Shown here: piece after piece, positions 1 to 34,936 of the stretch
How positions within the stretch are numbered: the stretch's first letter is position 1
Layout of the letters: the number at the start of each line of letters is the position of its first letter
Origin: Candidatus Moranbacteria bacterium RIFCSPHIGHO2_02_FULL_40_12b
Lineage (GTDB): Bacteria; Patescibacteriota; Minisyncoccia; Moranbacterales; 2-12-FULL-40-10
DNA length: 34,936 nt
NCBI GenBank assembly: GCA_001784725.1
Contig: MFRX01000009.1
Location: 72,425-107,360, forward strand
Direction of reading: 5' to 3'
Notes under the pieces: model-generated
Told to the model about the DNA's origin: nothing
The model's database searches: none
The model's input: only the letters and a program-made list of their open reading frames with translations
Made by a program: the position numbers and the translations under genes

Positions 1-1
1 T

Positions 2-415
2 ATTTATCTCAATGCCACCGTTTTGGGGCTATCGCGAAAACAAATTAACGAGAAATTTGATGAAATCGTGGCTTTTTCGGAACTGGAAAGATTCATTGAC
101 CAGAAATTAAAAAATTATTCTTCCGGAATGCAGGTGCGCCTGGCTTTTTCCGTGGCTATCCATGCCAATCGTGATATACTGCTGATGGACGAAGTCCTGG
201 CGGTGGGGGACTCAAATTTCCAAAAGAAATGCTACGACTATTTTAATTTCATAAAAGGCAAAAAAACAATTCTTTTTGTTTCGCATGACACGGAAAATAT
301 GAAGAAATTCTGTGAAAGAACGTTGGTTCTGGATGAAGGAAAAATTGTAGCGTTTGAGGAAACGAATTCAGCATTGGCAAAATATGAGGAAGTATTAAAA
401 AGATATCAAAGATGA
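2..415 (+). CDS. wzt: Polysaccharide ABC exporter ATP-binding subunit (Wzt/TagH family), 5'-truncated by window edge
   Basis: Frame open from base 2 (IYLNATVLGLSRKQI...). Has YSSGMQVRLAFS signature, Walker B LLMDEVLAVGD and H-loop VSHD. No C-terminal carbohydrate-binding extension. Confidence 0.9.
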   Translation: MYLNATVLGLSRKQINEKFDEIVAFSELERFIDQKLKNYSSGMQVRLAFSVAIHANRDILLMDEVLAVGDSNFQKKCYDYFNFIKGKKTILFVSHDTENMKKFCERTLVLDEGKIVAFEETNSALAKYEEVLKRYQR

Positions 416-1635
416 AAAATATCAGACATTTATTAAAAATGACCGTTAAAATTTATAACGAGCGCGGATTTATCAGTCTCATCCAGCGTATTTTTTTGTA
501 TTTAAATGATTTGGCAAGAGGACTGTTTTTTCTTATTAAGTACAACAAGAAAAAGGATATTTTGTATATTTCCGGCTGTCCGGGCAGCTCGCGATTCTAT
601 CGGTGTCTTAACCAATCCGAAGAACTTGCCAATTACGGATTAAAGACGGAAATTATCAATCAGAACAATCCGTACGTTAAATATATGCTAAGAAATTTCG
701 ATACTTTTATTTTTCAACGCGTGATTTATAATAAGCACATTAGTAATATTATTAAAGAGATAAAGAAACAAAAAAAAGAAATTATTTTTGAAACTGACGA
801 TTTGGTTTTTGATCCGGAATATATTCCGCAGATGCACTATTATAATTTTATGTCCGAGGAGGAAAAAGGATGGTATGAGAACGGCATCGGGCGGGAAGTT
901 TTGGAGGATTCCTATGTGAAAAAGTGCATTGTTTCCACAGAGTTATTGGGAAAAAAGTTAAAAGAAAAATATCCGGAAAAAAATGTTTATGTTTCCGAAA
1001 ACAAGCTTAATAAAAAACAAGCTTATTGGGCGGAAAAAGCGCTAAAGAAAAAAGAAAAAATAAAAGTAGGGGATGGTAAAATAAGAATCGGCTATTTTTC
1101 GGGATCAAAAAGCCACGATGCGGATTTTGAAGCTGTGTCAGACGTTATACTGAAAATTCTACAAGAGGATAGCAATGTGATTCTGATGGTTGTCGGTCAC
1201 TTGAATATTGACGGAAAATTTTCCGTAGTCAAAAATCAAATTGAAAGGCATTCTTTTGTTCCACTAAGAAAATTGCCGCAGCTGATTTTACTGGCTGATA
1301 TTAATATTATCCCTCTGGAGATTGATAATCCTTTTTGCCAGGCGAAATCGGGACTCAAATTTTTTGAAGCGGGACTAGTGGAGGTTCCGACAATAGCCAG
1401 TAGTACTGAGCCATTGAGGCAAATTATTGAAAATGAAAAAAGCGGCTTTTTGGCAGAAACGGAAAATGATTGGGAAAAATATCTGAAATTGCTTATTGGT
1501 GATCAGGATTTAAGGATACAAATCGGAAGTCAGGCTAAAATTGATTCTCTGGAGAAATATACGACGCAAAAAATTCATCCTGGAACTGAAAAACTTGCAA
1601 AATACATGAGTCGTAAAATTAAAAAATCTTTCTAA
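412..1635 (+). CDS. Glycosyltransferase, GT-B/GT4-like
   Basis: FETDDLVFDP, IGYFSGSKSHDADF and AKSGLKFFEAGLVEVPTIAS motifs; ATGA overlap with wzt. Confidence 0.85.
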   Translation: MKNIRHLLKMTVKIYNERGFISLIQRIFLYLNDLARGLFFLIKYNKKKDILYISGCPGSSRFYRCLNQSEELANYGLKTEIINQNNPYVKYMLRNFDTFIFQRVIYNKHISNIIKEIKKQKKEIIFETDDLVFDPEYIPQMHYYNFMSEEEKGWYENGIGREVLEDSYVKKCIVSTELLGKKLKEKYPEKNVYVSENKLNKKQAYWAEKALKKKEKIKVGDGKIRIGYFSGSKSHDADFEAVSDVILKILQEDSNVILMVVGHLNIDGKFSVVKNQIERHSFVPLRKLPQLILLADINIIPLEIDNPFCQAKSGLKFFEAGLVEVPTIASSTEPLRQIIENEKSGFLAETENDWEKYLKLLIGDQDLRIQIGSQAKIDSLEKYTTQKIHPGTEKLAKYMSRKIKKSF

Positions 1636-2281
1636 CTAGAATAATTATAATTATTATATTTAGAAACGCATACAGTGAAAAAGTAAATGGCATGCCATAT
1701 CCCTTAAACCAAATTGCTTTATATTGAGACATTCTATTGAGGAGTTCCTTTGTATTTGAAAGAATATTATTTTGTGAATATTTTTTAATTATTAAAAAGT
1801 CGGCTGGTCCATTTTTTTTGTCTTGAGTGTGCAGGATGCCTTCATAGCAGTTGTTTTTTGTTGTCCAAAATCCAAGCAAGTGGCTGGGAGCTTTTATGTA
1901 TTCAATTGAAACAGAATATAAGCTATCTTTTTTGAGCATGCTGATGGGTATGTGTAAATTATAAAATTCGTTATCCCCAAACCAATGCGTTGAAGCTTCT
2001 TTTGAAAATATATGTTCATTGTTGCTGTCTGTAATTGTAAGCTTAACTGTTCCATGAATAAAGAATCGCTTATAGGTAGCAGTTTTTATAGAAAGGATAG
2101 TTAGATTATCGGTTGTTGGTATAAATGATTGAGAAATATGTTGATTTTTATGAAGCGGAATTGCGTTGCCTTGCGGACATGAAAAAGATTCTGAAAATGC
2201 AAGATTTTTTAACAACACCAGGGCAGGAAGTGCAAGTATTGCCAAGACAGAAATGGTTATAAATGTGTAATGTTTTTTCAT
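1619..2281 (-). CDS. Membrane-anchored hypothetical protein (N- and C-terminal hydrophobic segments)
   Basis: 220-aa ORF with N-terminal TM/signal, beta-rich middle (ISQSFIPTTDNL) and C-terminal TM; lies 12 bp downstream of the GT-C gene. Confidence 0.7.
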   Translation of the reverse strand: MKKHYTFITISVLAILALPALVLLKNLAFSESFSCPQGNAIPLHKNQHISQSFIPTTDNLTILSIKTATYKRFFIHGTVKLTITDSNNEHIFSKEASTHWFGDNEFYNLHIPISMLKKDSLYSVSIEYIKAPSHLLGFWTTKNNCYEGILHTQDKKNGPADFLIIKKYSQNNILSNTKELLNRMSQYKAIWFKGYGMPFTFSLYAFLNIIIIIILVRKIF

Positions 2282-2293
2282 TGCAAAACTAGC

Positions 2294-3850
2294 TTATAAA
2301 TAATAATGGGGGATAATACAATTAAATAACGCAATTGAATTTAATAATATCATCAAAATAAGCAAAGCAAAAATAATTTTTTTGTGCGAAACATTTCCAA
2401 AAATAGTTGAAAATCCGACTGTAATAAGCGCGAACTTTGCTCCAATAACTGGAAGAAAATATCGCCCAGGTGTTCCAATGGAAGAAAATGGAGCAGCAAA
2501 ATTACTCGAATTGGCTCCGAGAAAATTCACATAATGCATCATAAAATCAAGTCCAATAACCATAAAGAAAAGAAATAATAATTGAAAAAAAAGTATTTTT
2601 TTCTGAAAATCGAGTTCGTGATAATTTTTTAGCATTAAAAATATTTTTAAAATTATCCCAAGTGCGGCAACAACAAGAATGAGCCAAATAAAATAAATGC
2701 AGACCTGGTTGATTGGGACATTTGGGCTGCCGAAATTTCCCCAGTATGAAAGAGACCTGTCCAACATTATATTTGGTTGTAGTTGGTATAAAATGTAATC
2801 TTTAAAAATGAAAAATGGCCTTATGGCAAACTCAAAGTATCTATGAATTTGATTAAAAATTAAAAATCCCGCAGTTGAAATAATCAATACTATTGAAGTA
2901 AAAAAAACCAATAATAGAAAAAAACTTCTTTTAATAATTGAAAAATATGAGCAAATCATTTCTTTTTGATGAAGAAAAAGAGAAAAGATTATTAATAATA
3001 GCGATGCAACAGCAAGAAAATATCCTGTAGGCTTGGTATTTATTGCCAAAAACGTGCTTCCCAGAAGCAATGAAGCGTTTTTTACCGTCCAGCTATTTTT
3101 TAGCAAATGCAAAGCCCCAAGCAAAAAGATCCCGAAGGATAAGATCAATAAAGCATCAACATTTATTATTGAAAAGATAAATGTTAACATTGGTTGAAAA
3201 GATATTGCGCCAGCCATCGCTGCTGATTCTATAGGGGTAAAAGACAGTTCCTTGAATGAAAGGTATGAAATAATAATAAAAAGAAGAAGTATAAAAACGG
3301 AAATAATTCTTATAACGGTGACTTTTTCGATTATATTCGCATTTTTTATTGAAAGTTGGTTCTCTATGAAGGCAGTTATTTTATAATAAAGCGGCGAGTA
3401 GTTTATTATTTGTGGCGGATATTTTTCTACAAAACGGGAACCTTTAAAGTTTCTAATGTTGTTTTCCCGAGGTCCAAAAGATGAATTCTCCGAGAAAGAG
3501 TCCTTGAAATTTGTATCATTAATCAAATTTTGAGTAGACAAATTTTGAGTTGCATTGGATAGCTCTGGAGACAGGTTGTGAGTATTAAAGTCAAAAAAAT
3601 TCCAATTTTCAAGAGGAAAATCATGCGACATTGGTTTGTAATTTTTTGGTTCGGCGTAGTACTGAATTGTGGCGTAATGCCTGTGCTCATCTGGTGCATG
3701 AAGCAAGGGTATTGCGTAAACCCAAACGATTCCTTTAATAAAAGATACTAACAGAATCAGCAATATTAAATAATTTTCTTTAATCCAAATCTTAAGGCGA
3801 GTATTGTTGGATGCGTTAGTATGTAAATTACGGGATTGATTTTTTAGCAT
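2294..3850 (-). CDS. Polytopic membrane glycosyltransferase, GT-C/DUF2142-like
   Basis: APDEHRH after the first TM, YSPLYY, INVDAL and PGRYFLP motifs. Start moved from 3940 to ATG 3850, 6 nt after a TATAAT. Confidence 0.75.
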   Translation of the reverse strand: MLKNQSRNLHTNASNNTRLKIWIKENYLILLILLVSFIKGIVWVYAIPLLHAPDEHRHYATIQYYAEPKNYKPMSHDFPLENWNFFDFNTHNLSPELSNATQNLSTQNLINDTNFKDSFSENSSFGPRENNIRNFKGSRFVEKYPPQIINYSPLYYKITAFIENQLSIKNANIIEKVTVIRIISVFILLLFIIISYLSFKELSFTPIESAAMAGAISFQPMLTFIFSIINVDALLILSFGIFLLGALHLLKNSWTVKNASLLLGSTFLAINTKPTGYFLAVASLLLIIFSLFLHQKEMICSYFSIIKRSFFLLLVFFTSIVLIISTAGFLIFNQIHRYFEFAIRPFFIFKDYILYQLQPNIMLDRSLSYWGNFGSPNVPINQVCIYFIWLILVVAALGIILKIFLMLKNYHELDFQKKILFFQLLFLFFMVIGLDFMMHYVNFLGANSSNFAAPFSSIGTPGRYFLPVIGAKFALITVGFSTIFGNVSHKKIIFALLILMILLNSIALFNCIIPHYYL

Positions 3851-3856
3851 AACTTT

Positions 3857-3885
3857 ATTATAATTAAAAAGCGCAAAAAGGTCTA
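3857..3885 (-). promoter_or_regulatory. Candidate sigma70 promoter (TAGACC-17-TATAAT), likely leaderless
   Basis: Minus-strand TATAAT at 3862-3857 ends 6 nt before ATG 3850; -35-like TAGACC at 17-nt spacing. Confidence 0.5.
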
Positions 3886-4157
3886 ATAATAATGAATGAA
3901 GTCGCCAAAAGTGAGTTAAAAGATGTGAGTAATATAACAAGTATAAACAGGTTATTACTCGCTTAGTTCTATGAGATTATTAACAAAAACGCTATGAATA
4001 TAATAATACTTTGCGTGATTAATTTTAAAAATAGCATTATTACAAGAGCGAATATTTAAACAGGTTTATTTTATCAAAAAAGATAGAGCTAATAATTTTT
4101 CTTTTATGTCTTCCGTGGTGGGGGGGATAATTTTTTGATTGAGAATAATTAAAACTT

Positions 4158-5111
4158 ATGACCAGAATATTGATTACAGGAGGCGCGGGATTTATTGGAT
4201 CGGCTGTCGCTAAAAAATTAATGGACAGGGGATACAAAGTTGTCCTGTTAGATAATTTTAATGATTATTACAATCCGCGGCTCAAGCATGACCGCATCAA
4301 AAAATTTCTCAAGGGCCATAAATTCAAATTATACAAAGGCGACATACGGGATTATAAGTTGCTGGAAAAAATATTCCGGAAGGAAAAACCGGACAAAATA
4401 ATCCATTTGGCGGCGATGGCGGGAGTGCGCAGCTCTCTTTCAAATCCGAAACTTTACGCGGACGTAAATATTATGGGAAGCATAAATCTTTTGGAGCTGG
4501 CAGTGAAATATAAAATCAAAAATTTCGTTTTTGCCTCGTCTTCTTCCGTTTACGGCAACAATAAAAAAGTTCCCTTTTCCGAATCAGATCCAGTGGATAA
4601 TCCTATTTCTCCGTATGCCGCCAGCAAAAAAGCGGATGAGCTGATTGCCTATGTCTATCATCATATTTATGGTTTGAATATAACAGCGCTCCGTTATTTC
4701 ACCGTTTACGGTCCTTGGGGACGGCCGGATATGGCGTTATTTTTATTTACTGACGCCATAATCAAGGGCGAGCCGATCAATGTCTATAATTACGGAAAAA
4801 TGAGCCGCAACTTTTCTTACATTGACGATATTGTTTCCGGAACAATCACCGTTTTGGATAAATGCAAGGGCTATGGCGTAATGAATATCGGCGGTGACCG
4901 CGAAGAAACGCTGACGCGCTACATTGAAGTGTTAGAAAATTGTTTGGGTAAAAAAGCCAAGAAAAAAATGATGCCGATGCAGCCGGGCGATGTCCCGTCC
5001 ACAGTCGCGAATATCCGTAAGCTCAAAAAACTCGGATGGAAACCTACGACCAGGATTGAAAAGGGGATTAAGAATTTCGTGGAGTGGTATAATGAGTATT
5101 ATGGTATTTAA
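4158..5111 (+). CDS. NAD-dependent epimerase, UDP-glucuronate 4-epimerase-like
   Basis: TGGAGFIG, HLAAMAGVR, ASSSSVYG, YAASK, RYFTVYGPWGRPDMA and MQPGDV motifs. Confidence 0.9.
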   Translation: MTRILITGGAGFIGSAVAKKLMDRGYKVVLLDNFNDYYNPRLKHDRIKKFLKGHKFKLYKGDIRDYKLLEKIFRKEKPDKIIHLAAMAGVRSSLSNPKLYADVNIMGSINLLELAVKYKIKNFVFASSSSVYGNNKKVPFSESDPVDNPISPYAASKKADELIAYVYHHIYGLNITALRYFTVYGPWGRPDMALFLFTDAIIKGEPINVYNYGKMSRNFSYIDDIVSGTITVLDKCKGYGVMNIGGDREETLTRYIEVLENCLGKKAKKKMMPMQPGDVPSTVANIRKLKKLGWKPTTRIEKGIKNFVEWYNEYYGI

Positions 5112-5116
5112 ATTAA

Positions 5117-6421
5117 ATGATTAATGTTGTGAAAAGAAAAATTATGTCCATCGCGGAGATTTTGCATCTTAGGATTTTTGGGCATGAAATGAGTGATGAA
5201 ATGAGAAAATTTCTTGGAAATCTTTCTTGGTCTTTTTTTGGTGGTGGGATAGCTTCTGTGGCGATGCTTGCTATAAATATCATAGCAGGAAGATATATTG
5301 GACCGGAAGGATATGGAAAATATGTGCTTGTTCTTACATTGAGTCAGATATTTTTAATTCCCATCATGTTTGGTCTAGACATCGTTAGTGTAAGATCTAT
5401 AGCTAGAAGCAAGGATGAAAAAGAAAAAACAAAAAATATCTCCAGCACATTATATTTCGTTTTAACTACTCTGATTTCCTTTTCTTTACTTTTTGTTTTT
5501 ACATATAAGTTATTTGCATATAAATTTTCTATTAGTACTGCTTTATTGGAGGTTTGCTTTATTTTTACGATATTTTCTGCAATCAAGTTAGTCTCCGACT
5601 GCTTCATAAGAGGATTATATTTGTTTAAGCATCAATTTATTGGGCGAATTATTGAGGTTTGCGCGATTATTGTTGCATTTTTTATTTTTTTTATTATTAT
5701 CAAACAGCAAGATTACATGTCTTACATCTGGACGCTTATAATAGGTGCAGCGTTTTTAATAATTTTTTATTTTAAAAGTTTAATCCCATTTTTTTCCGAG
5801 TTTGATTTCAATTTACTTAAAAAACAACTTTCTTACGGAAAAATTATTTTTATTGGAACTATACTAGGAACCGGGTTTAATTCATTGGATAAATTTATTA
5901 TTACAAAAGAATTAAATATTTATCAATTAGGTATATATGGGGCTTATTTTATGGCATCAACAAATCTAATCGCTCAAGCAACTCAGATGTTTATTAATAT
6001 TTTTTTCCCAGTGGCTTCAAAATTTGAAAATAGATCTTTTTTGAAGAAACTTGATAAAATTTTTTTTATTGCGTTTATTCCTCTTTTTCTAATAATTTCC
6101 GGAATGATATTTATAATTATGAAATTATTTGGAGAGAAATATGGAGTAAATTTAAATTATGTGTTAAGTTTTGGCATTTTAGCGACTTTGCAAATTATTT
6201 TGACAATTAATGCCTCCACAATTACCGCAATTTCAAAAAAGCTTTTTAAAAAATATATTGCTTATTCTACGGCTATTAATGCTGTGCATATCGTCGCATA
6301 TGGAGTCATAATTTATTTAAAAATAGTTTCTATCCAATTAATAGTAATTCTTTTGATTGCCAATGTTTTGGTGACAATTTTTATTCAAAAAAAGATAATG
6401 AAGTTGGCCTTAAATAGCTAA
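5117..6421 (+). CDS. wzx: Oligosaccharide flippase (Wzx/MOP family)
   Basis: Many TM segments; RYIGPEGYG and LDKFII...LGIYG motifs. Confidence 0.8.
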   Translation: MINVVKRKIMSIAEILHLRIFGHEMSDEMRKFLGNLSWSFFGGGIASVAMLAINIIAGRYIGPEGYGKYVLVLTLSQIFLIPIMFGLDIVSVRSIARSKDEKEKTKNISSTLYFVLTTLISFSLLFVFTYKLFAYKFSISTALLEVCFIFTIFSAIKLVSDCFIRGLYLFKHQFIGRIIEVCAIIVAFFIFFIIIKQQDYMSYIWTLIIGAAFLIIFYFKSLIPFFSEFDFNLLKKQLSYGKIIFIGTILGTGFNSLDKFIITKELNIYQLGIYGAYFMASTNLIAQATQMFINIFFPVASKFENRSFLKKLDKIFFIAFIPLFLIISGMIFIIMKLFGEKYGVNLNYVLSFGILATLQIILTINASTITAISKKLFKKYIAYSTAINAVHIVAYGVIIYLKIVSIQLIVILLIANVLVTIFIQKKIMKLALNS

Positions 6422-6430
6422 GAAAATTGG

Positions 6431-6459
6431 TTGACTGCTTATTTTTAAGATGATAAAAT
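6431..6459 (+). promoter_or_regulatory. Sigma70 promoter, TTGACT-17-TAAAAT with extended -10 TG
   Basis: Near-consensus hexamers with exact 17-nt spacer in the 70-bp gap upstream of the SIS gene. Confidence 0.7.
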
Positions 6460-6491
6460 AAAAGAAATAAATTAACTAATTCAATCCAGCA

Positions 6492-7046
6492 ATGATTAAA
6501 AGTAATATTGAAAAAATATTAAAGGAAGTGTCCACAGTGCTTGATTTCGTGAATGAATCACAAGTAGAAATGCTAATCAGTGAGATATTAAAGGCAAAAA
6601 AAATAGTTGTTTGTGGAGCTGGTAGGGTTGGAATGGCCGTTAGAGGTTTCGGGATGCGGCTGGGACATTTAGGGTTAAATGCATATACACTTGGCGATTC
6701 TGTGGTTCCATCAGTTAGGGGTGGAGATTTATTTTTGGTCGCGTCTGGATCAGGCGAAACGCAAACGATTTATGATTTAGCAGAAATTGCAAAGAAGAAT
6801 GGCGCGCGAATAGTATTAGTGACGGGAAGTCCGGAATCTAGAATGGGAAAATTAGCTGATGTTATTGTACAACTAAGGGCGCCATCAAAAACTAATCCTA
6901 TTGAAGGTTTTTCTTCAATTCAGCCGATGACGACTTTAAATGAACAATGCTTAGGGATTTTTTTTGACGCAGTGGTACTTCTTCTTATGGAAAAAATGGG
7001 AGAAACGCACGATACGATGTGGGCAAGGCATTCTAATTTGGAATAA
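6492..7046 (+). CDS. hxlB: SIS-domain sugar-phosphate isomerase, 6-phospho-3-hexuloisomerase (HxlB/PHI)-like
   Basis: GAGRVG, MRLGHLG, SGSGET, IQPMTTLNEQ and terminal RHSNLE motifs. Confidence 0.85.
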   Translation: MIKSNIEKILKEVSTVLDFVNESQVEMLISEILKAKKIVVCGAGRVGMAVRGFGMRLGHLGLNAYTLGDSVVPSVRGGDLFLVASGSGETQTIYDLAEIAKKNGARIVLVTGSPESRMGKLADVIVQLRAPSKTNPIEGFSSIQPMTTLNEQCLGIFFDAVVLLLMEKMGETHDTMWARHSNLE

Positions 7047-7065
7047 TAAGAAAAAAAATAAAAAA

Positions 7066-7746
7066 ATGGCACAGAGAAAATTTAAAATAGCTGCATCATT
7101 AATATGCGGCGATCACGCCTCAATTAAAGATGATATAGCTGTTCTGGAAAAAGGAAAAGTTGATTACCTTCATTTTGATGTGATGGATGGTGTGTTTGTT
7201 CCAAGATACGGGCTTTACCCGGAATTATTAAAGGGCATAAAAGAAATAACGGCTATTCCCATTGATGTTCATATGATGACAGAAGAGCCGGCAAGATATA
7301 TTAAGGAATTTGCCGAAGCAGGAGCTGATATCATTGCCGTGCATATTGAAGCATGCAAGCACCTTCATCATACGTTAAAACTTATTCGAGACGCGGGAGT
7401 AAAGGCCGGAGTGGTATTGAATTACGCGACTCCATTAAGTGCTTTAGATTATATTATGGATGATATAGATATGGTTGAATTAATGGCTATAAATCCCGGA
7501 ATTGTCGGCCATAAATTAATTACAGGAACTATGAAAAAAATTGCCGATTTGCGCAAGAAGATAGACGAGTCAGGTAAAAATATTTTTATTGAGATTGATG
7601 GCGGCGTCACTCCGGAAAGTGCCCCAGAAATGGTTCGTGCCGGAGCTGATGTGCTTGTGTGCGGAACATCCGTAATATATAAAAAAGAAAAACCGTTAGA
7701 TGAAAAAATTAAAGAATTGCGGGAGTTGATAAATAGCAAACAATAA
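7066..7746 (+). CDS. rpe: Ribulose-phosphate 3-epimerase family protein (Rpe/AlsE-like)
   Basis: HFDVMDGVFVP, DVHMM, MAINPG and IEIDGG motifs. True start is ATG 7066, not the track start 6964. Confidence 0.85.
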   Translation: MAQRKFKIAASLICGDHASIKDDIAVLEKGKVDYLHFDVMDGVFVPRYGLYPELLKGIKEITAIPIDVHMMTEEPARYIKEFAEAGADIIAVHIEACKHLHHTLKLIRDAGVKAGVVLNYATPLSALDYIMDDIDMVELMAINPGIVGHKLITGTMKKIADLRKKIDESGKNIFIEIDGGVTPESAPEMVRAGADVLVCGTSVIYKKEKPLDEKIKELRELINSKQ

Positions 7747-7758
7747 GAATAGTTTTCT

Positions 7759-9339
7759 ATGTATAAAGTCCTAATAACAACATCCGGAACAGGTTCGCGT
7801 TTGGGCGACTTGACTAAGTATACAAATAAGGGATTAGTCAGAATCGGAAAAAAACCGGTTTTGTCTTATATTATTGAAACTTATCCTAAAAACACGGAGT
7901 TTGTCATTACTCTTGGATATTTTGGAAATCAAGTCAGGGATTTTTTGGGATTAGCATATCCAGACAAAAAATTTACTTTTGTGAATGTGGATAAATATGA
8001 AGGTGCGGGAAGTAGTTTGGGATATTCTATGCTAAAAGCGGAAAAATATTTGCGTTGCCCTTTTATTTATCATGCTTCAGATACAATAATTACAGAATCC
8101 GTTCCTGCCCCGAGTCACAATTGGTCAGGAGGGTTTAAAGGAGAAGGATCTTCAAATTACGCCTCATTTGATACTCTCAATGGCAGAATTCAGCAGATAT
8201 ATTATAAGGGAGAATCAATTAGTCCTGATTTTCTACATATTGGATTAGTAGGGATAAAAAATTACGATAAGTTTTGGAGTGCAATGAAGGTTCTTTATAA
8301 AAAAAATCCAAATGATAGTACGCTTGGGGATGTTGGCGCTATCAATAAAATGCTAAAAGATGGAGTAGATTTTAAGGTTAAAAAATTTAAAGAATGGCAT
8401 GATACTGGAAATGTGGAAACACTACATGAAACCAAAAATAAAATACGGGATTCCTTTCGCATTTTAGATAAAGCGGATGAATCCATTTTTATTTTTGACA
8501 AGTTTGTGATTAAATTTTTTGCCGATGAGAAAATGGTCAGCGATCGTGTGGTAAGAGGTAAAATACTAAAAGGACTAGTGCCGGAGATAGATGGTCATAA
8601 GAAAAATTTTTATAAGTACAAGTATGCCGACGGCCATCTTTTTTCAAAGGTTGCGACGCCTTATAATTTTGAAGATTTTCTTAAATGGACCGAAAGGGAA
8701 TTATGGAAGAAAACTAAAGAAATAAGCCCGCAAAAATTCAGAAAAATATGCTACGATTTTTATTACAAAAAAAGCATCGAAAGAATAAATAAATTTCTTT
8801 CTTCTAGATCAGTCAAAGACCAAAGTAATATCATAAATGGAGAAAAAGTTCCTTCAATAAAAGATATAATAAAAGAAATTAATTTTCTTTGGTTGTGTGA
8901 TGGAGAACAAAGTAATTTTCACGGAGATTTTATATTGGATAATATAATCAAGACAAGAAATGGATATGCTTTATTGGATTGGAGACAAAATTTCGGAGGA
9001 TTATTGAGGTCAGGAGATAAATACTATGATTTATCAAAATTAAACCATAATTTAACCGTTAACCATGGAATTATAAATAGAAACTTATTCACCATAAATA
9101 TAAAAGGCAATATTATAGAGTGTGATATTTTACGCAAAGATAATCTAGTCCAATGCCAGAATGTTTTATTTGAATTTTTAGCGAAAAAAGGCTATGATAT
9201 GAAAAAAGTCAGATTGTTAACCGCTCTGATTTGGCTAAATATGTCTCCATTGCACCACCATCCATTTGACTTGTTTTTATTTTATTTTGGGAAATTAAAT
9301 TTATGGCGAGAATTAAAAAAAATAAAGCAAAGAAAATAA
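7759..9339 (+). CDS. Bifunctional nucleotidyltransferase / APH-choline-kinase-like phosphotransferase
   Basis: N-terminal GTGSRLGDLTKYTNKGL and WHDTGN (NTP_transferase). C-terminal HGDFILDNI, LLDWR and YYDLSKL (kinase-like fold). Confidence 0.8.
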   Translation: MYKVLITTSGTGSRLGDLTKYTNKGLVRIGKKPVLSYIIETYPKNTEFVITLGYFGNQVRDFLGLAYPDKKFTFVNVDKYEGAGSSLGYSMLKAEKYLRCPFIYHASDTIITESVPAPSHNWSGGFKGEGSSNYASFDTLNGRIQQIYYKGESISPDFLHIGLVGIKNYDKFWSAMKVLYKKNPNDSTLGDVGAINKMLKDGVDFKVKKFKEWHDTGNVETLHETKNKIRDSFRILDKADESIFIFDKFVIKFFADEKMVSDRVVRGKILKGLVPEIDGHKKNFYKYKYADGHLFSKVATPYNFEDFLKWTERELWKKTKEISPQKFRKICYDFYYKKSIERINKFLSSRSVKDQSNIINGEKVPSIKDIIKEINFLWLCDGEQSNFHGDFILDNIIKTRNGYALLDWRQNFGGLLRSGDKYYDLSKLNHNLTVNHGIINRNLFTINIKGNIIECDILRKDNLVQCQNVLFEFLAKKGYDMKKVRLLTALIWLNMSPLHHHPFDLFLFYFGKLNLWRELKKIKQRK

Positions 9340-9806
9340 ATCCCAAGTTTTTGGTTTTTGACGTGGATGGTGTTTTTACAACCGGCCCTTTTTTATATAC
9401 GGTTAACGGAAAATTTGCCAAGACATTTGGTCCTCATGATAATGACGGGATAAAGATGATTAAAAATAAAATTAAAATTTGCGCTATTTCGGCTGACAAG
9501 AGGGGGTTTGAGATAACAAAAAAAAGAATTCAGGAGGACATGAAAATACCCCTAATCCTAGTAAATGAAAAAGAGCGACTGGATTGGTTTAAGAATAATT
9601 TCAAAAATCTAAAAGAAGAAGTTATCTATATGGGAGATGGAATCCATGATGCAGAAATTTTTGAGTATGTTTGTTATAGCATTGCTCCAAATAACGCTTT
9701 CTATTTGGCAAAAAATAAAGCCAGTTATGTTACTAATGCCAAGAGCGGAGAAGGCGCAGTGGCAGAAGCCTGTATTCATGTATTAAAAATATTTTTATCA
9801 ATTTAA
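9303..9806 (+). CDS. HAD phosphatase, KdsC/YrbI (subfamily IIIA)-like
   Basis: FDVDGVFT, YMGDGIHD and SGEGAVAE motifs. Confidence 0.85.
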   Translation: MARIKKNKAKKINPKFLVFDVDGVFTTGPFLYTVNGKFAKTFGPHDNDGIKMIKNKIKICAISADKRGFEITKKRIQEDMKIPLILVNEKERLDWFKNNFKNLKEEVIYMGDGIHDAEIFEYVCYSIAPNNAFYLAKNKASYVTNAKSGEGAVAEACIHVLKIFLSI

Positions 9807-9820
9807 TTTTTTAAAAAACA

Positions 9821-10798
9821 ATGGAAGAAATAAATATTACTGAAGGGTTAATCAATATGAATGATTCTGTATCAGCGAAAGAAACTGATTGGGTTCAATC
9901 ATGCGAAGATGCGGCTCAAAATGACGAGTTTTTTAAGACATTTCGATCTTCAAAGGCCTTTCAGCGTGTAATTGAGGGAACACCAAGAGTTGGTGGTATT
10001 TGGAACTTAAAAAGGTTATTGAAAGATAAAAATTTTTTAAAAACCCTGCCATTACTTCAAAAATCTGACATTATTGGACTTCCATTAAATACAATACAAT
10101 TTAAATTTAATGAAAAAAGCTACAATCTTTCCCCAACAACTATTCGATATGCAAATAATGCCTCGAACTGCGTATCTTTTTTTGGCAAAGATATTTTTTT
10201 AGGGAATACCGATATTTTTGAAATTGGCGCTGGATATGGAGGTGAATTTAAGGTTTTTAATGATTATTCAGTAGCTTTATTTAATAAAAAATTAGATACA
10301 AAATGGCATATATATGACCTTCCATCCTCAATCGCCGTTATTAAAAAATTTCTATCACATTTTAATTATCTGCCAAATTTTAATGAGTTAAAAAAGGATT
10401 CAACAGAAAAAAACTCTAACAGCCTAGTTATTTCAAACGGAGCTTTTTCTGAAATGACGGGGTCATTGCTAGATGAATATTTTGAAGCTGTTATTTCGCC
10501 TGCAAAATACGGCTATTTTATTTCTAATTTTGAGATCCAGTCAGAACCTTTTGGCGGTTGGAATACTAAAAAATTTATTATGCGCTTAAAAAAGTGTGGG
10601 AAGAATGACGTTGCTATTTTACCTGCTGAAAAATATTTGAGCTACTTCGATCAACAAGCTGGGAGTAAACTAATTGTTTTTGGGCACACTGCCTTAAAAG
10701 ACGATAAATCGAAAATTAAAGACATAATTTTAATAAAATTTATAGAATTTCTAGATAGTTGTGAGGATTTTTTTAAAAATAAATTTTTAAAAAACTAA
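9821..10798 (+). CDS. Putative sugar O-methyltransferase
   Basis: SPTTIRY, FEIGAGYGG, IYDLP and ISNGAFSE motifs. Confidence 0.7.
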   Translation: MEEINITEGLINMNDSVSAKETDWVQSCEDAAQNDEFFKTFRSSKAFQRVIEGTPRVGGIWNLKRLLKDKNFLKTLPLLQKSDIIGLPLNTIQFKFNEKSYNLSPTTIRYANNASNCVSFFGKDIFLGNTDIFEIGAGYGGEFKVFNDYSVALFNKKLDTKWHIYDLPSSIAVIKKFLSHFNYLPNFNELKKDSTEKNSNSLVISNGAFSEMTGSLLDEYFEAVISPAKYGYFISNFEIQSEPFGGWNTKKFIMRLKKCGKNDVAILPAEKYLSYFDQQAGSKLIVFGHTALKDDKSKIKDIILIKFIEFLDSCEDFFKNKFLKN

Positions 10799-10804
10799 CT
10801 TGGT

Positions 10805-11938
10805 ATGAAGAAAATATTAAGAAATAAAAGTATTCTAACTGGAAAAAATAAGCTAGAACAACTTTATGAATTTAAGAAGTTTCCTGTTTTTATGGGTTGC
10901 GTAGATAATTTAGATGATAAAAACGATATCAATGTTGATATGAGCTTTAGTATTTGTAGAGATACTGGGATAATTCAATTAGATGAATTATTACCGCTCG
11001 ATTTGATTTACCAAAATCAACATAACGATGGCGTAGGTAAAATTTGGCAAGAACATTATGTTTCTTTTGCAAAATTTTTAGAAAAATTTAATCCTAAGGA
11101 AGTATTGGAAATTGGAGGAGCTAATGATTTTATTGCAAATTATTATTTAGAGCGAAACCCAAAAACCACCTGGACAATTATTGAGCCCCATCCGCTTTTC
11201 AAAAATAAAAAAATAAAAATCATAAAAAGGTGGTTTGATGAATCGTTTGTGCTAAAATCAAAAAAAATTGATACAATAATGCATTCTCATGTATTAGAGC
11301 ATACATACGAACCAATAAAATTTATTAAGCATATCGCAAAATTCTCAGAAGAAGGGTCGCGACATATTTTTACAATCCCCAATATGGTTGAACAACTTTC
11401 TAGAAAATATACTAATTGCTTGAACTTTGAGCATACATTATTTTTGGCAGAGCCATTTATAGATTATATTCTAAGAATTAATGGCTTTAAAATATTAAAA
11501 AAAAGTTATTTTCAGGATCATAGTATATTTTATGCCACTGAAAAAATTAAATTAAATAAAGAAAAAATAACTTTACCAAAAAAATATTCTCAATACAAGA
11601 AACTTTTTTCCGAATTTGTTAAATATCATCAGGATTTAATTAATTCTCTTAATAAAAAAATAGACAAATTTGACGGAGATATTTATTTATTTGGGGCCCA
11701 TATTTTCTCCCAATACTTATTAGAATTTGGATTAAATAAGAAAAAAATCAAGGGGATTTTAGACAATTCAGATCTAAAAAATGGAAAAAGACTATACGGC
11801 ACCAATTTAATAGTTAAAAAACCAGAAACATTAAAAGGAAGAAAGAATGTCGCGATTATTTTAAAAGTTGGAGCCTATCGAAATGAAATTATAAAACAAG
11901 TAAAGAAAATTAATCCGAATATTGTTATTTTTGAATAA
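10805..11938 (+). CDS. SAM-dependent methyltransferase resembling NDP-sugar C-methyltransferases
   Basis: VLEIGG, HSHVLEH and FEH, plus C-terminal YLFGA...LDNSDLKNGKRLYGT...YRNEI matching the C-methyltransferase C-terminal domain pattern. Confidence 0.7.
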   Translation: MKKILRNKSILTGKNKLEQLYEFKKFPVFMGCVDNLDDKNDINVDMSFSICRDTGIIQLDELLPLDLIYQNQHNDGVGKIWQEHYVSFAKFLEKFNPKEVLEIGGANDFIANYYLERNPKTTWTIIEPHPLFKNKKIKIIKRWFDESFVLKSKKIDTIMHSHVLEHTYEPIKFIKHIAKFSEEGSRHIFTIPNMVEQLSRKYTNCLNFEHTLFLAEPFIDYILRINGFKILKKSYFQDHSIFYATEKIKLNKEKITLPKKYSQYKKLFSEFVKYHQDLINSLNKKIDKFDGDIYLFGAHIFSQYLLEFGLNKKKIKGILDNSDLKNGKRLYGTNLIVKKPETLKGRKNVAIILKVGAYRNEIIKQVKKINPNIVIFE

Positions 11939-11941
11939 AAT

Positions 11942-13084
11942 ATGGTTACTGCAATTTGCAATATATACATTAATTCTGAGGCAAAATTAGGTCTTTTTAA
12001 AGAGACCTTTCCTTTTGTTTATCCTATTAGTGATAATTGGCTTGTTTATATTAGGGGAAAATTTAAGCAAGAAGCAATCGAGCATATCAGAAGCTCATTT
12101 AACGATGTCGAGGACAGGTGTATATTCTTTGAAAGTCTTTATGATGATGATTGGGCGAAAAGCACTACGAGGATGCTGGAAAAATCCAAATACGATTACA
12201 TATATGTTTTTTTAGAGGATCATTTCTTATTAAAACCCATTGATCATTTTAAGAAGGTGATACGAGATATGATAAAAAATAATATAGATTATTTCCAATA
12301 CTCTTTTTTTAACATTGGACTACCCATTTATTCTATAGAACACTTATATCCTGATGTGACAGACTATCTTTGCGCATTTGAGTTTGATTCAGAAAAATTA
12401 CCAGTATTGCGAAAAACAAACAAGGCATTTTATCCATATTCACTCACTAGCGTTTCGTCGAAAAAGTATTTTAATCATCTTTTAAGCATTGAAAATAAAT
12501 ACATTATCAAGGTTCCGATTTTAATACAGGCTTTAATGGAGAATATCTTCTTTTTCTATCCAAGGAATCGTGTTTTTTGGCTTACGATAAATAAATTATT
12601 CTCAATTATCAATATTCGGTTTGTTATTTATCCCCGTGCCACCCCGTTTAATTTAGAAAAATCATTATTTGATTGTGATGAAGAATTATTGCCGATTAAG
12701 GTGGGCGGACTGAAAGAAGAAATTTTTGCAAATTGGGATGATGACAACAAATTAAGCAATTCATCCTTAATTAAACGTGGTTTATATCCTAAATACTTCC
12801 GTATTGACAGTCAGGAAAAGCCAAAAATTAACGAGGGTAGAGAATATATTCTAAATCAGGGTCAGAACAGTAATCATCAATATTGCCCTGATGTCAGCAG
12901 GGTTATGAAAATACCAAAAAAACATATTTACGTCAAAAAAGGAACTCTTAAAATATCATCAGAAAATGAATCATTTATATTAAATTCGGGGCAGTCAGTA
13001 TGGGTTACTGCAAACATTCCCCACTCTTTTTTTGCTTGTGAAGATTGTGTTTTTCATTTATATTTAGATAGTGGTTTACAGTAG
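11942..13084 (+). CDS. Hypothetical protein: GT-A-like N-terminal region plus C-terminal cupin-like domain
   Basis: YIYVFLEDHFL acidic motif; C-terminal IYVKKGTL...LNSGQSVWVTANIPHSF cupin pattern. Confidence 0.55.
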   Translation: MVTAICNIYINSEAKLGLFKETFPFVYPISDNWLVYIRGKFKQEAIEHIRSSFNDVEDRCIFFESLYDDDWAKSTTRMLEKSKYDYIYVFLEDHFLLKPIDHFKKVIRDMIKNNIDYFQYSFFNIGLPIYSIEHLYPDVTDYLCAFEFDSEKLPVLRKTNKAFYPYSLTSVSSKKYFNHLLSIENKYIIKVPILIQALMENIFFFYPRNRVFWLTINKLFSIINIRFVIYPRATPFNLEKSLFDCDEELLPIKVGGLKEEIFANWDDDNKLSNSSLIKRGLYPKYFRIDSQEKPKINEGREYILNQGQNSNHQYCPDVSRVMKIPKKHIYVKKGTLKISSENESFILNSGQSVWVTANIPHSFFACEDCVFHLYLDSGLQ

Positions 13085-13119
13085 AAAAATATAAAATTCA
13101 ATTTTTAAAGATAAAAAAT

Positions 13120-14097
13120 ATGAAAAAAGTAGCACTTATAACAGGTATCTTAGGTCAAGATGGTCCCTATCTCGCGAAACTTCTTCTGAAAAATAATTAT
13201 GAAGTTTATGGATTAATTAGGCGATATACGAATCCAAATTTCAGTAATTTAGATTATTTGGGAATTACAGATAAAGTTAATTATATATCGGGCGATATGA
13301 CTGACGAAGCATCTTTAATTAATATCATTAAAACAGTAAGGCCTGATGAAGTATATAATCTCGCAGCGCAGTCATTTGTTGGAGCATCATGGGATCAGGC
13401 AAAAGTGACTAGCGAAATAAATGCCCATGGAGTATTATATTTGCTAAATGCTATAAAGAATTTTGCGCCTAGTGCGAAGTTTTATCAAGCGTCAACTAGT
13501 GAAATGTTCGGGAATAGCCATAAAAATGGGCTTCAGACAGAAGAGACACCATTTCATCCACGAAGTCCGTATGCAATTTCGAAATTATATGCATATTGGA
13601 TGGCGATAAATTTTAAAGAAAGTTACGGAATGTTTTGCGCAAATGGAATACTTTTTAATCACGAGTCTCCAATTAGGGGCATAGAATTTGTTACACGAAA
13701 AATAACTGATGGGGTAGCAAGAATTAAGCTTGGATTAGCAAATGAGATTAGACTGGGAAATTTAGATAGTAAAAGAGATTGGGGGTTTGCCGGAGATTAT
13801 GTTGAGGCAATGTGGTTGATACTTCAGCAAAAAGAGCCAGACAATTATATAATTTCAACTGGTGAAACCCATTCAATTAGAGATTTCCTCGACGCTGCCT
13901 TTAATCATGTCGGAATTAAAAACTGGAAAAAGTATGTTAAATTAGACCCGAGATTTAAACGCCCAGCAGAACTTTTTGCATTGCACGGAAAATCAGATAA
14001 GGCGAGAAGAAAACTTAACTGGAAACCAAAAATCAAATTTGAAAAATTAGTTAAAATGATGATAGATGCGGATATAAAAAGATTGTCGAAAAAATAA
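13120..14097 (+). CDS. gmd: GDP-mannose 4,6-dehydratase
   Basis: ITGILGQDG, YNLAAQSFV, QASTSEMFG, PRSPYAISK, FNHESP, FVTRKI and RDWG motifs. Confidence 0.95.
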   Translation: MKKVALITGILGQDGPYLAKLLLKNNYEVYGLIRRYTNPNFSNLDYLGITDKVNYISGDMTDEASLINIIKTVRPDEVYNLAAQSFVGASWDQAKVTSEINAHGVLYLLNAIKNFAPSAKFYQASTSEMFGNSHKNGLQTEETPFHPRSPYAISKLYAYWMAINFKESYGMFCANGILFNHESPIRGIEFVTRKITDGVARIKLGLANEIRLGNLDSKRDWGFAGDYVEAMWLILQQKEPDNYIISTGETHSIRDFLDAAFNHVGIKNWKKYVKLDPRFKRPAELFALHGKSDKARRKLNWKPKIKFEKLVKMMIDADIKRLSKK

Positions 14098-14100
14098 ATT

Positions 14101-14934
14101 ATGAATTTTAGAGACAAGACAATTATAAAAACCGACCCTTTTTTATCCGTTGTTATGGCGGTGCATAATAGAGAAAAATATTTGCGAGAAGCTATTGAGA
14201 GTGTCTTGAATCAAACATATGAAAATTTCGAATTTTTTCTTATAAATGATGGATCAAATGATAATTCGTGGGAAATTATCAAATCATATGCAGAAATTGA
14301 CAGTCGAATAGTGTGCATAAATAATCATAAAAATCTCGGACAATCATTAGCAAGAAATGTGGCAATTAAAAAAGCACAGGGTGAATATGTTATCATTGCA
14401 GATTCCGATGATATTTGTTTGCCAAGTCGTTTTGAAAATCAGTTAAAATATTTCAAAGAACACAGTTTAGAAGTTGATGTTTTAGGTTCTTTCTTTTGTC
14501 TATTTACTGATGGTGACATCAATAAATGCGAATCAGTACCAGTAAGTATTTCTGATTTAAATGACGGTAAGCCGCCGGTTCATAATCCAACGTGTATGAT
14601 TAAACGAAGTATTTTTTCTAATAATGGCTATTATGACTCTAAATATGATAACGCCGAGGATTATGAATTGTGGTCACGTTGGTCTTCAAGAGGTGTTCGT
14701 TTTCATAATCTCCATGAAGTTTTATATAAAAAAAGAAATCACAGTGGTTGCGTGAGTACTGAAAGGATAAGGCATCAAAATTATCTAATGACTAAAATAA
14801 ATATAATCGCAATAATTAAATATCATAGGCGATTTACAATAGCTGGATACCTGCGCATTCTTGAGCAGCTATTCTATTTTATTTATTTATTGCTAAGATT
14901 AGATAAGGTATACAAAAAGAGTGGAAAATATTAA
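14101..14934 (+). CDS. Glycosyltransferase family 2
   Basis: SVVMAVHN, INDGSND, DSDD and AEDYELW motifs. Confidence 0.9.
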   Translation: MNFRDKTIIKTDPFLSVVMAVHNREKYLREAIESVLNQTYENFEFFLINDGSNDNSWEIIKSYAEIDSRIVCINNHKNLGQSLARNVAIKKAQGEYVIIADSDDICLPSRFENQLKYFKEHSLEVDVLGSFFCLFTDGDINKCESVPVSISDLNDGKPPVHNPTCMIKRSIFSNNGYYDSKYDNAEDYELWSRWSSRGVRFHNLHEVLYKKRNHSGCVSTERIRHQNYLMTKINIIAIIKYHRRFTIAGYLRILEQLFYFIYLLLRLDKVYKKSGKY

Positions 14935-14951
14935 AAAACATAATTATTCTC

Positions 14952-15689
14952 ATGGATAATAAAAAAATATTTGATAATTATTTAACGAATCATTATTCTA
15001 AGTGTGAAAAAACAGATTTCAACAACGATAATGAGGTGCTTGTATTACTTGATAAAAATAAGATTCCAATAGATTATAATCTAGGGTCGTTATTTAAGGA
15101 AAAAATAAGCAAAAAAAGCAAAATCCTTGACTTAGGATGTGGCTATGGAAGTTTTTTGTATTTTTTGCGATCGCATTATTATGAAAATGTGACTGGCATT
15201 GACATATCAACTGAAGAAATAGCAATTTGCAAGAAACTTTTCAAGACATATGAATTTTATCATGAGGATATTTTTGCCTATATTCAGAATACTAAAGAGA
15301 GATTTGACGTACTTTATTTGTCACACGTTCTAGAACATATTGATAAAAAACAACTTTTTGAATTTTTGGAAGGCGCAAATAATATTTTAAATGATAATGG
15401 CTTTTTTATTCTCGTGGTTCCAAATAGTGCTGCTTACTTCAATTCTGCGGCAAATCGATACGGAGACCTAACTCACGAGGTCGGGTTTACTGATAAGAGC
15501 TTAAGGCAAGCACTGATGGTAACAAAATTTGATAATATTAAAATTAAAAATTATTTTGGTGTTGGAAATTTTTGGTTGAATATTGTGAGAAAAGTGGCAC
15601 TTTTTTTATTTGAACTATTTATTCAGATTTTAGGTTATGAAAAGCAAGAAATACACACACCAAGCATTCTAGTTATCGCTAGGAAATAA
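14952..15689 (+). CDS. Class I SAM-dependent methyltransferase
   Basis: ILDLGCGYG, GIDIS, SHVLEH, VPN and RYGDLTH motifs. Confidence 0.9.
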   Translation: MDNKKIFDNYLTNHYSKCEKTDFNNDNEVLVLLDKNKIPIDYNLGSLFKEKISKKSKILDLGCGYGSFLYFLRSHYYENVTGIDISTEEIAICKKLFKTYEFYHEDIFAYIQNTKERFDVLYLSHVLEHIDKKQLFEFLEGANNILNDNGFFILVVPNSAAYFNSAANRYGDLTHEVGFTDKSLRQALMVTKFDNIKIKNYFGVGNFWLNIVRKVALFLFELFIQILGYEKQEIHTPSILVIARK

Positions 15690-15699
15690 GATATATTCA

Positions 15700-16734
15700 T
15701 CAATCTTTTATCATAAGATTATATACGTCTACTGCCGCGGATCCCCAATCAAAATATTTAGCCCTTTCTAGGCTGTTTTTAATTGCAGTATCTCGATACT
15801 TTTCGTCAAGTATAATTTTTTTACACTCTAATGCCATTTCAATCGGATCAAGTGGGTTCACGGTAGTTTGACTTAGCCCAATTAGTTCTTTCATTGGATC
15901 TCGATTAGATGTCACCACCGGACATCCACATGCCATAGCTTCTGCTATTGGAATGCCAAAACCCTCAAGTAGGGAGGGGAATAATAGAAGTTTTGCGCCA
16001 GAGTATATTTGTGGTAATTTTTTTTCATCTATGTAATCCGTAAAAACAACACTATCTGTAAGTTGTAACTTTTCTATATAGCAAAGTGTTTGCTTTCTGT
16101 TTGTAGGATTTACTCGACCAATTTTTAATAACTTTAAATTTGGGAAATCCTTTTTAAGTATTTGAAAAGATGCTAAAATATTCTCCATATTTTTCCTTGG
16201 CTCCTCAGACCCAACAGAAAGAATGTAGTCAAATAAATACAGTTTTTTCTTAGAAGGCGTGAATAGATCGTGGTCTAATCCACCATATACAACTTTACAT
16301 TTCTTTGTGTCAACGCCCAATGAAGCAAGTTGCGATAAGGAAAAATTAGAAATACATATAATGCCATCAAGTTTATTTAAAACATTTTGATAGGATATGA
16401 ATGGAAGGTATTTATAATAAAAAGGATCTTGCTCGTAGTGATAAAAAATAACAAATTTTTTATTGGGGATAATTATTGACCCAAGTAAATTGAACGATAA
16501 TGGATCTGTAAATAAAACAATATCATCATGCCTAATCATGCACGTTGCCTTGATAGTATTGATTATTTCTGAAATGAAATTAATTAGAGAGTTTTTAAAA
16601 GGCTTGTTATCCAAGAGAATAACTCTTACAGCAACACCTCCTTTTTTTAGATTAAGGATAATAGACTCACTATATTTATTTATAGCGTCTGTCCTTTTTT
16701 CAACGATCACTGTTATCTTTTCTCTGCTAGGCAT
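15700..16734 (-). CDS. Glycosyltransferase family 4 (mannosyltransferase-like)
   Basis: VGSEEPRKN and FPSLLEGFGIPIAEAMACG motifs. Confidence 0.9.
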   Translation of the reverse strand: MPSREKITVIVEKRTDAINKYSESIILNLKKGGVAVRVILLDNKPFKNSLINFISEIINTIKATCMIRHDDIVLFTDPLSFNLLGSIIIPNKKFVIFYHYEQDPFYYKYLPFISYQNVLNKLDGIICISNFSLSQLASLGVDTKKCKVVYGGLDHDLFTPSKKKLYLFDYILSVGSEEPRKNMENILASFQILKKDFPNLKLLKIGRVNPTNRKQTLCYIEKLQLTDSVVFTDYIDEKKLPQIYSGAKLLLFPSLLEGFGIPIAEAMACGCPVVTSNRDPMKELIGLSQTTVNPLDPIEMALECKKIILDEKYRDTAIKNSLERAKYFDWGSAAVDVYNLMIKD

Positions 16735-16785
16735 AGCTATATTGATAAACGGATTATATTGTTCCTCAGTACTTCCATTAGCTTA

Positions 16786-17625
16786 TTAGTTTCTAGTGAT
16801 TTTAATAAATAAAAACTCATTGCATCCTATGCTTCTTGCGGGTATGGTTTTGGCGCACATAAAATCAAGATTCTTAAAATGATTAACAATAGTTTCAGTA
16901 CTTGCATATTCGTACGGATATCCGCCCAGCCAGTCTTTGATATCTGTAAAAAAATTCATCCCCCGTAGTGATTGATAATTACGAATATAAGTTATCGGGT
17001 TAATGAAGTGAGAGGCGAGCCCACAAACAAAGTAAGCGATATATATTCCCTCCATTATTCTTTTTGTTATCCGGGAACTCTTGTTATATAACCGTTTAAC
17101 TTTTAGCCAAAAAGATGACGATCCTTCGAAAAAAAGCTTATTATCATTATATATGGCTAAATAAAGCTGGCTTAATTCATGCGTCAGAAGAGTTATATTT
17201 TCAAAAGCTTTATGCATATCCCCAGTATGATGCAAAACTCCCCATGAATAAACAATATCAAATTGTCCCAATGATTTTATAAAATTTTCATCCAGAGCGG
17301 ATCCCTTTATAATTTCCCAACGCGGAGGATTATTTTGTTTTTCTTTAAGATGCTTCACGCAGGTAACTGAAAAATCATCTACATCCACACTGACTACTTT
17401 GGAAGCGCCAATGAGATAAGCCGAAAGGGAAAATAATCCGCTGCCGCAACCAATATCCACAAAAGTTTTACCTTTTATTTTTTCCTCTCCGCCAAGGAAA
17501 TTAACCAATGATTTTTTGGCTTCATTGATTCTTTTATCATCCAATGTTTTCAAAAAGGATTGCCAATTTTTTCCAAAGCTGAAGTGATTTTTATTATTAT
17601 ATGAATTTTCGTATAGCTCAGCCAT
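16786..17625 (-). CDS. Class I SAM-dependent methyltransferase
   Basis: FSFGKNW, DIGCGSGLFS, YSWGVLHHTG and DWLGGYPYE motifs. Confidence 0.9.
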   Translation of the reverse strand: MAELYENSYNNKNHFSFGKNWQSFLKTLDDKRINEAKKSLVNFLGGEEKIKGKTFVDIGCGSGLFSLSAYLIGASKVVSVDVDDFSVTCVKHLKEKQNNPPRWEIIKGSALDENFIKSLGQFDIVYSWGVLHHTGDMHKAFENITLLTHELSQLYLAIYNDNKLFFEGSSSFWLKVKRLYNKSSRITKRIMEGIYIAYFVCGLASHFINPITYIRNYQSLRGMNFFTDIKDWLGGYPYEYASTETIVNHFKNLDFMCAKTIPARSIGCNEFLFIKITRN

Positions 17626-17627
17626 TT

Positions 17628-18740
17628 TTATATTTTAATCAAATAATTTATTGTGTTAGAAAATTTTTGCGCGATTTTATTTAATCCAAACTGGTTCTGG
17701 ATTTTTTCTTTGGAGTTTTGTCCTATTTTTATTCTAATTTCCTGATTTTCAATTATTTTTTTCAATGAGTTTTTAATCTCCGCGCTATTTTTTATTTGAA
17801 CCAGAATTCCTGTTTTGTTATCCTCAATTAAGCCCTTATTTTCCGGAATGTTGGTTGTAATAATAGGCAATCCGCTTGCCATTGCCTCCATAATCGCATT
17901 ACTCATTCCCTCAAATAGGGTTGGAAAAACAAAAATATCGGAAATTTTTAGCAATTTTGGAACATCATTTCTTTTGCCTAGAAATAGTATATTATTTTTT
18001 GACTGGTAATTTTCTATTTGTTTTAATAAATTTTCTTTTTCTTCTCCATCGCCAACAATCAATAACTTCACATTATTATTTTCTTTATAAATATTTTCAA
18101 ACGCCTCCAATAGATATTTATGTCCTTTGTTGATATGTAAATTAGCTACGCAAATTATGGCTGTTTCCTCCGGCCGTATGCCTAAATTTTCTCTCAAAAC
18201 CTCGTCCCTTTCAATTTTATCATAAAAATCAACATCCACTCCGTTCGGAATGACGGTTATTTTTTCCCGCTTGACCCCGATATTTTCCACATAAAAATTT
18301 TTGACGGATTCGGAATTTGCCAAATAATTTTTCACAAAATATTTTGTTAGTTTCTCAAAAAGGCGCGCCGGCCAGTAATTTCTATGATTATAAGTGGTTC
18401 GCAGAAAAGGAATTATTTTTATTTTAGTAGTGGCTTGTAAAAATATTCTTCCAATTGCATCGGCGTGGAATAAGTAAGTTATTATAACATCCGGATTTAT
18501 TTTTTTTATTTCTTTCAATAATCTTAAATATGCCGGCAAGTCAAAAAAACCGCCTTGTTGAATGTTTATGACGGAAATATTTTCATTTTCAAATTTACCG
18601 GCCAGTTCGCCGCGCTTTTTTAAAGTGATAATAGCGTGCTCAAAATCAGAAAGAAGCGGAAGTGTTCTAAGGAGCATATTCTCACATCCACCGTTATCTA
18701 AGGATTGAATCAAGTGAATTATTTTTTTCTTATTGCTCAT
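17628..18740 (-). CDS. Glycosyltransferase family 4
   Basis: GGCE, IPNGVD, KGH and EGMSNAIMEAMASG motifs; ATG 18740 preferred as start. Confidence 0.9.
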   Translation of the reverse strand: MSNKKKIIHLIQSLDNGGCENMLLRTLPLLSDFEHAIITLKKRGELAGKFENENISVINIQQGGFFDLPAYLRLLKEIKKINPDVIITYLFHADAIGRIFLQATTKIKIIPFLRTTYNHRNYWPARLFEKLTKYFVKNYLANSESVKNFYVENIGVKREKITVIPNGVDVDFYDKIERDEVLRENLGIRPEETAIICVANLHINKGHKYLLEAFENIYKENNNVKLLIVGDGEEKENLLKQIENYQSKNNILFLGKRNDVPKLLKISDIFVFPTLFEGMSNAIMEAMASGLPIITTNIPENKGLIEDNKTGILVQIKNSAEIKNSLKKIIENQEIRIKIGQNSKEKIQNQFGLNKIAQKFSNTINYLIKI

Positions 18741-19824
18741 AGTTTCCAATACAAGTTATCCCGGCTTCCGGATGTTCGGATGACTTTATATTTTTTAAAT
18801 TTGCATCTCGGAACCATTTTTCAATTTCTTCAAATTTATAATAATTGCTTTTTGGCGTGGCGATTATGTCAAAAGTGTCATTAAGCTTCATATTAAAAGG
18901 AAAATTGGCGTAATAAGAGAAGGGAACAGCGCGGGCAATTTTTTTAAATCCCAAAAAATTAAAAAAGTGAGTTATCCAATTTAAACCCTCCGCGATTATT
19001 GCCGGTAAATAAGAGAATTTGTACAAAACCGGCTTAGGAAGTCCTTTCAATAAGTCCCTGGCGGGTTCATAAAAATAAATCGCACGCTTATTATTTCTGC
19101 GATTATAAACCCAAATCGCCATAATTCCGCCACTTTTTAAAGTTTTAGGCAGTTTAGAAAAACCCTCTTGCGGTTTAGGCAGATGATGAAGAACTCCAAT
19201 TGAATAAGCTAAATCAAAAACTCCTGAAAAAGGCATATTATAAATATCCGCTTGAATTATACAAGCATTCCCCAAACCCTTTGTTAATTTATAAGCAAAT
19301 TCAACGCTTTCTCCTAAATCAGAACCAAATGCTAGTTTCGCGCCACAGCTAATTGCATGTTTGGTAAATCTGCCAGAACCACATCCTATATCAAGAGTCA
19401 TTTTCCCTTTAATATCCTCCTCTTTGATATTGGGACCAATAAAGTGCAGAAAGTTTTGTTTCTCGAAATTACTTTCTTTGTAAATATTATTCCACTCATA
19501 AGCGAAACTCTCCGCTGTTTTCTCCTGATGGTCCAAAAATTTATCCAAATCATTTATTTTATCAATTTCCTTCTTCCAGTCAATTTTTATTTTTTCCGGT
19601 AATTTTTCTTCAAATTTTTTGAAAAATTCATAATGCGATTGAAGAAGATTTGTCTTGAGTTTATTAACTAGAATACGCGGGATTCCATTGATAATTGGAT
19701 ACCAATTCTCATTGTTATATAAAATTCCGGAAGTTACATGGCCATTTTCCTCCGTAAAAATACTTAACTCAAATTTTTTTAAGTTAAGCGGGTCTATTAA
19801 ATATTCTACAAATTTTTTTCTCAT
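18730..19824 (-). CDS. SAM-dependent methyltransferase with N-terminal Trm112-like module
   Basis: Start ATG 19824 (MRKKFVEYLIDP...YPIINGIPRIL), then LDIGCGSGRF and YSIGVLHH. Confidence 0.85.
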   Translation of the reverse strand: MRKKFVEYLIDPLNLKKFELSIFTEENGHVTSGILYNNENWYPIINGIPRILVNKLKTNLLQSHYEFFKKFEEKLPEKIKIDWKKEIDKINDLDKFLDHQEKTAESFAYEWNNIYKESNFEKQNFLHFIGPNIKEEDIKGKMTLDIGCGSGRFTKHAISCGAKLAFGSDLGESVEFAYKLTKGLGNACIIQADIYNMPFSGVFDLAYSIGVLHHLPKPQEGFSKLPKTLKSGGIMAIWVYNRRNNKRAIYFYEPARDLLKGLPKPVLYKFSYLPAIIAEGLNWITHFFNFLGFKKIARAVPFSYYANFPFNMKLNDTFDIIATPKSNYYKFEEIEKWFRDANLKNIKSSEHPEAGITCIGNYEQ

Positions 19825-19828
19825 TTTT

Positions 19829-21718
19829 TTATTCAAAATATTCCCGAAACCACAGCTCCAGCGTGAGTAATGCCCAGATGTGCGGAGAATAATTGACATC
19901 AGTAGAAGAATGGGCGGAAAGTAGTTTTTCAACTTCTTCTTTCTTAAATAGTCCGCGCGCCAAAGATTTTTCTGAAAGCAGAATATTTTGGGCGTAATCT
20001 TTGAGCTCTCCGCGGAACCAGACATCAATCGGCACGCCAAAACCCATTTTAGGCCGATACATAACTCCATCCGGAATGAAACTGCTCAAGGCTTCTTTTA
20101 AAATGTATTTTTTATCATTCCATCTTTTAATTTTTAAATTAAAAGGAATCTTGGCGGTAAGCTCAAGAAACTCATGATCCAGAAAAGGTGAACGGCCTTC
20201 CAGAGCCACGGCCATAGAATCTATGTCCACTTTCACCATCAAATCGTCCGGAAGATAAGTGGAAAAATCGGCGTAAAGCGTCTGATCCATCTTATCATCA
20301 GTTCCAGATTCGTTAAATCTTTTTGCTATTAGATCATAAGTATCTTCTTTCCAAACTTTATTTTTAAATTCTTCCGTATATAATTCAGATTTTTGTTCGT
20401 TGGTGAAATACGCGGTATAGGTCATATATCTTCTCCGATAATTTTCCGCCAAAGTTTTAGAAAAACGGTAGACCCTTTCAAAAAAAGTATTTTTAATGGT
20501 TTTGGCAAAAAATTTACTGATTGGTAGCGCTAATAATTTATTAAGCAATGAAAATTTTTCATAAAACAGTGAGAATTGAAAAGCGCTGTAACGGCTATAT
20601 CCGGCGAAATTTTCATCTCCGCCGTCGCCATTAAGCGCCACTGTCACATGATTTCTAGTTAGCTTACTAACGTAATAGGTTGGCAAGGCACTGGAATCGG
20701 CATATGGCTCTTCATATTGTCTAACCAGCATAGGAAGCAATCCAATCGCGTCCGGCTTAACAATGAATTCTGTGTGATCAGTTTTGAATTTTTCCGCCAC
20801 GATTTTAGCGTATTTCAACTCGTTGTATTTTTCTTCTTCAAATCCGATTGAAAAGGTCTTTATCGGTTTGTCACTCAATTTACTCATAAGCCCCACAATC
20901 GCGCTTGAGTCAATGCCACCGGAAAGAAAAGCTCCCAATGGAACATCGGAAATCATGCGAAGCTTTACGCATTCTTCCAGTTTTTCCATAATTCTTTTTT
21001 TCCATTCATCTTCTGATAAATCCAGTTTTTTAGAATAATCCAGTTTCCAGTATCTTTCTTTTTCAATTTTTTTGGTTTTTAAATCAATAAAAAGATAGTG
21101 GGCTGGCTCAAGTTTTTTAATATCCTTAAATCCGGTTAGGGGAGCGGGGCAGTATTGCAAGGTTAAATAATGATTAATGGCGATATAATCCGGCTCTCTC
21201 TTGTACTCTTTTTGGGTTAAAATAGCTTTCAATTCGGAAGCGAATATAAAAACATTTTCATCCAGATAATATTTAAAAGGTTTTTTTCCGACTCTGTCGT
21301 GGGCGCAGAAAATTGTCTTTTCCTGTTCATCATAAATGGCAAAGGAAAACATTCCGCGTAAATGTTCCAAGCATTTTTTTCCAAATTTATCATAAAGCGC
21401 CAAAATCACTTCCGTATCAGATTTTGATTTGAAGGTGTATCCTTCTTTTTCAAGCGTCCCCCGTTTTTCTTGGAAATTGTATATTTCCCCGTTGAAAACA
21501 ATCCAGTAGCGATCTAAATAATTCATCGGCTGATGAGCGAGAGGGGAGAGATCAATAATGGAAAGCCGGCGATGTCCTAGGCCGACTTTTTGGTCGGGAG
21601 AAATATAAATGCCGCCATCATCCGGCCCGCGGTGTCGGATTTTTTCGTTCATTGCCAAAATATCCGGTTCCGAAACAGCATTGTTATCAAAATAAATTTT
21701 TCCGGTTATTCCACACAC
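19829..21718 (-). CDS. asnB: Asparagine synthase (glutamine-hydrolysing) family amidotransferase
   Basis: GTG start giving MCGI (Ntn Cys); HRGPD, HRRLSIID, FNGEIYN, LSGGIDSS, GDGGDE and RSPFLD motifs. Confidence 0.92.
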   Translation of the reverse strand: MCGITGKIYFDNNAVSEPDILAMNEKIRHRGPDDGGIYISPDQKVGLGHRRLSIIDLSPLAHQPMNYLDRYWIVFNGEIYNFQEKRGTLEKEGYTFKSKSDTEVILALYDKFGKKCLEHLRGMFSFAIYDEQEKTIFCAHDRVGKKPFKYYLDENVFIFASELKAILTQKEYKREPDYIAINHYLTLQYCPAPLTGFKDIKKLEPAHYLFIDLKTKKIEKERYWKLDYSKKLDLSEDEWKKRIMEKLEECVKLRMISDVPLGAFLSGGIDSSAIVGLMSKLSDKPIKTFSIGFEEEKYNELKYAKIVAEKFKTDHTEFIVKPDAIGLLPMLVRQYEEPYADSSALPTYYVSKLTRNHVTVALNGDGGDENFAGYSRYSAFQFSLFYEKFSLLNKLLALPISKFFAKTIKNTFFERVYRFSKTLAENYRRRYMTYTAYFTNEQKSELYTEEFKNKVWKEDTYDLIAKRFNESGTDDKMDQTLYADFSTYLPDDLMVKVDIDSMAVALEGRSPFLDHEFLELTAKIPFNLKIKRWNDKKYILKEALSSFIPDGVMYRPKMGFGVPIDVWFRGELKDYAQNILLSEKSLARGLFKKEEVEKLLSAHSSTDVNYSPHIWALLTLELWFREYFE

Positions 21719-21722
21719 AAAA

Positions 21723-21750
21723 TAGTATTTAGTATTTAGTATTTAGTATT
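21723..21750. repeat. Perfect 7-nt tandem repeat (TAGTATT)x4
   Basis: Read directly; overlaps the GT4 stop codon and ends just upstream of the asnB start. Confidence 0.9.
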
Positions 21751-22889
21751 TCTAAAAATATTTTTAGATATTTTTCTATAGAATTATTCCAATTGAATTT
21801 GTCTTTTACTTTTTTATAAGCATTATTGCCGAAATTTTCTCTTACGCCTGTATTATTTACTAAAATTTCCAGTTTTTCTTTTAATGTTTCTATATTTTTT
21901 GGCTCAATAAGGAATCCGTCATTCTCCCCCAAAATAATTTCCGGAGTCCCGCCGACATTGGTGGCAATAATAGCTTTCTTGCACAAAGCGGCCTCAATTA
22001 CAGAAGTGGGAAGACCTTCGGTATAACTGGGGTTAACTATAACATCTGAAATTTTAAGTATTCCAACGGCATCATTAAATTTTTTATAACCTAAAAATTT
22101 AATTTTATTATTAATATTTAATTTTTCTGATAGCGATTTTAGAAAATTTACTTGAGGACCATTGCCAATTATTAGGCAAATTATATTTTTATTCTCTAAT
22201 ATTTTAATTGCTTCAAATAAATCAGAAATTCCTTTTCCGTCAATTAGGCGACCAATAAATGCGACTATTGTTTTTCCGATGTATTTATTTTTAGTTTCCA
22301 TGTCAGGCGGAATGCTTTCTATTTTTTCAATTTCTATCCCGCGGTAAATCACCTCGCATTTTTTATTTTTCGCGAGTTTCTGGCAAAATTCCGCCGAGGA
22401 TTTAGAATTAGCAATGTTTTTATCCGAAAGTTTTAAAATTAATTTTCCAAAGGTATAATCGTAAATACGCGCGATGGCAGTTGAAAATTTTCCTCCTGAC
22501 TTAACAAAATCAGATCCATGTTCAATATGGATCCATTTTACTCTTTTTATTTTAGCATAAATAAGCGCTAAAAGCGAGGTGTTGAAAAACCGCGTGCGAG
22601 AAATCGCAATGTCATATTTTTCCTTAAATAATCCAAGAAAAAGTTTCCAAAATTTAAAACTCCAAAATTTCGGCAGGGGATAGTTGGAAATAATTTCAAA
22701 AGCCGGAAACCTTATTATCTTGACGTTTTCGTACCTTGTTTCACTTTCCGGAGCGTCTTTTGGCAAGCGGGGCGTAAAAACAGTAATATCCACCCCCCTT
22801 TGAGATAGATATTTATTAAACTCGTCAGCGTGTGATTCCAGTCCGCCGATGTGCGGAGGATAGTATGGAGAAAAAACTAAAATTCTCAT
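21729..22889 (-). CDS. Glycosyltransferase family 4
   Basis: YYPPHIGGLE, FIGRL..GKG and PSYTEGLPTSVIEA motifs; ATG 22889. Confidence 0.9.
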   Translation of the reverse strand: MRILVFSPYYPPHIGGLESHADEFNKYLSQRGVDITVFTPRLPKDAPESETRYENVKIIRFPAFEIISNYPLPKFWSFKFWKLFLGLFKEKYDIAISRTRFFNTSLLALIYAKIKRVKWIHIEHGSDFVKSGGKFSTAIARIYDYTFGKLILKLSDKNIANSKSSAEFCQKLAKNKKCEVIYRGIEIEKIESIPPDMETKNKYIGKTIVAFIGRLIDGKGISDLFEAIKILENKNIICLIIGNGPQVNFLKSLSEKLNINNKIKFLGYKKFNDAVGILKISDVIVNPSYTEGLPTSVIEAALCKKAIIATNVGGTPEIILGENDGFLIEPKNIETLKEKLEILVNNTGVRENFGNNAYKKVKDKFNWNNSIEKYLKIFLEILNTKY

Positions 22890-25006
22890 AATATTTTCCA
22901 AATAATTATATCACCGACATTATCTACATAAACCCTTTGAAATTTTTCTAGTTGCTGATCAAAAATGAAATTATTTTGCGTCGATTTTTGGTAATACGGA
23001 CGCGATAAATAAGGGTTATTTTCATTTTCATCAGTGTAATAAATATACAGTGAATATGCATTGGGCTTATTATAATTAGCTAGCTCCATTGATATTTTTT
23101 CAGTTTCCGCTGTGATTGAATTTACAATTGGAATTATTTCCGGCACCAGGAGTATCTCTTTTTGCTTAAGCTGATTGAAATTTTGCTCAAGAGTACTTAA
23201 ATAGGCATCATATTCAAGTTGAATATTTAGTGGGCGATTTTCGAAGGCGGCTAATTCTGCTCCGAAAGCTTCTTGGTTACTGTAAAACTGGGAAGTAACC
23301 GAAACTGTCTTTGACTGAGAATGAACTTTTAAAAAATTGGTTTTTTTGTTTGAAAAAATAACGCGATTTTGAGGAAGATTAGTTTTTATCCATTCCGCTG
23401 ATCCCGTATGTTCCTTAGTGGTGACAAATTTTTTCAAATCATTGATATAAAGAGCACCAGTGAGATTCATTAGGAGGGAAAAAATGATTAAATAATAAAT
23501 AATTTTTAGCTTATCATCGAAATATTTGAAGATTAAAATTATAAATATAAAGGCAAATATTCCTCCAAATGACCATGCTCTTTCTGGAAGCATAGCCAAA
23601 CTAAAAAGTCGCGGAAATATTTCGGCAATGGAAAAAAATATTAAAAAAAGAAGGATAATTGTCACGATTGATCTACTTTTCATTGTTTCGTTTTTAATAT
23701 AATCTCTAAAATTCTTTCGGAAATATATAAAATAAGCTAGACAGGTTAAGATTAGAATAACTACTGGTCCAACATAATATCCATAATATTTAATTATGCC
23801 ATCCAACCCTAGCCAACCCATCTGATTTCCATCAACATTTGCATATTGAGCTGGAAAGTAAAAATTTAAATTAATAGAAGCAGAAGCAATTAATATTTTT
23901 TGTATCCATACTGTAGGAAAAGAGAATATATTTTGAATCGAGGAATAAAAATTGGTCAAAATTAAAGCGAAAAAAAGAATTGATGATAATCGGTTAGATA
24001 TAATAATATTCCTTAATTTTTTCCAATCAAAAATAAGAAATACTAAAAACCATACAATGAAAATAATGGCCGATGCCTCATGGTAGAAAATGGAAAAAAA
24101 GGCGACGACCCCCCCTAGATAGAAAAAAAACTCTTCTTTTTTTATCCAGGCATAGGTCAAAAAAATAAAAAAATAAGCCAAGGAAATTGTTAGGATGGCC
24201 TGTGGAATAGGAAATTGTAAATAAAGAATTGAAGAGGCACTGGTGAATGGAATTAAAAGGATTAATGTTTTCTGAATATTTGATTTAAACTGGCTGGCTA
24301 ATAAGGTAGCGGGAATAAGAATTAATCCGGATAAAATTGGCAAGACATATTTAAAATAAGCATATGTATCAATATGGGATGACTTTACGAAAATATAAGC
24401 CAGTGCGGAAAAGAGAGGTCGGTATCCATTTATTTCCGGCAGGTGATTAATCGCGAAATTTTTTGAAATTTCCTCTAGCCAATAATAGGGGTCGAGTTCC
24501 GGCAAAACATAATATGCTCCAAAAATAATGAAAACAAAAGAAAAATATAAAACATAAGACAAAAAATAGGGGGTTTTTATGAAATTCCCGATAATTGCAA
24601 GTATATCTAGCTTCTTACTTTCAATCTTTGGTGGATGAATAATAATCTCAGGTTTGGATGAAAAATAAAAGAAAACTAATGGAAAAAGAGTGGCGGTAGT
24701 ATTTAAGAAGGGAAGCCACTCTATGGTTTCGCCCAAGATATGGTATTCAATCAAAAGTGTAAAGGGCATGATAATTAAAGCAAAGATGGAAGCGATACTT
24801 AGCGATTCAAGTTTTGTGAATTGTTGCCTTGTTTTAATTTGCAATAGTGCTGTCAAATTAAGTCCGCTTAAAACCAAGAAAACAATTAGTTCAATTATTG
24901 ATCGTACGTATCTAATGATTGAATAGTCTAAATATTTTTCCGGAAAAATATAGAAAAGGAAATAGATAATAACGAAGTAAAGATTTACTTTTAGGAGGTT
25001 TTTCAT
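22886..25006 (-). CDS. Large polytopic membrane protein, GT-C-like
   Basis: Numerous TM segments; ELDPYYW, YRPLF, YH and PER motifs; C-terminal soluble domain beginning AEWIKTNLP. Confidence 0.65.
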   Translation of the reverse strand: MKNLLKVNLYFVIIYFLFYIFPEKYLDYSIIRYVRSIIELIVFLVLSGLNLTALLQIKTRQQFTKLESLSIASIFALIIMPFTLLIEYHILGETIEWLPFLNTTATLFPLVFFYFSSKPEIIIHPPKIESKKLDILAIIGNFIKTPYFLSYVLYFSFVFIIFGAYYVLPELDPYYWLEEISKNFAINHLPEINGYRPLFSALAYIFVKSSHIDTYAYFKYVLPILSGLILIPATLLASQFKSNIQKTLILLIPFTSASSILYLQFPIPQAILTISLAYFFIFLTYAWIKKEEFFFYLGGVVAFFSIFYHEASAIIFIVWFLVFLIFDWKKLRNIIISNRLSSILFFALILTNFYSSIQNIFSFPTVWIQKILIASASINLNFYFPAQYANVDGNQMGWLGLDGIIKYYGYYVGPVVILILTCLAYFIYFRKNFRDYIKNETMKSRSIVTIILLFLIFFSIAEIFPRLFSLAMLPERAWSFGGIFAFIFIILIFKYFDDKLKIIYYLIIFSLLMNLTGALYINDLKKFVTTKEHTGSAEWIKTNLPQNRVIFSNKKTNFLKVHSQSKTVSVTSQFYSNQEAFGAELAAFENRPLNIQLEYDAYLSTLEQNFNQLKQKEILLVPEIIPIVNSITAETEKISMELANYNKPNAYSLYIYYTDENENNPYLSRPYYQKSTQNNFIFDQQLEKFQRVYVDNVGDIIIWKIL

Positions 25007-25085
25007 GATGTGATCTACTTATCTTGATTAAATTACGATGTCTATTGTTTATTGAAAGAAGTTTTATATTAAATGATTAATAATA

Positions 25086-25436
25086 TTATTTTTCTAAATT
25101 TTTCAACGATTCTTTTCTTGTTACTTCAGAAATATCCTGCTCTAACCTTTCAATTGCTGAAAGTAATTTGAATATCATTAAAAATATCAGCAGGAATGCT
25201 GTTAAGATTACCGCGTTTATATTTCCTTCTAATCCAACCAGTCCTGCTAATATATTTGTGGCTTGCGGAAAGATTGCAATGATCGACATCCCGCCCCATA
25301 CTGCGATTCTAATTATAAGTTTATAAAAAGTTTGCCCGCCTTTTCCTCGAATAAAATTTTTTATTCCCTGAAAAATCATTATCGAGGAAACAATTAGCAC
25401 GATAATCTGGTACAAATGAAATTTTAATTCCATCAT
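25086..25436 (-). CDS. DUF2304-like small membrane protein
   Basis: Three TMs, IAIFP...LAGLVG and C-terminal IERLEQDISEVTR; directly downstream of a DPM1-like GT2, the usual context for this family. Confidence 0.8.
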   Translation of the reverse strand: MMELKFHLYQIIVLIVSSIMIFQGIKNFIRGKGGQTFYKLIIRIAVWGGMSIIAIFPQATNILAGLVGLEGNINAVILTAFLLIFLMIFKLLSAIERLEQDISEVTRKESLKNLEK

Positions 25437-25446
25437 AGTATTATGA

Positions 25447-26142
25447 TTAATGTATTAATTTCCAAATCATTTTATACAGTGTTTTAAATCCGTTTATGAA
25501 ACCTTGTTTATGAATTTTGCCCATAGAGTATTCGGTATACCTAACTTTGATTGGCACTTCTTGATACTTTAACTTATAAAGATAAATTTCTCGCAGAACC
25601 TCGCTGTCGTATTCATAGCGGTCGCCTTTGGTATTAATTACATCGGCGGCTTTTATTGAATAAGCCCGAAAACCTGATTGACTGTCGGTAACATATAATC
25701 CAAACAAATACCAAGTAATTATGTTTCCAATTTTATTATGCAGTATTTTATGCCAAGGCATACCTTCTGGTTTATGTAGCCGGGAACCCAAAACCACATC
25801 TACTTGCCCGTTTAAAATCGGCCTTATTAGATTTGAAATATCAACCGGGTCATGCTGTCCGTCGCCGTCCATTGTAACAATAATTTCCGCTCCCAGCAAC
25901 TTGGCAGCTTCAATTCCGGTTTTCGTCGCCGCGCCCTTTCCACGGTTGATTTTATGCTTTAAGGCCGTGACGCCGCTTACATTTTTTATTTTTTCAAAAG
26001 CGTTGTCGGAACTCCCATCATCAACCGCGATTATATTGGAAAATCCAGCGCTTTTTATTTCATTAATCACATCATTAATTACTTTTTCTTCATTGTAAAA
26101 AGGCATCACTACAAATATTTTTTCAAAATTATCTTTTTCCAT
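25447..26142 (-). CDS. Glycosyltransferase family 2, DPM1-like (polyprenol-phosphate glycosyltransferase)
   Basis: PFYNEE, VDDGSSD, NRGKGAA, DGDGQHDP, GSR and DSQSGFRAY motifs. Confidence 0.9.
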   Translation of the reverse strand: MEKDNFEKIFVVMPFYNEEKVINDVINEIKSAGFSNIIAVDDGSSDNAFEKIKNVSGVTALKHKINRGKGAATKTGIEAAKLLGAEIIVTMDGDGQHDPVDISNLIRPILNGQVDVVLGSRLHKPEGMPWHKILHNKIGNIITWYLFGLYVTDSQSGFRAYSIKAADVINTKGDRYEYDSEVLREIYLYKLKYQEVPIKVRYTEYSMGKIHKQGFINGFKTLYKMIWKLIH

Positions 26143-26169
26143 ATACTAACTTTTTTTGCTTGTTTCTGT

Positions 26170-26198
26170 AGTATATAGAAATAATTTAGAAAAATCAA
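26170..26198 (-). promoter_or_regulatory. Candidate sigma70 promoter TTGATT-17-TATACT for the leftward operon
   Basis: Hexamers read on the minus strand with a 17-nt spacer, 27 nt upstream of ATG 26142. Confidence 0.55.
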
Positions 26199-26200
26199 CT

Positions 26201-26228
26201 TTGAAAATACGGGAAAATAATATATAAT
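26201..26228 (+). promoter_or_regulatory. Candidate sigma70 promoter TTGAAA-16-TATAAT for the rightward genes
   Basis: Back-to-back with the leftward promoter; upstream of ATG 26265. Confidence 0.5.
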
Positions 26229-26264
26229 TATTAACAAATAAAGATAATTAACACAATTATATTT

Positions 26265-26429
26265 ATGAAATTTAGAGAAATTCCAGTGGTTATCCCTTGT
26301 TTCAACGAAGGGAAGACCGTCTATCAGAACATCCTGAAAATTTACCAAAAATTATTTCTGATCCAGATTGGGAAATTCGTTCGGCAGTGTTTTTTAAAGA
26401 GCAGAATGTCGGAAAGTCCGACAAGTTAA
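26265..26429 (+). pseudogene. N-terminal remnant of a GT2 glycosyltransferase (54 codons)
   Basis: Hand translation MKFREIPVVIPCFNEGKTVYQNILKIY... carries the GT2 VVIPxxNE motif, then loses similarity and stops at TAA 26427-26429. Not in the ORF track. Confidence 0.75.
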
Positions 26430-26599
26430 AAAGTTTATCAAGTGATAAAGTTGAAAGTGAAAAATTGCCTGTGATTGAATTTAAAAAAATAAATCCCACA
26501 AAGTATCGGGTACGAGTACATAATGTGAGCGGAAAATTCCCGTTGGTTTTTTCGGAGTCGTTTCATGACGGTTGGAAAGCATACTTGGCAAAGCCAAGT

Positions 26600-26655
26600 A
26601 ATTTTCAATTTTCAATTTCTAATTTCCAAACAAATTCCAATGATTTAATTTCCAA
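26600..26655. repeat. Degenerate 7-nt repeat (AATTTTC/AATTTCC) inside an open frame
   Basis: aattttc aattttc aatttct aatttcc ... aatttcc, encoding NFQFSISNFQTNSNDLIS. Confidence 0.7.
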
Positions 26656-27052
26656 GTATAAGATTTTAGATGGCAATGAAGAAGACCAGGCATCAAAGGA
26701 TGAGTTAGGGGATTTTATTCAGAAGGGGTGGGTAGCTGATTTGGGCAATGGTAAAGAAAAAACTGTTGAGCATAAAAAATGGGAAGACAACAAGGAAAAG
26801 TTGGATTACGTGGAAAAATATAATATTGGTTTTATTTCCAAAAATTTTCAGGGGACGGTACAGAGTGATAATTTATCAAGCGGAAATATTTTTGAAACTT
26901 GGTTGCCTGCGAGCAAGATGAATGACCCCAAGAATAAATCAGGGATTTTTTCAGGGGCAGGTAAAGTAGTGGAGTTGACGGAGGAGGATCATCTGATGGC
27001 GAACGGGTACGCGAATAGTTGGGTAATTAATACGGAGGAAATTTGCAAGGGT

Positions 27053-27080
27053 AGATCCCTCGACTTCGCTCGGGATGACA
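27053..27080. repeat. Short REP-like hairpin inside an open frame
   Basis: agatccctcgacttcgctcgggatgaca: bulged stem ATCCC..GA / TCGGGAT; encodes RSLDFARDD. Confidence 0.55.
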
Positions 27081-27268
27081 CATATTGCGTCAAAAATGAG
27101 GATGGATCGTATGATATGGAATTAGTGGTGGAATTTTGGCCCCAGCGATTATTTTACTTAGGATTAGGAATTTCTGGCGTGACTTTATTAGGTTGTCTAG
27201 TATATTTGGCATATGACTGGAAAAAAATAAAAAAAAATGTTATTTTGAATAATGAATGATTTAAGAAT

Positions 27269-27532
27269 ATGAATTTCAATGAATTTATAAAATTTGCTAA
27301 GAAAAATGTCCGCTATATCATCGCTGCGGCGGTTTTTTTGCTGGCGATTTTTTACAGCCAGCTTATTCCGGAGGTTCCCAAAATCAAGAAGAATAAATTT
27401 GTTTCCTACCAGTCCGGATGGAAAAACGAAAAAGCGGAGGAATTTGCCATCTACGCGTATTATTTTCTGGCTATGGCGGTTTTTATGGGGATATATGAAA
27501 TCAGAAAAGATAGTGATAGTTCAAAGTTATAA
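27269..27532 (+). CDS. Small two-TM membrane protein
   Basis: 87 aa with two hydrophobic helices; AEEFAIYAYYFL. Confidence 0.7.
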   Translation: MNFNEFIKFAKKNVRYIIAAAVFLLAIFYSQLIPEVPKIKKNKFVSYQSGWKNEKAEEFAIYAYYFLAMAVFMGIYEIRKDSDSSKL

Positions 27533-27593
27533 AGTTGTAAAGTAGAAAATAAGATAATAAAAAATAACAAAAGCAGTTTTTTAACAAAAAATT

Positions 27594-27602
27594 TAAGGAG
27601 GT
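27594..27602 (+). promoter_or_regulatory. Strong Shine-Dalgarno TAAGGAGGT
   Basis: Perfect anti-SD complement 6 nt before the ugd ATG. Confidence 0.8.
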
Positions 27603-27608
27603 AAGAAA

Positions 27609-28916
27609 ATGAACATTTGCGTTATTGGAACGGGATATGTCGGGCTTATTACGGGCGCGTGTTTCGCGGAATTCGGGGTGAATGTCGTTTGTATTGATAA
27701 GGACGAGAAAAAAATTAGCCAGCTCAAAAAAGGGATAGTGCCGTTTTATGAGCCGGGAGCGGAAGAACTCCTGCAAAGAAATCTCAAAGCGAATAGGATA
27801 ATATTCACCACTAATGTCGCGGACGCGGTGAAAAATTCACTGGTGATTTTTATCGCCGTCGGCACGCCTCCGCGAGGAGACGGTTCGGCGGATATGAGTT
27901 ATGTAGAAGAAGTGGCAAAGGAAATTGGGAAGCACAGCGACGGCTATAAAGTCGTTGTGACGAAAAGCACAGTTCCGGTGGGAACCGGAGAAAGAATAAA
28001 ACAGATAATCTCCAAAAACCTGAAAAGTAAAGTAAAGTTTGACGTGGTGTCCAATCCGGAATTCCTGCGCGAGGGCTCGGCGGTGGAGGATTTTATGAGA
28101 CCAAATCGGGTGGTTATCGGAGCGGAAAATAAACAGGCGATAGCCATTCTTAAGGATCTTTACCGGCCTCTGTATCTCATTGAAACGCCATTTGTCATTA
28201 CAAATGTGAAAACCGCGGAACTCATTAAATACGCGTCTAACGCGTTTCTGGCTGTAAAGATTTCCTATATCAATGAAATAGCTAATCTTTGCGAGGCGCT
28301 TGGAGTCGATGTGCAGGTGGTGGCGAAAGCGATGGGACTAGATCAGCGAATCGGCCCGAAATTCTTGCATGCTGGTCCGGGATACGGAGGATCATGTTTT
28401 CCCAAAGACACTAACGCGCTGGCCAAAATAAGCCGGGGAAATAACATACTGCTAAACCTCGTGGAAGCGGCTATAAAGACGAATAGAAATCAGAAACAAA
28501 GAATGGTGGATAAGATAATGGCTGGTACCAAAGGAGTGAGAGGGAAAACGATTGCTATCCTGGGACTCTCGTTTAAACCCAATACCAATGACATTCGGGA
28601 ATCACCAGCCATGGAAATTGCTCAAGATTATCTAAGTTTTAAATTAGGCGCCAAGATTAGGGCTTATGACCCGGAAGCAATGCAAGACGCAAGAAAAGTA
28701 ATGCCAAAGGCGATCTACTGCAAAGACGCCTACGACGCGGTCAAAGGCGCGGACGCGCTGGTAATTGCCACTGAATGGAACCAGTTCCGGAATCTTGATC
28801 TGGCAAGGTTGAAGAAATTAATGAAGGGTAAGTTTTTCTTCGATCTCCGCAATATCTATGACCCGAAAAAAGCGAGAGAAGCCGGATTTGAATATTATTC
28901 AACCGGTCGAGTATAA
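27609..28916 (+). CDS. ugd: UDP-glucose 6-dehydrogenase
   Basis: GTGYVG, AVGTP, KSTVPVGT, NPEFLREG, GYGGSCFPKD and FKPNTNDIRES motifs. Confidence 0.95.
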   Translation: MNICVIGTGYVGLITGACFAEFGVNVVCIDKDEKKISQLKKGIVPFYEPGAEELLQRNLKANRIIFTTNVADAVKNSLVIFIAVGTPPRGDGSADMSYVEEVAKEIGKHSDGYKVVVTKSTVPVGTGERIKQIISKNLKSKVKFDVVSNPEFLREGSAVEDFMRPNRVVIGAENKQAIAILKDLYRPLYLIETPFVITNVKTAELIKYASNAFLAVKISYINEIANLCEALGVDVQVVAKAMGLDQRIGPKFLHAGPGYGGSCFPKDTNALAKISRGNNILLNLVEAAIKTNRNQKQRMVDKIMAGTKGVRGKTIAILGLSFKPNTNDIRESPAMEIAQDYLSFKLGAKIRAYDPEAMQDARKVMPKAIYCKDAYDAVKGADALVIATEWNQFRNLDLARLKKLMKGKFFFDLRNIYDPKKAREAGFEYYSTGRV

Positions 28917-28923
28917 AAACTAG

Positions 28924-28955
28924 AAATCCAAGCGGGATTCCGCTTGGATTTTTTT
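28924..28955 (+). terminator. Rho-independent terminator after ugd
   Basis: 12-bp perfect stem AAATCCAAGCGG/CCGCTTGGATTT, 4-nt loop, T tract. Confidence 0.75.
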
Positions 28956-28989
28956 ATTACAAGAATAAAAACAGATATACATCTAGAAC

Positions 28990-29062
28990 TTACGCGTTTA
29001 GTTTAGACATCCGATATCTTGCGACCATAGCGACCGAAAGACATCGGATGTCTTCCGCGTAA
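28990..29062. repeat. Compound inverted repeat (REP/REPIN-like)
   Basis: AGACATCCGATATCTT (29005-29020) / AAGACATCGGATGTCT (29038-29053), one mismatch, each arm quasi-palindromic; outer TTACGCG/CGCGTAA. Confidence 0.8.
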
Positions 29063-29072
29063 ATCCCTGATG

Positions 29073-29585
29073 TTATTCTTTTCCATTTAATATTTCTTCC
29101 GTCACCCGGTTTTTGCAGGATTTTTTAATTCCTAAATCCCCAATCTGCTCGCAAATTTTAAAGTCCTTTTCGGAAATTGCCAAGTCCTTCAGGCAATAAT
29201 CTTTTTCCAGTCCCTCCAATTCGCCGCACGAACCGGCTGCTTTTTTTGCCGTAAAACCGCAAATTTCCCGGCAGTATTCCAGCTCGTCAGCGTCGCTTTT
29301 AAAATTTTCGCATTTGTTATCACAGTCGTTTTTGGTAATTTCCAAAAATTCTTCTTCCTCAATGGGTTCTTTGTTTTTTTCTTCTTCTTTCCCGACGGCA
29401 TCGCTAGCGCTTTCCGTATTATCTATTTTTTGCGGTTCTTCGTTCGGTTTGGGAATAGAGGATTCGGATTTTTTCGGTTCCGGTTTGGATAGATAACGTT
29501 TTTTTACGATTGGATAAGCGTAATAAACCAGTCCGGCGGCTGCCAGCGCGTAAATCAATAAAATTATTTTGGATTTTCTAAGCAT
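29073..29585 (-). CDS. Membrane-anchored Cys-rich hypothetical protein
   Basis: N-terminal TM, P/E/K linker, 9 Cys including DYCLKDLA...ICEQI...SC. Confidence 0.8.
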   Translation of the reverse strand: MLRKSKIILLIYALAAAGLVYYAYPIVKKRYLSKPEPKKSESSIPKPNEEPQKIDNTESASDAVGKEEEKNKEPIEEEEFLEITKNDCDNKCENFKSDADELEYCREICGFTAKKAAGSCGELEGLEKDYCLKDLAISEKDFKICEQIGDLGIKKSCKNRVTEEILNGKE

Positions 29586-29612
29586 ATTTTTTATCTTTTT
29601 TACTTATTACCC

Positions 29613-29668
29613 AAGGTTCAACCTTGAGGAATTTCCCGGCTTGCCGGGAAAGGAAAAGGTTGAACCTT
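29613..29668. repeat. 56-bp palindromic element, intergenic copy
   Basis: AAGGTTCAACCTT...CCCGGCTTGCCGGG...AAGGTTGAACCTT; reverse complement matches 34797-34852 at 53/56. Confidence 0.9.
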
Positions 29669-29690
29669 GAAAAAAATTAAAAATTTATTT

Positions 29691-31172
29691 CTAATACGCT
29701 TGGTGGAGATTGATGTTGTAAAAATAATAACCTAAAATATCATCCCAATCCCAGCCGTAATTAGTCGCCAGGTTAAGCGAGCCGTTGGCGATGAGCCCCA
29801 CCATATGATTTCCTTCATTTTCCAAGGTCGCAGTGCTTTTAGTCGCGTGCTTTCCGTATGGATCGTCAACGGAGCGGCACCAAGGATACGCGGTTGAGCC
29901 CCAGCGTTCTTCAAAGCTCCGGGTTCTCCCGTCGCTCCAGGAAGAATAGGGCGTAAGCGCGATTTCATTTGTGCTTCCGTTCAGATACATCACGATTTTT
30001 CCGCGCGTATCTTCAGCGGCGGTTTTGATATTGGTGTGCGCTGTTTCCCAGTCATAGCCGTAATACAGCTGGGAAGAAGTGGTGGCGGTAACCTTGAAGC
30101 CCTGCGCCGCGTATTTGGTGCTGAATTTTATTTTCCAGTATCCGTATGTCCTGAATGCCGTTACCATAGTGCGATTGTGGTCAGCGTCGCCCGTTCCGGT
30201 GATTTCGCCCATCCCCCAGATGTATTGCTCAAGAGGCAGTGTGTTAATGACCCAAATGCGATCATCGCTGGAACTAGAAGCGTCATAAAATGAAAGGCCT
30301 ATTGTTCCGCGATATTGGTCGTAAGAAGATCCCGGATTATTGATGTCAAAAATCAAATCGCTATTGTCGCCGTCAACCGCGTCAAAAGAGACAATGTTGG
30401 TGAAATTGGTTGCAGTTAGGGATTCGTAGGCCTGCAGTACACTGTCGGAGATGTATTTAACTTTCGTGTATGTCGCAGCCGGAATCTGCGCGATTATATT
30501 CCCATTATTGTCTTTGATATTGTAATCCTTATTGGCTTTTATCCTGAAGTAGCTGTCCTGAAGGTCGTTTTTGGTATAACCAAGAATGCCAACGGTAATA
30601 TTTGGTCCGTTTGCGCCGCCTCCCAGGTCAGCTTCTCCGATATTGGCGGCAATGGCGGCCTGGGCGGCCACATAGCGGTCATAGCCGGCCTTATTTTCAT
30701 CGGTGCCGTAGTTTTTGTAGTCGTTATATCTGTCTTTGTCGTATTTTTTATACTTTGAATACTTGCCGTATTTTTTGTAGGGAATAACGTATTTTTTATA
30801 TTTGCCGTATTTTTTGTATTCCGTCTCATAAATCCCATATTGGCGGTATTGGGTGGGATTTTTTTTGTAAAGCCGATATTTATCATATTTGTCTTTGTAT
30901 TCCGCCTTTTCTTTTGGGTCATCAAATCCGTATTTATCCTTGTTTTTCTTATATTTCTGGTATTTGTCGTATTTTTTCTTTTTCTCATATTTTTTGTATA
31001 AGCTGTATTTTTGAAAGGCAGTGTAATCATCCTGAAGAGTAGTTGTATCTTCAGCTTCGGCATTTCGAACAAAACTAATCCTTTCTCCTATTTGAAAAAG
31101 GCCTAATAAGAAAATCATCAATAAAATTCCGGTAATAGCGGTTTTTTTGATATTTTTTTTGTTTTTGATCAT
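29691..31172 (-). CDS. Exported SpoIID/LytB-domain protein with Lys/Tyr-rich N-terminal region
   Basis: Signal/TM ending AEA; YRG, INTLPLEQYIWGMGE, AFRTY, SSQLYYG, TRG, RSVDDP, HMVGL and ILGYYF motifs. Confidence 0.8.
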   Translation of the reverse strand: MIKNKKNIKKTAITGILLMIFLLGLFQIGERISFVRNAEAEDTTTLQDDYTAFQKYSLYKKYEKKKKYDKYQKYKKNKDKYGFDDPKEKAEYKDKYDKYRLYKKNPTQYRQYGIYETEYKKYGKYKKYVIPYKKYGKYSKYKKYDKDRYNDYKNYGTDENKAGYDRYVAAQAAIAANIGEADLGGGANGPNITVGILGYTKNDLQDSYFRIKANKDYNIKDNNGNIIAQIPAATYTKVKYISDSVLQAYESLTATNFTNIVSFDAVDGDNSDLIFDINNPGSSYDQYRGTIGLSFYDASSSSDDRIWVINTLPLEQYIWGMGEITGTGDADHNRTMVTAFRTYGYWKIKFSTKYAAQGFKVTATTSSQLYYGYDWETAHTNIKTAAEDTRGKIVMYLNGSTNEIALTPYSSWSDGRTRSFEERWGSTAYPWCRSVDDPYGKHATKSTATLENEGNHMVGLIANGSLNLATNYGWDWDDILGYYFYNINLHQAY

Positions 31173-31174
31173 AT

Positions 31175-31204
31175 AAAAACTGCTATCCTAATGATAGCAG
31201 TTTT
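31175..31204 (-). terminator. Terminator-like hairpin between the two exported-protein genes
   Basis: AAAACTGCTATC / GATAGCAGTTTT 12-bp inverted repeat, 5-nt loop. Confidence 0.6.
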
Positions 31205-31232
31205 GGGATTATCTCTCAAATCAGACATAAAA

Positions 31233-32264
31233 TCAGAATATTTTCAGTTCATTCAGCTTGAGATTGATAATATCTTTTAATAATATTCTGTTTTTATATC
31301 TTTTGGTAGTGTTGCCATTAATAACTTTTAGTTTCATTTTTGGTTTTTGCGCTTTTTGAATTTTATGAAATTTAAAGAAAGCAACAATCTTTGATCCCTT
31401 CTTATAAGATATTTTCAGGGGCTCTTTCCCTCCCAGCGTAACATCCGTACCTTTGTTAAAATAGTCTCCGCTGATTATGAATTTTAATCGTGTTTCTCCG
31501 GAATTACTGATATATTTTTGGATTTTCACTTTGGAAATTTTCGGGGTCTCGCTTGAGCCCTCTACCACTTCAAAAGTGGAAAAATGGGCGGCGTTGAAAG
31601 TGATAGTATGGGCGTCGCGGTCATAAACCAAGCCGGAAACCACTCCACCTGTATCTTCTTCGCCGTTGACTAAAATTTCCGGATCTTCAAAATCGTCCAC
31701 GTTATACATCGTCAGCACTGCTCCATAGCCCGCCATCCCGCCAACAATGTCAGCATCCAACCCGATTAATCCATCTCCGGTTTCCATGGCATTTCCGAAA
31801 TTCATCATAAAAGTCATGAAGTTATAACTCATAAAATCAATCGGAATGGTAAAGGCGATTCTTCCGTCCGCCACTCCGCCAGTACTGTGTTCAAAATACA
31901 AATTTTCCACACTATGCCAATTCGTCGCGTCCCAAAGATTGGTTTCAACCGATTCATCGCCTTGACCCATGCCTGATTCCATATTAGTTCTCATACTGGC
32001 TAATCCTTCACAAGCGCCATCCCTGGGCCCGGCAACGTTTTCCGCGGGAATTCCTCCCGCCAAAAGAGCCGCTTCCGCCACATCTTCGCAGTCCAGATCA
32101 TCCGGGGTCTGCATCTGCGCCATGACGTCCCAAATAAAATGGTTTTCATTATCCATTGGATCGCCATCCATTTCCGCTTCGGTGATTACAGCGCTGGCTT
32201 TTTTGGCTGGCGCAAAAAACAAAACTAGCCCGATAACAAGGCACGGTATAATTATTTTTTTCAT
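31233..32264 (-). CDS. Secreted hypothetical protein: acidic Met-rich N-domain, HFS motif, basic Ig/IPT-like C-domain
   Basis: Signal peptide MKKII...ASA; D/E/M-rich up to AAHFSTF; then PKISKV...ISGDYF...VTLGG Lys-rich domain. Confidence 0.75.
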   Translation of the reverse strand: MKKIIIPCLVIGLVLFFAPAKKASAVITEAEMDGDPMDNENHFIWDVMAQMQTPDDLDCEDVAEAALLAGGIPAENVAGPRDGACEGLASMRTNMESGMGQGDESVETNLWDATNWHSVENLYFEHSTGGVADGRIAFTIPIDFMSYNFMTFMMNFGNAMETGDGLIGLDADIVGGMAGYGAVLTMYNVDDFEDPEILVNGEEDTGGVVSGLVYDRDAHTITFNAAHFSTFEVVEGSSETPKISKVKIQKYISNSGETRLKFIISGDYFNKGTDVTLGGKEPLKISYKKGSKIVAFFKFHKIQKAQKPKMKLKVINGNTTKRYKNRILLKDIINLKLNELKIF

Positions 32265-32333
32265 TTTTTTATTTGCCCCCCTTAAATTACTAATTAATTA
32301 TGGTTTAATTATATACCATTTACCGGAAAAAAG

Positions 32334-32342
32334 TTATCCACA
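32334..32342 (+). promoter_or_regulatory. Consensus DnaA box TTATCCACA in a divergent promoter region
   Basis: Exact 9-mer; single copy, function unproven. Confidence 0.4.
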
Positions 32343-32367
32343 CCCCTGCGAAGCAATTTTATAAAAT

Positions 32368-32395
32368 TTGCTAATCGCTGATTTTTTGCTACAAT
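32368..32395 (+). promoter_or_regulatory. Sigma70 promoter TTGCTA-16-TACAAT with extended -10, likely leaderless
   Basis: TGcTACAAT ends 6 nt before ATG 32402. Confidence 0.6.
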
Positions 32396-32401
32396 GTTTT
32401 T

Positions 32402-33397
32402 ATGAGTGAAAAGCCATATTTATCCATTATCGCGCCTCTTTACAATGAAGAAGGGAATGTGAAAAAGCTTCACGAAAAAATCGTCGGAGCTATGAATAAT
32501 TTAACCCTCTCTCCAGCTCTCTCCCTGCCTCGCCGGCAGGCGGACCAAAATGGGCGAGGGGGCGGGTTGTATGAGATTATTTTTATTGACGATGGTTCTG
32601 CTGATAATACGGTTAAAGAATGTGAGGGATTAATTCCTCTGAAACTGATAAAATTCCGGAAAAACTTTGGGCAGACCGCCGCGTTTGACGCGGGAATAAA
32701 GAATTCAAGCGGTGAAATTATCATCACGATGGACGGTGATATGCAGAATGATCCGAATGACATTAAACTTTTAATAGAAGAATTAGACAAAGGTTACGAT
32801 GTTGTTTCCGGCTGGCGCTGGAAAAGAAAGGACTCATTATTAAAAAAGATTTTTTCCCGCGGCGCCAATCTTTTGCGGAAAATTTTAGTCAAAGACAATA
32901 TTCACGATTCTGGATGCAGTTTGAAAGCGTACCGGCGGGAATGTTTTGAAGACATGGATTTATTCGGCGAAATGCACCGCTTTATTCCGGCGATGCTCCA
33001 ACTTCAGGGATTTAGAGTCGGGGAAGCGAAAGTGAACCACCTGCCTCGCGTTGCCGGAAAAACGAAATATAACTGGAAAAGATCAATTAAAGGATTTACT
33101 GATATGCTGGCGATATGGTTCTGGCGGAAATATTCCAGCCGCCCGCTGCATTTATTCGGCGGGGGAGGAATAATTTTTTCTTTGGCAGGCGTGGCGATTT
33201 TAATCTGGATGGCGGTTATCAAGATATTTTACGGAGCTTCGCTTTCGGAAAAAATCTGGCCGATGGTTGGAGTATTTTTAATGCTGGTTGGAATACAATT
33301 ATTCGTTTCTGGATTACTGGCGGACATCGCGATAAAAAATTATTACAAAAACCGGAATAGGATGAATTATACGATTAAAGAAATTAGGGAACAATAG
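32402..33397 (+). CDS. ArnC/GtrB-like undecaprenyl-phosphate glycosyltransferase (GT2 plus two C-terminal TMs)
   Basis: PLYNEE, IDDGS, RKNFGQTAA, DGDMQNDP, DSGCSLKAYR and GEMHRFIP motifs. Confidence 0.9.
   Translation: MSEKPYLSIIAPLYNEEGNVKKLHEKIVGAMNNLTLSPALSLPRRQADQNGRGGGLYEIIFIDDGSADNTVKECEGLIPLKLIKFRKNFGQTAAFDAGIKNSSGEIIITMDGDMQNDPNDIKLLIEELDKGYDVVSGWRWKRKDSLLKKIFSRGANLLRKILVKDNIHDSGCSLKAYRRECFEDMDLFGEMHRFIPAMLQLQGFRVGEAKVNHLPRVAGKTKYNWKRSIKGFTDMLAIWFWRKYSSRPLHLFGGGGIIFSLAGVAILIWMAVIKIFYGASLSEKIWPMVGVFLMLVGIQLFVSGLLADIAIKNYYKNRNRMNYTIKEIREQ
32503..32568. repeat. GC-rich nested palindromic insertion in-frame within the GT2 gene
   Basis: Outer AACCCTCTC...GGGCGAGGGGGCGGGTT, inner CCTGCC-tcgcc-GGCAGG; 66 bp. 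Confidence 0.7.
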
Positions 33398-33425
33398 AAT
33401 TAAGATTTAAGATTTAAGAATTAAG
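33396..33425. repeat. 7-nt tandem repeat (AGA[A/T]TTA)x4
   Basis: agaatta agattta agattta agaatta ag fills nearly the whole GT2-pheS gap. Confidence 0.85.
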
Positions 33426-33428
33426 TAG

Positions 33429-34451
33429 ATGTTGGAGCAGAAAATTTTAAACATCAAAACCCAGGCGCTGGAAGAAATAAAGAAGACACTCAATGAGAAA
33501 GATCTCTTTAATTTGCGCGTGAAATATCTGGGAAGAAAAAGCGAATTTAATGCGATCCTTAAAAATCTTAGGAATCTTTCGGGCGAGGAAAAAAGAAAAA
33601 TCGGCCCACTCGCCAACGCGGTGAAGAAAGAAATTGAAGATGAACTGAAAAGCGCGGAAAAATTGATAAAATCAAAAAAATTTGACCATCAGGCGGAAAA
33701 AATTGACATCACCGCTCCGGGAAATAAAATAAAGCGCGGGCATCTGCATCCGATTACTAAAATTCAAAATGAAGTAGAGGATATTTTCGCGCTTATGGGT
33801 TTTGAAATCGCGGAAGGTCCGGAAGTAGAAACTGATTTTTATAATTTTGATTCATTGAATATTCCCAAAGACCATCCGGCGCGCGATATGATGGACACTT
33901 TCCGGATAAAAGAAAAAAAAGATGTATTATTGAGAACGCATGTGAGCGCCATTCAAGTAAGATATATGGAAAAAAACAAACCGCCATTCAGAGTAGTGAT
34001 GCCGGGGAGGGTCTTCAGAAACGAAGCGACGGATGTCTCTCACGAACATACTTTTTACCAAATGGACGGGATGATGGCGGGCGAAGATGTATCGGCGGCC
34101 AATTATTACGCGATAATAGGCGAATTTTTGAAAAGATTTTTCGGAAAAAATATCAAGACCCGGATGCGCCCCAGCTTTTTCCCGTTCACCGAGCCCAGTT
34201 TTGAAATTGATTTTGAATGCCTGATTTGCAAGGGGAAAGGTTGCGCGGTTTGCAAAAATACCGGCTGGATTGAAATTATACCGGGCGGAATGATTAACCA
34301 GCATGTTTTTGTTTCCGCGGGTTATCCCCGCAACAAGTATCAGGGCTTCGCGTTTGACATCGGCATTACGCGCCTGGCGATGATGAAATATAAGATTGAC
34401 GACATCCGCTTATTTCACAGCGGGGATTTGAGGTTTATTAAACAATTTTAG
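33429..34451 (+). CDS. pheS: Phenylalanine--tRNA ligase alpha subunit
   Basis: GHLHP, YNFDSLNIPKDHPARDMMDTF, PGRVFR, FPFTEPS, CxxC-CxxC insert and IDDIRLF motifs. Confidence 0.97.
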   Translation: MLEQKILNIKTQALEEIKKTLNEKDLFNLRVKYLGRKSEFNAILKNLRNLSGEEKRKIGPLANAVKKEIEDELKSAEKLIKSKKFDHQAEKIDITAPGNKIKRGHLHPITKIQNEVEDIFALMGFEIAEGPEVETDFYNFDSLNIPKDHPARDMMDTFRIKEKKDVLLRTHVSAIQVRYMEKNKPPFRVVMPGRVFRNEATDVSHEHTFYQMDGMMAGEDVSAANYYAIIGEFLKRFFGKNIKTRMRPSFFPFTEPSFEIDFECLICKGKGCAVCKNTGWIEIIPGGMINQHVFVSAGYPRNKYQGFAFDIGITRLAMMKYKIDDIRLFHSGDLRFIKQF

Positions 34452-34456
34452 CGGTC

Positions 34457-34536
34457 TTTACGAATTACGAATTTACTACGAATATACGAATAAATTTGAT
34501 GATTAGTATATTAGTATTTGATTAGTAATTAGTAAA
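34457..34536. repeat. Imperfect long inverted repeat built from TAC(G/T)AAT heptamers
   Basis: Left arm has 4x TACGAAT, right arm 4x ATTAGTA; 34-nt core arms pair at 27/34; 10-nt loop. Confidence 0.8.
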
Positions 34537-34543
34537 TATTCAA

Positions 34544-34936
34544 ATGAAATTTTCATATAATTGGTTGCGAAAACTTAGTAGCACAAAGCTATCTCCGGAA
34601 AAACTAGCGGCGGCTTTGACGATGCGCGCGTTTGAGGCGGAAGGGATGGAAAAAGCCGGCAAGAATACTTTTATTGACATTAATGTCTTGGCCAACCGGG
34701 GACACGACGCGCTTTCTCATGTCGGAATGGCGCGGGAAATTTGCGCGCTGGAAAATAAGAAGTTGAAATATAAATTCGCGAAATTGCAATTTAAAAAAGG
34801 TTCAACCTTTTCCTTTTCCGGCAAGCCGGAAAATTTCTCAAGGTTGAACCTTTCCGTTAAGATTGAACATACCATGGTATGTTCACGTTATATCGGCGCG
34901 GTGATGGAAAATGTTGAAATTAAAGAATCGCCGAAG
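34544..34936 (+). CDS. pheT: Phenylalanine--tRNA ligase beta subunit, 3'-truncated by window edge
   Basis: Hand translation MKFSYNWL...INVLANRGHDALSHVGMAREI...CSRYIGAVMENVEIKESP; directly after pheS. Not in the ORF track because no stop is reached. Confidence 0.93.
   Translation, partial: MKFSYNWLRKLSSTKLSPEKLAAALTMRAFEAEGMEKAGKNTFIDINVLANRGHDALSHVGMAREICALENKKLKYKFAKLQFKKGSTFSFSGKPENFSRLNLSVKIEHTMVCSRYIGAVMENVEIKESPK
34797..34852. repeat. 56-bp palindromic element, copy in-frame within pheT
   Basis: AAGGTTCAACCTT...TCCGGCAAGCCGGA...AAGGTTGAACCTT, inverted relative to 29613-29668. Confidence 0.9.

Follow-up and report, generated by a model that had tools for sequence, protein, structure and literature searches.

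A widespread candidate sugar-activation cassette, with an apparently exchangeable front end, in a glycan locus of Candidatus Moranbacteria

The window, a stretch of 34,936 nucleotides from Candidatus Moranbacteria, carries four consecutive forward-strand genes encoding a SIS-domain sugar-phosphate isomerase (SIS, 6492-7046), an Rpe-type sugar-phosphate epimerase (Rpe, 7066-7746), a protein in which an N-terminal nucleotidyltransferase domain is joined to a C-terminal kinase domain of the APH/choline-kinase fold (NTK, 7759-9339) and a KdsC-like (C0-type) HAD phosphatase (HAD, 9303-9806). Spacers of 19 and 12 nt separate the first three genes, and the NTK and HAD genes overlap by 37 nt; an earlier note on this DNA had described both these four genes and their tight packing, and both descriptions hold.

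The surroundings are those of a glycan locus, with a flippase, methyltransferases and glycosyltransferases around the cassette, and the same-strand gene run extends past it to 15689. Directly upstream lies a Wzx-type polysaccharide flippase (5117-6421, forward strand; PF01943, 60.5 bits), for which a 46% identical homologue is found upstream in the related locus L016. Downstream, on the same strand, follow a putative sugar O-methyltransferase, NanM-like (9821-10798; TIGR04371, 35.5 bits, below the cut-off of 44), whose homologues come after HAD in L021 and L050; a sugar C-methyltransferase-like protein (10805-11938; PF13489, Methyltransf_23, 33.9 bits; PF08484, C-methyltransferase C-terminal domain, 28.9 bits); a candidate transferase of 380 aa (11942-13084) with a weak C-terminal Cupin_2 match (22.4 bits, below cut-off) and an N-terminal part that is possibly GT-A-like; a GDP-mannose 4,6-dehydratase-like SDR (13120-14097; PF16363, 408.3 bits; TIGR01472, 405.2 bits, just below the cut-off of 415), with homologues a few kb from NTK in L024, L034, L081, L088, L094 and L096; a GT2 glycosyltransferase (14101-14934; PF00535, 127.8 bits), syntenic in L016 and L020; and, as the final gene of the run, a class I SAM methyltransferase (14952-15689; PF13489, 60.7 bits), with a 66.5% identical homologue at the same position in L016. 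Structure neighbours of the 380-aa protein in the ESM Atlas belong to GT2 families (TM 0.43-0.59), a lead only.

The 70-nt gap 5' of SIS contains a putative promoter-like consensus match on the forward strand (6431-6459; TTGACT, 17 nt, TAAAAT, with TG ahead of the -10), which had been read as a strong internal promoter. The match exists, but such sites are no more frequent in this AT-rich DNA than in shuffled sequence (64 found in 3900-16900 against 64.2 expected), and a match of at least 10/12 within 100 nt upstream of SIS is present in 2 of 28 related loci; the median gap 5' of SIS in cassette relatives is 15.5 nt. On this sequence evidence the "strong promoter" is a consensus match as common as chance and without conservation in relatives, and the idea of the cassette as a conserved self-promoted unit is not supported.

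The SIS protein is of the HxlB or 6-phospho-3-hexuloisomerase (PHI) type, as proposed earlier. It scores 194.7 bits against the HxlB equivalog TIGR03127 (cut-off 160; 194.2 bits in the genome search) and 129.5 bits against B. subtilis YckF (1m3s); GmhA models give 17-24 bits against cut-offs of 209-320 (TIGR00441, 20.3 against 209.45), and it is not a GmhA. The protein is 42-77% identical to the cassette SIS of other loci and 33-37% identical to the HxlA-linked HxlB of the same phylum. Among 401 genomes of the phylum the HxlB cut-off is reached in seven, three of which are cassette genomes; the HxlB proteins of the other four share 33-37% identity with the window SIS, and in three of these four genomes HxlA is adjacent. 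The single hxlB of the Moranbacteria genome is the one located in the cassette.

The epimerase matches PF00834 (218.8 bits) and, as a full-length barrel (model positions 1-211 of 211), the equivalog TIGR01163 (224.6 bits, cut-off 212.6), and its translation shows an H-x-D, H and D pattern that we take to be the metal/catalytic set. A start at TTG 6964 was rejected in favour of the true start, ATG 7066. The first half of its earlier designation as an Rpe/AlsE-like 3-epimerase is upheld by these scores, but the AlsE half is not: NF007266 gives 180.5 bits against a cut-off of 271, and the protein is 40.3% identical to Rpe of E. coli, against 32.3% for AlsE (best PDB match 1rpx, 179.7 bits; 3ct7, 128.8 bits). 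No other rpe homologue was found in its own genome. Three other cassette-Rpe genomes of the phylum also hold a second, divergent rpe elsewhere (95-121 bits, 22-26% identical to the window Rpe), and the cassette Rpe forms a clade separate from this second type. Comparison with housekeeping families, including the check for a second rpe, sets the cassette Rpe and SIS apart from the housekeeping-type Rpe and the RuMP HxlB of the phylum.

In NTK, the nucleotidyltransferase comprises about residues 1-230 and the kinase about residues 236-526 (DNA 8464-9336). The N-terminus matches PF00483 weakly (23.4 bits, cut-off 21.2, residues 4-42 only). The AF2 models of NTK, with a Rossmann-like N-terminal fold and a bilobal kinase fold, have pLDDT values of 87.9 and 94.6, the latter for the kinase domain, and Foldseek searches with the N-terminal model retrieve LicC (1jyk; E 1.1e-13, TM 0.82 by target), the best solved match to this half, as well as sugar-1-P nucleotidyltransferases; MurU is also among the matches (27.4 bits in the profile search; 4y7u by Foldseek), and CTP-using enzymes are the top profile matches of NTK. 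For the kinase half, a sequence search of solved structures gave no significant match, and the likeness is at fold level only: Foldseek returned choline, glucosamine and ethanolamine kinases, APH(2''), FN3K and maltokinase (E 1e-5 to 1e-3, TM only 0.4-0.5), choline kinases being among the best. PF01636 has no match in the window NTK and is annotated on only 4 of 120 homologues among the matches listed. Residues H388, G389, D390, N395 and D407 are invariant in 15/15 homologues and presumably represent, as H-G-D-x-x-x-x-N and a downstream D, the kinase catalytic loop and metal-binding D; the N-terminal nucleotide-binding loop of G-x-G-x-R-L type is conserved (15/15). From these motifs and the matching model folds, the cassette enzymes look active. 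The NTK family comprises 617 clusters at 50% identity (E <=1e-30), with the two-domain length kept down to about 34% identity, and is rare in the phylum sample (8/401 genomes).

The phosphatase is, by score, related to the KdsC subfamily but no member of it: it reaches 77 bits against TIGR01670 (KdsC/YrbI subfamily, cut-off 106.95) and 68.7 against 208 for the KdsC equivalog NF007019, and its best PDB match is 2p9j (60.8 bits), with KdsC entries at 41-53 bits.

Recurrence of the cassette was assessed in 85 related loci, of which five come from phylum genomes and 80, the best of 568 confirmed, from metagenome contigs; since the loci were gathered via NTK, co-occurrence is conditional on it. One cassette-bearing sequence was deposited as a marine virus. 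SIS and/or Rpe lie within 4 kb of NTK in 44 loci (both in 39), an alternative pair of genes takes their place in 34, seven have neither and none has both pairs. In the 47 loci with full flanks (at least 1.5 kb upstream and at least 2 kb downstream), 25 are of class A, with SIS and Rpe in 25/25 and HAD next to NTK in 25/25; 21 carry the alternative pair (class B), one has neither and again none has both. When NTKs at least 90% identical are collapsed, 24 class A groups, 18 class B groups and one with neither are left. The class A genes occur in two orders, SIS-Rpe-NTK-HAD and NTK-HAD-SIS-Rpe (10 loci), and the neighbourhood search bears out the four-family cluster in many unrelated contigs, with 24 independent NTK groups. 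A C-methyltransferase-like gene lies within 4 kb of NTK in 13/25 class A and 7/21 class B full-flank loci, and a homologue of the 380-aa protein is near NTK in 10/25 and 3/21, respectively.

In class B, SIS and Rpe are replaced by a non-homologous pair, a GatZ/KbaZ/class-II-aldolase-like protein and a small PMI-like cupin, both present in 18/21 loci. In those class B loci that lack the KdsC-like HAD, a different small HAD often takes its place, one or the other of these phosphatases being found in 18/21. The GatZ-like protein, which is absent from the window itself, is a distant superfamily member (PF08013, 29-42 bits; 3txv, 27.7; 2fiq, 25.2; KbaY, 18.3 bits) of about 330 aa as against about 420 aa in GatZ and KbaZ. 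Classes A and B are interleaved on the NTK tree; between L049 (A) and L063 (B), NTK identity is 84.7%, and the genes in syntenic positions around it agree at 72-90% (47% in one aligned pair). With NTKs this similar in syntenic loci that differ only at the front end, the two pairs appear interchangeable by non-orthologous displacement. In PMC11907403, GatZ and KbaZ are reported to epimerise fructose-6-P at C4, to tagatose-6-P. That a GatZ-like protein of this 4-epimerase family displaces part of the front end hints at 4-epimer (tagatose-series) chemistry, outside the sugars listed in the earlier note. Taken together, the cassette is a widespread, uncharacterised module whose front end has been exchanged in situ; the literature searched contained no description of it and no characterised match.

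It could be argued that SIS and Rpe are ordinary enzymes of the RuMP and pentose-phosphate pathways lying by coincidence beside an unrelated activation enzyme. Both pass their equivalog thresholds and are canonical-looking by sequence alone, and the epimerase could also serve a housekeeping role because it is the sole rpe of its genome. The host genome (a 0.94-Mb draft, 94% complete, searched with HMMs) speaks against this: HxlA, transketolase, RpiA, RpiB, 6PGD and PGI were not detected (PF00456, PF02502, PF06026 and PF00393 gave no match), and Rpe and HxlB homologues are thus left without a pentose-phosphate or RuMP context; a class II FBP aldolase is present. The absence of hxlA that had been noted for the window extends to the whole genome: the profile TIGR03128 gives only 19.8 bits, inside the Rpe gene, and with a 3-hexulose-6-P synthase (HxlA) of the same phylum as query tblastn found nothing in the genome or in any of the 86 cassette sequences, the 85 loci plus the window. 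Linkage across independent NTK groups in two gene orders, the separate second rpe of other cassette genomes and the different lineage of the true HxlA-HxlB pairs of the phylum weigh in the same direction, and coincidence is disfavoured as a highly improbable explanation.

Among the closest known systems is the synthesis of GDP-heptose, which proceeds, as set out in PMC10680097, through a ketose-phosphate isomerase, a kinase, a phosphatase and a nucleotidyltransferase. The cassette shares this four-step logic, including a kinase for the position to be activated and a phosphatase for the original terminal phosphate, but all families differ from those of GmhA, HddA, GmhB and HddC. HddA is a GHMP kinase, whereas the cassette kinase has the APH/choline-kinase fold and is fused to its nucleotidyltransferase; SIS is of the PHI subtype and not GmhA, HAD is KdsC-like and not GmhB, and searches with NTK and HAD brought up no HddC or GmhB model. 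The cassette also has an extra Rpe-type epimerase, and it probably starts from a hexose instead of sedoheptulose-7-P. The epimerase, although nearer to Rpe than to AlsE, differs from both in that no transketolase or Rpi partners were found for it in the genome and in its constant linkage to SIS, NTK and HAD.

On these comparative grounds, the cassette is probably a conserved mobile module for the de novo synthesis of a rare sugar in nucleotide-activated form, which would supply the surrounding glycan locus and the surface glycan. The starting compound would be a hexose phosphate of central metabolism, most likely fructose-6-phosphate. The earlier suggestion that paralogues of central metabolism were recruited, with a kinase/nucleotidyltransferase and a phosphatase, into an activated-sugar route is well supported by the linkage, the distinct clades, the lack of host pathways and the absence of a characterised match in the literature searched, but not in its self-promoted and AlsE-type aspects. 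In the proposed route, the PHI-type SIS and the Rpe-type epimerase would jointly shift the carbonyl position and one stereocentre; the kinase domain of NTK would add a second phosphate on the hydroxyl to be activated; HAD would strip the original terminal phosphate; and the nucleotidyltransferase domain would couple the remaining phosphate to an NMP, with a weak lean to CTP, as the solved structures closest to this domain are those of cytidylyltransferases. Tailoring of the sugar may then fall to the O- and C-methyltransferases encoded downstream, and its transfer to the GT-A-like and GT2 proteins.

The two domains of NTK have the same fold pair as the choline kinase LicA with the CTP:phosphocholine cytidylyltransferase LicC, and as the anomeric MurNAc kinase AmgK with the uridylyltransferase MurU. 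In those systems kinase and nucleotidyltransferase are individual proteins whose substrate is a free alcohol or a salvaged sugar, whereas NTK unites both in one chain and is linked to a phosphatase and to a front end that would remodel sugar phosphates. NTK might likewise activate a free sugar from the host or environment, as AmgK-MurU or Fkp do, with SIS, Rpe and HAD only loosely connected. The APH-fold sugar kinases NahK, AmgK and maltokinase use free sugars, the MurU matches fit such a role, and the host bacteria rely on partners for many metabolites. Salvage is nevertheless very unlikely: the constancy of SIS, Rpe and HAD in class A and their substitution by a second complete isomerase/epimerase/phosphatase set point to a de novo front end that is obligatory, and no transporter is conserved within the module among related loci.

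The same relatives raise the possibility of a phosphodiester decoration, in place of glycosyl transfer, modelled on CDP-choline, CDP-ribitol or CDP-6-D-glucitol, the last with a route published in PMC10918830. The kinase would act on a primary, non-anomeric hydroxyl, the LicC-like domain would make a CDP-ketose or, after reduction, a CDP-alditol, and a phosphotransferase would add the sugar-phosphate to the glycan. Both domains of NTK have their nearest solved relatives in LicC and the choline/ethanolamine kinases, with CTP-using enzymes heading the profile matches, and it counts against sugar activation by NTK that the substrates of LicC and choline kinase are non-sugar alcohols; a free keto group would explain the C-methyltransferase without an obligatory dehydratase, and in a 33%-identical paralogous cassette a shikimate-dehydrogenase-like reductase sits between NTK and HAD. 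Even so, we consider this unlikely, as the window showed no recognisable phosphotransferase of the LicD or CDP-alcohol type, the fold similarities of the kinase are distant and the relocation of phosphate by kinase and phosphatase is characteristic of routes that activate the anomeric position, such as the heptose pathway.

A further and rather doubtful proposal is that classes A and B are order-swapped routes to one common intermediate and that the sugar activated by the module is a keto-sugar with no known occurrence in glycans. In class A, PHI would convert fructose-6-P to 3-hexulose-6-P and Rpe would then epimerise C4 of the 3-ketose, where the geometry of the tail would match that of ribulose-5-P; in class B, the GatZ-like protein would first convert fructose-6-P to tagatose-6-P, with isomerisation by the cupin as the second step. 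If every enzyme keeps its family chemistry, the sole common product would be a 4-epimeric hex-3-ulose-6-phosphate, or a tagatose-series sugar in equilibrium with it, and the free carbonyl of such a keto-sugar would account for the frequent C-methyltransferase. If this were true, Patescibacteria, and also the cassette-bearing sequence deposited under a marine virus, would possess a nucleotide sugar hitherto unrecorded in biochemistry.

The plus strand of the window carries, at 4158-15689, a run of about eleven genes with small gaps, opened by an SDR epimerase/dehydratase-like gene and a Wzx-type flippase. These are followed by genes for a SIS isomerase of the HxlB type (6492-7046; 194.7 bits with the HxlB model, cut-off 160), an Rpe-type epimerase (7066-7746; 224.6 bits, cut-off 212.6), NTK, a fusion of an N-terminal nucleotidyltransferase (NT) domain and a C-terminal APH/choline-kinase-fold domain (7759-9339), and a KdsC-like HAD phosphatase (9303-9806; 77 bits, below the cut-off of 106.95). 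The coordinates and family scores bear out the description of these four genes in the earlier note. A NanM-like O-methyltransferase gene comes directly after the HAD, and the same strand continues with a C-methyltransferase-like gene, a gene for a 380-aa protein with a weak C-terminal cupin match, a GDP-mannose-4,6-dehydratase-like gene and, at the end of the run, a GT2 gene and a class I methyltransferase gene. A GT-A-like fold for the 380-aa protein is a structure-atlas lead only, and a sequence search of the PDB with the C-methyltransferase turned up RecA proteins alone, all of them spurious. The genome (G000; the window is G000:C9:72425-107360) is a draft of 0.94 Mb in 46 contigs, 94% complete, and the named relatives of the window proteins belong to Patescibacteria/CPR (Moranbacteria, Microgenomates, Gribaldobacteria, Pacebacteria).

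A second, convergent block adjoins the cassette operon on the minus strand (15700-25006) and encodes GT4 glycosyltransferases, three class I methyltransferase-domain proteins and a 629-aa protein with a glutamine-amidotransferase-like N-terminus; methyltransferases are unusually numerous in this locus. At 27000-33000 the G+C content reaches 0.39-0.44, compared with about 0.30-0.35 in the glycan locus.

Of 401 sampled genomes of the phylum, 8 were found to carry NTK, the window's own included, and its distribution is patchy, since none of the listed genomes of the same order or class has it. Genome G074 reproduces the order of the window (flippase-SDR-SIS-Rpe-NTK-HAD-C-methyltransferase-cupin protein-GT2-methyltransferase), the cassette genes, starting at SIS, being 51-73% identical, the flippase 46% and the SDR protein 26%. 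Genome G159 has SIS-Rpe-(NT fragment)-NTK-HAD-C-methyltransferase, and in G126 and G282 parts of the module lie at contig ends. A metagenome scan confirmed at least 568 loci. The best 80 of these and 5 genome loci, every one collected via NTK, were scored by tblastn with the window proteins and representatives of two further clustered families.

Two types of neighborhood were distinguished: class A, with SIS and Rpe beside NTK, and class B, with a GatZ-like protein and a PMI-like cupin instead. Among all 85 loci (80 being the best 80 of at least 568), SIS and/or Rpe lies within 4 kb in 44 (39 with both), the alternative pair in 34, neither in 7 and both pairs in none. Leaving out the 38 short-flank loci (a full flank being at least 1.5 kb upstream and at least 2 kb downstream), 47 remain, of which 21 are class B, one (L038) has neither pair and none has both. 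The other 25 are class A, all with SIS, Rpe and HAD by NTK, so that the four-family cluster for which the earlier note proposed a neighborhood search does recur. Collapsing NTKs at 90% identity leaves 43 groups with a full-flank locus (24 A, 18 B, one neither, none both). Class A genes occur in two orders, SIS-Rpe-NTK-HAD and, in 10 loci, NTK-HAD-SIS-Rpe; this linkage, kept through rearrangement, argues for a functional tie.

The class B protein of ~330 aa is a distant relative of GatZ/KbaZ and of class II ketose-bisphosphate aldolases (PF08013, 29-42 bits; PDB matches 3txv, 2fiq and KbaY), and the cupin of ~115 aa is closest to the PMI domain of GMP/PMI enzymes and to small mannose-6-phosphate or lyxose isomerases. 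The two occur together in 18 of the 21 full-flank class B loci; at L063 the GatZ-like gene lies just past the 4-kb limit. The phosphatase is a KdsC-like HAD in nine of these loci and a different small HAD in nine, one or the other being present in 18 of 21. Through these replacements, three of the four functions (epimerase-like, isomerase-like and phosphatase) are filled by unrelated proteins.

Classes A and B are intermixed in the NTK tree, from which L020 and L098, without a full NTK ORF, are absent. The sharpest case is that of L049 (class A) and L063 (class B), whose NTKs are 84.7% identical and whose flanks are mostly syntenic at 72-90% identity, with one aligned pair at 47%; L063 has the cupin at the spot of SIS and Rpe, and the GatZ-like gene is inserted before the C-methyltransferase. 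Replacement of SIS and Rpe by the GatZ-like protein and cupin is inferred to be a non-orthologous displacement, in which case both front ends would supply NTK with an identical or closely similar substrate.

A class B cassette also occurs at about 7314-10417 of locus L114 (MH319741.1, 8025-25551 reverse complement), an unannotated record from a single-cell amplified genome, submitted under the name 'Marine virus AG-345-E15' (Caudoviricetes). A small HAD is followed there by a PMI-like cupin, NTK (46.5% identity with that of the window) and a GatZ-like protein; a further small HAD, another cupin and SDR genes are found in the vicinity.

The full-length NTK model (pLDDT 87.9) resembles LicC and many sugar-1-phosphate nucleotidyltransferases in its N-terminal half. 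Residues 236-526, modeled separately (pLDDT 94.6), match choline, ethanolamine and glucosamine kinases, APH(2''), fructosamine-3-kinase and maltokinase at a TM-score of only 0.4-0.5; sequence and profile searches of the PDB with the kinase domain found nothing significant. Fifteen homologues all keep the kinase loop H-G-D...N and the D after it unchanged. As the nearest solved relatives of the NT domain are cytidylyltransferases (LicC, RfbF and inositol-1-phosphate cytidylyltransferase), CTP may be slightly favored as the nucleotide. With 617 clusters at 50% identity (E-value at most 1e-30) and a two-domain length that persists down to about 34% identity, the fusion forms a large, old family. 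A single-protein scan of genome contigs was uninformative, with three distant WOR-3 matches only (27% identity, NT domain only), and a plasmid search gave no match.

Several variants of NTK were observed. Long forms of 677-897 aa (P0079, P0152, P0188, P0212, P0238, P0250, P0253) exist, with a TylF O-methyltransferase domain (PF05711) in P0079. Locus L017 has a partial second NT-domain copy between Rpe and the full NTK (11978-12667; G159:C1:45917-46666), 46-47% identical over query residues 3-250 and with 2 TAG stops. In 8 loci (e.g., L049 14014-14736) there are stand-alone NT paralogues of 240 aa that share ~40% identity with the NT domain. A paralogous NTK subfamily (33% identical) occurs with a cupin and a GatZ-like protein in L018 (9027-13248) and L019 (6791-11272); a KdsC-like HAD is present in L019 and none was detected in L018. 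The shikimate-dehydrogenase-like gene added between NTK and HAD in this variant suggests a reduced product, perhaps an alditol or a deoxy sugar.

Whether SIS and Rpe are simply housekeeping enzymes has to be weighed, as their canonical-looking scores speak against a special role. A single rpe and a single hxlB were identified in the genome, each within the cassette, so the second rpe that the earlier note proposed to look for was not found here; it is present in three other cassette genomes, where a divergent rpe lies elsewhere (95-121 bits, 22-26% identical to the cassette Rpe). Two NTK-bearing genomes with no detected cassette Rpe have the divergent type only, and 36 cassette Rpes form one clade in a tree with only two reference sequences. 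Among the 401 sampled genomes, 7 have an HxlB above its cut-off, three of them cassette genomes; the other four proteins share 33-37% identity with the window SIS, and HxlA adjoins three of the four, RpiB also adjoining one. Being distinct from the divergent rpe and the HxlA-linked HxlB of the phylum, cassette SIS and Rpe form a separate lineage that goes with NTK and HAD.

HMM-based searches of the 94%-complete draft did not find HxlA, which extends to the genome its earlier noted absence from the window, nor transketolase, RpiB, RpiA, 6-phosphogluconate dehydrogenase or PGI, and detected no known source or sink of ribulose-5-phosphate or xylulose-5-phosphate. Since a class II FBP aldolase is present and the pentose-phosphate/RuMP genes were not found, fructose phosphates are plausible substrates; a pentulose route is disfavored, no source having been found in G000. 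Central carbon metabolism looks very reduced in this genome; true GlmS was also not found and one phosphohexomutase is present.

The earlier note had also placed a strong internal promoter before SIS. A consensus match does exist at 6431-6459 (TTGACT-17-TAAAAT, with TG before it), within the largest plus-strand gap (70 nt). Promoter-like sites in 3900-16900 number 64 against 64.2 expected. Only 5 plus-strand sites in 13 kb reach at least 10/12, so that the presence of one here is at best mildly notable. Across 28 related loci, the median distance from the preceding gene to SIS is 15.5 nt (at least 50 nt in 8), and only 2 have a match of at least 10/12 within 100 nt upstream of SIS. With sites at chance level, short gaps and few upstream matches in relatives, the cassette is not a conserved self-promoted unit and is normally part of a longer operon.

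The cassette combines isomerase, epimerase, kinase, phosphatase and nucleotidyltransferase functions inside a flippase/glycosyltransferase/methyltransferase locus. In the route proposed, a hexose-6-phosphate, probably fructose-6-phosphate, would be remodeled to another sugar-6-phosphate, converted to a bisphosphate and then to a monophosphate at the activated position (kinase probably before phosphatase), and coupled to a putative nucleotide; the resulting NDP-sugar would then be methylated and transferred. GatZ and KbaZ are described as acting from fructose-6-phosphate to tagatose-6-phosphate (PMC11907403). With the usual chemistry of each family, class B would epimerize C4 first and then isomerize, and class A would convert fructose-6-phosphate to 3-hexulose-6-phosphate and then epimerize the carbon beside the 3-keto group. 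This carbon has the same place relative to the phosphate as C3 of ribulose-5-phosphate. Speculatively, both orders could converge on a 4-epimeric 3-hexulose-6-phosphate or a tagatose-series sugar, which the near-canonical SIS and Rpe scores fit.

Alternatively, one member of each pair may have drifted, and the intermediate would be an aldohexose-6-phosphate: allose or altrose via allulose-6-phosphate, as the earlier note had it, or talose or galactose via tagatose-6-phosphate. The AlsE likeness then attributed to the epimerase found no specific support, the identity of the cassette Rpe being higher with E. coli Rpe (40.3%) than with AlsE (32.3%). Two other candidates were considered. NTK as supplier of GDP-mannose to the neighboring Gmd-like dehydratase, a reading on which the only two other PF00483 genes of G000 (RmlA-like) also bear, was not adopted, as a Gmd-like gene lies near NTK in a minority of loci and mannose needs no epimerase. 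The C-methyltransferase as a stand-in for HxlA was rejected as a general idea, being absent from about half of class A loci.

The comparison was drawn with the steps of the GDP-heptose pathway as outlined in PMC10680097. The module has the working logic of that pathway in common but draws on none of the same families; each part belongs, or is related, to HxlB, Rpe, sugar-phosphate nucleotidyltransferases, APH-fold kinases or KdsC-like HADs. The literature covered, which did not extend to subscription journals, gave no account of such a set of genes. The module thus appears to apply heptose-like logic with other families, in a combination new to the literature searched and with a chemistry predicted from sequence.

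Nucleotide-sugar pathways set which sugars a cell can display on its surface. The hosts of the module live attached to other cells, and to our knowledge their surface chemistry is essentially unknown; we also know of no characterized member of the module, which is widespread (at least 568 metagenome loci and 617 clusters at 50% identity). It is proposed to turn a glycolytic intermediate into an activated rare hexose without a phosphomutase, by means of recruited enzymes of the pentose-phosphate/RuMP type, and it offers a natural experiment in which two unrelated isomerase/epimerase pairs serve near-identical activating enzymes. The module is probably a source of a new activated sugar and of biocatalysts for rare-sugar nucleotides, and, as a prospective marker of glycan diversity in Patescibacteria, is of real interest to glycobiology and CPR biology.

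Follow-up and report, generated by a model that had tools for sequence, protein, structure and literature searches.

We analyzed a 34,936-nt stretch (the window) of contig MFRX01000009.1 from the groundwater bacterium Candidatus Moranbacteria bacterium RIFCSPHIGHO2_02_FULL_40_12b, whose source genome is 0.94 Mb and 94% complete. Four tightly packed genes on the plus strand, which also carries every other feature described here, encode an HxlB-family single-domain sugar-phosphate isomerase (SIS; 6492..7046, 184 aa), an Rpe-family ketose-phosphate 3-epimerase (RPE; 7066..7746, 226 aa), a predicted bifunctional fusion of a nucleotidyltransferase (NT) and an APH-type kinase (NTK; 7759..9339, 526 aa), and a KdsC-like (YrbI-type) phosphatase (HAD; 9303..9806, 167 aa). 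SIS and RPE are separated by 19 nt and RPE and NTK by 12 nt, while NTK and HAD overlap by 37 nt; RPE is taken to start at the ATG at 7066, rather than at the TTG at 6964 given in the ORF list, which would overlap SIS. Translations and profile scores bear out the initial annotation, which had described four tightly packed genes of these families inside a glycan locus. It had also placed a strong internal promoter ahead of them, and a consensus scan does locate TTGACT-17 nt-TAAAAT, with TG preceding the -10 hexamer, at 6431..6459. This promoter-like site lies in the 70 nt that separate SIS from the flippase gene and matches 10 of 12 consensus positions. However, positions 3500-14000 hold 51 comparable sites vs. 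49.9 +/- 7.4 in shuffled sequence, so the match is no more than expected by chance in such AT-rich DNA, and the claim of a strong promoter is not confirmed.

Profile searches place SIS well within the HxlB family (TIGR03127, 194.7 bits, cut-off 160), with YckF of B. subtilis as its nearest solved relative (129 bits), and far from KpsF/KdsD (26.6 bits, cut-off 203.7); we propose that it isomerizes a ketose phosphate to an aldose phosphate. RPE exceeds the cut-off of the rpe model TIGR01163 (224.6 bits vs. 212.6) and falls below that of the AlsE model NF007266 (180.5 vs. 271). The N-terminal half of NTK (about 7759-8460) gives a weak NTP_transferase match and, in predicted models of the protein (pLDDT 92.4 and 94.2), resembles LicC, IPCT, RmlA and MurU in fold, and we read it as a sugar-phosphate nucleotidyltransferase; the C-terminal half (about 8461-9339) adopts an APH/choline-kinase fold in these models, matching APH(2''), ethanolamine, choline and MTR kinases. 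HAD shows DxDG and GDGxxD motifs and counts solved KdsC proteins among its relatives, although it scores below the cut-off of the KdsC subfamily TIGR01670 (77 bits vs. 107); its proposed role is removal of the distal phosphate from a sugar bisphosphate.

Around the cassette, genes for a Wzx-like flippase, glycosyltransferases, SDRs and methyltransferases mark a glycan locus. Profile matches identify an NAD-dependent epimerase/dehydratase (4158-5111) and the Wzx-type flippase (5117-6421) upstream, the latter syntenic in genomes G074 and G159. Immediately downstream lies a putative sugar O-methyltransferase (9821..10798; TIGR04371 NanM-like, 35.5 bits, below cut-off) in a slot that varies between loci and holds a TylF-like methyltransferase in 16 of them; an NTK+TylF fusion protein (P0079) was also found. 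It is followed by a three-domain C-methyltransferase-like SAM enzyme (10805..11938; Methyltransf_23 and Methyltransf_14 domain matches), which reaches Atlas structure TM values of 0.84-0.95 to clusters of its family and lies 3' of NTK-HAD in 23 of 31 loci, and then by a protein with a GT-A-like domain and a C-terminal cupin domain (11942..13084; Cupin_2, weak). Atlas structure comparison of this last protein with GT2-like models (TM 0.43-0.59) gives a lead; it is a candidate transferase for the cassette product. Farther downstream are a GDP-mannose 4,6-dehydratase-like SDR (Gmd-like; 13120-14097; 405 bits on the gmd model vs. a cut-off of 415), a GT2 (14101-14934) and a SAM methyltransferase (14952-15689), the last two syntenic in G074.

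A gene-neighborhood comparison, which the initial annotation had suggested, shows that the four families co-occur elsewhere. Among the 42 non-duplicate metagenome loci in which 1400 nt or more of upstream DNA is available, 28 have SIS and RPE immediately ahead of NTK, always as a pair (the sole exception is interrupted by a contig end), HAD adjoins NTK downstream in 42/48 loci, and the SIS-RPE-NTK-HAD-CMT block is syntenic in two other genomes. Fusions link the same partners, including a 702-aa NTK+HAD protein (L059) and 419-aa NT+SIS proteins (L087-L090). Synteny, counts and fusions together support the earlier view of the four genes as one conserved functional unit in glycan loci. SIS+RPE can also be exchanged for a second supply module, consisting of a PMI-like cupin and a GatZ/KbaZ-like protein, which predominates in 58 viral contigs; NTK, HAD and the C-methyltransferase-like gene are not sorted by supply module. 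Relatives of the GT-A-like protein are present in both locus types, with SIS fusions in L073-L075 and L091/L092. A paralogous cassette, with an NTK 33% identical to the present one, includes a shikimate-dehydrogenase-like reductase, while no reductase is conserved in the SIS-RPE-NTK-HAD cassette among the loci compared.

SIS and RPE score above their respective NCBIfam equivalog cut-offs (HxlB and Rpe), and the cassette RPE is the sole Rpe-family gene found in the source genome. They might on that account be ordinary RuMP or pentose-phosphate genes that merely sit in a glycan locus, with only NTK-HAD activating a sugar. We regard this as very improbable, and the synteny—SIS and RPE accompany NTK together and never singly, and several loci carry them as fusions with NT or GT-A-like domains—largely refutes it. 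Phylogeny points the same way, as 29 cassette RPEs form one group (99/100 support) on a long stem, separate from housekeeping Rpe, E. coli Rpe and AlsE, and G074 and G159 retain a second, divergent Rpe. The second rpe that the initial annotation proposed to look for is therefore present in those two genomes, though none was found in the source genome. Both enzymes belong to the same families as HxlA/HxlB of the RuMP pathway, pentose-phosphate Rpe and E. coli AlsE/RpiB, and keep the conserved motif residues, but differ in their separate clades, their glycan-locus context and clade-specific substitutions in conserved motifs (FVPN to FVPR, PGF to PGI, QPMGTLFE to QPMTTLNE); those of the RPE clade are N45R, V141I and F145I in E. 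coli Rpe numbering. The cassette also lacks HxlA: the reported absence of hxlA from the window holds and extends to the whole 94%-complete genome, where the top TIGR03128 match (19.8 bits) is RPE itself, and where HxlB genes of the phylum are linked to HxlA, they share only 33-37% identity with the cassette SIS and fall outside its group. Transketolase (Transketolase_N), transaldolase (TAL_FSA), RpiB, RpiA and Deo enzymes were likewise not found in this genome with queries that may miss divergent forms. With HxlA, transketolase, transaldolase and Rpi all undetected, there is no evident pathway for housekeeping copies to serve, and the suggestion that SIS and RPE are dedicated paralogues stands.

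A route to UDP-D-arabinofuranose in phages, reportedly the subject of He et al. (Nat Chem Biol 2026) and Mahler et al. (2025), offers the closest comparison for NTK. As summarized in PMC13326640 (citing He et al. 2026), a phage isomerase, NT-kinase and HAD convert ribulose-5-P to UDP-D-arabinofuranose in HY126, RB69, DLP3 and relatives. According to the same source, AfhE phosphorylates Araf5P to Araf1,5P and makes UDP-Araf, and AfhF dephosphorylates Araf1,5P (PMC13326640). The phage genes are neighbors of a thymidylate-synthase homologue and serve DNA modification. The order isomerase, NT-kinase, small phosphatase occurs in phages RB69, PspYZU05, 4S and LemonAid, and corresponds to the isomerase, NT+kinase fusion, HAD order of the cassette. 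Aligning a profile of 30 NTK sequences with five phage AfhE-like proteins using hhalign revealed end-to-end remote homology (probability 97.5%, E 4.9e-12, 471 columns), and the NTK kinase profile and RB69 ORF052c have HGD...N, DxRxxFG, YDxAK and IW motifs in common. Identity to the AfhE-like proteins is about 18%, and a tblastn search with NTK against 50,697 phage records retrieved none of them, so transfer of substrate by homology is weak. BLASTP of the cassette SIS and HAD against the phage isomerase and phosphatase gave E values of 0.17 and 5.3. The isomerase is of KdsD/GutQ type in phages and of HxlB type here, and the phosphatase of small AfhF type there and of KdsC type here—subfamily differences that count against a shared pathway. 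The cassette alone adds a dedicated Rpe-family epimerase, and it is cell-encoded, its surface-glycan locus also holding flippase, glycosyltransferase and methyltransferase genes.

We consider it probable that the cassette makes a nucleotide sugar by a cellular version of AfhE/AfhF-type "phosphate relocation", a judgment that applies to the pathway logic and not to the identity of the sugar. We infer catalytic steps in which RPE and SIS would turn a ketose phosphate of central metabolism into a rare aldose phosphate with the phosphate at its terminal carbon, the NTK kinase half would phosphorylate the anomeric C1 to give a 1,omega-bisphosphate, HAD would then take off the distal phosphate, and the nucleotidyltransferase half would join the sugar-1-phosphate to a presumptive NMP, yielding an NDP-sugar by the same sequence of intermediates as in phages. 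Modification of the sugar and its transfer to a surface glycan would fall to the methyltransferases and the GT-A-like protein of the adjoining downstream genes. The initial annotation had put the pathway forward as a candidate undescribed one; with NTK a remote homologue of AfhE, the cluster in part matches one already characterized, and the four genes most likely build an activated rare sugar by a known type of pathway. New here are the other isomerase and phosphatase subfamilies, the dedicated epimerase, the cellular glycan setting and the interchangeable second supply module.

The NTK folds also bear on a different product, since the NT half is closest in fold to LicC (TM 0.84 by target) and inositol-1-P cytidylyltransferase, the matches of the kinase half include ethanolamine and choline kinases as well as LicA, and some sources name homologues "choline kinase". 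NTK could then be a LicC/LicA-like fusion making a CDP-alcohol (choline, ethanolamine or an alditol) for a phosphodiester head group rather than a glycosyl residue; the reductase of the paralogous cassette could make an alditol. We think this unlikely given that NTK is constantly linked to sugar-phosphate isomerase/epimerase pairs and a sugar-phosphate phosphatase, is homologous throughout to the arabinose-specific AfhE family, and belongs to a cassette without a conserved reductase. WxDxGN residues, a motif usual in sugar-1-P nucleotidyltransferases, are also seen near the end of its NT half. The pairing of an SIS isomerase with a phosphatase nearest KdsC and KDN-9-P phosphatases recalls KdsD/KdsC instead, and thus a Kdo-like 2-keto-3-deoxy-sugar pathway, but such a route has no place for a kinase, the transferase is not KdsB-like, HAD stays under KdsC cut-offs, and neither the genome nor the window yielded a KdsA/DAHP-synthase-family gene; we give this reading almost no weight.

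The phosphate relocation reading retains the heptose-like logic proposed initially (isomerize, phosphorylate C1, remove the distal phosphate, nucleotidylylate), which is the best reading. The GDP-/ADP-heptose pathway, with GmhA, the HddA/HldE kinase, GmhB and the HddC/HldE transferase, shares an SIS isomerase, a C1 kinase, a bisphosphate-acting HAD phosphatase and a nucleotidyltransferase, but its kinase is GHMP or PfkB where the cassette has an APH fold, its phosphatase is of another HAD subfamily, it has no ketose-level epimerase step, and GmhA models give SIS just 19-24 bits. In MurNAc recycling, as outlined in PMC5371407, MupP (HAD), AmgK (an APH-fold anomeric kinase) and MurU (a nucleotidyltransferase, among the NT matches of NTK) likewise shift a phosphate from C6 to C1 and form a UDP-sugar. 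The phosphatase acts first there, followed by the kinase on free sugar, and the enzymes are separate proteins for salvage rather than de novo synthesis, without isomerase or epimerase.

As to the sugar, NDP-D-arabinose is tentatively the single most likely product: RPE would convert Xu5P to Ru5P, the HxlB-like SIS would convert Ru5P to arabinose-5-P, and the remaining steps would follow the phages. RPE scores as rpe and not AlsE, in line with this route. In established chemistry, the reaction from Ru5P to Ara5P has a one-carbon homologue in that from Hu6P to F6P, the two sharing an arabino configuration, and the phosphate-bearing tail of Kdo-8-P, the KdsC substrate, is its arabinose-5-P moiety; both analogies may favor D-arabinose. 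Counting against it, no Xu5P or Ru5P source was found in the 94%-complete genome, known HxlB substrates are hexose phosphates, and the interchangeable module is GatZ/KbaZ-like plus PMI-like, families whose known substrates are hexose 6-phosphates. The Gmd-like 4,6-dehydratase and C-methyltransferase-like neighbors also better suit a hexose. D-arabinose, the sole product with biochemical precedent, was absent from the products first listed (ketoses, allose/altrose), of which a free or activated ketose is now the least supported, while allose and altrose still stand.

Under the same logic, a hexose derived from fructose-6-phosphate (F6P) is, as a class, about as likely as D-arabinose, and the NDP-hexose would be a substrate for the neighboring 4,6-dehydratase and methyltransferases. 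Either an AlsE-like RPE might convert F6P to allulose-6-P and SIS that to D-altrose-6-P or D-allose-6-P, giving NDP-D-altrose or NDP-D-allose, or a net C4 epimerization, by the GatZ-like protein or by HxlB giving a 3-ketose whose C4 RPE inverts, might lead to tagatose-6-P or talose-6-P. These two options yield different sugars per module, which fits poorly with NTK, HAD and C-methyltransferase-like genes that ignore module type; moreover, no such pathway to NDP-altrose, NDP-allose or NDP-talose is known to us, and literature searches for one found none. Cassette RPEs adjoin AlsE in the tree (92/82 support, not starred) and resemble it in their SL(I/M)C motif and in one extra residue within the C-terminal G(T)S loop, but single-copy Rpe of other families of the phylum (L097, L098) also carry these motifs, which are therefore not diagnostic, and RPE passes the rpe rather than the AlsE cut-off. 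The Gmd-like gene speaks for a hexose in this locus, though it occurs in a minority of loci only. Further in favor, a dedicated ManC was not found, only two RmlA-like transferases, and the genome encodes PGK and an FBA-like protein of class II, with RPE the one pentose-phosphate enzyme detected. All four supply families—HxlB, AlsE (Rpe family), GatZ/KbaZ and type II PMI—have an F6P-binding member, and GatZ/KbaZ is described as an F6P/T6P 4-epimerase in PMC11907403. Consistent with this, the profile of the GatZ-like family (f8) matches the solved GatZ-like structures 2FIQ (E 1.3e-6) and 3TXV and retains a D-H pair together with further invariant H and E residues.

The cassette comprises four forward-strand reading frames that encode a HxlB-family isomerase (SIS, ORF 6492-7046), an Rpe-family epimerase (RPE, 7066-7746, whose ATG at 7066 is a start consistent with homologues), a 526-aa fusion of a nucleotidyltransferase with an APH-type kinase (NTK, 7759-9339) and a KdsC-like phosphatase (HAD, ORF 9303-9806), spaced by 19 nt, 12 nt and then a 37-nt overlap. 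These genes sit in a same-strand run (4158-15689) of an SDR, a Wzx-type flippase, the cassette, methyltransferases, a GDP-mannose-4,6-dehydratase-like SDR and a GT2, with further glycosyltransferases on the opposite strand and nothing unusual in G+C content. The genome itself spans 0.94 Mb in 46 contigs (estimated 94% complete). Homologues with a taxon name are those of Moranbacteria, Microgenomates, Pacebacteria, Gribaldobacteria, Andersenbacteria and WWE3, which places the organism in the candidate phyla radiation, and all 9 sequencing runs with window DNA are groundwater or soil metagenomes, with no RNA run among those listed for the region. The initial annotation had also placed a strong internal promoter ahead of the cassette. 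A TTGACT-17-TAAAAT element with TG does lie at 6431-6459, inside a 70-nt gap that is the only sizeable one; the same scan found 51 comparable promoter-like sites in 10.5 kb vs. 49.9 ± 7.4 in shuffles, so the element is a plausible candidate promoter, though a statistically ordinary one. Apart from the promoter, that annotation's observation was sound. In or beside the glycan locus, large ORFs without a Pfam match lie at 2294-3940 (−, 548 aa), 22886-25006 (−, 706 aa), 26297-27259 (+, 320 aa) and 31233-32264 (−, 343 aa), and an asparagine-synthase-like gene (19829-21718 as listed) shares 240 nt with the ORF next to it (18730-20070), which means that one of the two starts is probably mis-set.

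We found the closest functional precedent for the cassette in phages. Excerpts of PMC13326640 (NAR 2026), a paper that refers to He et al., Nat Chem Biol 2026, and to Mahler et al. 2025, describe a set of three enzymes in phages RB69 and DLP3 that leads from ribulose-5-phosphate (Ru5P) to NDP-arabinofuranose. AfhE, by that account, has a MurU/LicC-like transferase at its N-terminus and a kinase at its C-terminus, with which it turns Araf5P into Araf1,5P and Araf1P plus UTP into UDP-Araf; AfhF is a HAD phosphatase that converts Araf1,5P to Araf1P. In Pfam and NCBIfam searches, the N-terminus of NTK gave a weak nucleotidyltransferase match. Fold searches on AlphaFold models (pLDDT 92.4 at full length, 94.2 for the kinase half) matched the N-terminal half to LicC, inositol-1-P cytidylyltransferase, RmlA, GalU and MurU, and the C-terminal half to APH(2''), ethanolamine/choline kinases, methylthioribose kinase and LicA (TM about 0.5, 10-18% identity), which together make up the AfhE-type architecture of an N-terminal MurU/LicC-like nucleotidyltransferase and a C-terminal APH-fold kinase. 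When we aligned a 30-sequence NTK profile against five phage AfhE-like proteins with hhalign, the two matched over 471 columns across both domains (97.5%, E 4.9e-12), a remote relationship at about 18% identity. The NTK kinase profile further matched RB69 ORF052c (E 4.3e-4), with HGD...N, D-x-R-x-x-F-G, YD-x-AK and a C-terminal IW in common, motifs that extend past the generic kinase core. The relation to AfhE was detected through the literature and profile comparison alone: a tblastn search of 50,697 phage records with NTK recovered one marine virus and no AfhE-like phage, and a search of solved structures by sequence with the kinase profile returned nothing useful.

Gene order in the window resembles the phage arrangement in that an isomerase lies upstream and a HAD phosphatase downstream of NTK. 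RB69 has the order ORF055c (GutQ-like SIS), ORF053c (nucleotidyltransferase), ORF052c (kinase) and ORF051c (HAD), the split between ORF053c and ORF052c being a sequencing error according to the same excerpts of PMC13326640; PspYZU05, 4S and LemonAid keep this order, and F48 and PTm1 have no annotated isomerase adjoining the AfhE-like gene. The flanking enzymes differ, however, since the phage isomerase and phosphatase fall outside the subfamilies found in the window. BLASTP of HAD against RB69 ORF051c (gp51/AfhF) gave E 5.3, and hence no sequence relationship; the window protein is KdsC-like, sharing the proposed role of AfhF and not its subfamily. HAD scored below the cut-offs of both KdsC models (77 bits vs. 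107 for TIGR01670, 68.7 vs. 208 for NF007019), and no KdsA-family (DAHP_synth_1) gene was found in the genome, on which grounds we rejected a Kdo-like pathway. Literature searches for this gene combination returned no description of the cassette. The initial annotation, which had proposed an undescribed route of rare-sugar activation, was right about the logic of the pathway, yet that logic is not undescribed, because its core enzyme, NTK, is a member of the AfhE family known from phage synthesis of UDP-arabinofuranose.

NTK relatives occurred in 8/401 sampled genomes of the phylum (E ≤ 1e-20). Genomes G074 and G159 retain the order SIS-RPE-NTK-HAD-C-methyltransferase-like gene, with G074 additionally retaining the GT-A/cupin gene, the GT2 and a methyltransferase. 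An alignment-based contig scan yielded 62 metagenome loci, from which we removed 6 duplicates (loci whose NTK match was the same over its first 600 nt). Among non-duplicate loci with at least 1400 nt upstream, SIS and RPE were both present in 28/42, an alternative gene pair in 11/42 and neither pair in 3/42, one of these being a contig-end artefact; SIS never occurred without RPE or the reverse, save where a contig ends within RPE. HAD adjoined NTK in 42/48 loci with at least 600 nt downstream, and the C-methyltransferase-like gene was present in 23 of the 31 with at least 3 kb downstream. Fusions link the parts of the cassette together: NTK with HAD (702 aa) or with a TylF-like methyltransferase (778 aa), and SIS with a nucleotidyltransferase-only protein (419 aa), a GT-A-like domain (about 470 aa) or GT-A-like and cupin domains (585 aa). 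Among the matches listed in a scan of genome contigs with the single NTK protein were three distant WOR-3 loci, matching in the nucleotidyltransferase domain at 27% identity. At the family level, a 50%-clustered library held 2537 representatives at E ≤ 0.001 and 617 at E ≤ 1e-30. When solved structures were searched by sequence with the two neighbouring proteins, the C-methyltransferase-like one returned spurious RecA rows only and the GT-A/cupin one nothing useful.

The first two enzymes are dedicated paralogues, as the initial annotation had proposed. SIS exceeded the cut-off of the HxlB model TIGR03127 (194.7 bits vs. 160) and fell far below that of the KdsD/KpsF model TIGR00393 (26.6 vs. 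203.7); at 184 aa it is a single SIS domain, lacking the SIS-plus-CBS architecture of KdsD/KpsF, and weakly matched the solved single-domain isomerase 3ETN (E 1.4e-7). No HxlA, the partner of HxlB in the RuMP pathway, was found in the genome. HxlB-family genes were present in 7/401 phylum genomes (three beside HxlA, three in the cassette and one beside a dehydrogenase); the three HxlA-linked genes are 33-37% identical to the window SIS, and 23 cassette SIS sequences clustered away from them in a FastTree phylogeny without support filtering. RPE passed the rpe model TIGR01163 (224.6 bits, cut-off 212.6) and failed the AlsE model NF007266 (180.5 bits, cut-off 271), and likewise scored 180 bits against solved Rpe and 129 bits against solved AlsE; RPE does have motifs resembling those of AlsE, but they also occur in single-copy Rpe genes from other families and so are not diagnostic. 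In a 54-row tree (L108 was retained despite a branch of 7.7, its frame having probably been wrongly picked), the 29 cassette RPE sequences formed one group (support 99/100, stem 0.91) apart from 18 single-copy phylum Rpe, 5 divergent Rpe, E. coli Rpe and AlsE. The D-x-M-D, H-x-M, H/E and D-G-G columns, which we take to serve metal binding and catalysis in Rpe, are conserved in 29/29 cassette sequences, and three otherwise invariant positions are altered in all or nearly all of them (FVPN to FVPR and, numbered as in E. coli Rpe, V141I and F145I). No Rpe-family gene besides the cassette RPE was found in the window's genome, and G074 and G159 carry it together with a second, divergent Rpe (95-121 bits), a form that is the sole Rpe of the related genomes G049, G126 and G348. 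A housekeeping role in the pentose-phosphate pathway was rejected in view of the separate clade of RPE, the second Rpe in two cassette-bearing genomes, and the failure to find Transketolase_N, TAL_FSA and RpiB (Pfam queries) or RpiA (E. coli query) in this 94%-complete genome, where divergent forms may escape such queries.

The alternative gene pair pointed to a second means of supplying NTK. Its first member (f7) is a 110-140-aa cupin that matched PF01050 MannoseP_isomerase (40 bits), PF07385 Lyx_isomer (36 bits) and the PMI domain of GMP_PMI, and its second (f8) is a 331-aa protein whose profile matched the solved GatZ-like structures 2FIQ (E 1.3e-6) and 3TXV, followed by class II aldolases; GatZ/KbaZ proteins are described in excerpts of PMC11907403 as fructose-6-phosphate (F6P)/tagatose-6-phosphate 4-epimerases. 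We rejected the idea that f7 is simply the C-terminal cupin split off from the GT-A/cupin protein, since the similarity is marginal (E 0.07-0.1) and both locus types contain long as well as short forms. The NTK of loci with the alternative pair is orthologous to that of loci with SIS and RPE (55-63% identity), and in an NTK tree of 48 NTK rows (30 with SIS and RPE, 14 with f7 and f8, 4 undetermined) and 2 outgroup rows the two types interleave, the SIS-RPE state needing 8 changes, at least 4 of them forced by well-supported branches alone. Rough FastTree phylogenies of the C-methyltransferase-like protein (25 rows, 7 module changes vs. 6.9 in shuffles) and of HAD (33 rows, 6 vs. 8.7) likewise did not sort by module. 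Fusions in the wider family join the cupin to NTK (P0370, P0373) or NTK to a GatZ-like domain (P0332). Given the interleaved trees, the fusions and the loci, we conclude that the modules have been swapped on a common activation backbone, and the simplest reading of these comparisons is that both would supply one sugar phosphate, or two that are very much alike.

The second module also extends to viruses and to a paralogous cassette. NTK homologues (28-54% identity) were present on 58 IMG/VR contigs (L122-L179) of up to 410 kb, including ones above 200 kb and some labelled GVMAG (giant-virus MAGs); f8 accompanied them in 54/58 and f7 in 52/58, compared with 3/58 for SIS and RPE and 2/58 for a KdsC-like HAD. 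In two cellular loci (L017 and L018, from genomes G348 and G049), GatZ-like and PMI-like cupin genes adjoin a paralogous NT-kinase (33% identity) and a shikimate-dehydrogenase-like gene, with L018 also carrying a KdsC-like HAD and a GT90-like gene; the activated sugar made by this cassette may be reduced (alditol-type) or differ in some other way.

As to which sugar is activated, D-arabinose, to which we give slightly less than an even chance, is the only product with biochemical precedent. RPE scores as an Rpe, and established chemistry would favour the same sugar twice over, in that the HxlB reaction (3-hexulose-6-phosphate to F6P) corresponds to Ru5P to arabinose-5-phosphate with one more carbon and the same arabino configuration, and that the natural substrate of KdsC ends in an arabinose-5-phosphate moiety. 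Against this, a pentose-phosphate supply is not visible in the genome: E. coli queries, which divergent forms may escape, did not find TktA, Pgi or DeoA-D, and the central enzymes that E. coli queries and Pfam families did recover were PGK and a weak class II FBA-like gene, so that supply of neither F6P nor Ru5P was demonstrated by them. A hexose made from F6P, with altrose or allose somewhat ahead of talose or tagatose, is a reading that we hold about as likely as D-arabinose. It would accord with the GatZ/KbaZ, PMI and HxlB families all acting on hexose 6-phosphates, with tightly linked methyltransferases that resemble those of deoxyhexose pathways, and with a Gmd-like dehydratase in the locus (13120-14097, 405 bits vs. 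a cut-off of 415) without an evident ManC; no dedicated mannose-1-phosphate guanylyltransferase was found in the genome, whose other nucleotidyltransferases are two RmlA-like genes below cut-offs, alongside one PMM/PGM-like mutase (contigs C16, C29 and C13). Any other product is, in our estimate, quite unlikely. Family precedent would lead SIS and RPE to C3 epimers (allulose and from it altrose or allose) and f7 and f8 to C4 epimers (tagatose and from it talose); if both modules yield one product, one of them must act off-precedent. The GatZ-like enzyme might then yield the C3 epimer by its retro-aldol mechanism, or RPE might invert C4 of a 3-ketose made by the HxlB-type enzyme. A more far-reaching version of the hexose reading, which we regard as rather doubtful, holds that the NTK family represents a large, almost unstudied form of sugar activation in ultra-small bacteria, jumbo phages and giant-virus-like contigs, in which two non-homologous, repeatedly swapped, F6P-fed modules would converge on one D-altrose- or D-talose-type hexose phosphate, giving an NDP-hexose new to biology that would be C- and O-methylated and displayed either at the surface of cells or virions or on viral DNA.

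What is new here is the presence of the cassette in a cellular glycan locus of candidate-phyla-radiation bacteria, together with the apparent recruitment of HxlB-type, Rpe-type and KdsC-type enzymes to the route and an exchangeable cupin/GatZ-like module that is abundant in large viruses, and likewise the putative product with its methylation. If the assignment is true, the phage UDP-arabinofuranose route would be one branch of a far wider family that serves the surface glycans of candidate-phyla-radiation bacteria and also many large environmental viruses. It would name a function for several thousand genes now called 'hypothetical' or mis-named 'ribulose-phosphate 3-epimerase', 'hexuloisomerase', 'dTDP-glucose pyrophosphorylase' or 'choline kinase', correct reconstructions of reduced genomes that take cassette Rpe and HxlB as signs of a pentose-phosphate or RuMP pathway, and provide four small soluble enzymes for the in vitro synthesis of a rare NDP-sugar. 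The interchangeable modules, in turn, offer a clean natural case of non-orthologous displacement of a two-enzyme step.

We also observed several variations on the NTK gene and its surroundings. A stand-alone second nucleotidyltransferase (about 230-245 aa, 41-55% identity to the nucleotidyltransferase half of NTK) often adjoins NTK, such as at L016:10954-11796 and in L047, L055, L056, L061, L065 and L088, and in L087-L090 forms a fusion with SIS. It may confer another nucleotide specificity, act as a partner subunit or serve to make a second product. The 724-aa NTK homologue P0358 carries a GIY-YIG and NUMOD3 homing-endonuclease-like region fused ahead of the NT-kinase, which suggests that a mobile endonuclease has either inserted at this gene or been mis-called together with it. 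Finally, three loci of 25-30% G+C carry SIS-RPE-NT-NTK-HAD with 23-26 in-frame TGA codons in NTK alone (L071:9723-11270, L077:9717-11261 and L086:2218-3762), mostly at positions occupied by glycine in homologues, which fits genetic code 25 (TGA = Gly) and thus indicates that the cassette occurs in recoded lineages too.
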